Translations under genes and position numbers: made by a program
The notes under the pieces: generated by a model
What the model was told of the DNA's origin: nothing
The model's input: only the letters and a program-made list of their open reading frames with translations
The model's database searches: none
Shown: positions 1 to 64,000 of the stretch, piece by piece
Numbering within the stretch: position 1 is the stretch's first letter
Layout of the letters: each line of letters opens with the position of its first letter
From: an uncultured archaeon
GTDB lineage: Archaea; Thermoproteota; Bathyarchaeia; Bathyarchaeales; Bathycorpusculaceae
Direction of reading: 5' to 3'
Length of the DNA: 64,000 nucleotides
Assembly: GCA_963782915.1 (NCBI GenBank)
Contig: CAWALK010000023.1
Span: forward strand, 96,001-160,000

Positions 1-9
1 AACTGAGGT

Positions 10-290
10 CTTGTGCTCGCACCAGCCTACCCCCCCTCTATTTATAGGCACAACAAATGCAGAGGAAAACGGAGTCCTGTCAAGCGTTTGTTGGTTTTTG
101 GCGTTGGGGTATAGGCGTTTGTAGGTTGATTTTTAGGTTTGCTATGCGTCTGTGCCAGGGGCTAAACGGGTTAGGGATTTAAGCGGGGCTTTGTTGCTCT
201 GCCAGCTACCCCCCTCCCCTATATATACACTAAATTTCTGAATAACTTTGCAAACAATGAACAGCGCAATGCAAATCGGGCAATAGCATA
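10..290 (+). repeat. Dispersed intergenic repeat modules (C-string+TATA-like module; CAATGCAA..GGGCAAT module)
   Basis: 30-230 resembles 22376-22575 in the order TATTTATAGGC..TGCAGA..GCGTTTGTTGGTT..CTATGCG..AGGGGC..TTTGTTGCT.TGCCA..CCCT; 247-289 resembles 56207-56260. Confidence 0.6.
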
Positions 291-427
291 GCCATCCAAT
301 CCTTTAACCGACGGGCAGCAACAAACCGCTTGCGCCCTTAAGGAATCTCCAAAAACAAAAAACACATAACGAATAGCACAATTAAAAAAATAGTAAAAGC
401 AGAACTGTTTTACAGTTGATAGTGGAC

Positions 428-630
428 TATTTCCGTGCCGCCTGGTTCTTGGGTTCCTTTGCTTGCCGCTTCACCGTTTTGTGTGTTAGGCGCTTCATTT
501 CTGCAGGCGGTATATTGCCCTTAGACGGCATTAACAAATCCGGAGAGGGCCCTTTGCGACAGGTTTTTCAGGAATTTGCTCCATTTTATGGATGTTTTCT
601 CCATGACGACTATGAATATTCTTTGACATA
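428..630 (-). CDS. Possible small basic protein (~67 aa, needs one frameshift)
   Basis: Manual minus-strand reading MSKNIHSRHGENIHKMEQIPEKPVAKG / PSPDLLMPSKGNIPPAEMKRLTHKTVKRQAKEPKNQAARK*; no recognisable motif. Confidence 0.25.
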
Positions 631-808
631 AAAAGCACCAAAACCAAAGCACATTTTGCAGCCAATAAGTTTTTGTGACTACAACAGTGAGCATCCATCT
701 ACATAGTCAACGACTGAAACTATTTGCCGAGGGCATGAACCAAAACGGCTTCACCGTATTCACAAAAACCAAAACATAAGGCAACGCCAATAACAACACT
801 AAAGCGCC

Positions 809-846
809 TGTTGCTTTGCCAAAGACCCCCTATCCCCTATAAAAAG
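809..846 (+). repeat. C-string/TATA-like repeat module
   Basis: TGTTGCTTTGCCAAAGACCCCCTATCCCCTATAAAAAG is nearly identical to 22535-22572. Confidence 0.7.
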
Positions 847-893
847 AACCTTTTGTTCTCAGATTAGTCCCCGTTAAAAAAAGCCAAGGCTTT

Positions 894-1238
894 TTACGTG
901 GACGTTTTAATTTTGGCTGTTCCTATAGCCCATTTCTTTGCTGCATCCAACTCTTCTGCATCTGGGTGTCCCCGCTTAACAAACCCCAAGCCCCCGCCAA
1001 AACAGCTAAAATGATTATTGAGCATTCGCTGACCCTTAGCATCCAATGCACCTCCTAATGTGTCGATGACGTTTTTGTCAGCTATCCCTTTGCCCCAGCC
1101 AAAGCAAGTCATGAATAACGCAAACTGCTTTTTACCGTTTAGACGCACTGTTTGGAGGTAGCCTAGAAGGTCCTGGTGTGGTTGCCCTTTGTATATGCCT
1201 GTGCCAATGAATACGGTATCATAATCATTGATGCTCAC
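894..1238 (-). CDS. Flavodoxin-domain protein, apparently lacking the N-terminal FMN-binding loop
   Basis: DYDTVFIGTGIY..GKKQFALFMT..GHPDAEELDAAKKWA pattern; no SxxGNT N-terminus. Confidence 0.65.
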   Translation of the reverse strand: MSINDYDTVFIGTGIYKGQPHQDLLGYLQTVRLNGKKQFALFMTCFGWGKGIADKNVIDTLGGALDAKGQRMLNNHFSCFGGGLGFVKRGHPDAEELDAAKKWAIGTAKIKTST

Positions 1239-1366
1239 CGCGGGGGTAAAGCGGATTATATGGGTTTCGCAGGGAAAGACCCTGTGTTTTTGGGCTGGGT
1301 TAAAGACTTATTCAGTTATTATTGGGAAAAAGGAAAACGGCTATAAGCGCTAGCCGATTGGCGCAA

Positions 1367-2104
1367 CTATTTTTCGAGAAGCGTTTGTAGTAGCTTGATT
1401 GCTGCCCATGCCGCCAACGCGCTGGTATGCGGATTGTCTGGGTGTGGGTCGTTTGCGAAGCGTAGGGCCATTTCGCCGTATCGCCATTTGATGTTGATTT
1501 CGTGGGTGTTGCGTGTGACTTTAGGGTCGCTGATCACTCTAACTTTTACTTGGACCGGCTTAACCGTTAACGCCAAAGTGGCTGCAACGTTCATTTCCCG
1601 GGGGAACTGCCGTGCCGCCTCTTTCGCGGTGCCTTCATAGATTATTGCTTCTTCGGTGTTTGTTTTGTTTAGTGCTTTGGGGTTTTTGCGTGACGTTATC
1701 GTTACTTCGTCGATGCCTGCGTTGGCTGCTGCGGCGATGGCGTCTAATCCTCCGATTGCGCCCGCTGGAAAATGCACTTTGGGCTCATCCGCGTTTAAGC
1801 TAAGTAGTGCGCCTGTGCTCATTATGATTATTTCAGTGTTTGACTCCACCAGTTTCTCGTAGTAGTCGCGGACTGCCTGCTGCCCCGCTGCCTCCACTAT
1901 GACTTTGGGTTTGGAGGCAATTAATTCGTCAACGCTGCTTGCGATTTTAACTCGGAACTGGAGGTCATGCTTTAGTTTCTGGGCTTTGGCGGCGTCAGTG
2001 TCGAAGACGACGAGTTCGTCGCAGACAACTATTTTGCGGTCAATTGCTTCTGCTAGGACGGTGCCGATTGCGCCGCATCCGATTAAACCAACTTTTTTTG
2101 CCAT
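1367..2104 (-). CDS. nadX: L-aspartate dehydrogenase (NadX family)
   Basis: GLIGCGAIG Rossmann motif, GAIGGLD, FPxxMNVAA, NPHTSALAA. Confidence 0.88.
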   Translation of the reverse strand: MAKKVGLIGCGAIGTVLAEAIDRKIVVCDELVVFDTDAAKAQKLKHDLQFRVKIASSVDELIASKPKVIVEAAGQQAVRDYYEKLVESNTEIIIMSTGALLSLNADEPKVHFPAGAIGGLDAIAAAANAGIDEVTITSRKNPKALNKTNTEEAIIYEGTAKEAARQFPREMNVAATLALTVKPVQVKVRVISDPKVTRNTHEINIKWRYGEMALRFANDPHPDNPHTSALAAWAAIKLLQTLLEK

Positions 2105-2115
2105 AATTTTTCACT

Positions 2116-4585
2116 TTAGTATTCTGGTTTTATGTATACTTGAGTTTGGGCGACTTGTCTGCCCTCAGCTTTTTCAGCTATTACTTTTATGTTTTCGATT
2201 TTTAGGGTTGCTGCGATGTCGATGGTTGCTTGGCGTATTGCGACGGCGGTGGCGTCGTCTGCGGTGTAGATGGTTAAGTTTTTGATGGGTGCGTTGAGTG
2301 AGAGTTTCTTTTCTGCTTTGTCGCGGCGGATTTCGCTCATTATGGCGGTGATTAAGTCGCCGTCTTTCTCAGCTGCCTCATCAACCAGTGAGGCGTTGAA
2401 CTTTGGCCATTGCGAAACCTGTATGCTCTTGTAGCCTTTGCCATCCATGTACATGTACTGATAGATTTCTTCTGCCATGTGTGGGGTGACTGGGGCGAGG
2501 AGTTGTAGCATGCGGTAGAGTACCTCATAGAGGGTGTGTTGTGCTGCGGCGGTGTTTGCTTTGCCGTAGACTTCGGGGCGGTATAATCTGTCTTTGATGG
2601 CTTCGACGTAGAAGTCGCAGAAGACGTGCCAGGTGAAGTTGCGGATTTCCTCTACTGCGATGTTGAATTGGCATTTTTCGTAGGCTTCGGTGACTTTTTT
2701 GGTGATGTTCTCGGTTTTGCTAAGGATCCATTTGTCGAGTAGTTGGAGGTCCATTTCGTCGCTGGCTTTTGGCGTATAGTTGCCCAGCAAGTTGCTTGCG
2801 AATCCGGAGGCATTCCAGAGTTTAACCAGGAAGCGTCTGCCGTATTCGACGTCTTGGGCGCGGTAGGGTATGTCTGAACCGGTTGCTCCTCCGCCTGCTG
2901 CCCATTGGCGGACTGCGTCGGCTCCGTACTTGTTGAGTGTTTCCGGTGCGGCAGCATAGTTTTTGAGTGATTTGCTCATTTTTCTGCCATCGGCGCCTAA
3001 GACCATGCCGTTGATGAGTACGCTGTTGAAGGGGCGCTCGTCGAAGAGTGCTAGGTGGCGTACCATGAGGTAGTATGCCCATGTGCGGATGATGTCGGTT
3101 CCGGATGGGTGTATGCTTGCCGGGATACAGGCGCTTCCAGTCCGCTCGGTCTGGCCAGCCAGCGTGGACGGCGCAGGTGATTGAGCTATCCATCCAAGTA
3201 TCCATAACATCCTGTTCGCCGCGGAAGTCTATGCCGCCACATTTGGGGCACTTCTCGATTCGTGGGCCCTCAAGCTTGGGGTCAATCGGAACCCAGCCTT
3301 CCTCCGCGATTATCATTTCGCCGCAACCCTTACAGAACCACACCGGGATCGGAGTGGCGAATAAGCGTTGGCGGCTGATTACCCAGTCCCAATTCAAGCG
3401 AATGCGCCCAGTCGATCAGGCGGTTACGCATGTAATCTGGGTACCAAGGTATTGCCTTAGCGTTCTCCTCAACTTTGTCAGTTAACTCCATGTTTTTCAT
3501 GAACCACTGTTTTACTTCGAGAATTTCGACGCCGGTCTTGCAGCGGTCGCAGACGCCGACTTCCTGCTGGATTTTTTCGCTCTTCTCAAGCAACCCAGCT
3601 TCGGTGAGGTCTTTGACTATGGCGGCTCGGGCTTGGTTAATGTAGAGGCCAGCGTATTTGCAGCCTGCCTCGCTAATTTGGCCGGTCTGGGTTATGAGGC
3701 GGATGACGGGGAGTTTGTGTTTTATGACCGTTTTTACGTCTTCCTTGTCGCCGTAGGTACAGATTTGCATGGCGCCAGTGCCGAATTTGGGGTCGACGGC
3801 TTCGTCAGTTATGATTGTGACTTCGCGGTTCATGAGTGGCACATTGATTTTTCTGCCAATGTATTTGGCGTAGCGTTCGTCTTTGGGGTTTACTTCGACG
3901 GCGACGCAGGCGGGGATGAATTCGGGGCGGGAAGTCGCAATCAGCAGGTACTCTTGCTGCCTGCGAGGTGGTATTTGATGTAGTGGAGCGTGCCCTCTTT
4001 TTTGACGTGGTCAACTTCTGCGTCGGCGATGGCTGTTTCGTCGCGTGGACACCAATTAACTGGATGTGTGCCCTGATACATGAAGCCCTTCTGGTAAAGT
4101 TGGATGAAGCTGAGTTGGGTGCGACGCCAATAGTCGGGGTCCATGGTTTTGTACTCTGTAGTCCAATCGATGGAGGCGCCCATTTTGAGGATGCCTTCCT
4201 TCATCATGGCAATGTATTTCTCGACCAGTTCGATGCACCAGGCGCGGAACTGGTCTGGGGGAACATCGCGTTTGCGGATGTTTTTGGCTTTTTCAACTTG
4301 GATCTCTATGCCTAAGCCGTGGCAGTCCCAGCCCTGCGGGAAGAGCACGTTGTAGCCTTGCATGCGTTTGTAGCGGGCTACCATGTCGAAGTACGTCCAG
4401 TTTAGGACGTTGCCCATGTGGAGTTCGCCTGAAGGGTAAGGCGGAGGCGTATCGATGCTATAGGGGACGCGTGATTTGTCGTTCCAGTCGTAGTGGTATA
4501 GGGCCATTTCTTCCCATTTGGCTTGCCATTTAGCTTCGATTTCAGTGAAATTGTAATCTTTAGGCATAGGCTGCATGAACATCAA
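2116..4585 (-). CDS. valS: Valine--tRNA ligase, split into 4 ORFs by indels (probable assembly errors)
   Basis: DTPPPYPSGELHMGN (HIGH), GWDCHG, DPKFGTG, WVISRQR, DTWMDSS, KMSKS, collinear across frames. Confidence 0.95.
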
Positions 4586-4753
4586 TCCTAATGTTACTGT
4601 TTGACTACAGCAAGACTAAGCTAAACCCTAAAAACATTACCCTAAATTAAAAAAAGTAATTTTGTGCCTTAGGGCTAATATTGCCGCCAATATAGAAACC
4701 TGCCGTTTAATCCCAAGCACTTAATCGTTTATTCACTTGGGCTATTGATTTTG

Positions 4754-5161
4754 CTAAAAAAACTCTCTCGGAGTCAGTATGCTTGTTTTTTTGTAGCAGC
4801 CCAGTTTAAGAAGATGGTTATCTCCTGTTATAATATAGTCAGCTCCAGATGCTACAGCGCATTCTATTATCTTATCGTCTTCAGCATCTTCATCTATGAT
4901 ATGCAACTTTAACTTTGGTTTGACTATTGTTGAGTTGACTTCGATGGCGCGTAGGATTTCTTTTTGTTTTACATCCGCCTTTTGTAGGACGGTGGCGATT
5001 TTTGGGTAAAGGAGGACTTTAGAGATTTCAAGTAGGATGTCAGGACTAATGTAAATTGTTAGGTCCTGTTTTGCTTGGGAAAACTCGTCGCTTAGAACCT
5101 TTTTCATAAAGATTGAAACCCAAACGTTGGTGTCCAAGACTACTTTGACTTTCTTGCCCAC
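4754..5161 (-). CDS. PIN-domain toxin (VapC-like, PIN_3)
   Basis: VVLDTNV, DAEDDKIIECA, IITGDNHLL; overlaps upstream antitoxin. Confidence 0.9.
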   Translation of the reverse strand: MGKKVKVVLDTNVWVSIFMKKVLSDEFSQAKQDLTIYISPDILLEISKVLLYPKIATVLQKADVKQKEILRAIEVNSTIVKPKLKLHIIDEDAEDDKIIECAVASGADYIITGDNHLLKLGCYKKTSILTPREFF

Positions 5162-5403
5162 TCGACTGCCTCAGCCACAATCGTATCGACATCAATAGAT
5201 TCTTCGCTGGTTGCTTTTTCAACTTTGTTGGCGATGTCCTCGATGGAGCCTTCCTTTGTTTTTCTCAGCAGTATGTCTCCATTGCGGGTAAGTACCAATA
5301 GTTTTTCGCCGCTTTTTACTCCCATTTTTTTGCGTACTTCTCTGGGAATTACCACTTGGCCCTTAGCCGAAACCTTGATTATGTCCTCAATCTGCTCTGA
5401 CAT
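5140..5403 (-). CDS. AbrB/MazE/SpoVT-family antitoxin
   Basis: KVSAKGQVVIPREVRKKMGVKSGEKL. Confidence 0.9.
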   Translation of the reverse strand: MSEQIEDIIKVSAKGQVVIPREVRKKMGVKSGEKLLVLTRNGDILLRKTKEGSIEDIANKVEKATSEESIDVDTIVAEAVEWARKSK

Positions 5404-5571
5404 ATGTCTCAGTTAGTCTTACAAGTAAATAAATTTTTACTTTTCCTCCTATGAGACAAGAATACTCATAAAACGTTTAAAGTAGCTTTTTAGAAAATAT
5501 ATCGATTTTTAATCAAGTGACTATTCAGGATAAAACAATGAAACAAACCGCATTCTTCTAAAGAGAAAGTA

Positions 5572-6344
5572 TCAGCATTTCTCACATGACTGCTTAGCCG
5601 TATTCCCACAGCATCTTGGATTATCAAAATAGTCACGACCAACCCGTATGATACTCTGGTCCTGAGTCAAAAGCGCAACCTCGTTTGGCCAATAGTAAGC
5701 GTCACAAGATTCTTCATGTCCGATATGAACATCGCCAAATTGCAGTATAGAACTCTAACTTCTCCGAGGTCTTTGAGGTCTTGGCTATCTGCGATTTCAG
5801 GAGTTACTGCGATGTTGAGTTTTACGCGGTGTTTTTCTTTGGCCTCTTTTAGGGCAGGATGGATTTCTTTAACTACCTCGGGCAAGGTCATGAACATTGT
5901 AATTTCCCGCTTAGACCCTTGAATCAGGAGTTTGAGGCGGTTAACGATGCTTTTTTGCCCACGCAGAATATATGCGATTTCGAGTTCCTCAGGCTTCTCC
6001 GCACTATCATAGATGGGCGTCAATTTGCTTATGATGACATCCGCCTGCTTCATCTTCCCATCTAACTCGTCTTTTAGTTGCTGTTTGAGGTTTGTGATTG
6101 CTTCGTTTGGTGCGATGGGGCGATAAATCGATGGGGTGCTCTGCTGTATGCTTATCATGCCTTTTTTGGATAGGCTGTCGAGTGCGTAGTAGATTTTTGA
6201 GTCTGGGATTTTGGTTTGGTTGCAGAGTGCGCTTGCTGTTATGTTGGGGTGGGTTAGGAGTGTGGTGTATGTTAGGGCTTCGTGGGTTGTGAGGTTGAGT
6301 TCTTTGAGTTGGGAGATTATTTGGTTTAGGGCGGTGTCTTCCAT
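5572..6344 (-). CDS. TrmB-family transcriptional regulator with Cys-rich C-terminal tail (frameshift near 5690)
   Basis: LTTHEALTYTTLL..IPDSKIYYALDSLSKKG wHTH; alternative frame continues NEVALLTQDQSIIRVGRDYFDNPRCCGNTAKQSCEKC* to 5572. Confidence 0.85.
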
Positions 6345-6392
6345 GGCGGGTTTTCTTCTTCTGGTTTCTGGTGAGTATGTGTGAGAAAACCG

Positions 6393-6425
6393 TTAAATAG
6401 TTTTCTACTACCAAAAAGTAGTAGA
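6393..6425 (+). promoter_or_regulatory. hgcA promoter: TATA-like box followed by perfect 8-bp inverted repeat (putative operator)
   Basis: TTAAATA at 6393-6399; TCTACTAC-CAAAAA-GTAGTAGA at 6404-6425, just upstream of the ATG. Confidence 0.6.
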
Positions 6426-6435
6426 GAATGAGAAA

Positions 6436-7482
6436 ATGAGTAAACAAACATGCGGATGCAGCACCGCCAAACCAACCACACAAACCCAAAAAACAGCAAC
6501 AAAAATACAGCCCACAACCTCCATCACGGGCAAAGTGGAACTAAAAGACCACATCCTCGCCCGCTTAGGAATCAACCGACAAAACCACACAGTAACCCCC
6601 GGATTATACTCACTGGGAAACCCCAACCCCAACACACCCGTCTTCGTAACCGCAAACTACACCCTAAGCTTCGACGCACTGCGCTCCTCGCTAAAAAACA
6701 AAGACGCCTACATCCTAGTCCTGGACACCATGGGAGTCAACGTTTGGTGTGCAGCAGGCAAAGGAACCTTCGGCACCGACGAATTATTAAGCAAAATCGA
6801 AGCCACCCATCTAGCCGATGTAGTCGCCCATCGAAAACTAGTTTTGCCCCAACTCGGCGCCTCAGGAGTCAACAGCTTCGAAGTTGAAAAGCAAAGCGGC
6901 TTCAAAGTCGAATTTGGCCCCGTACGGGCAGATGACCTTCCAGAGTACCTAAAAACTGGAAAAGCCACCGCAGAAATGCGGCAAGTAAAATACCCCCTAA
7001 AAGACCGAGCCGTGCTAATACCCGTAGAACTCAACTCGGCAATCCTTCCCCTCATTGTCTCAGTAATCGCACTGTACATTCTAGGCGGCGCCTATCCTGC
7101 AATCGCAGCTGCCACCGCAATCTTGGCGGGAACTGCCCTGTTTCCTTTAGCGTTGCCTTGGTTGCCAACTAAAGATTTCAGCTCAAAAGGTTTCATACTC
7201 GGTGGCGTCCTGTCGTTGCCTTTGGCTGCAGTGGCGTTCTTGAGTGCTCCAGCCTCGGTAATGTGGCTGCGGGTCGCGGCGGGTTTGGCTTACGTCTTGC
7301 TAATGGCACCAGTTACAGCGTACCTTGCACTAAACTTCACAGGCGCATCAACCTACACGAGTCGAACTGGTGTTAAAAAAGAAATCTTCCGCTACATCCC
7401 CGCCATGGCTGCCTCCCTGATAATCGGGACAGTTCTCGCAGGCATAGTCATTGGAATGCACTTCTTCGGAGGTGCAATATAG
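6436..7482 (+). CDS. hgcA: Mercury methylation corrinoid protein HgcA
   Basis: Cap-helix motif NVWCAAGKG, VTANY.LSFD.LR, LPQLGA.GV, FGPVRA.DLP, C-terminal TM helices with LNFTG.STYTS.TGV.KE; adjacent hgcB. Confidence 0.95.
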   Translation: MSKQTCGCSTAKPTTQTQKTATKIQPTTSITGKVELKDHILARLGINRQNHTVTPGLYSLGNPNPNTPVFVTANYTLSFDALRSSLKNKDAYILVLDTMGVNVWCAAGKGTFGTDELLSKIEATHLADVVAHRKLVLPQLGASGVNSFEVEKQSGFKVEFGPVRADDLPEYLKTGKATAEMRQVKYPLKDRAVLIPVELNSAILPLIVSVIALYILGGAYPAIAAATAILAGTALFPLALPWLPTKDFSSKGFILGGVLSLPLAAVAFLSAPASVMWLRVAAGLAYVLLMAPVTAYLALNFTGASTYTSRTGVKKEIFRYIPAMAASLIIGTVLAGIVIGMHFFGGAI

Positions 7483-7761
7483 ATGTTCAACTCCTACCAA
7501 GAAACCACCCTGCAATTTGACAAAGACAAATGCATCGGCTGCGGCAAATGCAGCACCGTGTGCCCACACAGAGTCTTTAGCCAAAATGGCAACAAGGCAG
7601 AACTCGTAAACCCGTCAGCATGTATGGAATGTGGCGCTTGCCAACTTAACTGCCCAGCAGGCGCAATAACCGTGGAAAGCGGCGTTGGCTGTGCTGGCGC
7701 TATGATTCGGGCGGCACTTAAGGGCGAAAAGCTTGATAGCGGCAACTGCAGTTGCGGATAA
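7483..7761 (+). CDS. hgcB: Mercury methylation 2[4Fe-4S] ferredoxin HgcB
   Basis: CIGCGKC..CPH.VF, diagnostic CMECGAC..NCP, GVGCA, C-terminal CSC; starts immediately after hgcA stop. Confidence 0.93.
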   Translation: MFNSYQETTLQFDKDKCIGCGKCSTVCPHRVFSQNGNKAELVNPSACMECGACQLNCPAGAITVESGVGCAGAMIRAALKGEKLDSGNCSCG

Positions 7762-7775
7762 GGAGGACACACAGC

Positions 7776-8228
7776 ATGAACAAGCCGGAGCCAGCTTTCA
7801 AGATTCGACCAGTTAGGGCTTGATGACCTAAAAACTATCTCGCTCCCTTCTTTTGGGGTACAAGTTGCCGTTGGATGGGCTCGAAGGGACAAAGTTGTGG
7901 GTTCTTGAGTTGGGCGGTGGAGAGGTTGTGGGGGTTGCGGGTTTGGAGTTGTATGGCAATCAGGGTTTGCTGCGTTCAGTTGCAGTCGCAGATAGCATGC
8001 ACAATCGTGGCTATGGAGCAGCGTTAGCTAACTATGTGATATGTGAGGCAAGGAAGAGTCGGGTGCAAGAATTGTTTTTGCTCACAACAACAGCTCCTGA
8101 GTTTTTCAAGAAATTGGGATTCAAAGAAGAAAAACCGAGAAAAAGTGGTCGGCGGCATTGTGGACTCCGTTGAGTTCAAAAGTGCTTGCCCCAAAACCGC
8201 CATCCTCATGCGTCTACCCCTGGCTTAA
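7776..8228 (+). CDS. arsN2: Arsenic-resistance GNAT N-acetyltransferase, ArsN2-like (frameshifted)
   Basis: GGAGG RBS at 7762; LPLDG..VVGVAGLELYG..GLLRSVAV..LFLLTTTA.EFF..LGF / S.EF..ACP.TA..M. Confidence 0.8.
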
Positions 8229-8232
8229 TTAT

Positions 8233-8580
8233 CTACACCTTTTTGGTGGGGTAGGCAGCTTTGCCTATCACTTCAGATAGCTTCTCAGAGGAGGGCACAC
8301 CGCCATAGAGCACCAATTCGCCGTTGATGAATAGAGCTGGCATTGCATCCATGCCGTACTTGTCAAACAGGGGTTTGAGTTTGCTGAAGTCGCCGATTTC
8401 TTTTCCGTAACGGACCTCGGTAGCAGTCACAACTTCAACTGAAGCTTCGACGTTACTTTTGCCCAGTACTTCCTTCACTTTTGCTTTGTACTGTTCATCC
8501 ATTGGTTTAAGGGCTGGGTTGCAGCAGGAGAAAGTGAGGATTGAGATTTGCATTTTATTGGTCATAGAGGTGCTTCCCAA
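8233..8580 (-). CDS. Thioredoxin-fold protein with vicinal CC, ArsD metallochaperone-like
   Basis: SCCNP near N-terminus, G.DAMPAL.INGE....GVPS; overlaps the arsA 3' end. Confidence 0.65.
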   Translation of the reverse strand: MGSTSMTNKMQISILTFSCCNPALKPMDEQYKAKVKEVLGKSNVEASVEVVTATEVRYGKEIGDFSKLKPLFDKYGMDAMPALFINGELVLYGGVPSSEKLSEVIGKAAYPTKKV

Positions 8581-9469
8581 CCTTTCTGAGGCTTTCTATT
8601 CCATAGATATCGGTGTCAAAGAGCGGTACGTCTTTTCTTAAGATAGTTTTGAATCTGGTTTCGATTTCTTTGAAGTACTTTTCTTGTGTTGCTCTTCGTC
8701 GTTCAAGAAACCAGTTGCCCTTGAGAACCTCTGGCGGAATAACCTCGTTAACAACCAGTGACGCTACGTTTATGCCAAATTTGGATAGATCGTCGATGGC
8801 TCGTGCTGTCTCCTCAATCGGCAACTTCTCGGGTAAAAGCACGAGGTTGAAGGCGGATATGGTTTCGTCCGAGAGGCTTTTCACAGCTTGGTCGTATCGC
8901 TGTTTTTCTTTCTTCAACCCTTCCAGCGTGCTTTCATCCACGCCGCCTAATGCTTCGGCGAGCTCTTTTCTGTTCTTGATTTGGTTAGTCATGTATCCCG
9001 ACCAATCAAACGGCATCGACAGCTCCCTGAGAGTATGTCCTGTGGGCGCTGTATCGAACACTACATGGTCATATTTTTTGTCGCCAAGATATGTTACGAA
9101 TTGGTCGAATGCCGCCATTTCTTCTGCGCAAGGGGTGCTGATGGCGTCTTTGCCAAGGATTTGGTCAAAGTTTTGCATCATGCCTTGGAGTCGGGTTTGG
9201 AAGATGCCTGTTGCTTTTTTGGGGTTGATGTTTAACCCGCAGAGGTTTTGGATCTTGTCTATTTTTGTGATTTCGGTTTCTCCTATTTTTTGTTCATAGG
9301 TTGCTGAGAGGCTCACTGTTGGGTCGGTTGCGACGATTAGGGTGTCGTAGCCTTGGTCGGCTAGCCAGACGGCTGTTGAGGCTGCCATGGTTGTTTTTCC
9401 TACGCCTCCTTTGCCGCCGAAGAAGAGAAATTTTCGGTTTTCTATGAGTTTTTTCATTTCTTGTGTCAT
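8555..9469 (-). CDS. arsA: ArsA/GET3-family ATPase (single domain)
   Basis: GKGGVGKTT P-loop, TDP, PCAEE (metalloid-site Cys), FDTAPTGHT signature. Confidence 0.85.
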   Translation of the reverse strand: MTQEMKKLIENRKFLFFGGKGGVGKTTMAASTAVWLADQGYDTLIVATDPTVSLSATYEQKIGETEITKIDKIQNLCGLNINPKKATGIFQTRLQGMMQNFDQILGKDAISTPCAEEMAAFDQFVTYLGDKKYDHVVFDTAPTGHTLRELSMPFDWSGYMTNQIKNRKELAEALGGVDESTLEGLKKEKQRYDQAVKSLSDETISAFNLVLLPEKLPIEETARAIDDLSKFGINVASLVVNEVIPPEVLKGNWFLERRRATQEKYFKEIETRFKTILRKDVPLFDTDIYGIESLRKVGKHLYDQ

Positions 9470-9484
9470 ATATCGGTCACACCA

Positions 9485-9533
9485 ATATCGGATAAACCGA
9501 TATGCTTATAAGATTTCGTGTCGGTATCCGATA
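9485..9533. promoter_or_regulatory. Divergent promoter with two TCGG..CCGA inverted repeats flanking a palindromic TATA
   Basis: ATATCGG-ATAAA-CCGATAT (9485-9503), CTTATAAG (9505-9512), TCGG-TAT-CCGA (9521-9531). Confidence 0.55.
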
Positions 9534-9545
9534 GTGGTCAACACC

Positions 9546-10289
9546 ATGCAATCGCCCTCATCCGAAATCGCAGGCAACCTGCAAGCCAAAATAATGATGT
9601 TACTGCGAGAAGAGCAACTCTGCGGCGTAGACCTAATGAAGCGGTTAAAAATCAAAAGCCCCGGCACAATCTACCCTGTACTCGAGGCACTTAGAACAAA
9701 AGGCTTAATCGACTTCAAAATTGAAACCTCAGGCGCAGTCCGTAAAAAAGTCTATTCTCTGACAGAGACTGGCACCCAAAAGATGCAAGACCATCTGACC
9801 AGTTCAATGAAATTTTGCTGCGACACCTCCGAGCATATCAACCGAATCCTCGGTATTGTGAAGGAACTTATAGAGATCAAACGCAAAGAAAAAGTACTCT
9901 CAACCTTAGACCATGACGAGTTGAAACGTTACCTCAAAGCAGCGGACGTAACCTATTCAAGTGATCTGCAGGTTCCGGCTGGAACATTCGATAAGGCGTT
10001 GAGCTTTTTGGGCGTTGGCTGCTTAATCGGCAACGAAACCTCAGACATCGCCAACTATGTAAAACAGCTCTACCTAAGCTTGAAGAGAGGCGGGGTTTTG
10101 TTGGCGATTGAAACCCAGAAAACAGATAACATGTTTAGCCAAATCCTCTTCGAAGACGTTTTTGGATTAAAAGAGCCACCTGGATTACCCCTTGACGAGT
10201 TAAGGGCTGTTTTGGAGAAAGCGGGGTTCACCAATGTATCGGTTACGGCGAATATGGGTCTGCTCTTTGCTGTAGCACAAAAACCTTAA
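9546..10289 (+). CDS. PadR-family regulator fused to a degenerate class I methyltransferase-like domain, with CC motif
   Basis: SPGTIYPVL..L...GLI..RKKVYSLTETG; FCCD linker; C-terminal LKRGGVLL..ELRAVLEKAGF typical of the SAM-MTase fold. Confidence 0.75.
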   Translation: MQSPSSEIAGNLQAKIMMLLREEQLCGVDLMKRLKIKSPGTIYPVLEALRTKGLIDFKIETSGAVRKKVYSLTETGTQKMQDHLTSSMKFCCDTSEHINRILGIVKELIEIKRKEKVLSTLDHDELKRYLKAADVTYSSDLQVPAGTFDKALSFLGVGCLIGNETSDIANYVKQLYLSLKRGGVLLAIETQKTDNMFSQILFEDVFGLKEPPGLPLDELRAVLEKAGFTNVSVTANMGLLFAVAQKP

Positions 10290-10315
10290 CACCCCTTTAG
10301 GTAGCAAAATCTGTT

Positions 10316-10361
10316 GGTTGTTGTTGTGTATATGAGGGTTCTTGCCAACAACTACTATAGA
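10316..10361 (+). repeat. Dispersed (GTT)n/(AAC)n hairpin element, copy 1
   Basis: GGTTGTTGTTGTGTATA..CAACAACTACTATAGA; matches 36456-36500 and 50556-50600. Confidence 0.8.
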
Positions 10362-10377
10362 CAAAGTAGTTCCCTGA

Positions 10378-10815
10378 CTAATGGGTTAGGTCTTTTTTTA
10401 CTTCTGAGAGCGTATATTTTTCTTCTTCCCTACCAGTGTAGGGAGCTTCTTCCATGTCACCAAGGAATGTATGGATAACAGCGAGCAATTCATCCATCTT
10501 AACTGGTTTCAAAATGAAAGCTTCTGCGCCGTAATCGCGTGCTTTAGCTCCGGCTTCCGCGGATGGGTAACCGGTTATTATGAATTTGATTGTCTGCTGC
10601 AATTCATTCTTAGCTTTAGAAAGCAGGTCGGTTCCTTTCATGTCCGGGAGAATAACATCGATTATGGCGAGGTCATAGTGGCTGCCCTTTAGTTTATCAA
10701 GGGCTTCCTTAGCGGTTTCTGCGGTGTCGGTTGCGTACCCGTTTTTTTCTAGGACACGGCTTAATGATCGGAGTATGGATTGGTCGTCATCCACAATAAG
10801 GATTGTTTTTTTCAA
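10378..10815 (-). CDS. Stand-alone response regulator receiver
   Basis: ILIVDDD, DLAIIDVILPD..G, IITG, KP. Confidence 0.9.
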   Translation of the reverse strand: MKKTILIVDDDQSILRSLSRVLEKNGYATDTAETAKEALDKLKGSHYDLAIIDVILPDMKGTDLLSKAKNELQQTIKFIITGYPSAEAGAKARDYGAEAFILKPVKMDELLAVIHTFLGDMEEAPYTGREEEKYTLSEVKKDLTH

Positions 10816-10953
10816 AAATCTTAGCCTTCCAAAAACCTAAGTTGTCCACCTTAAATTTGAGCGGATTACGCTTTAAAAGTTGTGTTTAACGCTTAAGCTA
10901 CAACAGGCGTATCAAAAAAAGAACTGAGTAAGGCCGGGGAAATAAAAAAGAAA

Positions 10954-11619
10954 TTACTCTCTGCTCGAGAGTACATAGATGTAGTCTGCGGTATCTGCGC
11001 ACATGTCCGCTGCGTTTTCAAGGAACTCGATTAGGTCATCAAAAATTATAATCGCGCCCTTATTCATGATTGCACCATACTTGACAAACAACTTCTTAGT
11101 AGCCAAATACTCGTTATCTATGGTGTGCTCGATTTCTTCAACCTTCTTAGCCTCATTAATGGCCTGAGTTGGATTAGATGAAATCTTCTCTACACTACTG
11201 CGCAGCACATTAACCATGTCGACCAATTTGCCAGTCATCAACAAAGCCTTAGCGCTCAATTCCACTGGAATCTCTACTTCCCAAAGCATCTCGAGGCATC
11301 TAGCCACATCTTTGGTATGATCTGCCAGGGTATCTGCCCGCTTAACTAGGTGCAATAGGTCTTCGCGGTAATCCGCTAGCAAAGCGGTTCCCGTCGATAA
11401 CTCCATGAAGACTTCTGTGCGAAGCTTATCAACCCCTGCTTCTGTCTCATAGAGGTTGTCGATGTACTTTTTTGCTTCTTTAAAATTCTTTTCAGAGAAA
11501 CTTTTTGTTGCTTTATTTAGCCAAGTTACCGTGTCAAAGGCTTTAGCTATTTCACTATGCGCTAAATCTAAGCCTTTTGTTTTGCGGCGCTGAACGAACC
11601 AGTCGTAACTCTTCTCCAT
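10954..11619 (-). CDS. DUF47/PhoU-like phosphate transport regulator
   Basis: Two repeats E..VD.LR / IEH.ID; D.LAD..KD; LENAAD. Confidence 0.8.
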   Translation of the reverse strand: MEKSYDWFVQRRKTKGLDLAHSEIAKAFDTVTWLNKATKSFSEKNFKEAKKYIDNLYETEAGVDKLRTEVFMELSTGTALLADYREDLLHLVKRADTLADHTKDVARCLEMLWEVEIPVELSAKALLMTGKLVDMVNVLRSSVEKISSNPTQAINEAKKVEEIEHTIDNEYLATKKLFVKYGAIMNKGAIIIFDDLIEFLENAADMCADTADYIYVLSSRE

Positions 11620-11786
11620 GTGGTTAGCTCCCTTCTACAGTATTGGGTTCTTGCTGTTATAACCCTTATCTTAGTAACCGCTGCCAAAAGAAAATAACAT
11701 AAAATAAAGACGGGATTTTAAAAAACATAAAAATCTGTGTTAGCCATATCCAAAAAGCGGAGTAGGCTAACAACCCTATTTCAGGT

Positions 11787-12407
11787 TTAAGCTGGAGCTG
11801 GAACGTATGCTTGCACGTTTGCTTCACGATAGTACATTGCTTGTGCTGTGTAGAGTGTGATTGATACTGTTAGGCCGATGTCGTTGATGGTGATTGAGTC
11901 CGGGTTGATGATGTAGAGTACCATGGTGTATCCTGATGGCAACACGAGGTCGTTTACTGCAAGGCTAAAGTCGTATTGTGTTGTTCCGAAGGTCATATGG
12001 TTGTTGTCATCTCGTGTGAATCCTGAGTGGAAGGGCAAATCGTTGGCGATTGGGTTAGTGGTAATGGTGTATAGGACGAATTTGGTGTTTGCTGCGTCAT
12101 TCCAGGGGCTTTCTTGACCTCGAACAGCTAGTTTGTCGATGACTATGTCTCGACCACCAGTGTTAATGACCATGAGTGAAGCGATAGAATAGTCTGCGTC
12201 GCCTGCTTGCGCGGCTGCGTTGTGCCAGAGGTGCTGCTTGGTTAGGTGTAAGCTTTCTTCTTGGACACGTGTGCTTACGACGTTGATGGCGAAGTAAGTT
12301 ACTACGCTTGCCAACAGTACTGAGATTACCAGTATGATGAGGGTTGTTACGACTGTGCTTAGAGCATACTTGTTTTTCATTAATCTACGGTAGCGATTGT
12401 AGATCAT
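11787..12407 (-). CDS. Archaeal type IV pilin/archaellin-like protein
   Basis: Class III signal peptide KNKYA/LSTVVTTLIILVISVLLA; INTGGRD. Confidence 0.75.
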   Translation of the reverse strand: MIYNRYRRLMKNKYALSTVVTTLIILVISVLLASVVTYFAINVVSTRVQEESLHLTKQHLWHNAAAQAGDADYSIASLMVINTGGRDIVIDKLAVRGQESPWNDAANTKFVLYTITTNPIANDLPFHSGFTRDDNNHMTFGTTQYDFSLAVNDLVLPSGYTMVLYIINPDSITINDIGLTVSITLYTAQAMYYREANVQAYVPAPA

Positions 12408-12657
12408 TTTGTTTCACTTCTTGTTATTGTTTCCTTTTTAGGGCGGAAAAGTATATAACTATTGTGTAGTAAGACTAAAGATACACGTTACACGTATGAA
12501 AAAACCCTGAAAAAAGCCCTGAACAACATAGCACCTGAAAAAAACACGACAGCAATAACTTAAATTCAACCCAAAAAACCCCAAATTCAGTAACCAAACA
12601 ACACACCAATCAGCAGCGGCACAAAACTAATATTGCTCAAAAAAGCATATTCCACTC

Positions 12658-12752
12658 AGTTCTTGGGGAGCTGGAAAATGATCCGGCTGAGAGGATGCCT
12701 ATGTGGCATCGACCCTGCGAACCTGAACCAGGTAATACTGGCGGAGGGAAAA
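12658..12752 (+). promoter_or_regulatory. TPP (THI-box) riboswitch
   Basis: GGGGAGC..GCTGAGA..GACCC..AACCTGAACCAGGTAATACTGGCGGAGGGAA consensus blocks directly upstream of thiT. Confidence 0.92.
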
Positions 12753-12758
12753 CAAGTA

Positions 12759-13340
12759 GTGAATACCACAAAAGAGAATGCCCTGAATAGTGAATTTAAA
12801 AACCCAAATTCCTTTAGAAACCCAAAAGTTTTAGCTGAAATGGCCATCTTCACCGCTTTAGCCACTGTCTTAAGCACAATTATAATATACATTATGCCAC
12901 AAGGCGGCTCAATCACACTTGCCTCAATGGTGCCTATTATTTGGCTGGCGCTAAGAAGAGGTCCAAAAGTCGGTATTGCCACTGGAATACTCTATGGCTT
13001 CATCCAATTTTTAATGATGCCCTACATTGCACCAGTGACAAACCCAATAGTAGCATTAATCCAAGTGCTACTCGACTACCCAATTGCGTTTGGAGTGTTG
13101 GGGTTAGCCGGCTACTTTTCCAAATACCCAGTTGTCGGAGCCGCAGTCGGAGTATCACTGCGTTTTGTGATGAGCTTCCTTTCGGGCGCATTCATCTGGG
13201 CGGGAATCTACGCTATAGGATTAGACCCCTACGTCTACTCAGCTGTGTACAATGGAAGTTATATGCTGCCTGAACTCATCATAACAGTATTCGTTATATT
13301 CCTGCTTCAGGCAAGTAAAACCTTGAAGGCATATCTCTAA
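12759..13340 (+). CDS. thiT: Thiamine ECF transporter S component ThiT (start GTG 12759 or ATG 12840)
   Basis: MPQGGSIT..M.PI, RRG...G, Q.LLDYP.AF, YS.VYNGSY; TPP riboswitch upstream. Confidence 0.88.
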   Translation: MNTTKENALNSEFKNPNSFRNPKVLAEMAIFTALATVLSTIIIYIMPQGGSITLASMVPIIWLALRRGPKVGIATGILYGFIQFLMMPYIAPVTNPIVALIQVLLDYPIAFGVLGLAGYFSKYPVVGAAVGVSLRFVMSFLSGAFIWAGIYAIGLDPYVYSAVYNGSYMLPELIITVFVIFLLQASKTLKAYL

Positions 13341-14341
13341 TGGGAAAACTCGCCGCAAAAGACCTCCAAGAAATGCTCAACTGCATACCGCCCGATCCGC
13401 GGGTGGTGGTGCCGCCAATGATTGGCTACGATGCCGGCGTGCATCGCTTAGGCGACCAATACGTGGTGGTGGCAGCTGACCCCTGCACAGGCGTTCCCGA
13501 AGAATGGTTCGGCTGGTTACTCATCAACTATGCCGCCTCAGACGTGGCATTATCGGGCGCTAAACCCCAATATTGCACGGTTACGCTGCTTGGGCCACGG
13601 CCAACCGAGTCTGCTGTTTTTCAGAAGTTAATGAAGCAAACTTGCATGGCCGCCGACGAATTAGGCATCGCCATAGTCCGGGGACACACCGGCATGTACG
13701 ATAGCGTAAAAGAGGTACTCGGCGTCTGCACAGTATATGGAACAGTGAAGCCGGAAAAGCTGATTACTTCCGGCGGTGCAAAACCCGGCGACAACATTTT
13801 CTGCACAAAACCCCTGGGCGCTGAAACGATTACCAACTATTCATTAACGCATCCTGCGGTGGCGCGCAAGCTTTTTGGCATGGAAAAACAGCGGGAGTTT
13901 GCCGGCCAAGTGAAGCTGCAAAGTTGCGTTAAAGAGGCGCTTTTATTGGCTGAGGTTGAGGGTGTGCATGCGATGCATGATGCAACAGAAGGCGGCTTCG
14001 TATCAGCCCTAAATGAATTGGCTGGTGCATCGAATGTCGGCATAACTGTGAATTGGGAAAAAATTCCTATTCCGCCTGAAAGTCAGGTATTACAGAGGCA
14101 TTTTGGGTTAAGCGACCCTCAGGTGCTGGCGATGTCTTCCACCGGCACCATCTTAGGAGCCGTTATACCCGAATCAAAAGACAAAATCGCTTCAGCCCTC
14201 CAAAAACTTGGATTAACCGCATCTTTTATCGGCGAATTCACAGAAAACAAAGAAAGAATACTTGTTAAGGGCGGCATCAAAACAGCGTTTCCCGCCGTCG
14301 CTGATGACCCCTACACAGCCATGATGGCTTTTACTTCCTAA
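13340..14341 (+). CDS. AIR synthase-related (PurM/ThiL/HypE superfamily) protein
   Basis: GYDAGV, ADP, NYAASDVA.SGA.P, GHT, AMHDATEGG; coupled to thiT. Confidence 0.8.
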   Translation: MGKLAAKDLQEMLNCIPPDPRVVVPPMIGYDAGVHRLGDQYVVVAADPCTGVPEEWFGWLLINYAASDVALSGAKPQYCTVTLLGPRPTESAVFQKLMKQTCMAADELGIAIVRGHTGMYDSVKEVLGVCTVYGTVKPEKLITSGGAKPGDNIFCTKPLGAETITNYSLTHPAVARKLFGMEKQREFAGQVKLQSCVKEALLLAEVEGVHAMHDATEGGFVSALNELAGASNVGITVNWEKIPIPPESQVLQRHFGLSDPQVLAMSSTGTILGAVIPESKDKIASALQKLGLTASFIGEFTENKERILVKGGIKTAFPAVADDPYTAMMAFTS

Positions 14342-15209
14342 GCTCTTTTAATACGAACTGTACGATTTCGTCAGCAATGCTAACTTTCGCAACTTGCTGC
14401 AATCCCTTCCAGCCGGGTTGACTATTAACGTCCACAATGCGTGGGCCCTCTGGTCCTTCAAGAATGTCTACGCCGGCAACTTTGCATCCTACAGCTTTCG
14501 CTGCTTTTATGGCTAAGTCTTTGAATTCGTCGCTGATTTCTGTTGCTGCGGGTTTGGCTCCTTGGCTATAGTTTGTTTTCCATCCTGTTGCAACGCGGCG
14601 CATGGATGCGATGACTTGGTCGCCTAGGACGAATGCGCGTATGTCGCTAAAACCGTGTTCGACGAATTCTTGCATGTAGATGACGCCGTGGTGGAATGTG
14701 ATGGCTTTGAAGATGGTGTCGGCTATGTCTACGTCGTTGACGCGGGTTGCGCCTTGTCCGCGTGATCCGAATATTGGTTTGACGACTATGTCGCCGCCGA
14801 GTTCATCAAACGCCTTTATGGCTTCGTTAACGCTCTCGGTAGCTAAGGTTCGTGGAACCGGAACGCCCACATCTTCGAGTAACGCGAGGATGTCATATTT
14901 GTCGACGCAGTGCTCAATCGCAGTGGGCGGGTTAACCATGTAGAAGCCTTTGCGCTCCAACTTGTAGAGCATGTCCATGCGGAAAACAAGCTCTTCGAGT
15001 GATCCGCGGCCGATGGGTCGGATGATGAGTGCGTCTAAATCGTCCATGATGCTTATGCCGTTAACTTTGAAGTAGGGTCTGTAAGCTAATCGGGCGACTA
15101 GTTTTGGAAAAGTGAAGCATTCATAGGGTATGCCTCGTTTGGTGAGTGCTTCTCGAACTTGAGAGCTGCTCCATGCTTCTGGGTTGCGTGTCATGATGCC
15201 GAATTTCAT
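14331..15209 (-). CDS. RimK-family ATP-grasp alpha-L-glutamate ligase (MptN/CofF-like)
   Basis: DK......L...GVPVPRT, VVKP.FGS.G.G, QEFV, DIRAFV, WKTN..QG, GVDIL, VNSQPG. Confidence 0.88.
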   Translation of the reverse strand: MKFGIMTRNPEAWSSSQVREALTKRGIPYECFTFPKLVARLAYRPYFKVNGISIMDDLDALIIRPIGRGSLEELVFRMDMLYKLERKGFYMVNPPTAIEHCVDKYDILALLEDVGVPVPRTLATESVNEAIKAFDELGGDIVVKPIFGSRGQGATRVNDVDIADTIFKAITFHHGVIYMQEFVEHGFSDIRAFVLGDQVIASMRRVATGWKTNYSQGAKPAATEISDEFKDLAIKAAKAVGCKVAGVDILEGPEGPRIVDVNSQPGWKGLQQVAKVSIADEIVQFVLKELRK

Positions 15210-15319
15210 GTGGGTCGGTCCTTGGGTGCTGTTTAGAACATGCGTAGGGTTTGTGCTCTTAAAGCTTCTGGGCAAAATGGAGTCTATGCGCTAAATAGAC
15301 CCGCATACAGCAAGACGCA

Positions 15320-15808
15320 TTAATTCATGTTTAGAGGGAAGAGACGTTCTTGCACGCGTTTGTTTCTGCCTATGATTTCGCCGACGAATGCGCCAGCGGT
15401 TAAACAGAGTGCTAAGCTGGTTACGACAAAGAATTCTTCTCCGAGTCCATTTGCTGCCTGCGCCATGACTCCACTTACGGTGAGTGCTGCCCAGATGCCA
15501 AAACCGATTACAGATATGCCTACAAAGAGGAAGGTCGCCCGCTTACTCAAAGATAAATTGGATGGGCTAACTCGAATAAAGCCAACAGCGCCAATCACTA
15601 CAGCGATTGTAACTGCCAGAAACGCTGTTTGAAGCAACCCTATGCCCATTACTACACCAAAAACCGCCGAAACAACAGCCAACAGGGCAGTCAGCACTAT
15701 CCAGTAGGATTTTCTAGTTGTTATGCCCGGAACTTCAGGCTCTTTACGCTTAAGCTTAACTTTCTGCTTCTGCTTGGTCTTGTATGGCTTAGGCATGAAC
15801 TGTACCAT
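15320..15808 (-). CDS. Hypothetical 4-TM membrane protein
   Basis: Basic N-terminus and four hydrophobic segments. Confidence 0.65.
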   Translation of the reverse strand: MVQFMPKPYKTKQKQKVKLKRKEPEVPGITTRKSYWIVLTALLAVVSAVFGVVMGIGLLQTAFLAVTIAVVIGAVGFIRVSPSNLSLSKRATFLFVGISVIGFGIWAALTVSGVMAQAANGLGEEFFVVTSLALCLTAGAFVGEIIGRNKRVQERLFPLNMN

Positions 15809-15999
15809 GCAAAACCAGCCCTTATTAACATTTCACCAATACTACCTCAACCCAGAATCTAAAACAAACACCAAACAAAATACTTGCAGATTCCAAGCAG
15901 ATGTCAAACCATCAAGTCTGCTGTGTGTATATTTTACAGCAAAACAATAAAGCTCTAAATTACACAAAAAAGGGAGAAGAAATTGAAGTTTCTTCTATT

Positions 16000-18444
16000 C
16001 TATGGCCGTTTTCTAAGCATTGTAACGATGACTGCACCAACGATTGCTATGGCAACGATGATTGCTGCGCCTACTGCTAAGACGTATGTGTCAGTCATTG
16101 GTTTCGCTGTATCTGCTATAGGTGTGGCTGAGGTTTGTGGTACTTCATCGACCTGTAATGCTGTTTCAGCAAATGAGCTACCGTATGAGTCGGAGCCTGC
16201 GTAGGAAGCGAGTATGGTGTATTTTCCGGGGATATCGGGTTGCCATGTGAAGCTGTATGCGCCTGTTAAGTCTGTGGTTGTTTCGCCTATGTTTCGGTAA
16301 TTGCCGTTTGAGTCGATAACATCTAATGTTACTTTTACGCCTGTTGCATTAGTTGGCATTGGTTGTTGCATGTATAGGTATTCCATCCAGTTGGTCATGC
16401 TTGTGTCAGATACTGCTGCTGCACCGTTTGCGCTTGGAGTTTTGTCGATTACTTTGCCTTCGATTAGTACACTGCTGCCAAATGTGGATACTTTGGGTGC
16501 TGTAGTTATGGTGCTTTGGCTTTCGCCTTTGCCAAAGCAGTAAACCAATCCATCATAGTAGTTGAACGAAACTGCGTATCCGTCAGCGATTACTGGGAAC
16601 AATCCCCAGAAGGATACATTCCATAAGCCTTGTCCGGTAACTGCGTCAATACAGTACATCTTTGAACCTCGATATAGCGGTGTAGAGGGTGAGTGTTCGT
16701 TGGTTACTGCGTAGATTTTGCCATCACAAATCGACATTGCGCTGTCTTTGAATACATAGTGACCATATACTGTTTCTAATCCACTGTTGTCTGTTGAGAA
16801 CTTCCACATTTCTTGGCCTGTGGTTATGTTGTAGGCATGTACTATTCCGTCGTAGCCTGCTGCGTATAGGATACCGTATGCAGATTGCCAATCAGCGTAT
16901 GGTTGATAGACACCCCATGCGTTCTCGTATGGTTCTGTTGGTCCCCAAGCGACTGCGCCTGTGCGGACGTTGAAGCCGTACCATTGCATAGTTTCTTTGA
17001 CGAATATCGGCAGAATGTTGCTGTCTATGAAGCCGTTGAGTATTGTGCCTTCGAATGTGCGGTTTACTGGTGACCACATGTTGTTTAGTGCGGTGGGGTA
17101 TTTTCCGTCTGAGCCCTTCTTGATAGTGTCAGTGCTGATATCGTATGCTACATCGCCTACTTTTGTTGTTCCGGGTGCGCCGTCAGTGTATGTTGCTCTT
17201 GCATAGATTACGCCGTCTTTGATTTTCAATAGGCTTTGTGTACCTGCCATGTCGGGTACTGTTACGTTCCATTCGTAGCCTTTATTGCCGTCTATCACGG
17301 GGCCTGTGGGTCTGTAGTACCAGTCACCGGTCATTGAGGTCTCTAGAACTTTGGAAGAGTTCCATAGTGTTAATCTGTTGGTTGCTCCTGCGAGGTTGTA
17401 GATTAGGATTTCACCGTTTTCTCCAAATACCATGGTTCCTGAGCTAACGTTTGCTATGTCGAGTAACCAGTCGCCTGTGAATGCGTCATACATTTTGTAG
17501 GTGCTTCCAGAAACGCTCCAGAGATGCGGGATGATGCCGTGTACGTTGGGTGTTTGCCAGTTAAGTAGTTGACCAAAAGTGACTGTGGTGCCGTTTTTGA
17601 ACCAGATTTCTTCACCTGTCTGTAGATCTACACAGTAGAGTCCCTGCCAGCCAGCTACGCCTGATCGTTGGTTATAGTAAAGTCTGCCGTCCATTATGAT
17701 TGGCGGTTGGAATTTGCGGTCGTAGGTTTCGCCTGGGAAGTAGTTGGTGTCTCCGGTTGCTTCTCCAACGATTCCTCCGAACGCTATCTCTTTAGTCCAC
17801 ATAACGTGGGGAGAGTTGGGTGCTGTGCCGTATGGGTTAAAGTTGCCGTTAACGTCGTAGCATCGTGGTCCATGTGGTCCTGCTGAGCCGCCTGCTAACC
17901 AGTTGCCAGCCAGTACGTTCCAGCCGTGGTTTGCAGCGTTTATCGGTCGTTCCCAGTAACCTTCAGGTAGCGGATTGTATGGTAATGCTTCGACTTGTTC
18001 TTCTTGTACGCTTAATTGGACTGTTGCGCTTTCGCTTGGTTTGTACCAGTTGACTGTGCCGCTTTGAGTGATGTTTTGTCCCGGGAAAGTGATTTTGAAG
18101 GTGTAGTTGCCTGTTTGTGTAGGTGTGTATTTTATGATGCCTGAGCCGGCTGCGTCGGATGGGTCTAGGTTTATGGTTTCTACTTTGCCGTCTGGTGCGG
18201 TGATTGTCATTTTCCAGTTTTGCCATCGGTCGCCTCGTGGTCCTGAGGCGGTTGGGGGTGCTTTGTCCATCCAGTAGACAACGTTTGCCGATTGCCCGAC
18301 ACCTATTGGGTCTGGCTGCGCTGTCAGAAACAGGTAGGTCGGATAGTTTGCTGCTTCAGTTGAGGGTATGTTAATTGCCAGTATTGAAAAAGTCATTGTC
18401 AAAATTATCGCTACTGTCATTATAATTTGTGGTTTCTTTTTCAT
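16000..18444 (-). CDS. Secreted PQQ-like beta-propeller protein with C-terminal membrane anchor
   Basis: Signal peptide, repeats such as CVDLQTGEEIW, AYNITTGQEMW, CIDAVTGQGLW; Ig-like segments; C-terminal TM + RKR. Confidence 0.85.
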   Translation of the reverse strand: MKKKPQIIMTVAIILTMTFSILAINIPSTEAANYPTYLFLTAQPDPIGVGQSANVVYWMDKAPPTASGPRGDRWQNWKMTITAPDGKVETINLDPSDAAGSGIIKYTPTQTGNYTFKITFPGQNITQSGTVNWYKPSESATVQLSVQEEQVEALPYNPLPEGYWERPINAANHGWNVLAGNWLAGGSAGPHGPRCYDVNGNFNPYGTAPNSPHVMWTKEIAFGGIVGEATGDTNYFPGETYDRKFQPPIIMDGRLYYNQRSGVAGWQGLYCVDLQTGEEIWFKNGTTVTFGQLLNWQTPNVHGIIPHLWSVSGSTYKMYDAFTGDWLLDIANVSSGTMVFGENGEILIYNLAGATNRLTLWNSSKVLETSMTGDWYYRPTGPVIDGNKGYEWNVTVPDMAGTQSLLKIKDGVIYARATYTDGAPGTTKVGDVAYDISTDTIKKGSDGKYPTALNNMWSPVNRTFEGTILNGFIDSNILPIFVKETMQWYGFNVRTGAVAWGPTEPYENAWGVYQPYADWQSAYGILYAAGYDGIVHAYNITTGQEMWKFSTDNSGLETVYGHYVFKDSAMSICDGKIYAVTNEHSPSTPLYRGSKMYCIDAVTGQGLWNVSFWGLFPVIADGYAVSFNYYDGLVYCFGKGESQSTITTAPKVSTFGSSVLIEGKVIDKTPSANGAAAVSDTSMTNWMEYLYMQQPMPTNATGVKVTLDVIDSNGNYRNIGETTTDLTGAYSFTWQPDIPGKYTILASYAGSDSYGSSFAETALQVDEVPQTSATPIADTAKPMTDTYVLAVGAAIIVAIAIVGAVIVTMLRKRP

Positions 18445-18655
18445 AGTATTCACAACTAAAGTTGATGGACTCTTTTTGACGCGAAGGAAATATAAAACTT
18501 TCCACATTATCGGTAAGTCGCTATACACCAAAAAAAGGCAACGCCAACGCCTCTAAAAAATTTTTCTACAAATTTCTTGATTAGTCGTTAAAACGATTAA
18601 AAAAACCCTGTTACCTATGGGTGAGGGGTTCACGCAAAAAACTGAACTATCAGTT

Positions 18656-20636
18656 CTACTTGATTCGTTCTAACCTCAGAGTGTTGAGCAGTAGGAGCAT
18701 GGTTAAGCCGTCGTCGCCTGCCGCAACCGTAAACCACAGCGGCGTCAACCCCAAAAAGCCAAGTGTGCCTAAAACGAATTTTATGATTAGTGAGCCTGCG
18801 ATGTTTTGTTTGGCGATTACCATGGATTTTTGGCTCAGCTTGATTAGGTAGGGGATTTGTGCGAGTTCATCTTTTACCAACACTACATCCGCCGACTCCA
18901 AGGCGACGTCGACGCCTCGTGCACCCATTGCGATGCCTACATCTGAAGCTGCCAGTGCCGGAGCATCATTCACGCCGTCGCCGACCATTGCGACTAAGCC
19001 GTCTTTGCCCTTCATATCCTCGATGCACGCTAACTTGTCTTCGGGGAAAAGCTCAGAGTGCACATCATCAATCCCCAACGTGTAAGCGATTTCGTTGGCA
19101 ATCTCAGCCTTATCACCCGTTAACATTGCAGTTTTAACATTCTGCTTCTTTAACGCGTGAATGGACAGTAGGGCATCTTCTCGAACCTGATCAACAACGC
19201 AAACTGCAGCCAAACCCGTCTTGCCAACGGCAATACAAACAGCGGTGTGGGCGTCACCTGCCGCAATTTCAAAAGCCTCCGTGCAGTCGCAGCCAAATTC
19301 GCGCATCAACTCCACGTTACCAATAGCTACATGTTTACCGTTCACCATGCCGACTATGCCTTTGCCCGGAACCTCAATAACACCCGTCACCTCTACTTTG
19401 CTGAGATCAATGCCTCGCTCCATTGCTTTTCGCACGATGGCTTGTGCAATAGGATGGTTAGAAAACTGGTCGAGAGCCGCAGCATAAGTTAGGGCTTCAT
19501 TTTCGTCTTTAGTTGTATCCGGTCGCCTAATTTCGTGTACTGCTTGGCGCCCAAGAGTTAGAGTTCCGGTTTTGTCAAAAACAACGGTTTTTACTTTTGC
19601 AAGTTTTTCTATGAATACTCCGCCCTTGATGATTACACCTCTTTTAGCAGCCACAGTAATCGCTACAAAAATCGTTGCCGGAACAGAAATGATGAACGCG
19701 CTGGGACAGGACACCACCAGCAGCATCAGTGAACGGTAGAACCATGTTTCAAATCCTCCGCCAGCGATGTAGGGCATCGCAAGAGCAGTGAAAACCGCCA
19801 ATACGATGACTATGGGCACATAGATTTTTGCGAACCTATCCACCAAACGTTCAATGCCTGCTTTTCGTTTCTGTGATTCAATAACAAGCTGCACGATGCG
19901 GGATACGAGGGTTTCAGTGGATTTCTTAGTAACCTCGATTTTTAGGACGCCGCCGGTGTTTAGGGTTCCGGCGAAGACACAGTCGTTGACCCGTTTGGGT
20001 ACAGGCACCGATTCACCCGTCACCAAGGCTTGGTCAACATGCGAGAAACCGTCGGTAACATTGCCGTCCAAGTGGGATGCGTTCGCCGGGTTTAACAAGG
20101 ATGATTGTGCCTGTTTGCACTTCGGTTACGTTGATGCTTTCTTCTTTACCAGCGGCTAAGACGCGTGCTTTCTCCGGGATAACTTTGGAGATTGCCTCTA
20201 CGGTGCGTTTGGCTCTTTCTTGGATGTAGCCTTCAAAGTATTCTGCGATGCAGTAGAGGAACAGTACCGTGGCGGCTTCAAAACGGTAATCCAGTGCTAA
20301 GGCGCCTAAGCCTGCGACTGCCATGAGGAATTCTACGCTGAATCTGCGCTCGACAACGAGTTCTTTTAAGCCCACTACGCCGATGTAGATAGCTGCAGTC
20401 AGCACCGCAACGTAGTAGAGTATCAAGGATACGGTGGCTGGGAGGTTGATGATTGGGATTGTGAAGCCCAATGGGATGCCCTTGAAGAATATGTCCATTA
20501 TGCCTGCTACTAGGATTGTTAGGCCTAACCAAACGGCGAAGCCAACGAGTACCTTTTTGTTTTCTTCTTCTTCACCGATTACGGTTGTTTGCGGTTTTGG
20601 TTCTGGTTTTTCTTCGCAGGTTCCCATAACAATCAA
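18656..20636 (-). CDS. Heavy-metal P1B-type ATPase (frameshift near 20090)
   Basis: TGES, SCPS (CPx), DKTGTLT, HP, TGD, GDGVNDAP. Confidence 0.92.
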
Positions 20637-20701
20637 ACTTTCAAAGGCACATTTTTGATATTAAGTTAGTGCTAAATCGCTATGCAAAAATATTAGTTAA
20701 C

Positions 20702-20728
20702 TATTAACAGTAAACTAAAATGTTAATA
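20702..20728. promoter_or_regulatory. Inverted repeat, putative NikR operator
   Basis: TATTAACA-N11-TGTTAATA between divergent ATPase and nikR. Confidence 0.55.
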
Positions 20729-20736
20729 AAAACCTA

Positions 20737-21147
20737 ATGGTGAACCAAACGACAGTAATCAGCATAACCCTACCACCCGAACTGCTACGGAAATTCGAAG
20801 ATTTCATGCAAACCAAAGGTTACTACAGCCGCTCAGAAGCCTTCCGCGACGCCGTCCGAGGCTTAATCTCAGAATCCGAATTAGCAGTGCTCAATTCAGA
20901 GAATGTAGCCGCCACGATTATGGTAACCTGCGATTACGAAAGAAAAGACGTTGACCTAAAGATGACCGAGTTGCGCCACGAATTCGACGATGTAGTCATC
21001 GAAAATGTGCATCGGCATATCGGTGAGAAGTATTGTTTGGAAATCTTCATTGCTCAAGGCAATAACAGCAGAATTTTGAATTTGGTTAATCGGTTGCGTG
21101 GGATGCATGGGATTTTGCAGGTTAAATCCATGTTCATGATGCTCTAA
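20737..21147 (+). CDS. nikR: Nickel-responsive regulator NikR family (RHH + ACT)
   Basis: ISITLP.ELL..F....GY.SRSEA.RDA.R; H..HxH...CLE Ni ligands. Confidence 0.88.
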   Translation: MVNQTTVISITLPPELLRKFEDFMQTKGYYSRSEAFRDAVRGLISESELAVLNSENVAATIMVTCDYERKDVDLKMTELRHEFDDVVIENVHRHIGEKYCLEIFIAQGNNSRILNLVNRLRGMHGILQVKSMFMML

Positions 21148-21213
21148 GTGCCAAGTGCCCCCAAATGTGCAAAGGATTAAATGCTATCAAAACAACCCAT
21201 ACCTTGTTGACCT

Positions 21214-22068
21214 ATGAAGCCAACAGCGTATACAGCAATTTTAGTTCTGGCGCTTCTGGTGGCATTGGCAGCCAGCGCTGTGTCCATATGTTCTTTTGCA
21301 TCTGCAAATCCCAGTGGCGAACCATTGCAGCTTTCAATGCCCATTGAACACATCAACTACACAATAACAACCATCAACGGGTCATTATGGGCAAAAATCG
21401 ACGGGTACTACCCAATAAGCATCCAAAACTCAGCCAGCGATATTCTGCCGATGCTTTATCCTATGCCGCCAAACTCCACCAACATCCACCTCTACTTGGG
21501 GGATCATGAGCTTGAATGGAGCAACTACACCCAAACGTATCCAGATTCACTGCACAGAACAGCGCTGGGGGATTGGTGGATGGTTTCGAGTGTTTTGGGG
21601 AATTTATCGGATTCTTTTTTGCTACAAATCCATTATGAGCATCCGTTGGAGCGGGTGAATGGCAGCTATGTTTTGCTCTATGACCTCAACATCGCCGATT
21701 ATTTGTCAGCGCAGAATCCAGATTCCACGGCTTACTTTACAGTGCGCTTTGAGGGCAATGTTTCGGATGTGCATGTTTACACTGCACCCCCAAACAGTTT
21801 GGCAAGCCAATGGCAACCCAAAGCTTTCGCATTCACCGCTGAAGGATTAACTTTTGAGGTGCATTCACAGTTTGGGGCGGATTTACCTGGCGATTTAGCA
21901 GTGGTCTTTTCAGATGGAACAAGCAGCAGTCAAAATGAGCAGCAGGGTGCATTGGAGCCAACATGGGTTATCCCAGTAGTGTTAGACATAATTCTAATAG
22001 CAATACTGCTCTATGCAAAACGAAAAACAGTACTCTCAGCGTTTTCTTCGAGGAAAACCCCTACTTAA
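21214..22068 (+). CDS. Hypothetical exported protein with C-terminal TM anchor
   Basis: Signal peptide, beta-rich body, C-terminal hydrophobic helix and basic tail. Confidence 0.7.
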   Translation: MKPTAYTAILVLALLVALAASAVSICSFASANPSGEPLQLSMPIEHINYTITTINGSLWAKIDGYYPISIQNSASDILPMLYPMPPNSTNIHLYLGDHELEWSNYTQTYPDSLHRTALGDWWMVSSVLGNLSDSFLLQIHYEHPLERVNGSYVLLYDLNIADYLSAQNPDSTAYFTVRFEGNVSDVHVYTAPPNSLASQWQPKAFAFTAEGLTFEVHSQFGADLPGDLAVVFSDGTSSSQNEQQGALEPTWVIPVVLDIILIAILLYAKRKTVLSAFSSRKTPT

Positions 22069-22375
22069 GCAGCACTTAGGTTTGATTCGCCTCAAGGCAG
22101 CTTTATCTTGATTGTTTATTGTTTGCCGCGAGCCCGACTGCGCGTTTCCGATAAGTTGGTACGTCGAACTCGAAGAGCGGAGTTTTCCTCACCAAAGTTC
22201 TCTCCAACCTAGCCATGTTGGTTTGTGTTTAAAACAGTTTCGATTCAGCATATATTATTTTACCATACTTGCGTATACCAAAAATTGCCTTTGATTGCAT
22301 TGTTTGCCTCTTTTATGCTATGTGCTAACATGTTTACTATGCAGACAAGCCTGAGCGTCGTTTGCGATTTTTTCT

Positions 22376-22627
22376 CTATCCCCCTTATTTATAGGCTCAA
22401 TGTGTGCAGACAAACAAGAGAGGGAGTGGGCGTTTGTTGGTTATGCACGGCTTTTTCTATGCGACTGCTAAGGGGCATCTGCGGTTCTAGGCAGTTGTGC
22501 CGAGAATAGGGGTTTTGGGTTATAACACGGGATTTGTTGCTTTGCCAAGACCTCCCTATCCCCTATAAAAAGGACAAAAGAGGAGACCTACCTACCTCAG
22601 AGGTACCTCCCCCTCCCTTATTTAAAG
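22376..22627 (+). repeat. Dispersed intergenic repeat (degenerate homolog of 30-230, with three C-string/TATA modules)
   Basis: Shared blocks with 30-230 and 809-846. Confidence 0.65.
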
Positions 22628-22709
22628 CTCAAAACATGTAAGTGAACTATTGTGAAGTTCAGCTACAGAAGATTAGTGCATTTTTGAAAAAGGGTTGATG
22701 ATGTCCTTC

Positions 22710-22880
22710 TTACATGAAGGACTTCAAGTAGCATTCTTCATGCCGTACAGCCGTACTCTTCCTTGTAGCTACACGCTGGCCTTCAAGGATGGGTTGATGG
22801 CAGATTAAACAGAAATTTCGTCCTTTCTTTTGGGTTCTCAATATGAGTCTATGGTTCATGATATAGTGGTTTGTCGCCAT
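22710..22880 (-). CDS. 56-aa CxxC..HxxC zinc-finger microprotein (below ORF-track cutoff)
   Basis: Manual translation MATNHYIMNHRLILRTQKKGRNFCLICHQPILEGQRVATRKSTAVRHEECYLKSFM*. Confidence 0.6.
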   Translation of the reverse strand: MATNHYIMNHRLILRTQKKGRNFCLICHQPILEGQRVATRKSTAVRHEECYLKSFM

Positions 22881-22924
22881 GTTACTCACTGAAAACAGCT
22901 TCTTTGAAATCGAATAAGAGGGTT

Positions 22925-23012
22925 TTTGTCAAGGTTTGTGGACTAAGGGTTAGTCAAGGTTTCTTGACTAAGTTTTTACGTTTCTGGACTAACGTTTTGG
23001 TTTGTGGACTAA
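22925..23012. promoter_or_regulatory. Tandem array of four related sites ending in GACTAA, one a perfect palindrome
   Basis: TTAGTCAAG-GTTT-CTTGACTAA (22950-22971); GGTTTGTGGACTAA at 22933 and 22999; TTTCTGGACTAA at 22981. Confidence 0.6.
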
Positions 23013-23081
23013 CTTTTTTTGATGGTAAAGCGAATGGTTTTAGTCCCTTTAGCGTTCATATTATGGGATAGTGAAAGTTCG

Positions 23082-23963
23082 GTGCCGCTCATCTCCAGCT
23101 TTGACCCATGGCGTTCAGGCCTCTGCACATGCCCACCCAAACTCACCTTCAATCCCTATACGGGGTGTGACCACGGTTGCCTCTACTGCTACGCCACCAG
23201 CTACATCCCAAACCACAAAGAGTGCCACCCCAAAAAAGACCTCATAGCCACGCTGAAACGGGAAGCGGCTAAACTCAGTGGCGAAACCATATCCATCGCC
23301 AACTCATCCGACCCCTACCCCCGCGCTGAAGCATCCGAGTGCCAAACACGCCGCTGCCTTGAGGTTTTAGCTGAGAGTAACTGTAGAATCCAAATCATAA
23401 CCAAAAGCAACCTCGTCGCCCGAGACGACGACCTACTCTGCAAAGTGCCTGCGACGGTTGCGTTAACGATAACAACCGATAACGAGTTTTTAGCCAAAAT
23501 CATAGAACCACACGCACCAACGCCCTCCCAGCGCATAAGAGCCGCACAGGACCTCATCAAAGCAGGCGTACCTGTCTCAGTACGAATCGACCCCATAATC
23601 CCAAACATAAACGATCAACCGCAAAAACTCATCAAAACCCTCGCTGACATAGGCGTCAAACACATAACCTGCTCAACGTATAAGGCTAAACCTGACAATT
23701 GGGCTCGACTATACACGGCTATGCCCAAACTGATGGAGCAACTTAAACCGCTGTATTTTGTGCAAGGCGAAAAAGTCGGCGGCAGCGCACTTCTACCCGC
23801 TGATTACCGCTTTAAGCTCCTCAAAGGTGTTCGCGATTCTGTGTTGGCGTCCGGAATGCAGTTTGGGGTTTGCCGAGAAGGACTGCATGGGTTAAGTACG
23901 GCAGCGTGTGACGGTTCATGGCTGCTGCCCAATAAGGAGGATAAACAATGCAAGCTCGCATAG
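23082..23963 (+). CDS. Radical SAM protein, spore photoproduct lyase-like family
   Basis: FNPYTGCDHGCLYCYA (CxxxCxxC), SDPYP..E, IITKS, EP.AP....R, RIDPIIP. Confidence 0.85.
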   Translation: MPLISSFDPWRSGLCTCPPKLTFNPYTGCDHGCLYCYATSYIPNHKECHPKKDLIATLKREAAKLSGETISIANSSDPYPRAEASECQTRRCLEVLAESNCRIQIITKSNLVARDDDLLCKVPATVALTITTDNEFLAKIIEPHAPTPSQRIRAAQDLIKAGVPVSVRIDPIIPNINDQPQKLIKTLADIGVKHITCSTYKAKPDNWARLYTAMPKLMEQLKPLYFVQGEKVGGSALLPADYRFKLLKGVRDSVLASGMQFGVCREGLHGLSTAACDGSWLLPNKEDKQCKLA

Positions 23964-25048
23964 TAATGCTAGCGGACTTCGATTATTTCTTTGCCCAATG
24001 CGAAGAACTCCGAAACCCCGCAATCAAAGACAAACCCATAGTCGTCGGCGTCTACTCGGGGCGAACGGAAGAAAGCGGAGCCGTATCAACAAGCAACTAC
24101 ATCGCCCGCAAATATGGCGTCAAATCGGGGCTGCCCCTGTTTATGGCTAAAAAGAAACTGGAGGGCTTAGACCCAGTCTTCTTCCACGTTGACCATGAAT
24201 ACTACGACCAAATCAGCAACCGCATCATGGATATTTTCAGAACTTACGCGACTGCCCTTGAACAAGTCAGCGTGGACGAGGCTTACTTGGATGTTACAGC
24301 ACAAGTTGAGGGCAGCTTCGAAAAAGCCCGCGACTACGCCCAAAAAATCAAGGCAGACGTGAAAGCGCAGGTTGGAATATCCTTCACCATCGGCGTCGGA
24401 CCCAACAAGCTTATCGCCAAAATCGCTTGCGACAGCCAGAAACCCGACGGCTTAACCATAGTTAAACCCGAAGACGCCCAAAGTTTCCTTGCGCCGCTCC
24501 CAGTTGACCGCCTGATGGGTGTGGGGAAGAAGACGACTGTGCGCATGGAGCAGATGGGCATAAAAACCATCGGGGACCTCGCCAAATACGATTGCCAAGT
24601 GCTCATCGAAGTCTTCGGCAAAGTCATGGGCATCTACTTCCACAACGCAGCCAACGCAGTCGATAACGAACCTGTGCAGGAGCAAGGGGAAGCTGAATCC
24701 ATCAGCAAAATCGGCACACTCAAGGCAGATACGCATGATTTAGAGTTTATTCTGCAGAAAACCGATGAATTAACCGAGTTTGTCTACAAAGAAGTCTCTG
24801 AGAAGGGCTACAGTTTCAAGACAGTCTCGATTTATGTGGTTAATGTAGATTTAAGCAGCAAAACCCGCTCCATAACACTTGAGCAACCTGCTAAGGATAA
24901 AGAAACCATCAAACGCAACGTTCAAGCCTTGTTTGAAAAGTTCCTGGCAGAATCACCCCTTGAAATCCGAAGGGTCGGCGTAAAAGTTTCTGGGTTTCAG
25001 CAAAGAGGAGTCTAAGCAGAAAGCTGTTTGAGCTTTTTCTCAAGATAG
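23948..25048 (+). CDS. dinB: DNA polymerase IV (Y family); last codons frameshifted
   Basis: DFDYFFAQ, SNY.AR.YGVKSG, SVDEAYLD, NKLIAKIA....KPDG, GVGKKT, IRRVGV. Confidence 0.93.
24612..25040 (+). repeat. Direct repeat copy 1 (dinB 3' ~430 bp)
   Basis: Begins TCTTCGGCAAAGTCATGGGC, also found at 26527. Confidence 0.9.
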
Positions 25049-25054
25049 GGCAAT

Positions 25055-26407
25055 TTAGCGCTTTTTCCTGAAAAAAATGAAAACACCAACAATGGATAGT
25101 GAAAGAATCAACAATACCACTACGAGTGTTAAGTATTCTAATGGTGTAGAAAACAACGATAGTGAAGGGGACTGCTTTAATGTAGGTGAAGGTGTCGATG
25201 CAGGCAGGTCCGCCTGTATTTTAGTTAAATAAAACTGTAAACCTGAAGCCCTTAACTGCCATTGGCCGCCAACTACAAAGTTGCCATCGGCAGATTCAAT
25301 GAAACAATTCTCATAGTAGCCGTAGCGACCACGATCTCCATATGTTTGGTTCCACTGCAAATTTCCGAATGAATCAGTTTTAACTATCCATATCTGTCGA
25401 TAATCTGAGACTCCAGCAAAAGCTAACCCGCCGTCACTGGTTTGAATCACAGAATTTAGGGTAGGAGAAGCGCCGTTTGGAAGAATGGGTGAGCTTGCGT
25501 TATTGTAGGTTTGAATCCATTCTATGGCACCCTCAGAGTCTGTTTTAATTGCTGTTGCCGCTCCCTGTGTCCAAACCCATTGTGTAGAGGATACCAAGAC
25601 AGGGCTTGTGTTATATGTAAAAACGTATCCTCCATCGCTGGTTTGAACAATCGATTTGTCGGTTGATGTAGATAGGCCTATGTTGTAGGTTTTTCTCCAA
25701 ACGAAGCCGCCATCAGCATTTATTTTTAGCAGTAAGAGCTCTTTAGAGTTTACGTCGGTCCGTGAGGTATTGTCGGCATTTGTGTAGCCAACTATTGTAT
25801 AGTTACCATCGGTTGTCTGTATTAGCTGGGATGAAACGTCGCTTATTCCTTCATCGTATGTGGTTTCCCACATTGATTTGCCTTCTGAGTCGGTCTTAAT
25901 GAAACCGATTTTTTTGGAAAGAACATCATAATTAGTTATTGTTTCCGATAATGCAAAGCCTCCGTCTGCTATCTGTACAATCGAATCAATTTCGCCATTC
26001 TTGGAAAGAGAGCGCCTCCACTGCATGTTCCCGCTTGAATCCACTTTGACAAGATCACCGTTGACTACAGTTACGTAGCTGCCATCGCTTGTCTGAGCCA
26101 AACCCGCAATTGTAGTTGAGCCGTCAAATTCTTTTTGCCACTCAACACTACCTGTACTATTTACTTTGTAAAGAATAACGCTTGGAGCAACTCCCGTGCC
26201 ATAGGGAACGTTTGGAGCAACAAACGCGTATCCACCGTCGATAGTTTGAATTAGGGCTTTCATTTCGTTTCCCTGATACGCTTCATTGTAGTATTGCTCC
26301 CACTGCAGTGAATGCTGATTATTACTTTGAGCAGAATTCAACTCAGGCACTGAAAATAACAGAACTAGAAGCGCCAACGCTGCAACTAGGCATCGTTTTG
26401 ATAGCAT
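25055..26407 (-). CDS. Secreted beta-propeller repeat protein with C-terminal TM anchor
   Basis: Repeats QTxDGG[YF]..KxDSxGxxxWxxxY; signal peptide; TM + RKKR. Confidence 0.8.
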   Translation of the reverse strand: MLSKRCLVAALALLVLLFSVPELNSAQSNNQHSLQWEQYYNEAYQGNEMKALIQTIDGGYAFVAPNVPYGTGVAPSVILYKVNSTGSVEWQKEFDGSTTIAGLAQTSDGSYVTVVNGDLVKVDSSGNMQWRRSLSKNGEIDSIVQIADGGFALSETITNYDVLSKKIGFIKTDSEGKSMWETTYDEGISDVSSQLIQTTDGNYTIVGYTNADNTSRTDVNSKELLLLKINADGGFVWRKTYNIGLSTSTDKSIVQTSDGGYVFTYNTSPVLVSSTQWVWTQGAATAIKTDSEGAIEWIQTYNNASSPILPNGASPTLNSVIQTSDGGLAFAGVSDYRQIWIVKTDSFGNLQWNQTYGDRGRYGYYENCFIESADGNFVVGGQWQLRASGLQFYLTKIQADLPASTPSPTLKQSPSLSLFSTPLEYLTLVVVLLILSLSIVGVFIFFRKKR

Positions 26408-26526
26408 ATTCGAGTTTAAGACATTGAATCCTTATAACGTTAACTAAGAGGAGCCCAAACAAGACAGAAGTCTTAATGACTTTTAAAATTCCTAAAAATA
26501 AGAAAAAAAGCTGATTTAGCTGCTGC

Positions 26527-26960
26527 TCTTCGGCAAAGTCATGGGCATCTACTTCCACAACGCAGCCAACGCAGTCGATAACGAACCCGTCGTGGAGCAG
26601 GGCGAAGCAGAATCCATCAGCAAAATCGGCACCCTCAAGGCAGATACGCACGATTTAGACTTTATCCTGCAGAAAACCGATGAATTAACCGAGTTTGTCT
26701 ACAAAGAAGTCTCTGAGAAGGGCTACAGTTTCAAGACAGTGTCGATTTATGTGGTTAATGTAGATTTAAGCAGCAAAACCCGCTCCATAACACTTGAGCA
26801 ACCTGCTAAGGATAAAGAAACCATCAAACGCAACGTTCAAGCCTTGTTTGAAAAGTTCCTCGCAGAATCACCCCTTGAAATCCGAAGAGTCGGCGTAAAA
26901 GTATCTGGATTTAGTAAAGAGGAGCCTAAACAGAAGCAGTTGAGCTTTTTCTTTGGATAA
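26527..26960 (+). pseudogene. dinB: 5'-truncated duplicate of dinB (little-finger domain + PIP box); direct repeat copy 2
   Basis: Near-identical to the C-terminal ~139 aa of upstream DinB; ends QKQLSFFFG. Confidence 0.88.
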
Positions 26961-26991
26961 AATGGAAAAAGGAAAATATTTTGGGTTTAGT

Positions 26992-27219
26992 TTATTTGAG
27001 CGCTAATATGCCGTCTTTAACTTTTTCGCCCACAACTTGCCCCAAGACAAGTTGGGTTCCAATCTGCGCCCATTTTGCAAGCTCATCCATATCGCTTTTT
27101 TGGAGTTGTGCTGGTTCCTTTTTTAGGTGAGATTTGCATTGGCGTTCAAGGAAGCCTTTAGCGGCTGGTCCCATCTGTTTGGTTAGTACTGAGAGGCATT
27201 GTTGCTCAAGAGTGGACAT
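26992..27219 (-). CDS. Small helical hypothetical protein (75 aa)
   Basis: Starts 1 nt after the HAMP gene stop; MGPAA..FL.RQ pattern. Confidence 0.65.
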   Translation of the reverse strand: MSTLEQQCLSVLTKQMGPAAKGFLERQCKSHLKKEPAQLQKSDMDELAKWAQIGTQLVLGQVVGEKVKDGILALK

Positions 27220-27220
27220 T

Positions 27221-28036
27221 TTAGGCTTGCTCCTCTTGGTTCATGGCTGTTGTCATTTTGAATGCGTTGATCATGCGTTGGAATGCTTCTCCTAGTTCGC
27301 TGATTTCGTCTTTTGTGTTGATTTTGATTTCGTGGTCTAGTTCGCCCATGCTTACTTTGCCTGCGATGTCTGTTAGTTTCTTGAGTGGATCAGTCATGCG
27401 TTTGCCCATTACTAATGCCATGGTGATTGATACTCCAGCGATTACTGTGATTCCGACTGCTGAGAGTGTAACGCTAAAGCTTGCGTAACTTGCTGCTTCT
27501 GCGGTTGCTGCTTGAATGTTTTCAACGATTAAGAGCTGGAAGTTGTCTAGGTTTGCGGTGACTTCGCGGACTGCGTCAGTGATGATTTTTGTTTGTGCTG
27601 CTACTTCAGCTACGTTTTGTGCACTGTAAGCAGCAACTAATTTCTCGACAGCTGGTGTAATTATGGTTGAATCGATTTGATTGCAGGTGTTGAATACAGT
27701 GGATAGTGTTGAACCTGCGGGTAAGTTATCGACTAGATAAGTTGAAGTTGCGGCGGTTAATGTTTGTCCTGTTTGTGTGTCTGTTATTGCGCTTGTAGGA
27801 TCGGATGCAAGTTCGCCAACACCTTGGCTTCTTAAGGTGAAACCTTTTTCGTAAGCGGTGGCGTAGTTGCCGATTTCTACTTGTTTGTTTACGTTGGCTT
27901 GGATGTCATTCATTTTCATGGTGTTTACGGTTATAGCGGCGCCTATGCCGATAAAGAGCGCGACTATTAGCATGTAGGATATTAGCATTTTACTTTTAAT
28001 TTTCACGTATGTGTTCCCCCGATTGTATTGTCTCAT
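27221..28036 (-). CDS. Membrane sensor with helical extracellular domain and HAMP, no output domain
   Basis: KIKSKML N-terminal TM, second TM, PLKKLT..A.KVS.GELD......KDEISELG.AF..M, then stop. Confidence 0.85.
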   Translation of the reverse strand: MRQYNRGNTYVKIKSKMLISYMLIVALFIGIGAAITVNTMKMNDIQANVNKQVEIGNYATAYEKGFTLRSQGVGELASDPTSAITDTQTGQTLTAATSTYLVDNLPAGSTLSTVFNTCNQIDSTIITPAVEKLVAAYSAQNVAEVAAQTKIITDAVREVTANLDNFQLLIVENIQAATAEAASYASFSVTLSAVGITVIAGVSITMALVMGKRMTDPLKKLTDIAGKVSMGELDHEIKINTKDEISELGEAFQRMINAFKMTTAMNQEEQA

Positions 28037-28271
28037 TAACGGGGTAATCAGAACTATATCTCTTATGAAAGATTAACCTATTTTCAAAATATGAATTAAA
28101 AATATCAAAATAATGCAACTATTCAGCTCCAAATATTATTGCAAACAAACGATGTCAATCGAAAACAACCCGTAACAAGGCATGTTTCCTCAAACGCAGT
28201 GAATACAATGCCAACCATCAAAAGACAAACTTTATCACCTCAACTCACAAAATACCATTGAGGTTCAAACT

Positions 28272-28865
28272 GTGTTTTCCGATCAAAAGAAACGATTGCC
28301 CCCAGACCAAAAAGCCACCGACCACATCTTACATTGGGGCACAGAACACCCAGGCATAACCAGCACAAACCCCAAAATAAACCTCGAAACCTACACCCTA
28401 ACCATCGAAGGCGAAGTAGACAACCCCGTAAAACTTGGCTGGAAAGACTTCCTAGCCTTGCCCCAAACCGTTTCTGTAAGCGATTTTCACTGCGTAGAGG
28501 GCTGGAGCGTTTTGGACTGCAAATGGGAAGGCGTCAAAATCACTGACATAGAAAAACTGGTCAAGCCCAAAGCGGTGGCGCGTGCGGTAACTTTTGAATG
28601 CGCAGACAACTACACCACCTCACTGTACCGTGAAGAACTCGCTGGCGACGACGTGCTTTTAGTGCATAAATTGAATGATGCCCCGTTGGAGGAGGGTTTA
28701 GGGTTTCCAGTGCGCTTGATTGTGCCCAGCAAGTATGCGTACAAGAGTCCCCTGTGGGTTGAGCGGGTGCGGTTTACGCGTAATAAGGAGCTTGGGTTTT
28801 GGGAGCGCCGAGGGTACAGTGACAGCGCGGATGTGTGGAAGAACGATCGCTATAGGGCTAAATAG
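28272..28865 (+). CDS. Sulfite oxidase-like molybdopterin-dependent oxidoreductase (YuiH/MsrP-like)
   Basis: RLPP.Q, DFHCVEGWS, WEGV, G.PVRLIVP..YAYKS, GFWE.RGY. Confidence 0.88.
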   Translation: MFSDQKKRLPPDQKATDHILHWGTEHPGITSTNPKINLETYTLTIEGEVDNPVKLGWKDFLALPQTVSVSDFHCVEGWSVLDCKWEGVKITDIEKLVKPKAVARAVTFECADNYTTSLYREELAGDDVLLVHKLNDAPLEEGLGFPVRLIVPSKYAYKSPLWVERVRFTRNKELGFWERRGYSDSADVWKNDRYRAK

Positions 28866-29289
28866 GGGTTGTTTCGATTAAGTCACAGGGATGTGGCTGA
28901 CTGGTGTGTTTGCAAAGGTTTGATTGATTAATGGATTGCTTTGGAAGCTAGATAAGGTTTATTAGGTTATTGTGATACTCTGTTGGACTCTCGTGAGGTT
29001 GAAGAATATGGTCAAGAAAAACAGCGTAAAAAGCCAAATAAGCCCGCAAGAAGGCTTTGAAGCGGAAAATACGCTTGCAAATAAACGCAAAGAAGAAGCA
29101 AAACAGGTACTCTACATAACAAGAATCTAAGCGATATTTTGGCTCCTAACAGTCAGGTGTGCAGAAAATCCATAGAGGATAGATTGCTATTGACTATTTT
29201 ACCAAATCAAACCAAAACGTCGCAGAAACCAACCACACTCTAATCTTTTATAGTTGACCACCATCCGTTCTAACCCAGAGACGATTAGC

Positions 29290-29742
29290 ATGGAATACAC
29301 AGAAGCCACACTCAACCGAATCTATATCCTCAGACTCCACCAAAACGAAGTCATACATGAAACAGTAGAAAAATTCGCCAAAGAAAAACAAATCAAAAAC
29401 GCATTATGCTTCTTTCTGGGCGGCGCAGACGACAAAAGCAAACTCGTCGTCGGACCCAAAGACGGCAAAGCCATGCCACCCCAAGTCATGACCACCATAC
29501 TCCAAGGCGTACATGAAGGCCTCGCAGTAGGCACAATATTCACCGATGAAACAGACAACCCCAAACTGCACATGCATGGAAGCTTCGGCAGAAACGACCT
29601 CGCCGCCAACACAGTCACCGGCTGCATGCGCGTAGGAGTTAGCGTTTGGCAAATCGGCGAAATCGCCATCTTCGAATTATCCGGTGGCTCGGCGAAGCGC
29701 GTGAAGAATAAAGAAACCGGTTTTGAAATGCTCGAATGTTAG
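29290..29742 (+). CDS. PPC (DUF296) domain protein
   Basis: RL...E......FA, GTIF......KLHMH..FG. Confidence 0.8.
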   Translation: MEYTEATLNRIYILRLHQNEVIHETVEKFAKEKQIKNALCFFLGGADDKSKLVVGPKDGKAMPPQVMTTILQGVHEGLAVGTIFTDETDNPKLHMHGSFGRNDLAANTVTGCMRVGVSVWQIGEIAIFELSGGSAKRVKNKETGFEMLEC

Positions 29743-31324
29743 CCTAAGAAGCGGACCAGATAGATTCTGTTCCCCATCCACCCATTATAGTCACCCCAGA
29801 AGGGTTGATCCAATGGGTCTCCGAAGCGGTCGGTCGAGTAGATCAGTTGTTAAGACTTGTACATAGTCGAGTGTTGTATTGAAGAATTCTTGATGGATGC
29901 CGTAGTCGTAGAGGATTATGTATTTTACGTTGCGTTCTTGGCAGAGCTGGACGAATTCGGTTTTGTTGAAGTTGGGTGTAAAGGCATCAACGGCTAATGA
30001 GGGGTACTGCCAGATTTGGTCAGCCGTCATGTTTGCCGGTAGATAGAAGCGGAACATGTCTTGGCTTAGCAGATTGTATGAGCAGACTAATACGGCGGAT
30101 TGGTTGCGGGTGAGGTTGCCTGCGAGGTATGCGGTTGCTTCTTTGATTGGGAGGTGCAGTTGGTCGCGGCTGGTCATTTCGTAGGCGTTGTAGCCACTGT
30201 AAGCGACTGCGACAGCGATTATGGCGATGAAGGATACGGATGCCAGTTTCTTGAGTTGGGCAGCGTTTAGGTGTATTGGTTTTGGTTTCCAGCGTTCCAG
30301 TCTGCCATAGAGGAACATCACAAAAGACGCCGCCGAAATCCCCAAAATAGGAAACAGTGGGGTGACATAGCGCCATTGCCGATTAGAAATCAACGTAAAA
30401 AACCCATAAACTACCACAAACCACGTCAAAAAGAAGATGTCCTGCTTTTTTCTGCGATAAGCAAACAACCCCAATCCGGCCAAACCCAAAATGAAGATGG
30501 GCAATGATATCGGATGCACGGGGATGTCGTTGAATGGCCAGGTCATTTCGACGAGGTAGTAGACGGGGATGGGTTGGAAGCGGTTGCTATACGCTGGTCT
30601 GTCTTGTCCGCCTTCACTCATGACGTATTGGATGGTTTCGAATTTGGTCATGCCGTTATAGTGGTAAATCATACAGGAACCATGGGGCAACAACCAAAAC
30701 AACGATGACTATGATGACTATGAATTTTGCTAAGTTGAGTTTCAAACGTTTTCGGGCCAAAAACAGTATGCTTAACAGCATAGCCAGGGCGGCGACGATG
30801 ATCTGGTACTTCGCCAACACCCCGATGCCCAACGCTAACCCGCATAAGACTAACGCGCGGTTGCTGCCGTCCTTATTGAGCCATGTGTAGAAGGCAAACA
30901 TGACCAGTGTAAAGAAGAAAATCAGCATCGTTTCAAGCATGGTTACGCGGCTGAGCCAGAAGAACCCCGGCATCGTACCCAACAGAACCGCTGCGACAAG
31001 CGCGTTTTTTGGGCCGTAAGTGCGTTTGGCGAATTCAAAAACCAACCAAATGGAGAGCGCTGCAAAGGTTACTGCGACCAGTCGCCCCGCAACTTCGTTA
31101 ACGCCGAAAACCGCGAAGAAACCCGTGGTTACAACATCGAATATGGGCGGGTAATACGCGTAGGTGGTCATGTAGCCCCATGAATCGCCGCGGCTAAGCA
31201 ATGTGGCGCCGAATAAGTGGGGCATCTCGTCCCATTGCACCGACATGTAACCTAAACTGTAAGTCGAAGCAACGATGAAAACTACTAGAAAAGCAAGCAA
31301 CGCCAAGTAGTACTTGTATTTCAT
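29739..31324 (-). CDS. Glycosyltransferase family 39 (ArnT/PMT-like) membrane protein, frameshifted
   Basis: WDE..H, YPP, GRL, LGIG.L.KY, RY..PL.P; many TM helices. Confidence 0.82.
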
Positions 31325-31515
31325 CAAAAAACTTCGCTGAGGCTGCTGGCTGATGCTGCTTGTTTGGGTAATGTTTAGCGACCCCTCTTTCGGGTCAAAG
31401 ATTAGTGGTCTGCATCTAAAAAGAGTTTGCACATCATCCGCCGAAAACCGTGTCTCCGTGTATAAATGCGGAAATGATTTATGCATAGAAACATTTGATT
31501 CCATCTTAGTCCAAA

Positions 31516-32253
31516 TTGGGGTGGTACCGCTTAGTGACAAATCAGTCTGTGAAGGAAATTTCGATTCTGTTGCCCGCGTTTAATGAGGCATCGCAGATTG
31601 AGCAGTGCATACTCGAAGTCGAAGCCGCTGCGCGGTCACTGAGCAAATCTTATGAAATAATCGTGTCGGAAGACGGTAGCACAGACGGCACAGACACCAT
31701 CGTTTCGAAGATGGCTAAGTTTAACCCAAACATTGTCCTACTCCACTCAACCACGCGATTAGGCAAGGGCAAAGCCATCAAAAACGCGGTTAACTCTTCA
31801 AGAGGAAAAATCGTCACCTTCATGGATGTGGATTTAGCAACTGACCTTGCATGTTTACCTAAACTACTAGACGTAGTCCATCAGAAAGGCGGCATGGCTA
31901 TTGGGTCCAGACACATCGAAGGCTCAAACGTTCAACGTCACGCAAAAAGGACGCTTTTCAGCTTAACATACAATGCCCTCGTTCGGATGCTCTTTTTCGA
32001 CGGCGTTCGCGATCATCAATGCGGCTTCAAAACCATGCCCCGCAACGTCGCAGCGGCAGTCCTCAACAGTTCCCGCTCAGACGGCTACTTCTTTGACACA
32101 GAAATGATTGTGCGCTGCAAACAACTCGGCTACCCCGTCACCGAAGTGCCTGTGAATTGGCAGGAGAAGAACAAGGGTGGCTCAAAAGTTAATCCCGTTC
32201 GGGATAGCAAAAAAATCTTTAAAGATATGCTTTCTTTTAGGCTAAATCTTTAG
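31516..32253 (+). CDS. GT2 dolichyl-phosphate glycosyltransferase-like
   Basis: PAFNEA, EDGSTDGT, GKGKAI, FMDVD, GSR, DHQCGFK, FDTE. Confidence 0.9.
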   Translation: MGWYRLVTNQSVKEISILLPAFNEASQIEQCILEVEAAARSLSKSYEIIVSEDGSTDGTDTIVSKMAKFNPNIVLLHSTTRLGKGKAIKNAVNSSRGKIVTFMDVDLATDLACLPKLLDVVHQKGGMAIGSRHIEGSNVQRHAKRTLFSLTYNALVRMLFFDGVRDHQCGFKTMPRNVAAAVLNSSRSDGYFFDTEMIVRCKQLGYPVTEVPVNWQEKNKGGSKVNPVRDSKKIFKDMLSFRLNL

Positions 32254-32255
32254 CG

Positions 32256-32988
32256 TTACCATTTGCCGGTTGAGCCTCCGCCGCCGGAGCGTCCACCGCG
32301 GGCTACGCCTCCGAAACCTGCGCCAGCTATACCCAAGATTGCAAGCACAATTATTAGCCAAAGGGGCATGCCATAGATGTCATAAGCCCAAAACGGTATT
32401 GAAGTCTGTGTTGGGGCTGGTGTGGCGTCGCTTTCATAGTAATAGTATCCTCTGACTGGCGCTGCTTCTGTGCTGGCGGGGATTTGCTCACCCAACGCCA
32501 CAACTGTGTCGTATAAGCCCTCGCCATAGTTCTCGTTCTGGAATGCTGGAACAAGATATGCCTGAGCAATCAAACCCGTTTCGATGTCAGTTATGTCTCC
32601 TTCTAAGCCGTAACCGACTTCAAAACGGTACTCTCTCTCCTGAATCGCCACCAACAAGCAATACGCCGTTGTCTTTGCCGCTTTTCCCAATCCCCGTCTG
32701 AGTACCATCCAAAACATCCAATTCCTCATCATTGAAAATATGCACACCCAACTGGACGATGTCGTGGATTTCGTTGCCTGAACTATCAGTTATTCCGTGT
32801 CCATAGAGTGAGGGGAAGACGCAAACTACGATTTCGGCGGTGGTGTTGGAGTCAACTTCGTAGCAGTAACTATCAATGCTATCTGCCCAGTCAGCATCAA
32901 CGATGTCAGCTCTGCAGAAACCGACGAATAATGTTGGTGACAGTAAAAGGATAATAAAAATGATGATTGAGGCGCGTTTAGCTTGCAA
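32256..32988 (-). CDS. TPM-domain protein (frameshifted)
   Basis: GIGKSGKDNGVLL / R.EVGYGLEG.ITD; C-terminal GGRSGGGGSTGKW. Confidence 0.85.
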
Positions 32989-33007
32989 CTGCTTTTGCTA
33001 CCTCAAA

Positions 33008-33591
33008 CTAAAGGTTAACTTGTGGCACTTCAGTTGCAGTAATTTGTGCTTGGAAGTAGGTTTTGGTTTCATAGCCCCAGCCTGCTGTCCATAGGTTTGC
33101 TGGGAACACTGCTATGGCTGTGTTGTAGTCTCTTACTGCTTCGTTGTAGCGCATGCGTTCGGTTGAGATGCGGTTTTCTGTGCCCTCTAAATCATTCATC
33201 AAAGACAAGATAATAGTCGATGATTGTAGGTTTGGATAGGCTTCAAATGTAACTATCATGCTTGACACGCCTGATTCCAATTGTGCCGTTGCATTATCGA
33301 GCGCGCCTGCATCGCCGCTCTGTTCAGCTATATCCCATTGACCTCGCAGTCGTGTAACGTTTTCTAGTACGGAGCCTTCGTAGGTCATGTAGGCTTTGGC
33401 TGCGGTGACTATGTTGGGGATTAAGACGTATCTGCGCTCTAACTCCTGCTGCACCTGTGCCCATGTGTCTCATCGACTTTCTCGTTGAGGGTGACGATGT
33501 TGTTTTGGGTGGCGATGTATAGACCTGCAAATGCGGCAACAATAATAACGGCGATTATTCCGACGGCTGCTATCACGATTTTAGCGTTCAT
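33008..33591 (-). CDS. lemA: LemA family protein (frameshifted near 5' end)
   Basis: RR..LIPN.V, EAYP.L.S, L..TENRI...R.RYN.AV..YN....FP.N; upstream of TPM gene. Confidence 0.9.
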
Positions 33592-33685
33592 GTTAATGCA
33601 CTTTAGTGCCAAAATCGAGTTATGGATAATATATTAATTGTGTACACCTATCGGAAAACTGGTTGTTCAACTTGTGACTATCCGC

Positions 33686-34359
33686 TTATTGGCGGCTTCT
33701 TTGGCTGAATTTCATAACCAGCCGCTTTAGCCTCGCCACCGTCAACTTGGCATTTAAAACCGCAGGCACAGGTTGCCCATGAGGCGTACAGTGCCCATCC
33801 ACGATGGCTCGGGCGATGGCTTCAACAGTTGGCTCCTCAACCTCAATCTCAGTGTAGCCATAACCAATCTGGGGACCATAATGAGCATCTGTCCCAGCCA
33901 CACGTGAAAGTTTTAGGCGTTCTGCTGCTTCTTCAGCTTTCTTGACGCTGTTTTTGAAGGGGACTGCTCGGGCATTAATCACTTCGATGGCATCAAACGA
34001 TCCGCAAACATGCTCTCTGAGGCATCCTTTGAAGTATACGTATGGGTGGCATGCAATGGCGACTCCGCCTGCCTTATGGATGCGCTCGACTGTTTCAACT
34101 GCGCTAAAACCCCGTCGGAATAAGTTCATGGACGTTTAAGGCTACTATGTGCCCATCTGCGCTTGAAACTTCCATGCCTGGGATAATCAAAAAATCGGTT
34201 TCTTTGGCAATTTTGTAGGCGCCCTCCAGAAAAGTTGTGGTCGGTGACTGCACATGCGTTTAGACCCCGTTTTTTGGCGTAATAGACGAGGTCTTTGGGG
34301 GTTATGAGTGAGTCATTGGAGTAGGTGGTGTGGACGTGGAGGTCGGCTCTGATTTGCAT
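33686..34359 (-). CDS. PHP-domain phosphoesterase (frameshifted)
   Basis: DLHVHT..S.D, TDHN, HPY, DAIEV.N, GTDAH. Confidence 0.88.
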
Positions 34360-34368
34360 GAGCTCGCC

Positions 34369-36063
34369 TCATTTGGGTCCTAGTTTGGCTCGTACCTGTG
34401 CTAGCTGCTCTTCGAGTTTGGCTTCGTCTGCGTCGATTTTGTGGAATAGCACTTGTGGCTTGTTGATTTTGTGTCCCGCCTCAATTGGTACCATGGCGTC
34501 GCTCCATTTGCTTTCTTGGACGGTTCCTTGGAGGTTGAGTGTTTGCCATAGTTGCTGTGCGGTTTGTGGCATGAAGGGTTCGGAAACCACTGTTATCGCT
34601 TTCACTACCTGCGCTTCTACGTAGAAGATTGTGCCTGCTTTTTCTTTGTCGGTCTTCATGAGGTTCCATGGTTCCTTCGTGTTTAGGTACTGGTTACCGA
34701 TGCGGCTGATTGAGATTAGCGTGTTAGCTGCGGATTGTAGCCATCCGTCCTCGATTTCTTTGGCTGCCTGAGCAACTTTCTCTTTAACTGCCTGCAGGAC
34801 GGCTTCGTCGTCTTTGTCAAGTTTGGTTGGCGCTGGAATTGTTCCGTCGAATTTGCTGTTGATGAATGAGAGTGTGCGGTGGATGAAGTTGCCAAAGGTG
34901 TCGTTTAGGTCTGCGTTGATTTTTTCTTTGAATGCATCCCATGTGAAGTTGGTGTCTTTGCTTTCTGGGCGGGTGGCGATGAGGAAGAAGCGCCAGTAAT
35001 CAACTGGGAACATTTCGAGGGCTTCGTCTATCCAGATGCCGACGCGTTGGCTCTTGGAGGCTTTTTGCCCACGGAACTGCAAGAATTCGGTTGCGGAGAC
35101 ATTCCATGGCAGGTTATAGCCTTGCCCCGAAGCCAACAGCAATGCTGGTAGGATGATTGTGTGGAATGGGATGTTGTCTTTGCCCACGAAGTAGAGTGTT
35201 TTGGCGTCTTTGTCAAACCAGAATTCACGCCACTTCTCAGGTTGCCCCAAACGTTGGCACTGCTCGATTGTAGCAGAAACATAGCCTAAAACTGCGTCAA
35301 CCCAAACGTAGATGGTTTTGCCCTCCGCGCCTTCAAACGGCGCTGGAATTCCCCATTCGATGTCTCGGGTGACTGCACGGGGTTTTAAGCCTTCTTTTAT
35401 CCAGTTTAGGCTAAAGTTTTTGACGTTCGATGGTAACTGCTGATTATTTTTAAGGTACTCTGTTAGGGGATCGGCTAGTTTGGAGAGGTCAATGTACCAG
35501 TGCCGTGTAGTTTTTACTATAGGCTTGTTTTTGCAGATGACACAGTAAGGCTCAACAAGCAAGGTGGGTTCTAAGAGTTTGCCGCAGATGTCGCATTGGT
35601 CGCCTCGTGCTTTTTCGCAGCCGCAGTAGGGGCATTTGCCTTCTACAAAGCGGTCGGGTAGGAAGCGTTGGTCATGCTCGCAGTAGAGCATCTGAGTATC
35701 CTGCTCAAAGATGAAACCGTTTTTTTGGATTTCCAGCAAAGTTTTTTGCACGAATTCTTTGTGGATTGGGCTCTCGGTGCTGGTGTAATTGTCAAAAGAC
35801 GCATCCCATCGGCGGAAGAGTTCGGCGACTTTGGTGTGGTTGCGGTCTGTTAGGGCTTTAGGTGTTATGCCCTGTTTGATGGCTTCTACTTCGATGGGTG
35901 TGCCATGTGTATCTGAACCGCTGACCATCAACGTGTCTGCGCCTTTTAAGCGGTAATACCGTGCGGTGACGTCGGCGGATAAGACGGACCCGACGAGGTT
36001 GCCCAAGTGTGGGGTGACGTTGATGTATGGCCATGCGGATGTTACTAGAACTTTCTCTGGCAA
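34369..36063 (-). CDS. metG: Methionine--tRNA ligase
   Basis: TSAWPY.N..PHLGN, SGSD.HGT, Zn knuckles, YVW.DA, GKDNIPFH, KASKS. Confidence 0.97.
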   Translation of the reverse strand: MPEKVLVTSAWPYINVTPHLGNLVGSVLSADVTARYYRLKGADTLMVSGSDTHGTPIEVEAIKQGITPKALTDRNHTKVAELFRRWDASFDNYTSTESPIHKEFVQKTLLEIQKNGFIFEQDTQMLYCEHDQRFLPDRFVEGKCPYCGCEKARGDQCDICGKLLEPTLLVEPYCVICKNKPIVKTTRHWYIDLSKLADPLTEYLKNNQQLPSNVKNFSLNWIKEGLKPRAVTRDIEWGIPAPFEGAEGKTIYVWVDAVLGYVSATIEQCQRLGQPEKWREFWFDKDAKTLYFVGKDNIPFHTIILPALLLASGQGYNLPWNVSATEFLQFRGQKASKSQRVGIWIDEALEMFPVDYWRFFLIATRPESKDTNFTWDAFKEKINADLNDTFGNFIHRTLSFINSKFDGTIPAPTKLDKDDEAVLQAVKEKVAQAAKEIEDGWLQSAANTLISISRIGNQYLNTKEPWNLMKTDKEKAGTIFYVEAQVVKAITVVSEPFMPQTAQQLWQTLNLQGTVQESKWSDAMVPIEAGHKINKPQVLFHKIDADEAKLEEQLAQVRAKLGPK

Positions 36064-36253
36064 AGTTAATCTCCAACAAATCGTTAAGTGCCGCCCTATT
36101 TAAAATTGCTAGGGCTACCCTCTTATCTTAGCCAAAAAATCTTTGGTTAATCTCGTCTTCAGAGTAAGTATACCTACCCATACATAGTACAGGTACCTGT
36201 ACTCAGGAGTCGAATACGCAAACGTGATTGCCTATATGGGTTCTTTGGGCTGC

Positions 36254-36500
36254 TTAATATAAGGGGAGGGGGGACACCTGAGAGCAACAAACGCGGTGCC
36301 AACATCGCTTTTGTATCTGCTTGCGGAAGTCTCCACAACCAGCCTGCAACCCAACACAGACGCAGAACCCAAAACAGACACAATAGCAAAGCCCTCTGGA
36401 AGAAGAAGGGTATAGCGGGTCCCTGCCATCTTCTACTAAATAAAAAAAGCCTACGGGTTGTTGTTGTGTATAGGCGCTTTTCGGCAACAACAACTATAGA
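36254..36500. repeat. Composite repeat element: inverted C-string/TATA module at left, (GTT)n/(AAC)n hairpin at right
   Basis: 36254-36291 resembles the reverse complement of 190-227; 36315-36500 resembles 50422-50600; perfect stem GTTGTTGTTG(36457)/CAACAACAAC(36485). Confidence 0.75.
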
Positions 36501-36629
36501 CAAAACCCGCTAAAACCAACCGCTAAAGCACCAAACAACACATCCCCACACATAAACGAAAGCATCAAATAGGCACACCTATAATAGGAAGAAAAAACAA
36601 TCATTGACTACATCAAAAGCGGATTAAAC

Positions 36630-36959
36630 ATGACCGAACAACCAAACGAGAACAATCAATCCCAAATCCAAAAACTTTTAATCGATAACCCCGAGAATTT
36701 TCAGTTTCATGCCGCATACGTTGTCTATGAAGAAGCATTCGACAAGGCACGTGACAGCCAAGCTAAAACTGAATTAAACAAGAACCTTCAAGAGTTAAGC
36801 GAAGGCAAAATCGACAATGAAACCTTCTACGGTAACGTGTCGCGTTTCCGAAAGCTGGATGTTCCTCGCCAAGAACGCTTTTCCATGCAGACTCAGCGTA
36901 AGAAGGATTGGCGCAAAAAGGAACAGCGTCAAGACCGCATTAAACGGCACAAAAAATAG
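36630..36959 (+). CDS. Hypothetical protein with basic C-terminus
   Basis: Clean ORF with coding-like composition, T-rich tract downstream. Confidence 0.7.
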   Translation: MTEQPNENNQSQIQKLLIDNPENFQFHAAYVVYEEAFDKARDSQAKTELNKNLQELSEGKIDNETFYGNVSRFRKLDVPRQERFSMQTQRKKDWRKKEQRQDRIKRHKK

Positions 36960-37026
36960 TTAACTAAATTTTTCTTTTCTATTTTCTTAATTCGTTCGAT
37001 TTTTAGATTAAACAGGTTTTTCTTTT

Positions 37027-37345
37027 ATGGTTAGAATATGGGCTGTTCCAGTCAGCGAACTCGACCGCCAACACCTGCTCGGCGAACACGCAGAGCTCCA
37101 CTGCATAGTCGGCGCATTATTAGGCAAATACAAAGCTTACCGCAACCACCCCGAAACCCTGCGCTTCCAAGACCGCATAGAACAACTCTACTACAGACAT
37201 GACCAGCAAGTAGCGGAGATGCAGAAACGCGGCTACAACCACCACTCGCCCACTGCCAAGCAGCACCCAACCCTACATTTACACAGAAGACGAATACTGC
37301 CGAGACCACGATGAACTAGCCAAAAGACAGACAAAACCGCATTAA
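37027..37345 (+). CDS. Pyrimidine-dimer DNA glycosylase/endonuclease V (T4 DenV-like) family; 3' frameshift
   Basis: MVRIW....L.RQHLLGEH.ELH, HP, RH....EM.KRGY.H. Confidence 0.8.
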
Positions 37346-37457
37346 AGCGCTCTATAGAGGCATATTATTTGTTTAAACCTGTTTAAACGTTATATACGGA
37401 ATACTTAAACACACTATCTTATCACAAAAGTTAAGCTAAAGTTCAAAGGGATAACAA

Positions 37458-38207
37458 TTGAACACCCACCTCAAAACCCAAGATGTCGTAGTTATCGGTA
37501 TCAGCGCAGCGCTTTATGCTGTATTTGGAATCGCAACGGCAGGTTTCAGTTTCCTCGGCGTTGGCTTTTTGCCAGCAGTTGTAATACCTGCGGTTTTTGC
37601 AGTACTTTATGGTCCATGGGTGGGCGGATTAGGTGCGGCAATCGGTATTTTCATACGAGACATGTTCGTTCATGGAAACCCCGTTTTAAGCCTCGCCGCT
37701 GGTGTACCTCCGAACTTTATAGTATTCTTCCTCATCGGTTACATCGCACTTAGAAACATTAGCTTAAAACAAGCCCTTGCAGGCATAACAATAGCCGCTA
37801 TAGGCTTGCTAGTTCCCACAATTGTTTTTCTCCCAGACTTCTCAGCAACATTGGGACTCTCAGCAGAGTTCATCGTCACAATTTTCTCAATAACTGTACT
37901 CATGACTCTTGGAATCACCGCAGTAGTTGCTATCCGCTGGAAAGAATGGCGAAGTTATGCCATAGGCGCAGTAGTTGGACAAGCTATAGGCGCAGCCTTA
38001 CTTTCCGCTACCGTGGTGGCTGTCAGTCCACTGTTTCTCTCAATCTTCCAAACAGCTTACGGTGCCTCAGCAATTATTCCGATCTTCGTTTGGACATTTG
38101 CCACAGAACTACCATTCGTTCTGCTCCTTGGACCACCAATTATAAAAGTGTGCTACCGAGCATTTCCCTCTCTAAGACGAAAGGGCAAACTAAGTGAACC
38201 ACAGTGA
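37458..38207 (+). CDS. ECF transporter S component (pantothenate/pantoate-related by context)
   Basis: I.AALYAV, PAV......LYGPW.GG.GAAIG.FI.D; first gene of CoA operon. Confidence 0.75.
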   Translation: MNTHLKTQDVVVIGISAALYAVFGIATAGFSFLGVGFLPAVVIPAVFAVLYGPWVGGLGAAIGIFIRDMFVHGNPVLSLAAGVPPNFIVFFLIGYIALRNISLKQALAGITIAAIGLLVPTIVFLPDFSATLGLSAEFIVTIFSITVLMTLGITAVVAIRWKEWRSYAIGAVVGQAIGAALLSATVVAVSPLFLSIFQTAYGASAIIPIFVWTFATELPFVLLLGPPIIKVCYRAFPSLRRKGKLSEPQ

Positions 38208-39136
38208 CTAAAACCGCTAAAGCATTCGCTCCAGGAGCCATCTCAAGTTTCTTTGAAATCCACGACACCCTAAACGGCAAACCAATCACCGACCTCATAA
38301 AACTCGGCGCCACAGGCGGAGGATTCGGACTCGATAAAGGTGTTCAAACAAAAGTTACAGTTAAGGAAGCAAAAGAAAACAGCATCGACGTAACCATCAA
38401 CAACCAACCCCTCCACGCAAAAACCACCAAACAAGTCGTCGAAACACTCCTAAGCAAAACAACCAAAAAATACGCAGTCAGCATTGAACACAACATTGAC
38501 GTTCCCATCGGCATGGGATTTGGCACAAGCGCAGGCGGCGCATTAACCACAGGTTTAGCCCTCAGCCAAGCCATAGAATTACCCTTAACCTACAACGAAA
38601 TCGGACAAATCGCCCACGCCTCCGAAATCCAATGCATAACCGGCTTGGGCACAGTCAGCTCCCTCACTTACGGCGGCGGACTCATCCTCGTCACAGAACC
38701 AGGCGCACCGGGCATCTGCAAAATCGACCGCATCCCCATAACACCCGACTACGTTATAGTCGTCGGTTTCTATCCAACTCACATCCCCAAAAAATCAATC
38801 TTTTCCTCAACAGAAAAAAAGCAGGAAATCAACCGTTACGGCAAAAAAACCCTCGAAGCCATACTAGCCGAACCCAGTATAGAGAACTTTTTAGACAGCT
38901 GCTGGGACTTCGCACAAAACGCGGGCTTCGCAAACCAAAACATTTGCCAACTCGTCAAAGCCGCAAAAGACGCCGGCGCAGTCGGGGCAGCTCAAAACAT
39001 GATTGGCGAAGCAGTCCACGCCGTCTGCCACGAGGAAAACGCTAACTCGGTAGCAGAAGCTTTTAAGCAAACTTTACCCAAACAACAAGTACTGGTAAGC
39101 AGAATAGATTTTCAGGGCGCTAGGCTGATAAAATGA
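38204..39136 (+). CDS. Pantoate kinase (GHMP family)
   Basis: AFAPG.IS.FF, G..G.G, P.G.GFG.S..GAL, AH..E....TGLG.V, Q.M.G. Confidence 0.85.
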   Translation: MTKTAKAFAPGAISSFFEIHDTLNGKPITDLIKLGATGGGFGLDKGVQTKVTVKEAKENSIDVTINNQPLHAKTTKQVVETLLSKTTKKYAVSIEHNIDVPIGMGFGTSAGGALTTGLALSQAIELPLTYNEIGQIAHASEIQCITGLGTVSSLTYGGGLILVTEPGAPGICKIDRIPITPDYVIVVGFYPTHIPKKSIFSSTEKKQEINRYGKKTLEAILAEPSIENFLDSCWDFAQNAGFANQNICQLVKAAKDAGAVGAAQNMIGEAVHAVCHEENANSVAEAFKQTLPKQQVLVSRIDFQGARLIK

Positions 39137-39612
39137 AAGAGTTCAAGAAAGTTGCGGTCGGCGGAACCTTCGACCAACTCCATAGAGGCCACAGGGCTTT
39201 GTTAGGGCGGGCTTTTGAAGTCGGAGATAAAGTGCTTATCGGTTTAACTTCCGATGCTTTCGTTGCAAAGATGGGTAAACCGCATAAAACTGCTTCTTAT
39301 GCAGATCGTCGCCGTGAACTCGAAGCTTATTTGGTCCAGCAGGGTATAGCTGAGCGTGCAGAAATTGTGCCGCTTGATGATGCTATTGGCTTAACGATTT
39401 CCGGCAAAGGCTTAGAAGCGTTGGTTGTAAGTGAAGAAACCGAAAAAATCGGCACAGCAATAAATCAGAAGCGACTCAGTTCGGGGCATAAGCCGCTAAA
39501 AATCGTTGTTGTTGCCATGGTTGAAGCGGAGAATGATACGCCCATTTCGACTACTCGGATTCGCCGCGGAGAAATCGACCGCAATGGTCACATGCTACAA
39601 AAAACCAGTTAA
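39133..39612 (+). CDS. coaD: Phosphopantetheine adenylyltransferase
   Basis: VGGTFD.LH.GH, GLTSD, LVVSEET, ISTTRIR.GEID. Confidence 0.9.
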   Translation: MKEFKKVAVGGTFDQLHRGHRALLGRAFEVGDKVLIGLTSDAFVAKMGKPHKTASYADRRRELEAYLVQQGIAERAEIVPLDDAIGLTISGKGLEALVVSEETEKIGTAINQKRLSSGHKPLKIVVVAMVEAENDTPISTTRIRRGEIDRNGHMLQKTS

Positions 39613-39613
39613 C

Positions 39614-40543
39614 CTATAGAATTTCGCCTACAACGTTAATCGGTTTAGGAATAAGCGCCGATAAATCCTCAAGATGCTCAGGGTCGATGGTGGCTAAAAC
39701 CACGGTTGCTGGTCCCGCAGTCTTATTCAAATCCAAACCAGCAACATCGAGTAGTTTGAGTTGTCTACCAACTCCGTAAGCCATCATTTTTGCTTCACTG
39801 GCAATTCCAAAGCTTCCCACCGCCGAGATGTCATGGACATATTTTCGTTGATTAAGCTGAGTCACGTTTTTTAAGTCTGCGATTTCGCCTCTTGCTTCAG
39901 CTGGGATAACTTCGTCGCCCACTTTAGGTCTGCCAATCGCAACTATTAAATCGCCAGGCATAGTTTTGCCAATGCGCAGTTCATCCTCGTTTGCTAAGCC
40001 AATCACGGTTAAGCCTGCGCCTGTTTGCACAGTTTGGAAGTTGTCCTCTGTATTCTCCATAACCACTTGATTGGGGTCTAAGCCTATGCTTCTGGCTTCC
40101 CGTTTAATGCCCTCGATTATTTCGTTTCCTGTAGGTTCACTCTCTACACCCAACGTAACAGACAATAACAGCGGAAAGGCGCCTGTTGCGGTAACATCCA
40201 TCAATGCTACCCTCGCCAAAAACTTTCCAAGTATGCGGCCTTCAACTTTGACTTTATCCATCTCTTTGGGTCCAACCGCGCCGCTTGAGGTTGATCCAGC
40301 TACGATGGCGTGTCCAGTGGGCATTTTTAGGATGGATACGTCGCCTCTTCTTGTGTAGGCGATTTGGGCTGGTTTAACTTGAAAAACTATGGGTCGTAGC
40401 ATTGTGCCTACGTTTTCGGTTAAGTGGAGATACATGGTTAGGGCTTGTCGCATGACTTCTGAGCGGGTGAGTTCATGTTTTTTGGCTAATTTATCTACGT
40501 CTTGGATGATTTTGTCGGGTAAACGTAGGTTGACGATATCCAA
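39614..40543 (-). CDS. Ribbon-helix-helix domain fused to a PurM-fold, alpha-ribazole kinase (CblS)-like domain
   Basis: VNLRLP....D.LA......RSE..R.A; SG.VGPK..D.V.V....G.F.ARVALM....GA.P; TEDNF.T.QTG. Confidence 0.7.
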   Translation of the reverse strand: MDIVNLRLPDKIIQDVDKLAKKHELTRSEVMRQALTMYLHLTENVGTMLRPIVFQVKPAQIAYTRRGDVSILKMPTGHAIVAGSTSSGAVGPKEMDKVKVEGRILGKFLARVALMDVTATGAFPLLLSVTLGVESEPTGNEIIEGIKREARSIGLDPNQVVMENTEDNFQTVQTGAGLTVIGLANEDELRIGKTMPGDLIVAIGRPKVGDEVIPAEARGEIADLKNVTQLNQRKYVHDISAVGSFGIASEAKMMAYGVGRQLKLLDVAGLDLNKTAGPATVVLATIDPEHLEDLSALIPKPINVVGEIL

Positions 40544-40631
40544 AGATGCTCACTGTACTACAATCGTATTACTTGAGGGTTTTATGTCTTGCCTAGTCTG
40601 ACACAAAAATTAGAGGCTGCCTAAGAAGGAG

Positions 40632-42442
40632 CTAAAATAACAAAAAGGGGAAAAAGTTTTGGTTGCTTCTAACGGAAGAGGGCAAATATTCCGTTGAAGC
40701 GTGCCCAACTGAACCATGTGAACCAGTGGTGGGAGTGGTAGTTGTGGGTTGGTGGTAGGGTTGGAATTGTGGTTGTTGGTGCTGGGGTTGGTGTTGTTGT
40801 TTGTGTGGGTGCTGGTGTTTGTGTTGGGTTGGTTGTTGGTTTGGGTGTTGTGGTTGGTGTGGGTGGGGTTGTTGGGTTGGTGGGGTTGGAGTTGCTGTGG
40901 GGGTTGGTGTTTTGGTGGGTGTTGGGGTTGGTGCTATGGTTGGAGTTGGTGTTTGTGTTGGTGTTGGTGTTGGTGTTACGAGTTGGTGTAGGCTGTTGGG
41001 GTTGGTGTGGGTGTTGCGGTGGTGAGGTGTAGGTGTTACTGTTGGTGTAGGTGTTACTACTGGAGTGCCTGCTGTTGCTTTGTAGGCGTCGATGTAGTAT
41101 TGCCCCATAGTGTTTGGTGAGTAACCGCTGCTAAGCATGGATTCTCCAACGTAGACTCCGCCTAAACCTGAGTCGCTAAGCCAATAGTATGGTCCAGCGC
41201 CAATGTTTAGATCACGTTGGCAACTACCAAGTTCTTCCACCATGTGTAGTCGTTTTGTTTGTTTGGTGAGCTTGCTAGACATGAGCCTTCTTCGTTAACC
41301 ACTAATGGAGCGGTAACGCCCATGCTGTTAATGCCTGTTTGTAGTTGAGTTTTGAGTCCTGCGTAGTCTTTTGCCCAGTATGAGCTGAAGTCGCTTGGTG
41401 CATAGTAGTAGAAGTGTGTAGTGTATACTAGGTTGGTTGGGTGGATTGCTTTGTCGATTTGGCCTGCGAATGCCAAGTTGTTTCCATAGCCGTTGGGGAA
41501 CCAGCCCATGTGCCATTGCATCATGATGAGGTTGTTTGAGCCTGTTTCACGGATTGCATTGTACATGGTTGTTAGGTAAGTCATGTAGCCTGCTGGGATT
41601 GCGTCGACGTCGCTGCCAACGTTTGGTTCGTTCCATGCTTCAAAGATTGCGTTTGGGCAATCCTTCAAGTTGGTTGCCATGTCGCTCCAGAACCAGCTCC
41701 AGAAGCCTTGCTCGTTGTTGCCGTATCCTGCGTCGCTTAGGAATCTTGTTGCTGCGTCATCCCAGCCGCTCATTGGCATTCCTTGCCAACCGAAGTTGCT
41801 GGTTGCGTATTGGTCTTTGTCAAAGCTGCTTGAGGATGGTGTTAGCATGTATGGTACTATGTCAACGTAGATTCCGTATTTGTCTGCTTCTTGGCATAGA
41901 GTTTTCAAGTAGCCTTTCACGCTGATTGGGGTTGTTGAGCCTGAATAGCTTGAGCTTTCCTGTGCTGGAACGATGTTGTCTCGGTAGTACCAGCTTGGGT
42001 AGACAAAGACGCGGATCATGTTAACGTGCCATTGTGACTGCATTGCAGCAAAGGTTTGATCCATCACTGTTGTGGGGTTATAGTTCCATTGGTTACCCCA
42101 ACTGTCGCTGCTTCCTTGACCCCAGAGCAGTAAGTCTGGAGCGAACCCAGCGATTCCCATACCACGGAGGTAAACGGTGTTGCCGTTTGCATCCAGAATA
42201 TAGGATCCTGAGGTGTGCAGCGAAGAAGTGGTGGCTGCCTCTGCTGATGGCGTTGCAAACACTGATAGCATGCTGATAATGAACAGTGCGCTTATGCATA
42301 TTACAAGGGGTTTAGAGAATTTTTTTATGCGTATTGAATGCAGAGTTTTTCCGAAGTATTTTGTATTCAAGTTTTTTCTCTCTTCCTGAATTTTAGTTTC
42401 CTTATCGGTAGGATCAATTTTATGGGTTTTTGAAAACTGCAA
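40632..42442 (-). CDS. Secreted glycoside hydrolase family 5 (cellulase-like) with Pro/Thr-rich tail; frameshifted
   Basis: LH.SG..I.DANG..V.LRG, NMIRV, FE.WNEP (acid/base), H.Y, V.EEG (nucleophile). Confidence 0.85.
40740..41060 (-). repeat. Low-complexity (Pro-Thr)n linker-coding repeat
   Basis: GGTGTT/GGGGTT arrays encoding TPTPT on the minus strand. Confidence 0.85.
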
Positions 42443-42624
42443 TGCGCTAGCTTGTCAAGTCGAGTGCTAGGTTTGCGAAGTCGAGTTAACAAGGGTTGAA
42501 AAGAGGGTAGATAACCAGCCGATTAAGCTATGAAATGTTCAATCAGCTTATTTCTAGCTCTATACACCCGAAATATCGCAAGTGTTATATGTATCATTTA
42601 ATAACGGAATTCAGGAGGGTTCAA

Positions 42625-43569
42625 ATGCAAAAAAAGGTTTTAGCCTTAAGTATCATCTTATTATTAACCACTATCTCTTTAACATCAATCTCGTTTGTTC
42701 AAGCAGCAAGTGACAGTCAATGGATAACAGATTATACTATTAATGATGCAAGTACTAATGAGCTTCTTGGTGGAGCATGATGCTTCCACAAACACAACTA
42801 CAACATTTTCACCGGTTACTTCCAGGAGCGGACATTAAAGTAACCTTTACGGTTGAAGTTGTAGCAGGAGAAGGCGACTTGACACTTACAACTGGCTTGG
42901 CAAAATCTTCAGGCCAAAGCCAGTACTGGTCACTTGTAACTGATGATTATCCCATGGGCGACAACTATAACCCCGCCCAGGCAATCAACAGAGTTCAACT
43001 GGAACGAAGGTACCTTCGAAATGATTCTCTACGGAAAGGTTCCATCCAGTGCAAGTACCACAAAATCCATTAACATAGTTAGCCTATATGGTCCATCAGG
43101 AACTGCGCTTGATAGAATAACAATTACCTCAACAAGCGCCAAAATGAATACTTACCTAACCCTTTTCGCCGATAAGAATGAACAGCTAAATGGCCTTATT
43201 TCCAGCGGCACAGATCAAGGATTTATCAACGTTTACACAAACGTTCTCAATGTATCCAAAGCAGTCGCTGAAGGCGGAGATGTTGACAGCGCAATCGCCC
43301 TACTCAACGGTTTAGATGCCTCCAACGCGCCAGGTTCAACATTGCCCATAATATTCTACCCGATAGTCGGAGTTACAGCTGCAATAGCCGTACTATTTGT
43401 GGTTCTCTTCATGAGAAGCCGCAGCAAAGTCAGCTACTTCACACTCGTCGTTGAAGACCAAATCAAAGATTTAGAAGGCTTAACAATGAGAGCAGCTAAA
43501 ATCGACCGTGCAATGTCAGCAAACTTGGATTCAGTAAAAGACCGCCTAAAACATTTAGTTGGGATGTGA
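42625..43569 (+). CDS. Single-pass surface protein with cytoplasmic helical tail (2 frameshifts)
   Basis: Signal peptide MQKKVLALS.., beta-rich domain, TM IFYPIVGVTAAIAVLFVVLF, tail EDQIKDLEGL..LDSVKDRL; stop overlaps next start. Confidence 0.75.
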
Positions 43570-46278
43570 TAACCTACGAGAATATACCAAAACAGTGTAC
43601 AACTGATTGGGCTAGGTTCAGCGGGTACAAACATCGTTGAATCCTTCCTCGTCAACAAAAAAACAAGGGAACTCATCGAAAACGACCTAACCCGTCTTTC
43701 TCTTTTAGCCATCGACATCGCTGACCCCGAAATCCGCAGCCTACAAGAAACCCATGATCAAATCTCCAAAGCCCTCATTAAAGCCGGCATTCCGCGGGAA
43801 AGATGGCGATTAATCGCTGAATCCGTAAAATTCCCAACAGCCGAAGCCATGTTTGATTTCATCAACCAAAAATACGGCGAATACGTAATCGGCGAAGGCT
43901 CAAAACTTGAAAATTATAGTCCATGGCTACAATCCACAATGGCGGTTCCTCCAATGGCTGGCGGCGCAGGACGCAGACGAGCCCTCGCAAAAGCAATCTA
44001 CGCCCTAAACTATTACCAACTCGGCATCATCAGAAACTGCATTAACTCCTTCAAAGAACAAGCCCTATCATCTATCGTTACACCAACAGTCGTGTTGGTT
44101 TATGGTATGGGTGGTGGTACTGGAAGCGGCATATTCTTTGATTTCGCCCGTCACATGCGAAAGGTACTTGGTTCAGGAGTACCCATGATTGCGTTTGTTA
44201 TCACACCATGTGGTGGAGATGACCCTCCAGCGAAAGGCTGCTCAGCATTCACAGCCATGAACGAACTCTCACTGCTACTCAACAAGGATTACAATGAGCA
44301 TGTCTGCAAAGTCTACGGCGACCTCTACCGTAACCCACTAAACGCACTCGTCTATTTGCCATTGCTTCCAGCATTCTCAAAAGTAGGCAACATCGTGTCT
44401 GCCAGAAAAGAAATGGATGACATGGTCGTGGACCTACTTTATACCTTGATGGATTTTGACTTAGCAGACCTCTTAGGCGGCATCGGCACAGAAGTTGGCT
44501 TAACCAACAATTCAGCGCATACATTGGGCATGATTAAAGTCATGTATCCAGTCGATGATTACCTAGCAGCGTACAAGCTAAGCTTTGAGGGCATGCAGCT
44601 ACTCCAGGAATCACGCAAAGAAAAACTCAACATCCTTGGTGAAATCAAAAACATCATCAAAGTAGACAGCGACGTCACACGTGAATTATTCAAGAATTAC
44701 CTAATCAAAACAGGAACATACAACGAAGACCAATTCGACGAAAAACTAAAAACAATCATAAACAGCAACCCACGCCTCGAAGACGACGTCGAATTACATG
44801 TCAAAGGCGTCGAAATCCAAGTGAAAAACTGGCTAGACGACATAATGAAGTTCCTGCAAACCATAAAACTAATGGGCAAAATCGGGCCAATCGAAGAATC
44901 CATCATCAACTTAACCCTCAAAAAAGATGACTCACGAAAACTAGACAACCTCGAAACCCTACTAACCACACTCACCAAAACACACCTCGAATTCTATGAG
45001 AACAAAGCAGTCATCCTCGAACGACTCAACCAACTAATCCCAAGCTCACAAATCTTCACATTACGCCAAAAGAAAATCCTCCAAGACATGGTAAACATCT
45101 CCGAACTAGCAGAACAAACCCTCAAACTACTCAAATTCTACGATGAAACACGATACATAACAGAAGCCCTAGTACGCTACTACGAAGTTCTCCCCGAATG
45201 CCAAGCTGAACTCCAAGAATTACATGACATCCAAGACGAACTCGGCACAGTCTACCTCTTAATCCAGTTAATGCTCCGAACACCACCAGACGAAGCAAAA
45301 ATGATCGATGAACACTTAACATACATCAGCGAAATCCTCGCTAAGCGAATGCAGAAACGCGGCAACTTCGACAACGAAGTCATGCGTGTCATGGAAGTCA
45401 AGAAACGTAAAGAATTCGACAAAACCAAGATGGAGCGTCAAGTACGCAAATTCTTAAGCTCCAAACGCTATGCACGCGAACAACTCCTTGGCCTCGACCG
45501 CGACTTGCGAAGAATCGCTGAGGAAGAAGCCATCGCAATGGAGAACCTCGACAAAGTCGATGCAACAATCAAACTCTACGAGAAACTTGCCAAACGCTTC
45601 GAATTAACATCTGATTACCGCAAACGCCTAAACAAAATCGTTGATGCCCACCACGAATACACCGCCAAAATCGCAGAGATAGTTGCGCCTAAACGTTACT
45701 TCGAGAGAAACGCTGACTTAACTGAGAAGGAACAGCTAAAAATCGTCTTCAAAATCTTAACCGAACAAGAAGACACCCTAACACGCGAAGTTATCTTCAA
45801 AGATGTCTTCGACATGGACCACTTCAAAGACTACATAAAAAGCGTTGTCCGCAGCTTCAAAACCCCAAGCGTCATGGGTTACAAGCCAACGTATAAAACC
45901 GATTACATCTGGGTAACCGTCACAACACCACCAAAAATGTGGACTGAGGATATGTCACAGGAAGTATACACTGCACTCGCAGGTTACGTTACAAGCGAAG
46001 TCTCCAGAACCATCACAGTGCGTGTTGTCGAATCAAGAGATGCATGGACAACCCGTGTACTCGTAGTCGGTGGACGTGGCAGACCCGAAGACATGGAAGC
46101 CTTCGACGAAATGCAGAATCTCTATAGCAAATCCAACGACTTCGAACGCTACCTCTCACGATCGTTCCTACTGGAACATGGCGTACACGCAACAAACATA
46201 ATCAAACAAGTCAACCAAGAAAATGGCTACGCACCAACAGCCACTAACGGCAACGGCAACAACAAGAAACAAGCTTAG
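43566..46278 (+). CDS. Large tubulin/FtsZ-superfamily GTPase (~900 aa) with long helical/coiled-coil insert
   Basis: In-frame upstream of the track ORF: VQLIGLGSAGTNIV (T1 loop), LAID; then GGAGRRR, YGMGGGTGSG (tubulin signature), ITP, DLADL; GTG start at 43566 needs one indel in CCAAAAC. Confidence 0.85.
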
Positions 46279-46320
46279 TTAGCAGAAGCTTTCTTTTTCT
46301 TCTGCCCCAAAATTTTTGTT

Positions 46321-47891
46321 TTATTCAACCTTTTGAGTTTTGGTTTTGCGTGTCCGCTTTGGTTTCTCGGTTTGGGCTGCTTGGGTTTCTTCTGGTTTAG
46401 GTTCTGCGTTTTTAGTTCTTGGAGTTCTTTTTGGCTTTGTAGGTTTCGGTGATTCGACTGGTACTTTGGGCTTCAATGATTGCAGGTTGCGCTTCTACGT
46501 TTGTTATTTCGACAGGCTTCTCTTGTTTAGGCGTTACTGCTTCAATAACTGGTGTTGGTTCTGGCACTGGGTGGGTGCTTCCTCGACTGGCTGTGGCATC
46601 TCCGCTGTTACCGTTTGCGGGGGTTCTGTCGGGGTGGGCTGAGCTGGTTCTGGTGTCTGTGGTTGCTCTGGAATAGGCAGTTCTTCGGGTTTTGCCTGAT
46701 CTGGAACAAGTAGCTCCTCTGGTTTCGCCGGCTCCGGGGTTGCTGGTGCCTCGATAACATCTGGTTCTTCCTCAACTTTAAACGGTAACTGCCAATCCTC
46801 AGTCATCAAACCCCTCTCAACCGCTGCACGTTTGAGCGACGCAACTTTCGTCTCCAACTCCTCAAACATCTTGGAGGTATCAAATCCGCCGATGAATAGC
46901 ACTGCGTCGATGCGGTCACTCATGTCTTCGGTGTAGATTGGTTCGGATATGTGGATGGATTGGGGGCTGGTTTTTTCTTTAAACCAATCTGTTATTGATA
47001 ACTCAATTTTTGCCCTCGGAATCTTATCTTTCAGGTTGGCTGGCATGCGTAGGAGTACATAGAGTAGTGTTGAGCTGGATAAGTCAAAGGTTGAAAGTGG
47101 TTTTAGCAGGGCAGTGTCGAGCATATTCTCTATTGAACCATACACGCGGTAACTGGCTGCTGTAACTGCTAATGGCACTGAAGAGTTTAACGTTAAAGGT
47201 GCGGGATAACTCGCTGATTTCCTGCACAAGCGACTCCTTAGCCAAAAACATGTTAAGCATGTAATTGACTACGCTGTTGCCCTTGATTTGAACGCCACTC
47301 TTGTCTACGCCCTCAAAAGTTTCAAGTTGATCTCTACCCAAAAGCACAACTGTGGAGCCTTCTGTTGCCATGCACATTTGCAGTGTGGCATAGGCGTTGA
47401 AGTGGGCGTCTGCTGGCTGAATTTTAGATGGCAAAACTGCTATGGAGAGTGAATCGATGCTTTGCCTATTAAATTTGCTTATTAGGCTTGGTAGGGCGGC
47501 GCTGCCAACTCCATCCCAGACGGAAGCGAAAACTATGGCTCCGCGAAGTCTCTCTGCTGAGCGCTTCTTTAAACTATCAATAACCGATTTGTCCCGTATG
47601 ATTGTTGGGAGTACATTGGTACCAGAAGTGAGTATCGATGTCTGCATCTTCAAAACCCAACACCAAATGCGGGTCATAACCCTTGGGTATCCACTTGTAG
47701 ATGTCATCGCTTGATTTTTCAATAAAAATCGGCAACGTACCATCTCTACTAACGGTTGGTTCTCTTAGCAGCGCCTTAATTGGGTATTCACCAATACAGA
47801 CGATAGCTTGTTTAGGAACCAGAGGTTTTAGCTCTTCGATGTGTTTTTCGATGCTAACTAGGATGTTAAAAGCGTTTTTGCTATCTTTCAT
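46321..47891 (-). CDS. Degenerate tubulin/CetZ-like protein with Pro/Glu- then Lys/Arg-rich tail (several frameshifts)
   Basis: IVCIGEY (T1-like), FASVWDGVGSAALP (T4-like), IAVLP, NAYATL, VVLLGRDQL, ALLKPLSTFDLSSS.LLYVLL, RAKIE...WF, AVLFIGG in tubulin-fold order. Confidence 0.65.
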
Positions 47892-47952
47892 CCGAGGTAC
47901 CTACATAAGCTTTAAGAGGCATTCACATGAAATAAGGTTTTAGGTTGATTGC

Positions 47953-50366
47953 TTGAAGAAGCCCTCCTTGAAACTTTCTGGATTAAGCAGTTGGAATAAA
48001 AATAGAAAACAGAAAAGCAAAGAGAAGGAAGAACGGGAACGCCAAACCGAAACACAGACGCTTCGAATGTTCACTTTCGTTGTTACGCTTATCGCTATGG
48101 CGTTAGGTATGTCTTATCTGCCGCTTTTCCCGCAACCACTGCCTATACTACTGGCTGTTTTGGTTGCTTTTGCCACATATCAGAAGCCACGATTCGGCAT
48201 GCCTGTGGGCGGAGCAATCCTCGGTTTAGGTTTAATGTTCCATTTGGCTCAGTTATACTTCATTTCATTCCTCGGCGACACACCAGTGCGTGTGGTATTC
48301 ATCGTTGTTTGGATGACGCTGTTTGTAGTTATGCCCTTAATGTTTAACCGCTACAAAAGCGCACTCGCGGTTGATTTTGGTATTTTGGCTTTTGTGATAC
48401 TCTTCTTTGCACCAGCCTATTTCATGGCTATTCCGCTGATTTTGGCTTCAGCGGTCTTCTTCAAAAAATACGTCGGCTTAACCGTCGTTTACTATGTGCT
48501 GCTTTCAGTGCCGCTTCAGCTTATGCAGTATTACCAGTACACGGTTATGGCGATTGAACGTTCTGATTGGTGGGTTGAAGTTGGTTCTGCTCCGCCAGTG
48601 TTTGTGTCGCTAAGTAACATTGCTGGCGACTTAACTTCTTCTATGAACCAGTTCCGGCTCTATGACACTTCTAAAGTAATCTATGATATTGCTGGTCAAA
48701 CCACTTGGGTTCCAGATTGGGCAGGACGCACAATCAAAGATGCCCTAACCCAATACGTTGACTCGATTCCTGGTATCCTCATGTTTGTAGTTATCGTTGC
48801 TGGGCTTGCGTTGGCACTTATCTTCTTTGGGCGAATGCTGGTCAAAGAAGGACTGGTTGGTAACGGCGACAGATTATTCCCCTGCTTCACAGCAACCATT
48901 GCCGCAGCATTATTCTTCATACTACTTGATGCATTGCAGACGCCATTGGCATTTACTGCAGAAGTGGGACCAGTAGCGATGGTGCTGGGCATCTTGGGAA
49001 CAGCGCTTTTGACGTTGCCCGTTATGTTTATGGATTACACTCCCAAGAACCGTGCGACAAACCAGCAAATCACCGAAAAAGCCCAATCACTCCTAAACAA
49101 AGTACTGGGCTTTGAAGATCAACTGGAAAATGTGAAAGCGAACATTCCGGTGATCGTGAGTTCGCCTGAAGGCAAAACGCTTGTTCTAAAAGACTCCATC
49201 CAAGATATCCTAAAAAGAGCTTCCCTCAAAGGAGTTTCAACAGCAAGAATTAGATGACAAATACAACGAACTCGACAAACTTGGCAAAGACAACGAAGCC
49301 TTAGAAGCCGAACTTAACACGATTCTCTCGGAATACCAGATTTTCTCAAGCTGCGAATTCGCTAATTGGGTTGGAAAACTCAAAGCAGCAGGCTTAGACG
49401 TTAAAACCACAGTGAAAGTTGAGTACCAAAAAGAGATGCCGCTTGAACAACGCATCGAAGCCATCAAACAAGTCATCGTTGCAGGACGGGAACTCGTCAA
49501 AGAAGTCTCCGCAATTGCTGAACCAATCTATGGCATCATTAGGCCACTGTATGATCCAGCACTGCCAGCAGAAGAGCTACGCCGTCGAGTTTGCCGCAGA
49601 AAAAATCGCAAAGAAGGAAGCGCCATGGATCGCCGCTGAAGCACTCTACAATGCCCTAAACAATTGGAAACGCCAATACGGCTTAGACATACAAGCAACC
49701 ATGAAATACCTGCAGAATTCGCTCAAACCCATTGCACGCTTAAGTAACCAAAGTGAGGTTTTGCCCGCTGTTTTTGGCGATAACACCTCTAAAGTGCTTG
49801 GTTATGCGAAGAATGCTGAGGGCATGCGCCTAATCGCTGAGAAGAGGGCAGAAAAAGACGAAGACAAAATTGACCTCCAAGACGTCGTCGCCTTGAAAGA
49901 AGACGTTGAAGGCTTCATAGCAATGTCAAACGATATCCTCTCAATGCTCTACAAGGGAATGGTCAGCGACGAAGAAACAATCGACCGATTACTACCCACA
50001 AAAGATTATCTCTGGGAAAAGAACGGTTCACTACGCGAACGCCTAGAGCAAGCAACAGAGATGCTCTCAAACCCATCGCAATACAAAATCAATGAAATCA
50101 TGGCGAATCTACCCAAATACCTCGGTTACATAGATGAATCAGTGCAGACATTGGCGCTTTATGCTGAACGCAAAGAATTCCTACTCAATTACCCCTTAGC
50201 GGAAGCAGCCATCAACGAGCAACTAAAAGCCAAAGAGAAACTGTTACCCTCCGATTTGCCATTCCAGCCACGATTTGCAGCTGAATACTTAAGGCTATAC
50301 TATGCAACACGCTATGGCGAGTACATGTATGATAAAGAGACTTTTGTGCTGACAAAGAGACCATAG
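47953..50366 (+). CDS. Polytopic membrane protein with large C-terminal cytoplasmic helical region (2 frameshifts)
   Basis: About 10 TM segments followed by ~450 aa charged helical sequence across ORFs 47953 and 49419 and the intervening frame. Confidence 0.7.
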
Positions 50367-50421
50367 TTGCAATTTTTCTTTACTCCATCCCTTATTTTAG
50401 TAGATCAAAAAACCGCCCTGT

Positions 50422-50600
50422 TCTGCTTGTGGTTTATTGCACAACCAACCTGAACCGCCAGCAAACACAGAAATTGAAATGCAGCTTCCTGCATGCCCGC
50501 TGAAAGATGATGAGTAAAGGGAAGCTTGCCATTATCGTCTAATAGAAAAAAGGCTGGTTGTTGTTGTGTATAGGCGGTTTTTGGCAACAACAACTATAGA
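50422..50600 (+). repeat. Dispersed repeat element ending in (GTT)n/(AAC)n hairpin, copy 3
   Basis: GGTTGTTGTTGTGTATAGGCGGTTTTTGGCAACAACAACTATAGA (50556-50600); upstream similarity to 36315-36455. Confidence 0.8.
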
Positions 50601-50879
50601 AAAACTAAACATCCAAACTTGTAATCTACTGATTTACAAGCTCAACAAGTGTAAGGATGCTCTTTTGGTGTGAGTGCATTTGTTTAATCCATTTTTTGTA
50701 TTTGGTGGGTTTAGGGAATTGTTCTTTTTCTAATGCGGTTGCCATGTAACTTAGGGCATTCAAGTTACTGCCTTTATTGATTCCACTCCAACCAAAACAG
50801 GGGAAAAGATACCAAAGCGATTTGCATTGAAGCTTATTACTTCCAATATTCTTTTGTTTACTTACTGGTTTTAGGCAGA

Positions 50880-51734
50880 ATGACTCAATCTACCGACTTA
50901 ACTAGGAATGATTTCTCATTTGTTATTCGGCGAAAACTTCAAGGTAGGGTATCGAGGTTATCGTCAAAATTTGGTTGGCGAAAGTTTGACCCAAACGATT
51001 TCAAAATTGAACACCAAGAAATCGTTATCCCTTCTTTATCCCCTGCATTTCACGGTTACAAAATCGTACATATCAGCGATATCCATTATGGACAATGGAT
51101 TTCTGTTGATCGGCTCAGAGGGGTTGTTGATCTCATCAACCAAATTGACCCTGACATTGTTGCAGTAACCGGCGATTTTGTTTCATACTTGCTGAATGAT
51201 AAAATGGAGGAAGAAATGGCAGAGCAGCTTAGCAAATTAAATCCAAAAGACGCCACCGTTGCAGTTTTAGGCAACCATGATCATTGGGCAGGTGCTGAAA
51301 GGGTTCGCGATATTTTGAGAAAGAGCAATATCTTGGACATTAGCAATAGTGTATTTGAGGCATCGAAGTCAAACTCCAAATTAATTATTGCTGGAGTTGA
51401 CAGCGTAATGCTCAAGAAAGATCGGTTGGATCTTGTTTTGGAAAAAATCCCTTCCAATGTTCCTGCAATATTGTTGGCGCATGAGCCAGATTTTGCCACC
51501 GAGAGTGCAGCTACCCAACGGTTCAGTCTACAGTTGTCAGGTCATTCTCATGGCGGTCAGTTTATCATACCGAAATTAGGAACACCCATCAGAGGAAATC
51601 AATTCATGAAATACCCACTAGGCATGTACAAGGTTGAAGGAATGACACTCTATACTAACCGCGGTTTAGGAACAAACAGCTATTGGCTGCGCATAAATTG
51701 TCCCCCCGAAATAACGGTAATTAGTTTATTGTGA
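50880..51734 (+). CDS. Calcineurin-like metallophosphoesterase (YkuE/YaeI-like)
   Basis: SDIH, TGD, GNHD, HEP, GHSHGGQ, RGLG. Confidence 0.92.
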   Translation: MTQSTDLTRNDFSFVIRRKLQGRVSRLSSKFGWRKFDPNDFKIEHQEIVIPSLSPAFHGYKIVHISDIHYGQWISVDRLRGVVDLINQIDPDIVAVTGDFVSYLLNDKMEEEMAEQLSKLNPKDATVAVLGNHDHWAGAERVRDILRKSNILDISNSVFEASKSNSKLIIAGVDSVMLKKDRLDLVLEKIPSNVPAILLAHEPDFATESAATQRFSLQLSGHSHGGQFIIPKLGTPIRGNQFMKYPLGMYKVEGMTLYTNRGLGTNSYWLRINCPPEITVISLL

Positions 51735-51743
51735 GGTATATTT

Positions 51744-53698
51744 TTGGTTAAGCATGTAAAGCGAACAATTGCACAATTTCTTCTTTTTGCGGTTGCAATT
51801 TATTTGATATCGTTTGTTACACCGGGGCTCTATATTAGCAACTTTTTCTCCGGATTGCTTTTTACGATGTTGTCTGCGTTCTTGATTTTTCTTCTTTGGC
51901 CTCTACTTTTGAGGTATCTAGAGCGTTTTCTGGTTTTGACCTTTGGATTGGGCTCTTTTGTATTGAGCACGCTTATTTTATGGTTGGGCAGTCTTTTGAT
52001 TCCGGGTGTAACGATTAGTGGTTGGGGTTGGATATTTGCCCCTATAACCGTCGCCGTTGCTAGTGCGATTGTTACTGTGGTTCTAAATATTGACGACGAT
52101 GACGTTTATGCTCGTTCAGTCTACTCTCATCTTAAACGTCGAACAGAAAAGGGTAAACTCGAAGATAAAACTGGGAAGCCAGGGTTTGTTTTCTTGGAAA
52201 TTGACGGTTTATCCGAAGCGGTTCTTAGGCTGGCAATAGATAAAGGAAAAATGCCCTTCCTCGCCGATTTGGTCAAAAAAGGTAGCCATACGATTAGAGG
52301 GTGGGAAACTGATCTTTCCTCTCAAACAGGTGCAAGCCAAGCAGGCATACTTCACGGTTGTAACAAGGATATTCCTGCTTTTCGCTGGGTAGATAAATCC
52401 ACTAACAAAATTGTATCGTCAAACGGTATTGGCGATGCACCCATGATTCAAGCCCGGATTTCTAACGGTAATGGTTTGCTCTCAGTTAATGGGGGAGCGG
52501 TTACGAATCTCTTCACGGGTGATTCTAAGGATAATATCTTTGTGTACAGTGTAGTGAAAGATATCAAGCAATTATACAGTGAATCATGGAGCGCGTTTTA
52601 TACTCAGACCTTACAATTTTGCAAGAGTTTTCGTTCTGGCTTTGTTAGACATGATTTTTGAGGTCAGGTCACGTTACAGACAATCGAGACAAAATATTCA
52701 ACCTCGACTTCATCGGCGTGGACTAAAGTATTTTATTGGACGTGCGGGAGCAAATGTGATTTTAAGAGAAATAAGCACCTACATCTTAGTCGGCGACATC
52801 ATCGCCGGCGACAAGGATGTAGTTTATTCAACCTATTTTGGGTATGACGAAATCGCCCATCACTGCGGAATAACTGATGCTGAAAGTTTTTACGCTTTGC
52901 AAAAGCTTGACCACCGAATAAGCAGAATTTTCGCCGCACAAAAATACAGTAAAAGACCCTATAACATCTGTATTCTTTCGGATCATGGGCAAACAAATGG
53001 TGCTACCTTCAAGCAACGTTTCGGCTTAAGCTTAGATGAACTAGTCAAGAGACTCTTGCCTGAGAAAGAAACAATCTATCAGGGAACTAGATTCAAACCA
53101 GGATCATTTTTCGCAAATGATAACCGCTCCCAGCGATACAGTTAACCGTAAACTAAAACCGCACTCTAAAGAGAAGAAACAAAAAAGTGCACAAGCCATC
53201 GTTTTAGCATCAGGCAACCTTGGTTTAATTTATTTCACCCGATGGCCCCAGCGAATGACTTTAGATGAAATAAATGCAGTTTACCCCGAAATGGTTGATG
53301 GCCTAAAAAACCATGAGGGGGTAGGGTTCATTATGTTAAGATCAAAAGCAGATGGCCCAATAGTGCTGGGGAGAAAAGGCACGTATTACCTTAATAGTAA
53401 TAGGATTGAGGGTGAAAATCCCTTGGAGAAATTTGGAGAACACGCTGCCTCGCATCTTTTAAGAACCGACAGCTTCAAGTTTTTGCCTGATATTTTGGTC
53501 ATGAGCTTATACGACTCTGAAAAAGATGAGGTTGCTGCTTTTGAGGAACTCATAGGTAGCCATGGTGGGCTTGGAGGCGGTCAGTCTAAACCATTCATTA
53601 TGTATCCATCGGAGTGGCGTTTGGCTGATGATGAAATTGTTGGGGCTGAGAGCGTCTATAAAGTATTCAAGCAATGCATGGAGAAATCGACAGGGTAA
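51744..53698 (+). CDS. 4-TM holin-like domain fused to alkaline phosphatase/type I phosphodiesterase domain (frameshifted)
   Basis: LTFGL 4TM domain; EIDGL, SSQTGASQAGILHG, GYDE.AHH, SDHGQ, ASGNLG, FEELIGSHGGLGG. Confidence 0.85.
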
Positions 53699-53772
53699 GC
53701 GGTTTTGTTTTTTCGAAGAGACCTCGCCATTACAATATGGCACTTTTTGCTGGTTAAACCTTGTTTACATCC

Positions 53773-53991
53773 TCATTCGATAATTCGTTTCCTAATCTCT
53801 TCCTGCTGCTCTGGCGAAAACACTTCTTCTTCGCATCTTGGGCACCGAAGCGCCTTAACATCATGCAGCACAACGCCATCGAATTCACAGTCAAAAGTCA
53901 CTTCTAAATATTCAACGCAGCAGGTTGGACACAGCAACGCGCCCGCTTTAGTGCCCTCTGGCTTACTGGTTGAATTTTTTGTCAAGCTCAT
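53773..53991 (-). CDS. YgiT/MqsA-type zinc-finger protein
   Basis: CPTC..V.A..CPRC.E..F. Confidence 0.75.
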   Translation of the reverse strand: MSLTKNSTSKPEGTKAGALLCPTCCVEYLEVTFDCEFDGVVLHDVKALRCPRCEEEVFSPEQQEEIRKRIIE

Positions 53992-54192
53992 CCATCCAAG
54001 CTTCCGCTTTAGCTATGTCCATCTTGCCAAAAACTGGGAAGCCAATAATTTTAAGGTATCCTCGATATAACCTCGGCATCAAAGAAACCAAATCCCCACT
54101 GTAGATGGTCATCGGTTACAGCAGCGAAAGTCCGCTATTGAACCGTGATTACATACAATAATTTTTACCCTCGATTACCCTTAGCGGGGTTA

Positions 54193-55195
54193 ATGAACCC
54201 AACCACACGTAACCAGCATATTCCCAAGATATCCGTCGTTATGGCAGTTTACAATAAAGCGCCCTATTTACGTGAAAGCGTAGAGTCTGTTCTAAATCAG
54301 GACTTTGGGGAGTTTGAATTAATCTGTGTAGATGTAGCTTCAACCGATAACAGCTTAGAAATACTCAAAGAATACGCATCCAAAGACCCCCGAATAACCC
54401 TTGTTAGTACTCCTTACTCTAAAATTCCAGCGGTAACCAAAAACATCGGCATAGACGCAACAAAAGGAGAATACGTATTCAACCTTGACGCAGACGACTA
54501 CCTGCGAGCTGACACATTAAAAGAAATGTATGCAAAAGCCAAAGAAACAAATGCAGATGCGGTTATCCCCGATTTGCAAACAGTCTCCCTGAACGGAAGG
54601 TACATTCAGCCATTTATCTCTGGCGTCAAAGGTAACCGACGCATTTTATTAACTAATAGGCAGGCTGTTACTGAAAGCCTTGATTGGACCATTCACGGGT
54701 TTGCTTTGTGGAAGGGCGATTTAATCCGCAGAATAAGGCTTGAAGAGTTCGGAGCCTACAGCGATGAGTACTCTGCAAGGGTGTTATTTTTTAACTGTAA
54801 ACAGGTCGCTTTTAGCGAGGGCATGTATTTTCACAGAATTAACGATCAATCGTTAACTGGAAAAATAAGCTTACAAATGTATGACCGCCCAGACGCAATT
54901 TACAGGGTGGCTTCATTCATTGAGAAACAACTCTTTAATGAAAAAAACGTTAACAGCCTACATTTTTCTGTTTTCAAAGATTGCTGTTTTTTACTCAACT
55001 ACAAAATATTTAGCTGCGTCTGAGATGGCGGAAGCTAAAAGAAGAATTAAAACAGTTTACGACCAAATTGATATGGGTCGAGTTAGGAAAAGCGTTTGTA
55101 CGTTGACGCCCGGTAGAGCTGCAATATGGAGGCCTAACGGCAGGGTTGGGAAATACATTTTTGCGTTTCTGACTTTCTTGGTTGGGGTTTGCTAA
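54193..55195 (+). CDS. GT2 glycosyltransferase (3' frameshift)
   Basis: ISVVM.VYN, STD.S, N.GI...GEY...LDADD. Confidence 0.88.
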
Positions 55196-55257
55196 ATAAG
55201 CTACCTTTAAAGCTGCTTTTCATGGGCTAAGGTTAACTGTAACTGGAAAAAGGAAAT

Positions 55258-55731
55258 TTAGGCACTGAACTTTTTGCCCAGTTCATCCGCCCAAGCTTCA
55301 ACCTTATTCAAATCAAGGTTATCGATTACTTTTTTTCCCAGAATCTTCATGCGTCCACCAAAAGCTTCAGTTGACACAGCGTTAACATTTGGGTACTTCG
55401 ACAGTGTGTTTTCAACGAATTTTGCTTTAGCGTCAGCATAACTTTTTGGGTCTCCACCTTGCCCTGAAGAAACAAAAAACGCCACTTTTTTACCCTCAAA
55501 ATTGTTCTCAAGGCATTTTAGGGCTTTGCCATAGATTCTACCAGCCCTCACACCGCCGCCGATAACAATGTTGCTGTATTGGGTGCAGTCAGAAATGTTC
55601 TGAACTCCCAAATCAACCAAGTCAACTTCTAATTGGTATTTAGAACGCAAAACATCCGCTATTTTCCTAGCCGACTCTTCGGTTGCGCCACTTTTGCTTT
55701 CATAGGCGACGAGCGTTTTGTTTTGGCTCAT
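55258..55731 (-). CDS. Flavodoxin-domain protein (HemG/flavodoxin_5-like)
   Basis: LVAY.SK.G.T...A..IA, I.GG.V..G, FGG. Confidence 0.85.
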   Translation of the reverse strand: MSQNKTLVAYESKSGATEESARKIADVLRSKYQLEVDLVDLGVQNISDCTQYSNIVIGGGVRAGRIYGKALKCLENNFEGKKVAFFVSSGQGGDPKSYADAKAKFVENTLSKYPNVNAVSTEAFGGRMKILGKKVIDNLDLNKVEAWADELGKKFSA

Positions 55732-56100
55732 CTATGCGCTCCCAGACGTGGTTTCTGGTATTATGCGTTTGCCGCAGTTGTGGCAGAAGATTGCGCCTTC
55801 AACGTTTTTGGCTCCGCAGTTAGGGCAAACAACCGTTCCATTCTGCGTTGCTTGGCCAGGTTGTGTTGATGTTTTTTGTTGCATGTTATCGCTGACTTTC
55901 TTAAATGCAGCTTGCGTTTCTTTGGCTGCCATATTGAATGCTTTCTCAAGTTCCATTCCAACCATGTAGAAGGCGTCTCTGAGTTCATCGGAAGGGTAGG
56001 AGACTTTCGCGGTTTTTCCTTGAGGGGTTTTGGTGCCGCATTTTGGGCAGAAGTTTGCGTCATCGGCGATTTGTGCGCCGCAGTTAGAGCAATAAACCAT
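55732..56100 (-). CDS. Zinc-ribbon domain protein (two double ribbons)
   Basis: YCSNCG..FCPKCG and CPNCG..FCHNCG. Confidence 0.85.
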   Translation of the reverse strand: MVYCSNCGAQIADDANFCPKCGTKTPQGKTAKVSYPSDELRDAFYMVGMELEKAFNMAAKETQAAFKKVSDNMQQKTSTQPGQATQNGTVVCPNCGAKNVEGAIFCHNCGKRIIPETTSGSA

Positions 56101-56206
56101 AATTTATAACACCACTCTAGATGCATGTGGCATCAGAATTTAAGCTTTAAAAAACTGGTGCATTTGTGTTTTTGTCTTTGTGTGGTTGTGGGGGTATTTA
56201 GATTTT

Positions 56207-56260
56207 CTTTGCAAGCAATGAAGATTCAATTAACAGCACAATGCAATTGGGCAATAACAT
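56207..56260 (+). repeat. Dispersed repeat module shared with 247-289
   Basis: CTTTGCAARCAATGAA..ACAGCRCAATGCAA.T.GGGCAATARCAT. Confidence 0.6.
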
Positions 56261-56390
56261 GACCTCGGCGGTTTCAAGCCATCTCTTAAATAAAAATTGG
56301 TAAAATTTTAAACAGATTACCCCCCCTGCAAACCAAATTTCGCAAACAGAACATACAAAAAATAGGGTTGAAGATACAGCCCTTTCTGTT

Positions 56391-57330
56391 TTATGGGATT
56401 ATTTGATTTTCCCGCAGAAAATTCATTGTTTCGCTGTGTATTGCAGCAAGGCGTCCTACCAAAAGGTGACCTCCACTTTCGAAAGGAACAAATTTTGCAT
56501 TTGTTATGTGTTGGGCTGTGTATTGCCCATATTCGAAATCAACTAAGCCGTCTTCTTTTGAGTGGAAGACGATTGTTGGAATAGTTATTGTTTCTAGGGG
56601 TAAGTTGATTTCGTCTTGGCAGTGAATACGGTCGTTGTAGAGTCCTGCTTGACGTGCACTCGCAGGCTGCATAACTCGTAGTATGTTGTTAACGTATTGT
56701 TTATCTTCGTTTGTCATATGATCTTGGACCTGCGCGTAAATGCCCAGAACGCTGAGTATTTGTGGTTGGTAACTGGTAGAGAGGAGCCAGATGCCCAAGT
56801 CTGAACGGAAAACGCCTTGAAACAGAAATTGGAAAATAGCATCAAGGGATGGAGCGTTATGACTGACCGCCATGGACATTACTAATGCTGAGCTTCTGTC
56901 AGAATGGCGAAGGACGAATTGCAGTGCAGCCGGTCCACCAAATGAAAAGCCCATTACGATAACTTTTGAGACGTTTAAAGCGTCCAGTAGGTCGGCAAAA
57001 GCGTCTGCTTGAGAGGCAACGGAAGCTCGGACGGCATTGGCGTGCGCAGATATCCAAAGCGTGAAGGAACAATTAATCGGAAACTCTCATTGCCAAGCAT
57101 TTGTCTAACACTTTGAACCATATCGTACCCCATAGCGCCGCCATGTGAAACTAAAACAGGGTAGCCTTCACCTACATCTGTATACTCAAGCAAGCCATGA
57201 GGGGTACTGATTAGTTTACTGCCGGACAGCGCTTGTTGGCGGATAGTGGCTATAGATAATTGGTAGCTGAGCTCAAAAGGCATAAAAACAAGAATTGCAA
57301 TAACTACAACAGCAAAAAAGATAATTGCTC
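56391..57330 (-). CDS. Alpha/beta hydrolase (frameshifted; start approximate)
   Basis: HGG..G.D, PSRFGY, GFSFGG nucleophile elbow, D..V, GGH. Confidence 0.8.
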
Positions 57331-57334
57331 GGTT

Positions 57335-57700
57335 TTACCTTGTTAGTTTCATTAGTCGATTATTTATTGGATGAATCAGGCGCATATTTGAGTTCCAAGT
57401 TAACGCCAGAACTCCACCAACTATGCCTAGTGCAAAGCCAACTAAGAAACCGCCTCCTGCTACCAGGCTTGTCAATGCCAAAATGCCGATGGCGAATCCT
57501 AGGACTTTATTGTGCGGCGGTTGGCGAAGCAGCAAAACAGCGCATAGCGCCAGCATTACACCTGAACCAAAATGGAAAAGCAAGTCAATGGCGTCAAACC
57601 TTGCGGCGAACAATGCTTGATTGTAAGCCTAAAAAAAGACTTCAGTAATCACCAAAACTGCGGCTAAGACCGTTATGAGGAAAGCTGAAAGGGGGATGTC
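57335..57700 (-). CDS. Small membrane protein (DUF6114-like; start approximate)
   Basis: P.H...G..I..L...SL..GGGF.VG..LG.VGG.LAL.W. Confidence 0.55.
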
Positions 57701-57704
57701 TCTT

Positions 57705-57968
57705 TTAAAATAGTGTAAGAGTTTTATCGTTAACATTGTTTTTTGCCTCCTTGATTTCGGTTTTTCCTAGATTTATTCTAAAGGTGCCTTTGGTGCCTAC
57801 GACTTCCAAGATTACGTCCTCTGCAAAGGTTGCTTGAACGAGTTCCCCTAAGGTGCCCTCTATCAGGGCGCTGTCTAATGAGCCGTTGGTCAAGGCGACG
57901 TTTTTAAGGTGAGCCTTTGATTTGAGCTCTACCGAAAAGAAACGTTCACTTTCTATTTTGTTTTGCAT
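57705..57968 (-). CDS. Hypothetical protein
   Basis: MQNKIESERFFSVELKSK..LIEGTLG..LEVVG.KG..RINL, protein-like; 5' part of the track ORF overlaps the opposite gene. Confidence 0.6.
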   Translation of the reverse strand: MQNKIESERFFSVELKSKAHLKNVALTNGSLDSALIEGTLGELVQATFAEDVILEVVGTKGTFRINLGKTEIKEAKNNVNDKTLTLF

Positions 57969-58075
57969 TTCTTGTTTTTCTGAGAGCCTTTGGGTTGCGA
58001 TGGAGATTACTTTTATTTGCTTGCAGCGTGCAATTGTATACAGCGGTAGGAATACGTTCCAAGAGTGAATGCTAA

Positions 58076-58826
58076 TTGGAAGATGAAGAAGGAATTGAAA
58101 AGCTGTTCTTTGAGCTTGCGAGCGAGAGCAGACTAAGTATTCTACGGGAAATAAATAGGCAAAAAGGTAAAATGCGAGAAATCGCACGCAAACTAAATTT
58201 ATCTACTACTGATACTTTCAGGCAATTGCAACGGCTCAACGATGCCATGCTTGTTCAGAAACAAAACGATGGCAATTACGGCATAACGCAGTACGGTATT
58301 TTCGTTCTAAGAAGTTCAAATAATTTGGAATTTCTTTTCAAATATAGGCCATTTTTTTCTTCGCATGATTTCAATAGATTGCCCAGTCAGTTTCTGGATC
58401 GAATAGGCGAGTTATCCAAAGCCGAGTTTAGCTCAGACACCATGGCGAGCATCAATGTGGTTCAACGTATTATCAGAGAAGCTGACAAGTATATGTGGAC
58501 CGGAGTCGCAGAGCAACCCTTAAGCATTCGTCACATTCTTGTGGAGAGTATTCCTCGAGACGTCAAGTATAAGTTCCTTTTCTCAAACGGTACATCACTG
58601 CTGCCTTAACTTTTCCAGGAATGGAACGTGCGGTGGAATGGAGAGCCATAGAGAATATTCCCGTAAACTTAGTGATAAGCGAGAAAGAGGCGGGTATAAG
58701 CTTCTGTTTATCCTGATGGAAAGACAGATTATGCCGGTTTCTTCGGTAATGACCCGCATATTCATAGCTGGGTTAAAGATGTGTTTGAGTATTACTGGGC
58801 TAAAGGTGAATGAGTTTGAGTTTTAA
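58076..58826 (+). CDS. Winged-HTH transcriptional regulator (ArsR/DUF1724-like), frameshifted
   Basis: LFFELASESRL.IL, R.L.RL....LV.K..DG.Y..T.YG, HD...LP..F..RIGEL. Confidence 0.8.
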
Positions 58827-58994
58827 AATTTTAATGGACATCAATGAAATTAATATGATTAGTCGGAAATTTGGGCAGGCACCTGTTTTTAGTGCCATTC
58901 CTTTCTTCCAAAAATGTGGCTAGTAGCCGGCTCAGTACAATGCCGAATACACAGTGATATAAAAAATAAAAAAGAAGAAAAAGGTTGGTATTGT

Positions 58995-60360
58995 TTAATC
59001 TACGAGTTTTTTGCGGCCTTCTTCAATCAACCGCACTGTTTCGGCACGCCATGGCTCAAAGCCTTCAGGTGTGCTTGGATAGGTGTTGTAGTGTGCGCTT
59101 AGTCCCTTCATCATGGTGACGGTTGAGTGTAGCTTGTTGAGGAAGCCTACTTTGCGTATGCCGCGGAAGACACGTTTTGCGGTTTCGGTGATGTTTAGGT
59201 GGAAGTCGTCGCCCATGCCTGCTTTGAGTACGTCGTCTTCGGTCATGAGTTTCTGGTTCATGCCATAGTTAAGGTCCTCATCACTGCATGATAGCAAGAA
59301 CATTTTGAAGATGTCAAGTGTGCCCTGTTTTTTGCCGTAGGTGTCGATGTATTTCTTGTTGTAGCCCCAGAGTGCTTCTCTTGTGGGTTCGCCCTTTGAG
59401 AGTGCTTCAACGATTTGTTGGCCTGCAAAGTAGCCTGATAGCATTGAGGGACCGATGCCGCCGCCGTGAATTGGGTTAACTAATGATGCTGCGTCGCCGA
59501 CTAGCATGACACCGTTGCCGACCATGTTGTCTATTGGTCTGCGGACTGGGTCAAACCATGCGCCGCCGGTTAGGACTAGTGAGCCATCGAAGATTGGCTT
59601 CTTGAATGCGGTTGCATAGAGTTGCTCTTTGGGGTTAGGATAGCCGGTTTTGCGCATGCAGGTGCCGATGCCCACGTTTACGCGTGCGCCGCCTTTGGGG
59701 AAAATCCATACGTAGCCGCCTGGTGAAGCTTTTTGGTTGAGGTAGATTTCGCAGAAGCGGGTGTTTTCTGTTTCTTGTTTAAGTTGGCGGATTTCTCTGT
59801 AGCATGCTTCTACGTCTTCGTTTTCTACGTCGCGGTCTATGCCTAATTCGGCTGGGAGCTGTTTGCGGACCATGCCAAAGTAGCCTGTTGCGTCAACGAC
59901 GACTTTGCTGCGCATCTCGGACGACTTGGCCGGTTTTCATATTTTTAGCGGAGATTCCGGCTACTGCGCCTTTCTCGATTATTGGGCTGCGGAAATTCAT
60001 GTTATCCTGTAATAGTGCTCCGTTGTCGGTGGCTTTTTTGAGTACCCATTGCCCGAATAGGCGTCTGTTGAGTAGGTAGCCGACGAAGTCTTTGTCTGCG
60101 ATGGTGAAGACGGTGTTTTCGTCTGGGGAGTAAATTTTTATGCCGTCGATTTTGGTTTCTAACTCGCCGCCAGTAGGTTTCTCAAGCCCCAAGAATTTGA
60201 GGTGGTGCTCGCCTAGGGCGTCTCCGCAGATTTTTTCTCCGATTTCGGTTTTTGGTTTCTTTTCGACTAGACAGACTTTTAGGCCTTTTTCAGCTATGGT
60301 TTTTGCTGCAAGGCAGCCTGCTGTTCCTGCGCCGACAACTATGGCGTCGTATTTTTCCAT
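58995..60360 (-). CDS. Geranylgeranyl reductase family (DGGR-like), frameshifted
   Basis: YD.IVVGAG.AG, K.CGD, DATG, GY.WIFPK, VGDAA..VNP..GGGI. Confidence 0.92.
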
Positions 60361-60459
60361 CCTGTGTACACTCCAAGTAACTTTACTTATTACACCTTGT
60401 TGTGTTAGTAAACGCTTATAAATCATGAAGTGAGCAAAACCACACCGAGTGTACGCTAA

Positions 60460-60894
60460 ATGAGTGCCCCCCTAACATTAAGTGCCGAATTCCGAAAAAT
60501 AGTGGAAGCCCGCATGGCACAGGTACTGCGAGGCATAGAAGAAACTTTTAACGCAATCATTGAGAAACAAAACATTACACCCACCGACTTAACCGCCGAA
60601 CTGGAAAGCTTGCAGGATAGTTTTAACATGATTTTCCAGAAGTGGAGCCTAGAAATCCTCTACACAATAATGCTGAAAAAAGCCATAGGTTTCGGCGAAG
60701 TCAAAAAAACTTTAGGCGTAAACTCAAGAACTCTGAGTGACAAACTCAAGATGCTCCAAACTCACGGCTACATAAACCGAGCCGTCACTGCTGGGCCACC
60801 ACTCCGAGTCGAATACTCCCTGACCCCCAAAGGAAAAAACACCGTGCTACTTGCGTTGCCACTGCTGTATTATTCGGCTGAAGCTAAGGCTTAA
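60460..60894 (+). CDS. HxlR-family regulator
   Basis: KWS..IL, F.E....L, RTLS..LK.L...G.I.R......P.RVEYSLT.KG. Confidence 0.9.
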   Translation: MSAPLTLSAEFRKIVEARMAQVLRGIEETFNAIIEKQNITPTDLTAELESLQDSFNMIFQKWSLEILYTIMLKKAIGFGEVKKTLGVNSRTLSDKLKMLQTHGYINRAVTAGPPLRVEYSLTPKGKNTVLLALPLLYYSAEAKA

Positions 60895-61387
60895 GCTGAT
60901 TTTTCCGTATAACCTGCGGCAAACTTGTAGTCTCTTTCACTGTTTCAAAAACCATGCAAGTCAAAGTTTTCTCTAAGCCTTTGATGTGGCGTAGTTTGTC
61001 AACGACGAATTTGCCTACTGCCTCAACGTTTTCTGCGCGTAGCTTCACCAGCAGGTCCCAGTCTCCCGTGATAATGTGGACTTCTTGCACTTCGGGGAAA
61101 CGGGCGATTTCTTCCGCGACGTCTCGTTGGGTGATTGGTATGTCGTCTTTTGTGCGGTAAGAAACTGATGCTAAAATAAACGCGGCGGTGCCTAAGTTGA
61201 GTTTTTCTGCTGAGAGAATCGCGCGGTACTGTGTTATGATGCCGAGTTCTTCCATGCGTTTGATTTTGGCGAAGACTGTGGTGATTGGGGTGCTGATTTT
61301 TTTGGCGATTTGGTTGGCGGTTAGTTTGCTGTTTTCCTGAATGAGGGTTAAGATGGCGAGGTCTTTCTCGTCCAATTTGGCGCTCAT
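60884..61387 (-). CDS. Lrp/AsnC-family regulator
   Basis: LDE.D..IL..IQ.N, TV..KIKRME..GII, PEV.EVH.ITG.WD. Confidence 0.93.
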   Translation of the reverse strand: MSAKLDEKDLAILTLIQENSKLTANQIAKKISTPITTVFAKIKRMEELGIITQYRAILSAEKLNLGTAAFILASVSYRTKDDIPITQRDVAEEIARFPEVQEVHIITGDWDLLVKLRAENVEAVGKFVVDKLRHIKGLEKTLTCMVFETVKETTSLPQVIRKNQLKP

Positions 61388-61402
61388 ATGTAATTATTAC
61401 AT
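61388..61402. promoter_or_regulatory. Perfect 15-bp palindrome, putative Lrp/AsnC site
   Basis: ATGTAAT-T-ATTACAT directly upstream of the Lrp start. Confidence 0.5.
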
Positions 61403-61514
61403 GTTTCTGGTATAAAAACCTGTACTATTTGTAAATTATCCATGTTTTATTATAAAAAATTTATTACCTCCCCTGTACAGATGTACCACCAATAATATCA
61501 CGTAGTGAGCAGAC

Positions 61515-62477
61515 TTGACCAAACAAGAAATAATCCAACTCCCAAAGCCGCTAGATCAACTAACGGCTGCAGAAACTCAACGTAAAGCCTGCATAGGCAA
61601 AATTATGACTTACACACTCAAAAGCCTCACCAATACATACGTCAGTAAAGGTTTTGAATGGTTACTCCCAGTGGCTCTGAGCCAAAGCACCGACCCCCTA
61701 TGGCCTGACCCGGGTGCATCAATCGAGAAACGCATCGAAGTAGATATCTACGGCAAACCCGTCCGCACAACAGCCAGCATGATCGTGCACAAACTCGTCG
61801 GATGCTCAACCGCATACGAGAAACTATTCATCCTCTCACCAAACATACGCATAGAAAAAGCCGAACGCGCCAAAACAGGCAAACACATCTACGAATTCAC
61901 ACAACTAGACTTCGAAATACGCAACGGCACAACCAAAGACGTCTTCGCATTAGTCGAAGAAGCCATATGCACCCTAATCAAAGGCTTAAAGACCGAACGC
62001 AAAGCCGAATTAGAAGCAATAGGCCGCGGCGACTTGAAAGTTCCAACGGCACCGTTCAAGATTTTGGACCGCGCAGACCTCGAAGCCAAATACGGCGCTG
62101 ACTGGGAAGCAGCAACCTGCAGAGACATTACAGAACCAGTCTGGATAGTAAACATTCCACGCGAATTCTACGACTTCGAAGATTTCGCAACAGGCAAATG
62201 GGACAACTATGACCTCTTCATGCCACAATACGGCGAAGTCCTCTCAGGCGCCAGACGCGAATACGATTACACAAAAATCTACGAGAAAATGGAACGCGAA
62301 CAGGTCCGCAAAGAAAACTATTCCATCATCCTAAAAATGGCCAAAGACGGCAGACTAAAACCCACCGCCGGCGCAGGCATAGGCATGGAACGTATAGTCG
62401 GCTACATAACTGGCGTAGCACACATCGGCGAATGCCAACCCTTCCCACGCGTACCAGGAAACGTACAAGAACTCTAA
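61515..62477 (+). CDS. asnA: Archaeal asparagine synthetase A (AspRS/AsnRS catalytic-core paralog)
   Basis: TDPLWPD, SMI.HK, SPN.R.E, H..EFTQLD.E, GE.LSG..RE, GAGIG.ER; no anticodon domain. Confidence 0.9.
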   Translation: MTKQEIIQLPKPLDQLTAAETQRKACIGKIMTYTLKSLTNTYVSKGFEWLLPVALSQSTDPLWPDPGASIEKRIEVDIYGKPVRTTASMIVHKLVGCSTAYEKLFILSPNIRIEKAERAKTGKHIYEFTQLDFEIRNGTTKDVFALVEEAICTLIKGLKTERKAELEAIGRGDLKVPTAPFKILDRADLEAKYGADWEAATCRDITEPVWIVNIPREFYDFEDFATGKWDNYDLFMPQYGEVLSGARREYDYTKIYEKMEREQVRKENYSIILKMAKDGRLKPTAGAGIGMERIVGYITGVAHIGECQPFPRVPGNVQEL

Positions 62478-62497
62478 ATTACGGTGACAAAAAAACT

Positions 62498-64000
62498 ATG
62501 AATCCCTACCTTGAAGCATTACAACAAAAACTAAGCGCAGCAGACTTCAAAAAACTCTCTGCAATAGATAACCCCAACGTGCATGAGTTTATCGCAAAAG
62601 AAAGCGACCTATGCCATCCCGAAAAAATCTTTATTTGCAGCGACTCCGCCGAAGACATCGCCTTTGTAAGGAAACAGGCGATTGCCAGCGGCGAAGAAAA
62701 TGCAACTCTAACCTTGGAAGGTCACACCTTTCATTTTGACGGTGAACAAGACCAAGGCAGAGACCGTGCAAACACTAAATACCTTGTCCCCAAAGGCGTA
62801 ACTTTTAGCAAAGCACTCAACCAAATGGACCGCCAAGAAGGCTTAGCTGAAGTCCGCGGTAAAATGCATGGTATCATGGCGGGTAAAACCATGATTGTCC
62901 GCTTCATCGCTCTCGGACCAAAAGACAGTATTTTCACGATTTTAGGCATTCAATGCACCGATTCTTGGTATGTTTCCCACTCAGAAGACTTGCTCTACCG
63001 AGCCGGTTACGAGCAATTCGTCAAAGTAGGACCAAAAAGCGATTTCCTACGCGTCATCCACTCTGCCGGTAAACTAAACGGCGACATGGTCAGCGTCGAT
63101 TACAAGGACAAACGCATCTACATCGACCACATGGACAACACCATCTACAGCATCAACACCCAATACGCAGGCAACTCAGTGGGCTTCAAGAAACTTGCGT
63201 TCCGCTTAGCTATCCGAAAAGCCAGCAGTGAAGGTTGGCTAGCAGAACACATGCTGCTCATGGGCGTCTACGGTCCAGATGGAAAACGCAAAACCTACTT
63301 TGCAGGAGCATTCCCAAGCGCATGCGGCAAAACCTCAACAGCCATGCTGCCAGGCGAAACCATCCTTGGCGACGACATCGCATACATCCGAGATGTCAAC
63401 TCTACCGCACGTGCAGTAAACGTTGAATCAGGGATTTTTGGCATCATTCAAGATGTCAAAGCCAAAGACGACGCTCTAATCTGGAAAGTGCTCACTAACC
63501 CAGGCGAAATCGTCTTCAGCAACATCCTAGTCAAAGATGGGCGACCATACTGGCTTGGAATGGGCGAAGAACTACCTAAAGAAGGCCTAAACTACACTGG
63601 CCTATGGTATGAAGGTAAAAAAGACGAAGCAGGCAACGACATCCCCGCAGCAAACAAAAACGCTCGTTACGCAGTAGCACTTAAAGCAATGGAAAACGTT
63701 GACCCCGAACTCAACAACCCCGCAGGAGTAGAACTCGGCGGCATCATGTACGGCGGACGAGACGCAAAAGCCTACGTTCCAGTACAGCAAAGCTTCAGCT
63801 GGGAACACGGCATCATTGCATACGGCGCATCCTTAGAAACCGAAACAACATTTGCAACCATCGGCAAAGAAGGCGTACCCGAAATCAACATGATGAGCAT
63901 CCAAGACTTCATCATCCATTCCAATGGGCAAGAACGTTAACAACAACTTGGAATTCGGACGCAAACTCAAAAAGCAACCCATCGTTTTCGGCGTAAACTA
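62498..64000 (+). CDS. pckG: GTP-dependent phosphoenolpyruvate carboxykinase (runs off window; indel near 63920)
   Basis: YAGN, KK.A.R, WLAEHM, AFPSACGKT, GDDIA, N.E.G.FG, NARY, YGGR. Confidence 0.95.

Follow-up and report, generated by a model that had tools for sequence, protein, structure and literature searches.

In the stretch of archaeal DNA analysed here (64,000 nt in total; hereafter the window), the mercury-methylation operon hgcAB was found to face, across a shared promoter region, the gene for a regulator with conserved C-terminal cysteines and a conserved palindromic site upstream of its own start. On balance, we favour the view that this protein has the TrmBL2 fold and, as a dimer, represses a bidirectional promoter until a metalloid, probably As(III), binds to its thiols and releases it. 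It is a member of an archaeal family that is widespread and has so far gone undescribed, for which we propose the term Cys-tailed TrmBL2-like regulators as a new subfamily. The subfamily is marked by the recognition-helix motif GIPDSKIYY, by Cys201, by a C-terminal (D/E/S)(N/S)Px-CC motif and by the repeat CTACTAC-N6-GTAGTAG ahead of its own gene; the window shows each of these marks when a one-base gap in the gene is read through.

Operator, promoter and gene neighbourhoods

The corrinoid protein gene hgcA (6436..7482, plus strand) was identified with NCBIfam NF040863 (413.1 bits, cut-off 275) and is oriented divergently from the regulator gene. Immediately 3' of it lies hgcB (7483..7761, plus strand), which encodes a ferredoxin with two [4Fe-4S] clusters matched by Pfam Fer4 families, followed by genes for an ArsN2-like GNAT protein, a thioredoxin-like protein and an ArsA-family protein. 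The start of HgcA, MSKQ(T/S)C, is kept in three related loci (L009, L010 and L093), and their hgcB is 80–98% identical to that of the window.

Between the two divergent genes, a perfect inverted repeat, TCTACTAC-CAAAAA-GTAGTAGA, was located at 6404..6425 (arms 6404-6411 and 6418-6425), 10 nt upstream of the hgcA ATG (6436). It contains no mismatch and is placed between the TATA-like box TTAAATA (6393-6399) and the hgcA start, in agreement with the original prediction of an N6-spaced palindrome in this position. The TATA-like box (TATTTAA on the minus strand) is flanked by BRE-like heptamers, AGAAAAC at 6384-6390 and GTTTTCT at 6400-6406, which were found as an inverted repeat (I7), and the resulting shared core promoter (6384..6406) may fire both ways. 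On the side of the regulator's promoter, the putative operator directly adjoins the BRE-like AGAAAAC, and AAAACTATTTAAG is almost unvarying beside the operator in homologous loci. TACT-N7-AGTA, which had been predicted within the palindrome, is indeed contained in it (6406-6409 / 6417-6420); the symmetric TACT unit within the 8-nt arms is TACT-N10-AGTA instead, and TACT-N7-AGTA was rejected as the functional unit for the symmetric, conserved CTACTAC-N6-GTAGTAG.

Within the window, the operator pattern is matched without mismatch at a single site; when up to 3 mismatches were allowed, 0.12 matches were expected and none of 100 shuffles reached 2. In the 3.28-Mb genome, perfect CTACTAC-N6-GTAGTAG occurs once, at the hgcA promoter. 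The next best sites, with one mismatch each (C18:198532 and C22:76752), were taken as chance and a wider regulon was rejected, since both sites lie inside long ORFs and have no TATA context. For comparison across the family, 80 loci were drawn from Bathyarchaeia, Asgard archaea, Thermoplasmatota and Nitrososphaerota. With at most 2 mismatches in 14 positions, the repeat was found upstream of the regulator in 66 of them, at a fixed distance of 80–86 or 98–99 nt from the regulator start, and was missing from 14; elsewhere in the same loci, 2 matches were counted in 789,521 nt. It could be aligned in all five hgcA-linked loci compared. A second inverted repeat, CTACTTACTAGAAGTAG, was observed near the regulator start in many CMD-linked loci; it is absent from the hgcA-linked clade and was therefore left out of the model.

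A palindromic operator with a TACT core in each arm is a feature shared with the TrmB family, and the position of the operator relative to BRE and TATA box agrees with that known for TrmB, TrmBL1 and Tgr (PMC4158304), whereas CTACTAC-N6-GTAGTAG differs from the known TrmB-family motifs TACTN3AGTA, TGM and TACTN7-8GAGTA. Whether a TrmB protein represses or activates depends on where its operator lies with respect to BRE/TATA (PMC4158304), and OxsR likewise activates or represses by motif position relative to these elements (PMC9426492).

The divergent partners of the regulator were compared in 82 loci, 67 of them with full flanks. A gene for an ArsM-like methyltransferase on the divergent strand within 1.7 kb was the commonest partner (43/82 loci; 38/67 with full flank). 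One ArsM (L041) scored 342.9 bits against the NCBIfam cut-off of 263; most of the ArsM-like partners reached 157–246 bits, under that cut-off, and could thus methylate something else. Small AhpD/CMD-like CxxC proteins, which often accompany the ArsM-like methyltransferase, were found in 33 of the 82 loci, with the AhpD domain of 'arsenite methyltransferase/AhpD selenoprotein' as their best match, and nitroreductases with an SCC/GCC motif in 8; none of five partner types was present in 12 of the 67 full-flank loci. In a Heimdallarchaeota locus (L052) the regulator faces arsM-hgcA-hgcB, and in the genus of the window the divergent operon is hgcAB. In a phylogenetic tree (IQ-TREE, quick search; without L010 and L048, which are frameshifted or short) the hgcA-linked regulators formed one clade of 4 rows with an SH-aLRT value of 100, and linkage to hgcA is confined to this one small clade. 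True hgcA was present in 8 of 401 genomes of the class (G000 included), and the regulator adjoins it in only 3 of these 8. A metagenome scan for close relatives returned only 3 loci. On a separate contig (L113), the string ArsR(CCC)-arsM-hgcA was observed.

For archaea, a putative hgcAB regulator, 'HgcC', has been proposed by Zhang et al. 2023 as a small DNA-binding gene beside hgcA (PMC10349881). HgcC (AbrB/MazE-like, NF040962) differs from the window regulator in fold and family. MazE-like ORFs were seen beside hgcA in 2 of 4 hgcA loci from other families of Bathyarchaeia (L100 and L102). In the window itself, an AbrB/MazE-like ORF (5140-5403) lies beyond the regulator gene and was rejected as hgcAB regulator: it scored 42.8 bits against the HgcC cut-off of 70, is paired with a PIN gene, and is located away from the hgcA promoter, with which it shares no promoter.

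Fold and cysteines of the regulator

The N-terminal winged helix-turn-helix (wHTH) domain of the regulator (residues 13-79) was assigned to Pfam PF01978 with 62.3 bits (cut-off 25.6; profile positions 1-67 of 68), and an intact homologue (P0001) matched the same family with 59.2 bits. The TrmB C-terminal domain PF11495 was matched by P0001 with 24.5 bits against a cut-off of 22.2, over profile positions 4-125 of 233 only, and by the as-assembled window ORF with 21.0 bits, under the cut-off; only the first, PLD-like subdomain is present and the second half is absent (P0001). In the AF2 model of P0001 (pLDDT 90.2), the wHTH is followed by a long dimerization helix (79-114) and the PLD-like C-terminal domain. 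Foldseek returned TrmBL2 structures (5bpd, 5bqt, 5box) as best PDB matches, with E about 5e-14 over the full length (260 columns), and TrmB (3qph) as a second-line match (E 6e-9); sequence identity with TrmBL2 (5bpd) is 21%.

The modelled fold is that of TrmBL2, with a PLD-like domain and without the sugar-binding subdomain. It shares with TrmBL2/TrmB (PF01978 + PF11495; 5bpd, 5bqt, 3qph) the domain order and fold of wHTH, coiled-coil helix and PLD-like domain, and with TrmBL2 the length of about 260 aa and the lack of a sugar-binding part (PMC4158304). The original prediction had assumed a repurposed TrmB scaffold, TrmB proteins being usually sugar sensors; with this short build, nothing sugar-binding was repurposed. 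Against the equivalog profiles of sugar-sensing TrmB/TrmBL1 (NF040851, NF047390, NF047392), the regulator scored 42.8–66.5 bits (cut-offs 500–650), and against that of TrmBL2 (NF041141) 44.8 bits (cut-off 530), so that it has the build of TrmBL2 and belongs to another orthologous group; the 43–66 bits against equivalog cut-offs of 500–650 set it apart from TrmB, TrmBL1 and TrmBL2 alike. It also differs from the chromatin protein TrmBL2 in that, by context, it would have one dedicated operator per genome, and from short Cys-free TrmB-like proteins by its conserved Cys201 and C-terminal CC. The ArsR-type HTH PF01022 was absent from the Pfam matches of the window ORF (to E 0.01) and of P0001 (to E 0.001).

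A homodimer was predicted with an ipSAE of 0.63 (best control 0.22). In the calibration, this mark was attained for 20 of 30 proteins whose solved structures are one-chain pairs and for 1 of 23 whose structures are single chains; Zn was included in the homodimer run but not in the calibration. Contact agreement between runs was at least 94%, partner pLDDT was at least 85, and the interface was formed by helix 79-116. As solved TrmB and TrmBL2 dimers exist, this result may stem from likeness. In the clades sampled, the recognition helix hardly varies from GIPDSKIYYAL. Two clades have substitutions in helix or wing (S49T plus Q-to-R; Y53R), and it is these two whose operators are altered.

The cysteine positions of the regulator (minus strand) were followed in 117 close homologues. 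Cys41 (codon 6224-6222) and Cys201 (codon 5744-5742; C-terminal domain), both encoded in the first frame of the gene, were invariant (117/117). Cys245 (codon 5613-5611) and Cys246 (codon 5610-5608), encoded in the second frame and situated just past the last helix, were present in 103/117 and 110/117. In a set covering four phyla, C201 was kept in 78/79, C245 in 74/79 and C246 in 70/79 sequences. The expected conservation of the tail cysteines thus held for the vicinal pair; it did not hold for the distal CxxC (Cys254, codon 5586-5584; Cys257, codon 5577-5575; second frame, minus strand), whose cysteines were kept in 19/117 and 27/117 close homologues and are no family feature. Among 50%-identity representatives, the CC tail ends with family membership at about E 1e-32, past which GGG takes the place of the C-x-C stretch around residue 201. 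No cysteine was found among the confident residues of the predicted dimer interface.

As(III) sites of ArsR proteins are usually made of three cysteines. By analogy, the regulator is probably a functional counterpart of ArsR/SmtB repressors: a small dimeric wHTH repressor beside arsenic genes or hgcAB, with three cysteines including a vicinal pair. It differs from them in belonging to an unrelated family, in having a second domain, in being divergent rather than co-transcribed and in being archaeal. In Pseudodesulfovibrio mercurii ND132, an ArsR-like regulator controls hgcAB and responds to arsenic (10.1101/2022.10.17.512643).

A cysteine-based precedent within the TrmB family is OxsR of Haloferax volcanii, a thiol-based regulator with a TrmB-family wHTH that senses via a cysteine disulfide (PMC9426492). 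The window regulator could accordingly be a thiol-based redox or disulfide-stress sensor whose cysteines form and break disulfides on oxidants or electrophiles, with a regulon of thiol-repair and detoxification genes that drew in ArsM-like methyltransferases and hgcAB; the AhpD/CMD-like CxxC proteins, the nitroreductases and the thioredoxin-like gene in the window would fit such a regulon equally well. We regard this as unlikely. OxsR consists of a single 14-kDa domain whose one cysteine (C24) lies at the dimer interface and links the subunits by a disulfide, and it has a CG-rich motif and a regulon for oxidative stress (PMC9426492), whereas the window regulator has two domains, a cysteine trio in C-terminal domain and tail, an AT-rich palindrome and arsM/hgcAB as putative target. 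The marks of the OxsR type (single wHTH, Cys at the antiparallel-helix interface) were not found in it. The most frequent partner is ArsM-like, the AhpD-like partner best matches a domain fused to ArsM in known selenoproteins, and the window holds ArsN2-like and ArsA-family genes. A vicinal cysteine pair with a third cysteine is also the usual As(III) site of ArsR proteins.

Reading frame of the regulator gene

The regulator gene is divided between two frames of the minus strand. The first (5692..6344) extends from ATG 6344 to codon T217 (5696-5694) and two bases (5693-5692) of the broken codon 218, and encodes the wHTH, the dimerization helix and the first part of the PLD-like domain; the second, past a one-base gap (5572..5691), extends from W219 (5691-5689) to C257 and ends with TGA (5574-5572). 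As assembled, the ORF (6344..5667) encodes 225 aa and terminates with VTLTIGQTRLRF before a TGA at 5669-5667, which most likely results from an assembly indel. One base off, the frame translates as WPNEVALLTQDQSIIRVGRDYFDNPRCCGNTAKQSCEKC followed by the stop, running to 5572, and with the gap read through a product of 257 aa is obtained, with the C-terminal end DNPRCCGNTAKQSCEKC, as in homologues. The homologue P0001 (257 aa, 99% identical to the window regulator) reads VTLTMWPNEVALL and further on DNPRCCGNTPKQSCEKC, and shows only 2 amino-acid differences, break region aside. As it is collinear across the break, the window gene lacks one base, the G of an ATG preceding TGG, between 5692 and 5691, which places the indel predicted near 5690. 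The base is present in contigs of relatives from two public runs ('C put in behind 5691', plus strand; X3 depth 4.9, X6 depth 3.9). A total of 443 homologues were found at E<=1e-5; the full-length ones among the matches listed are about 242–315 aa long, are collinear with the second frame and read through 5667.

At least five other frame breaks were found in conserved genes within the 64-kb window. Valyl-tRNA synthetase, of which the genome has only one copy, is in at least four pieces (NF009687 profile positions 3-207 / 246-395 / 462-796 and PF00133 230-328), and a P-type ATPase (1-90 / 89-560) and a DGGGPL reductase (1-142 / 144-447) are each broken in two. Because of these breaks and the base present in the relatives' contigs, the break most likely exists in the assembly only, the organism itself having an intact frame. 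A real pseudogene in the window strain, with a 225-aa product cut short of its final strand and helix and of the CC tail, which would leave hgcAB uncontrolled and constitutive, appears improbable to us: the stop at 5669-5667 is present in the assembly as given, and none of the 24 runs listed held the window strain and could contradict it (best share of words 0.19; only relatives matched), but the other breaks affect conserved, partly essential single-copy genes and point to assembly error, the remaining gene is nearly identical to its intact homologue, and relatives are intact. A true stop at 5667, as an outcome that would speak against the original prediction, is thus unlikely. A programmed frameshift was rejected, as homologues encode the junction in a single frame and the window has many other breaks.

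Working model and implications

With an intact frame, the repressor released by a metalloid would work as follows. A dimer of the regulator would bind the palindrome TCTACTAC-N6-GTAGTAGA in the 91-bp bidirectional promoter; family membership, fold, gene neighbourhoods and the conservation of cysteines and operator are shown by the present analysis, and we infer this DNA binding, the direction of regulation and the effector. The operator is situated between the TATA box and the hgcAB start codon, where transcription is expected to begin; a regulator bound there should stand in the way of RNA polymerase and thereby repress hgcAB. As the operator also abuts the BRE of the regulator's own gene, autoregulation would result. 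A putative site with Cys201 and the vicinal pair Cys245-Cys246 as its three thiolates would bind a soft metalloid, As(III) or methylarsenite being the likeliest; the regulator would then leave the DNA and the divergent operon would be switched on. The ancestral and commonest target of the family may be a module of a small membrane protein, an AhpD-like CxxC protein and ArsM, and in the genus of the window hgcAB would have replaced this arsenic-methylation module at the same promoter.

Very improbable, in our estimate, is a structural role of the cysteines (Zn or Fe-S site) with SAH or SAM as the effector in the PLD-like domain, coupling ArsM and HgcA operons to the methylation state: the ND132 hgcAB regulator answers to SAH besides arsenic (10.1101/2022.10.17.512643) and both main partner types are methyl-transfer enzymes, but the window regulator is unrelated to ArsR/SahR, with PF01022 absent from its Pfam matches, operons headed by a nitroreductase or membrane protein are not of the methyltransferase kind, the sequence gives no sign of a nucleotide pocket, and the C-terminal domain resembles the catalytically unrelated PLD-fold nucleases by fold only.

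Since the family is mostly found beside arsenic-methylation genes and keeps its cysteines and palindrome, it looks like an archaeal metalloid sensor. The predicted metal(loid) sensor on a TrmB scaffold in control of hgcAB is in this respect supported by the ArsM-like genes facing the regulator; its effector is putative. More tentatively, and with slightly less confidence than in the working model, the regulators can be read as a pan-archaeal As(III)/soft-metalloid sensor family that uses the TrmBL2 fold, is functionally analogous to ArsR and has an operator frozen across four lineages, with the window regulator as its founding example. Such a family would govern arsenic methylation and would have taken on hgcAB on two occasions, once together with arsM in a Heimdallarchaeon and once without it in one genus of Bathyarchaeia, whose regulators would also have gained extra tail cysteines.

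In the literature, no printed account of a TrmB-family regulator tied to hgcA was found. Searches for TrmB with arsM, arsenite or arsenic regulation in archaea returned nothing on the subject, and those for arsM regulators in Bathyarchaeota none of TrmB-like kind, as judged by titles and the beginnings of abstracts. Control and purpose of hgcAB are open questions of mercury biogeochemistry; the hgcAB regulator tested so far is bacterial, ArsR-like and answers to arsenic, and for archaea only the AbrB/MazE-like proposal has been made. The locus described here provides a third, unrelated candidate with a clear predicted operator, and its relatives form a direct genomic bridge from arsM to hgcAB, with one operon holding both. 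Protein and 22-bp site are small enough for EMSA, footprinting and biosensor use. If the model is true, the TrmB family, whose members known so far act in sugar sensing, chromatin and, in one case, redox sensing, would gain a metalloid-sensing branch, and there would be a candidate arsenic regulator for those Bathyarchaeia and Asgard archaea that live in wetlands, peat and sediments, sites of methylmercury and methylarsenic formation. The pan-archaeal reading, if true, would furthermore provide evidence, obtained independently in archaea, for a physiological place of HgcAB in metalloid (arsenic) metabolism and not in that of mercury as such.

Predicted fold and dimerization, and reading frame

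As assembled, the regulator gene runs on the minus strand from an ATG at 6344 to a TGA at 5669-5667 and encodes 225 aa; one base out of frame, translation continues as ...WPNEVALLTQDQSIIRVGRDYFDNPRCCGNTAKQSCEKC*, down to 5572. A search of 5.8 billion proteins returned 443 homologues at E ≤ 1e-5, the full-length ones among the matches listed being 242–315 aa long. The closest homologue, P0001 (257 aa, 99% identical), reads ...VTLT-M-WPNEVALL... and is collinear over the break; the window therefore lacks one base, the G of the ATG preceding TGG, between 5692 and 5691. Source reads were looked for in public runs and not found (the best run contained 0.19 of the sampled words), and two runs yielded contigs from relatives (~93% and ~96% similar in the compared pieces), each with one extra base exactly behind 5691. 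P0001 and this extra base bear out the original prediction that the protein runs on past an indel near 5690 into a Cys-rich tail. Other genes on the minus strand are broken too. ValRS (2119-4585), the sole copy in the genome (next-best matches 35% and 30% identical), lies in at least four pieces (three covering NF009687 profile positions 3-207, 246-395 and 462-796, one matching PF00133 at 230-328). Two further genes are in two pieces each: a heavy-metal P-type ATPase (18659-20636), split at ~20040-20100 (TIGR01525 1-90/89-560), and digeranylgeranylglycerophospholipid reductase (58998-60426), split at ~59900 (NF041080 1-142/144-447). With the regulator, at least six frame breaks were counted; such a number in conserved genes within 64 kb is the mark of uncorrected indel errors, of which the assembly seems to carry about one per 10 kb. 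The break in the regulator is very probably an assembly artefact. Overlapping same-strand ORF pairs at 29794-31540, 40635-42442, 46537-47743 and 52579-53695 may be further breaks.

The N-terminus matched the TrmB-type winged helix-turn-helix (PF01978, 62.3 bits, cut-off 25.6). An AlphaFold2 model of P0001, computed with 117 homologues (pLDDT 90.2), began with the winged helix-turn-helix (helices 2-60, wing 64-76), followed by a long helix (79-114) and then by an alpha/beta domain (124-241). Foldseek ranked TrmBL2 first (5bpd, 5bqt and 5box; E ~5e-14, 21% identity, full length) and TrmB next (3qph, 6e-9); PLD-fold nucleases matched the C-terminal domain only. PF11495 was matched by P0001 on profile positions 4-125 of 233 only, so the TrmB sugar-binding subdomain is absent and the sugar-type scaffold originally assumed has to be given up in favour of the TrmBL2 build; TrmBL2 (264 aa) is likewise described without this subdomain in a section of PMC4158304. 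The NCBIfam equivalogs TrmB, TrmBL1 and TrmBL2 gave 43–66 bits against cut-offs of 500–650. Judged by its sequence, the regulator is a TrmB family member outside every characterised group of that family.

A homodimer with the long helix as interface is supported by modelling: ipSAE was 0.63 (best control 0.22), contacts agreed by at least 94% between runs and pLDDT was at least 85. In calibration, 20 of 30 proteins whose solved structures are same-chain pairs attained this ipSAE mark, compared with 1 of 23 whose structures are single chains. Dimers of TrmB and TrmBL2 have been solved, so that the pass may reflect likeness to them, and Zn was included, unlike in the calibration.

Operator and promoter architecture

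The arms TCTACTAC (6404-6411) and GTAGTAGA (6418-6425), separated by CAAAAA, form a perfect palindrome downstream of TTAAATA (6393-6399) and upstream of the ATG of hgcA (6436), in the interval between the TATA-like box and the hgcA start where it had originally been seen. It is single in the window (0.12 matches expected with up to 3 mismatches), and perfect CTACTAC-N6-GTAGTAG occurs once in the 3.28-Mb genome. Loci from species-representative genomes (80) and from metagenomes (3) were compared. The motif was present with at most 2/14 mismatches in 66 of 80 loci having at least 100 nt upstream, always 80–86 nt (Bathyarchaeia, Asgard) or 98–99 nt (Thermoplasmatota) from the regulator start; the remainder of the same loci gave 2 matches in 789,521 nt. 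It is immediately followed by AAAACTATTTAAG, a BRE-plus-TATA element pointing at the regulator gene. On phylogenetic footprinting there is little reason to doubt that the regulator family has this palindrome as its cognate site. The recognition helix GIPDSKIYYAL is near-invariant in the sampled clades, and the two clades with an altered helix or wing (S49T plus Q-to-R; Y53R) are those with deviating operators (CTACTTC...GGTGGAG and 3-mismatch sites); the regulator–operator pairing is close to certain.

In one Bathyarchaeia clade (L023, L028, L033, L034, L036 and L048) the operator is changed to TCTACTTCC-N-TGGTGGAGA, accompanied by S49T in the recognition helix and, in 4/5 aligned members (not L034), a wing Gln-to-Arg exchange. 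This clade is a natural specificity variant, useful for finding operator-reading residues. A second inverted repeat, CTACTTACTAGAAGTAG, was observed ~40 nt upstream of the regulator start in many of the loci among L012-L055 that are linked to CMD (a small AhpD/CMD-like CxxC protein) or TM (a small membrane protein) genes. It sits between the TATA box and the regulator's GGAGG, is not conserved in the hgcA-linked clade and could represent another site, of shorter spacing.

Inverted BRE-like heptamers flank the TATA box in the window (AGAAAAC 6384-6390, GTTTTCT 6400-6406) and in several loci; because an inverted copy lies on its far side, the arrangement suggests a single bidirectional core promoter. 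With archaeal initiation ~26 nt past the TATA centre (~6396), the hgcA transcript is inferred to start at ~6422, within the right arm. Only 10 nt separate the operator from the hgcA ATG, so any hgcA transcript from the 91-bp spacer must begin no further downstream than the operator. A passage of PMC4158304 gives the rule for TrmB, TrmBL1 and Tgr: repression from a site downstream of BRE/TATA, activation from an upstream one. By this analogy, the regulator is a likely repressor of hgcAB and would act on its own gene's promoter from directly beside the BRE.

Partner genes and hgcA linkage

Partners were counted by tblastn with representatives on the strand divergent from the regulator, on its upstream side. 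An ArsM-like methyltransferase lay within 1.7 kb in 43 of 82 loci (38/67 with full flank); an AhpD/CMD-like CxxC protein with C-terminal CGC occurred in 33 loci, the small membrane protein in 15, a nitroreductase (NTR) with an SCC/GCC motif in 8 and hgcA in 3. None of these five types was found by tblastn in 12 full-flank loci. Typical strings, facing the regulator, were [TM]-CMD-ArsM in Bathyarchaeia, Atabeyarchaeia and Hodarchaeia, NTR...ArsM, and ArsM in Thermoplasmatota and Heimdall/Hod. One ArsM (L041) scored 342.9 bits, over the NCBIfam arsenite methyltransferase cut-off of 263, and five others tested fell under it (157–246). CMD matched best to the AhpD part of the 'arsenite methyltransferase/AhpD domain selenoprotein' model, at E 1e-8 and well short of its cut-off.

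In the window the regulator faces hgcA (plus strand, from 6436; NF040863, 413 bits against 275), then hgcB, followed by an ArsN2-like GNAT (89.9 bits, under the cut-off of 125), a thioredoxin-like gene and a half-size ArsA/GET3 ATPase; this set also follows hgcAB in L093 and L098. A 300-aa ORF with a PadR-type winged helix-turn-helix (residues 69-134) and a long C-terminal extension (9387-10289, plus) is divergent from the ArsA-family gene, adjoins it also in L009 (63% identical) and may be another regulator of ars-like neighbours. A NikR-like gene (20737-21144, plus; NikR_C E 1e-19) divergent from the P-type ATPase forms a second pair of metal regulator and target (18659-21144).

In a quick tree, from which the broken L010 and L048 were left out, the hgcA-linked regulators (P0001, L009, L093, L095) formed one clade (SH-aLRT 100). 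This clade falls inside a group of 36 rows (support 92), the rest of which face CMD or TM genes. True hgcA was found in 8 genomes of a sample of 401 from the class, the window's included. All three of these that belong to its genus (G000, G038, G157) show the regulator together with a perfect operator opposite hgcA; four hgcA genomes of other families have no such regulator, two of them having a MazE-like ORF instead. The remaining match, L113 (G355:C117:1-2738), is a GC-rich contig of 2.7 kb that carries ArsR(CCC)-arsM-hgcA and was binned with a Bathyarchaeia genome; it looks bacterial and is probably a binning contaminant, and parallels the archaeal arrangement. In a Heimdallarchaeota locus (L052:801-4564) the operator faced by the regulator homologue, a protein 38% identical, has 2 mismatches, and arsM (2790-3716), hgcA (1094-2047) and hgcB (801-1049) on the divergent strand put arsenic- and mercury-methylation genes in one string behind the same regulator.

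In nine Bathyarchaeia genomes (L104-L112) an HgcA-like corrinoid protein under the HgcA cut-off (156–175 bits against 275) is encoded between an ArsM/CpaM-like methyltransferase upstream and an HgcB-like ferredoxin downstream; these loci are a different corrinoid methyl-transfer module and have neither this regulator nor its operator. Beyond the regulator lies a VapBC-like pair (4754-5403, minus), an AbrB/MazE-like ORF (5140-5403) overlapping a PIN-domain ORF (4754-5161). The former matched NCBIfam 'HgcAB-associated protein HgcC' weakly (42.8 bits, cut-off 70), and MazE-like matches near hgcA were also seen in L009/L099, L100 and L102. An AbrB/MazE-like gene has been proposed as hgcAB regulator in Methanomicrobia, according to part of PMC10349881.

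Cysteines and the candidate signal

In 117 close homologues C41 and C201 were invariant, and C245 and C246 were Cys in 103 and 110. The expected conservation of CC and CxxC thus held for the vicinal pair and failed for the distal cysteines C254 and C257 (19/117 and 27/117). A broader set of 79 proteins, which takes in Thermoplasmatota, Nitrososphaerota and Asgard members at ~30% identity, kept C201 in 78, C245 in 74 and C246 in 70; C41 was kept in only 55 (Val in 16/20 Thermoplasmatota rows), so that the universal set is C201 plus C245-C246. The pair directly follows the last helix in a (D/E/S)(N/S)Px-CC motif, and 30/79 members have a second Cys two residues past C201. Extra cysteines after CC occur in 27/33 tails of the group nearest the window (P0001-P0036; CxxC in 19) and in 3/79 of the rest. 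Among 50%-identity representatives of 1.84 billion proteins the family is small, with 41 of 7174 TrmB-like matches (E ≤ 1e-3) reaching E ≤ 1e-30; the CC tail disappears at scores of ~1e-32, the next proteins having a YFxYLW end and GGG in place of the family's C-x-C.

In the best-supported model, the regulator would be a dimeric repressor of the bidirectional promoter, its C-terminal domain would offer three thiolates to a soft metalloid, As(III) or methylarsenite being the likeliest, and the loaded protein would let go of the operator. The As(III) site of ArsR proteins consists of three cysteines including a vicinal pair. A bacterial precedent is P. mercurii ND132, for which part of 10.1101/2022.10.17.512643 links hgcAB to an arsenic-responsive regulator. 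The metal(loid)-sensing TrmB over hgcAB proposed originally is supported, and widened, by the arsM context, the kept cysteines and the conserved operator; a metalloid as effector is plausible, at roughly even chances. The main rival is a thiol redox switch, which the AhpD-like, nitroreductase and thioredoxin-like partners would suit and for which OxsR of Haloferax, a TrmB-family protein able to sense oxidants via a cysteine (as described in part of PMC9426492), is a model; however, arsM predominates among the partners, the AhpD match has an arsenite methyltransferase as fusion partner, and the cysteine position differs from that in OxsR. A sensor of a metabolite (SAH) with structural cysteines is a minor alternative, and a true pseudogene in the window's strain is improbable.

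Source names of the homologues are generic ('sugar-specific transcriptional regulator TrmB', 'helix-turn-helix domain-containing protein'). Open full-text literature, judged by titles and abstract starts, contained nothing on TrmB regulators with hgcA, arsM or arsenic, nor on a regulator of this kind for arsM in Bathyarchaeota, and the published hgcAB regulator in bacteria is ArsR-like (10.1101/2022.10.17.512643, in part). What is rated as new are the sensing device and the regulon of this regulator, within the known TrmB fold.

What the first reader, a model, noticed from the sequence alone, without database searches (positions are those of the whole stretch)
6436..7761. Canonical hgcAB mercury-methylation genes in an apparent Bathyarchaeia-like archaeon
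Seen: intact, adjacent HgcA (NVWCAAGKG cap helix plus TM domain) and HgcB (CMECGAC, GVGCA, terminal CSC). Known: this pair is required for methylmercury production, and tested archaeal methylators are methanogens. Inference: if the host assignment holds, an abundant sediment lineage not usually counted as a methylator has this capacity, probably through horizontal transfer.
Basis: partly seen in the sequence, partly recalled or inferred. Interest (0 to 1): 0.85.

Follow-up and report, generated by a model that had tools for sequence, protein, structure and literature searches.

The report
Mercury-methylation genes in a Bathyarchaeia genome
A soil or wetland archaeon of the class Bathyarchaeia carries an intact, conserved pair of mercury-methylation genes inside a small gene cassette that sits at different places in a few related species, so a few members of this uncultured group may make toxic methylmercury, though no activity has been measured.

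Summary
Window 6436-7482 (+) encodes a 348-aa HgcA and 7483-7761 (+) a 92-aa HgcB. Both score above NCBIfam's curated cut-offs (413 vs 275 bits; 117 vs 99), carry all expected motifs, and group with true HgcA, away from the fused HgcAB-like paralogs.

The host call also holds. Both flanks match same-genus genomes, two of which are public records titled Bathyarchaeia/Bathyarchaeota. An independent metagenome contig joins valS directly to hgcAB.

- The trait is rare: 4 of 120 genomes in the genus and 8 of 401 sampled in the class.
- NCBI already names HgcA in two related MAGs.
- Near-identical pieces lie in runs labelled soil metagenome, not sediment.

What is new is the context. hgcAB is part of a ~4.7-kb cassette: a divergent TrmB-family regulator with a cysteine-rich tail, hgcA, hgcB, an ArsN2-like gene, a thioredoxin-fold gene, an ArsA-family ATPase and a PadR-family gene. 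The cassette occupies four different genomic contexts in five genomes. Its promoter region carries a perfectly conserved palindrome.

HgcA from different Bathyarchaeia families do not form one clade (AU p = 0.007). No donor is resolved. Activity is untested. This is a new member of a known kind, of moderate interest.

The parts
2116..4585 (-). valS, the only valS in the genome, split over several frames. It is the conserved left flank of the variable region.
   Evidence: The N-terminal piece scores 275.6 bits to NF009687. No other valS was found in G000. The window has three single-base indels relative to 57 kin, at about 3126, 3397 and 3953. The flank is 70-81% identical at the nucleotide level across the genus.
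4754..5403 (-). PIN toxin (4754-5161) and AbrB-type antitoxin (5140-5403). A separate insertion, not part of the hgcAB cassette.
   Evidence: TIGR00305 scores 80.2 bits and TIGR01439 scores 50 bits. HgcC (NF040962) scores only 42.8 bits against a cut-off of 70. The X3 and X2 contigs skip 4642-5570. The pair lies next to valS in G020, G023 and G024, which lack hgcA.
5575..6344 (-). TrmB-family regulator, divergent from hgcA. The ORF as assembled is 5667-6344; the cysteine-rich tail (CC ... CxxC) is read in another frame at 5575-5691.
   Evidence: PF01978 scores 62.3 bits. tblastn splits the match into two frames. Orthologues are 257-258 aa and end in DNPRCCG-x6-9-C (G088: CxxC). The window has a 1-nt gap relative to four kin, and the X3 contig has one extra base at 5691.
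6393..6425 (+). Conserved promoter region: a TATA-like TTAAATAG (6393-6400) and a perfect palindrome TCTACTAC-N6-GTAGTAGA (6404-6425), 10 nt upstream of the hgcA ATG.
   Evidence: Sequence read. The palindrome arms are identical in 5 of 5 genus loci; only the spacer varies. It is the only site in the 3.28-Mb genome at 2 mismatches or fewer. The role as an operator is inferred.
6436..7482 (+). hgcA: corrinoid protein with cap motif (Cys105) and a five-helix membrane domain.
   Evidence: dN/dS is 0.095-0.116 against G088 and G013.
7483..7761 (+). hgcB: 2x[4Fe-4S] ferredoxin with Cys70 and a C-terminal CxC.
   Evidence: dN/dS is 0.04-0.18.
7777..8173 (+). ArsN2-like GNAT acetyltransferase with its N-terminal part out of frame. 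The ORF as assembled is 7853-8173.
   Evidence: NF040501 scores 89.9 bits, below the cut-off of 125, with GNAT Pfam matches. G088 has a 147-aa ORF starting just after hgcB. The window has extra bases at about 7815-7845 relative to kin.
8233..8580 (-). Small thioredoxin-fold protein (MTH895/ArsE-like).
   Evidence: PF13192 scores 35.1 bits. TIGR00412 scores 26.5 bits, below its cut-off. Conserved in G088 and G013.
8555..9469 (-). ArsA/GET3-family ATPase, single-domain, 304 aa.
   Evidence: TIGR00345 scores 250.4 bits (cut-off 135), and PF02374 scores 260.6 bits.
9546..10289 (+). PadR-family winged-helix protein with an unassigned C-terminal domain. Last gene of the cassette; the likely start is 9546, within ORF 9387-10289.
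   Evidence: PF03551 scores 40.8 bits. Orthologues match residues 54-299. Similarity to kin ends at the stop codon.
5581..10283 (.). The cassette as a unit.
   Evidence: 77% nucleotide identity over 5581-10283 to G088:C8:234043-238757, which lies in a different genomic context. Partial copies occur in G060, G113 and G013.
12654..13340 (+). TPP riboswitch (12654-12765) and ThiT (12798-13340). The conserved right flank of the variable region.
   Evidence: RF00059 scores 60.1 bits. TIGR02357 scores 110.3 bits (cut-off 108.45). This block is collinear with valS in most of the genus.

Best explanation
This is a genuine hgcAB pair in the chromosome of a non-methanogenic Bathyarchaeia archaeon.

Inferred mechanism, from established knowledge of the family:
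- HgcA binds a corrinoid through its CFeSP-like domain, with Cys105 of the cap motif as the lower ligand.
- HgcA receives a methyl group from the cell's C1 pool. The genome has acetyl-CoA synthase and a cobalamin synthase.
- HgcA passes the methyl group to Hg(II).
- HgcB, with two [4Fe-4S] clusters, re-reduces the cobalt, and its cysteine tail may hand over Hg(II).

Shown here:
- The pair is intact and under purifying selection.
- It is part of a ~4.7-kb cassette: TrmB-family regulator, hgcA, hgcB, ArsN2-like gene, thioredoxin-fold gene, ArsA-family ATPase and PadR-family gene.
- In this genome the cassette lies in a variable region between valS and the thiamine genes.
- It lies elsewhere in the few other genus members that carry it.

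Proposed, not shown: the divergently encoded TrmB-family protein, with its cysteine-rich tail, binds the conserved palindrome over the hgcA promoter and controls the operon, possibly in response to a thiol-binding metal or metalloid.
For: **Identity.** HMM scores exceed curated cut-offs. Motifs and membrane segments are present. The fold matches. The protein sits in the true-HgcA clade, separated from fused paralogs at 100/100 support.

**Selection.** dN/dS is 0.04-0.18 in all 13 pairs computed.

**Host.** Flanks are conserved in 60 of 60 same-genus genomes searched. The X3 contig from another study bridges valS, TrmB, hgcA, hgcB and on to 10298 at about 90-92% identity. Tetranucleotide make-up is ordinary: 33% of random 4.7-kb windows lie further from the genome mean.

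**Host metabolism.** No mcrA. CdhC scores 632 bits. CobS scores 151 bits.

**Cassette and mobility.**
- The whole cassette occurs in G088, flanked by DNA that lies on another contig in G000.
- G060 and G113 share a third context, and G013 has a fourth.
- In G060, valS abuts the thiamine block; in G046 the gap is 1.7 kb, against 8 kb here.
- On a valS tree of 58 genomes, the 4 carriers need 4 changes, against a shuffled mean of 3.9.

**Regulator.**
- A TrmB-family gene lies upstream of hgcA in 5 of 5 genus loci.
- The palindrome is conserved in 5 of 5 loci and unique in the genome.
- The CC motif is kept in 35 of 35 close clusters.
- Eight contig lengths recur in both the HgcA and the TrmB hit lists.
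Against: - No activity, expression or cofactor data exist. No RNA run was listed.
- No Bathyarchaeia is cultured for testing (recalled).
- The assembly carries single-base indels in valS (3), the TrmB-family gene (1) and the ArsN2-like gene, so 'intact' rests on a sequence of imperfect quality.
- The model does not fold the cap motif as a helix, and pLDDT is about 60 there.
- The cassette is as diverged between carriers as valS is: 77% vs 77% for G088, and 76% vs 76% for G013. This also fits old vertical descent with relocation and loss.
- No integrase, transposase or terminal repeats were seen at the cassette ends. Flanking ORFs in G060 and G088 were listed but not all scanned.
- The TrmB family is known for sugar sensing. 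A metal-sensing role is inferred only from the cysteines and the neighbouring genes.
Confidence: 0.72

Rival explanations
1. The cassette was present in the ancestor of the genus and descended vertically. The patchy distribution comes from many losses plus a few relocations, not from transfer.
For: Cassette and valS nucleotide identities are equal for G000-G088 (77% / 77%) and G000-G013 (76% / 76%). The genus HgcA sequences form one well-supported clade (100/99). G000 and G088 are close on both the HgcA tree and the valS tree. No mobility genes were seen at the cassette ends.
Against: Only 4 of 120 genus genomes score above the cut-off. The nearest kin of every carrier on the valS tree lack the gene, so 4 changes are needed for 4 carriers. 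The cassette sits in four different contexts. G060 groups with G000 and G088 on the HgcA tree (100/97) but with G013's half of the valS tree. At class level, one clade is rejected (p-AU 0.007).
Confidence: 0.3
2. The genes are real, but in this organism they do not make methylmercury. HgcAB would serve another corrinoid-dependent methyl transfer, for example linked to arsenic handling, or would lack a partner or cofactor.
For: The native role of HgcAB is unsettled in the literature (PMC10349881, passages). The cassette carries ArsN2-like and ArsA-family genes. In G013 it lies beside an arsenite methyltransferase (362 bits), an ArsR and two ArsC-like genes.
Against: Every residue and motif used to call methylators is present. 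By recall, all organisms tested with such a pair methylate Hg. The genome has a corrinoid synthase and a C1 pathway enzyme.
Confidence: 0.2
3. The contig or the bin is chimeric or contaminated, and hgcAB belongs to another organism.
For: hgcAB has 51.6% GC, which is the 98th percentile of genome windows of that size. The genome has 2.35% contamination. The assembly has indel errors.
Against: valS, a core gene next to the cassette, has 52.1% GC. Both flanks match 60 of 60 congeners. An independent contig bridges valS and hgcAB. Four other genus genomes carry the same cassette. The HgcA clade holds only Bathyarchaeia-labelled or same-genus rows.
Confidence: 0.03
4. The TrmB-family gene is an ordinary sugar-type regulator that merely lies next to hgcAB, and the palindrome is its own autoregulatory site with no effect on hgcAB.
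For: TrmB family members are annotated as sugar-sensing. The CC motif is also kept in 77 of 85 more distant clusters, whose genomic context was not examined.
Against: The gene travels with hgcAB in all 5 genus loci, across four contexts. The palindrome lies between the TATA-like element and the hgcA ATG. The extra CxxC tail appears in all 12 tails printed from the close group and in none of the 13 printed from the distant group (printed tails only).
Confidence: 0.3

Closest known systems
HgcAB of confirmed methylators (Pseudodesulfovibrio mercurii ND132; methanogens such as Methanospirillum and Methanomassiliicoccus; organism names recalled)
   Same: Two adjacent genes. The cap motif N(V/I)WCA(A/G)GK, a five-helix membrane domain, and two CX2CX2CX3C motifs plus extra cysteines in HgcB. 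Scores are above the NCBIfam equivalog cut-offs. Identity to Methanomassiliicoccales MAG copies is 56-59%.
   Different: The host is a Bathyarchaeia genome with no mcrA found. The HgcB tail is CxC rather than CC, a variation also seen in other loci. An N-terminal CxC in HgcA is typical of this clade: 22 of 27 close clusters have it, against 12 of 93 others. The regulator is of a different kind.
Archaeal hgcAB loci preceded by an AbrB/MazE-like gene (HgcC, NF040962; Zhang et al. 2023, PMC10349881, passages)
   Same: An archaeal host and a small DNA-binding gene near hgcA. In 6 of 6 Methanomassiliicoccales/Methanomicrobiales loci examined here, the upstream ORF matches MazE_antitoxin.
   Different: The AbrB gene in this window scores below the HgcC cut-off (42.8 vs 70). 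It is paired with a PIN toxin, is absent from the X3 contig, and occurs next to valS in genomes without hgcA. The gene directly upstream of hgcA here is a divergent TrmB-family gene.
ArsR-controlled hgcAB of bacteria (Gionfriddo et al. 2023, cited within PMC10349881; not read)
   Same: Linkage of hgcAB to arsenic-related genes. In 5 bacterial loci examined here, the upstream ORF is ArsR-type.
   Different: There is no ArsR-type gene in this cassette. HTH_5 scores only 19.5 bits, below its cut-off of 22, on the PadR-family protein.
Fused HgcAB-like proteins (NF043039)
   Same: A corrinoid domain plus ferredoxin motifs. They occur in Bathyarchaeia too: 9 of 401 class genomes, about 377 aa each.
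   Different: They form a separate clade at 100/100 support, and none of the nine matches the strict cap-motif pattern. The window protein scores 202.5 bits, below 285, on that model.
CFeSP large subunit (AcsC / CdhE) of the acetyl-CoA pathway
   Same: A homologous corrinoid-binding domain (PDB 2h9a and 4c1n at E 5e-13; Foldseek). The genome's own copy lies on contig C12.
   Different: It has no membrane domain and no Cys in the cap motif. It scores only 63 bits on the HgcA model.

Membership tests
HgcA (NF040863) | Whole-protein score above the curated cut-off, and higher than on paralog models | tested here: met
   413.1 bits against a cut-off of 275. The fusion model gives 202.5 bits (cut-off 285), and the ACS gamma model gives 80.3 bits (cut-off 306).
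HgcA (NF040863) | CFeSP-like corrinoid-binding domain | tested here: met
   PF03599 scores 52 bits. PDB CFeSP chains match at E 5e-13. Foldseek finds 9a0b_A at E 2e-19 and CFeSP chains at E 7e-7.
HgcA (NF040863) | Cap motif N(V/I)WCA(A/G)GK with the cysteine (motif as printed in PMC12484752) | tested here: met
   NVWCAAGK lies at residues 102-109. The AlphaFold model does not draw a helix there.
HgcA (NF040863) | C-terminal membrane domain of about five helices (recalled from the literature on HgcA) | tested here: met
   Hydropathy peaks lie between 201 and 339. The model has helices at 195-217, 219-242, 248-269, 276-299 and 310-345.
HgcA (NF040863) | Placement inside the HgcA clade, apart from fused paralogs | tested here: met
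   100/100 split; 98 SH-aLRT in the quick tree that also included CdhD-domain rows.
HgcA (NF040863) | Methylates Hg(II) in vivo | not testable with these tools
   No culture or assay is available, and no RNA run was listed.
HgcB (NF040864) | Score above the cut-off; two CX2CX2CX3C motifs; gene adjacent to hgcA | tested here: met
   117 bits against a cut-off of 99. The motifs start at residues 17 and 47. The ATG directly follows the hgcA stop codon.
HgcB (NF040864) | Extra conserved cysteine after the clusters and cysteine(s) at the C-terminus (roles recalled from mutagenesis work, not read here) | tested here: met
   Cys70 lies in GVGCA, and the tail is C89-S-C91. Tails across the true-HgcB loci printed vary among CC, CxC and single C.
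HgcC (NF040962), HgcAB-associated AbrB-like protein | Score above the cut-off and consistent linkage to hgcA | tested here: not met
   42.8 bits against a cut-off of 70. The gene is paired with a PIN toxin. It is missing in the X3 contig and in the other four genus loci.
HgcAB-like fusion protein (NF043039) | Single polypeptide, score above the cut-off | tested here: not met
   Two ORFs, and 202.5 bits against a cut-off of 285.
TrmB family regulator (PF01978 / PF11495) | N-terminal TrmB winged helix and TrmB C-terminal domain | tested here: inconclusive
   PF01978 scores 62.3 bits (cut-off 25.6), which is met. PF11495 scores 21.0 bits against 22.2 on the window's truncated ORF. Precomputed Pfam lists PF11495 for most orthologues. 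No sugar-binding role was tested.
ars operon proteins (ArsN2, ArsA) | Scores above equivalog cut-offs | tested here: not met
   ArsN2 scores 89.9 bits against 125. ArsA equivalog TIGR04291 scores 205.5 bits against 650. Only the broad GET3/ArsA subfamily passes, at 250.4 bits against 135. They are therefore called 'ArsN2-like' and 'ArsA-family' only.

The most novel reading that the evidence does not exclude
In this soil and wetland Bathyarchaeia genus, hgcAB would be the cargo of a small, self-contained cassette that moves between chromosomal sites and responds to metals or metalloids. A TrmB-family repressor would sense Hg(II) or As(III) through its CC...CxxC tail, release the unique palindrome over the hgcA promoter, and switch on hgcAB together with the ArsN2-like, thioredoxin-fold and ArsA-family genes.

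That would mean two things. First, mercury methylation, or a related metalloid methylation, is a regulated, selected trait rather than a side reaction. Second, some Bathyarchaeia are real methylmercury producers outside the methanogens.
Probability: 0.2. Interest if true: 0.75.

Novelty: new member of a known kind. Interest (0 to 1): 0.45.

Why it matters
Methylmercury risk models and hgcA surveys assign archaeal methylation to methanogens. A non-methanogenic, uncultured archaeal group of soils and wetlands with a conserved, selected hgcAB adds a candidate producer.

The same cassette is seen at four different chromosomal places within one genus, and other genus members have valS next to the thiamine block with little or nothing between them. 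This gives a concrete case for how the patchy distribution of hgcAB can arise. An earlier survey reported finding no hgcA near known insertion elements (PMC7438021, passage).

The divergent TrmB-family regulator with a cysteine tail, together with the conserved palindrome, gives a directly testable handle on hgcAB regulation in archaea. It stands beside the ArsR and AbrB-like candidates already discussed in the literature.

Tried and rejected
**Expression.** The look-up of sequencing runs listed no RNA holder. No run held half of the sampled words; the best share was 0.15.

**Recent transfer between G113 and G000.** The cassette is 88% identical. Only three other shared segments could be compared, at 83%, 71% and 67%, and G113 is 66% complete. 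The result is inconclusive and was dropped.

**Composition as a sign of foreign origin.** GC is high but equals that of valS, and tetranucleotide distance is ordinary. Rejected.

**HgcC reading of the AbrB gene.** Rejected.

**hgcA-hgcB fusion in G060.** The single 454-aa frame is explained by a frame change near HgcA residue 311-316, because the HgcA C-terminus is still encoded in another frame.

**MerB in the genome.** None was found, but the control genomes were also silent, so this is uninformative.

**Terminal repeats or mobility genes at the cassette ends.** None were seen in the boundary alignments. Flanking ORFs of G060 and G088 were listed but not scanned against families.

**Donor lineage.** The backbone of the HgcA tree is unresolved, so no donor is named.

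**Rows left out of the HgcA trees.**
- L001, L010, L029 and L038 as duplicates or broken copies.
- L027, L033, L034 and L035 as partial.
- The careful tree also left out the seven CdhD-domain rows.

**valS tree.** It covers 57 of the 120 genus genomes plus one outgroup. G113 has no valS assembled.

**Literature.** Nine searches were made. No paper in the library pairs hgcA with Bathyarchaeota or Bathyarchaeia as a carrier in its main text, and no paper holds hgcAB together with TrmB. Supplements were not opened and may list such MAGs. Subscription journals are not covered. Zhang et al. 2023 on Asgard hgcAB (PMC9938162) is not held.

**Not used.** Complex prediction, the search of protein representatives and the protein-atlas search.

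**Correction.** Entry 5 and this report give 6404-6425.
Full report
**What is there.** The first is 6436-7482 (348 aa, with NVWCAAGKG). The second is 7483-7761 (92 aa, with CMECGAC and GVGCA, ending in CSCG). The second ATG directly follows the first stop codon.

Against NCBIfam, the first ORF scores 413.1 bits on the HgcA equivalog model (cut-off 275), covering profile positions 12-319 of 325. The second scores 117 bits on the HgcB model (cut-off 99). The models of the two look-alike families fail: the HgcAB-like fusion gives 202.5 bits against 285, and acetyl-CoA synthase gamma gives 80.3 against 306. Pfam sees the CdhD-type corrinoid domain and the 4Fe-4S motifs.

A script places the cap motif at residues 102-109 (Cys105) and finds about five hydrophobic segments between 201 and 339. 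In HgcB it finds two CX2CX2CX3C motifs, Cys70, and a C89-x-C91 tail. Among the true-HgcB tails printed, the ending varies between CC, CxC and a single C, so CxC is within the natural range.

An AlphaFold model built on a 34-row alignment (mean pLDDT 78.4) shows an alpha/beta domain followed by five long helices (195-345). The cap motif itself is not drawn as a helix and has pLDDT near 60. Foldseek's best match is the deposited HgcAB model 9a0b_A (E 2e-19, 41% identity), followed by CFeSP structures. By sequence, PDB holds only CFeSP relatives (E 5e-13).

**Whose genome.** The window is G000:C23:96001-160000, in a genome of 3.28 Mb and 25 contigs, 93.5% complete with 2.35% contamination.

A scan of species-representative genomes found the nearest HgcA genes in records titled Candidatus Bathyarchaeota or Bathyarchaeia archaeon (93%, 76% and 64% identity). 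Aminicenantes, Methanomassiliicoccales, Anaerolineae and Methanomicrobiales MAGs follow at 52-63%. Two of those named loci are sequence-identical to loci of G013 and G113, which the genome tool classes in the same genus as G000. The host label therefore rests on kinship and does not depend on hgcA.

G000 has no mcrA match. It has acetyl-CoA synthase CdhC (632 bits) with a CFeSP-type paralog beside it (63 bits on the HgcA model), and a cobalamin synthase (151 bits).

**Is the contig sound?** Three lines of evidence say yes.
- A 16-kb stretch around the genes was compared with 60 other genomes of the genus. valS (1368-4642) and the TPP-riboswitch/thiamine block (12623-15280) match in nearly all at 70-81% nucleotide identity and are usually collinear.
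- Public contigs were laid on 1300-13300. Run X3, from a different study than the best holder, has one 5,053-nt contig covering 4391-4642 (start of valS), then 5570-7738 (TrmB-family gene, hgcA, hgcB), then 7841-10298, at about 90-92% identity. This is independent physical linkage of a core gene to hgcAB in a related population.
- hgcAB has 51.6% GC against a genome mean of 45.1%, but valS has 52.1%. The cassette's tetranucleotide distance from the genome is ordinary.

One caution applies. The only valS of the genome has three single-base indels relative to 57 relatives. The TrmB-family gene has one, and the ArsN2-like gene is disrupted near its start. Because valS is essential, I read these as assembly errors. 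hgcA and hgcB have none that break the frame.

**How common is the trait?**
- In the genus, HgcA scores above the cut-off in 4 of 120 genomes (G000, G088, G013, G060). One further copy is broken into several frames (G113), and one genome (G094) has only a fused paralog.
- In 401 genomes sampled across the class, 8 are above the cut-off: three in this genus, one in another genus of the family, and four in two other families. Nine more hold roughly 377-399-aa fused HgcAB-like proteins.
- In the protein collection, about 27 clusters are 66-94% identical to the window's HgcA. NCBI already names two of them 'mercury methylation corrinoid protein HgcA' of Candidatus Bathyarchaeota / Bathyarchaeia archaeon.

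**Phylogeny.** A careful IQ-TREE tree of 38 rows was built. Duplicates, partial copies and the short CdhD rows were left out.
- True HgcA separates from the fused paralogs at 100/100.
- The window's protein falls in a clade of Bathyarchaeia rows only: (G000, G088) at 95/64, then G060 at 100/97, then G013 at 100/99, then a further Bathyarchaeota MAG at 100/97.
- The HgcA sequences of the other Bathyarchaeia families fall elsewhere on an unresolved backbone.
- Forcing all ten Bathyarchaeia rows into one clade costs 39.5 log-likelihood units and is rejected (p-AU 0.007). I had seen a quick tree first, but the group was defined by taxonomy.
- No donor can be named.

Between genus orthologues, dN/dS is 0.095-0.116 for hgcA and 0.04-0.18 for hgcB, which shows purifying selection.

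**The cassette.** tblastn and blastn maps show one conserved gene set:
- a TrmB-family regulator (-)
- hgcA, hgcB and an ArsN2-like acetyltransferase (+)
- a thioredoxin-fold protein and an ArsA/GET3-family ATPase (-)
- a PadR-family protein (+)

The ArsN2 and ArsA equivalog cut-offs are not reached, hence the '-like' and '-family' labels.

The whole unit (window 5581-10283) occurs at 77% nucleotide identity in G088. There it is flanked by DNA that in G000 lies on contig C22. G060 and G113 share a third context and hold the first four genes. G013 has a fourth context, in which the cassette follows an arsenite methyltransferase (362 bits), an ArsR (90 bits) and two ArsC-like genes.

In G060, valS abuts the thiamine block. 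In G046 the gap is 1.7 kb. In G050 only a response regulator and a DUF47 gene lie between them. In G000 the gap is 8 kb. Similarity to kin stops at the ends of the first and last genes of the cassette, and no repeats or mobility genes were seen there.

On a valS DNA tree of 58 genomes, the four carriers need four changes, no fewer than shuffled labels need (mean 3.9). The nearest kin of G000 lack hgcA.

Against recent transfer, cassette and valS identities are equal for G000-G088 (77% / 77%) and G000-G013 (76% / 76%). I therefore favour movement or transfer within the lineage over time (about 0.6). Ancient presence with relocation and many losses remains possible (about 0.3).

**Regulation (inferred).** The 91-bp spacer between the TrmB-family gene and hgcA is highly conserved in all five genus loci. 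It holds a TATA-like TTAAATAG (6393-6400). It also holds a perfect palindrome, TCTACTAC-N6-GTAGTAGA (6404-6425), whose arms never vary. The palindrome is the only such site in the genome at up to two mismatches.

The regulator's orthologues are 257-258 aa and end in DNPRCCG-x6-9-C (G088: CxxC). The window encodes the same tail after a one-base frame change. CC is kept in 35 of 35 close clusters and in 77 of 85 more distant ones. Eight contig lengths recur in both the HgcA and regulator hit lists.

For comparison, the ORF upstream of hgcA was checked in named loci:
- MazE/AbrB-like in 6 of 6 Methanomassiliicoccales/Methanomicrobiales loci
- ArsR-type in 5 bacterial loci
- MarR in one
- other or none in four

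This matches the pattern reported by Zhang et al. 2023 (PMC10349881, passages). This genus would therefore use a third kind of candidate regulator.

The AbrB gene at 5140-5403 is not HgcC. It scores 42.8 bits against 70, pairs with a PIN toxin, is skipped by the X3 and X2 contigs, and lies next to valS in genomes without hgcA.

**Literature.** In the searchable library, no paper pairs hgcA with Bathyarchaeota or Bathyarchaeia as a carrier in its main text. One 2025 study lists Thermoproteota among 83 putative methylator MAGs of marine sediments (PMC12484752, passages). No paper holds hgcAB together with TrmB. McDaniel et al. 2020 (PMC7438021, passages) argued for repeated transfer of hgcAB but found no hgcA near known insertion elements. 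Supplements were closed, subscription journals are not covered, and the Asgard hgcAB paper is not held. The statement that tested archaeal methylators are methanogens is recalled.

**Verdict.** This is a real, canonical hgcAB pair in a real Bathyarchaeia chromosome. The added value is the portable cassette, its link to arsenic-type genes, and the TrmB-family regulator with its operator-like palindrome.

Noticed in passing
window 2116-4585, about 5691, about 7815-7845: Single-base indels break valS (three places; it is the only valS in the genome), the TrmB-family gene and the ArsN2-like gene, while hgcA and hgcB stay open. This looks like an error-prone assembly rather than gene decay. Other split ORFs in this window may have the same cause.
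   Followed up: partly
window 12654-13340: A TPP riboswitch (RF00059, 60.1 bits) lies upstream of a ThiT-type thiamine transporter (110.3 bits) in an archaeal genome. It is conserved next to valS across the genus.
   Followed up: partly
window 5-70: A 25-55-nt motif containing a C-run and TTTATAGG occurs at 23 other places in G000 (88-100% identity) and at many places in G088. It may be a shared promoter element or a small dispersed repeat.
   Followed up: partly
L039 and L045-L052 (G094, G446, G354, G282, G326, G208, G320, G272, G248): Nine of 401 sampled Bathyarchaeia genomes encode roughly 377-399-aa fused HgcAB-like proteins (156-175 bits on the HgcA model). None of the nine matches the strict cap-motif pattern; the three printed read NVWCAARG, NVWCAAGG and NVWCAAAG. 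They form their own clade.
   Followed up: partly
window 6436-6480 (HgcA residues 1-15): The HgcA clade of this genus starts with MSKQxCGC or CNC. A CxC lies in the first 25 residues in 22 of 27 close clusters, against 12 of 93 more distant ones. Together with the CxC tail of HgcB and the CC...CxxC tail of the regulator, all three proteins end or begin in cysteine pairs.
   Followed up: partly
L056 (G013:C24) 3981-6940: In one congener the hgcAB cassette lies directly after an arsenite methyltransferase, an ArsR, a small ferredoxin and two ArsC-like genes, forming an arsenic island with hgcAB inside it.
   Followed up: yes
window 9546-10289: The PadR-family protein has a roughly 150-aa C-terminal domain with no Pfam or NCBIfam match. 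It is conserved in G088 and G013 (63-74% identity).
   Followed up: no
window 16000-18531 and 11787-12407: An 843-aa ORF has no NCBIfam match, and among the five genomes probed it is shared only with G113 (83% nucleotide identity). A 206-aa protein with a weak archaeal pilin N-terminal match has paralogous DNA on contigs C25 and C11 (82-86%).
   Followed up: no
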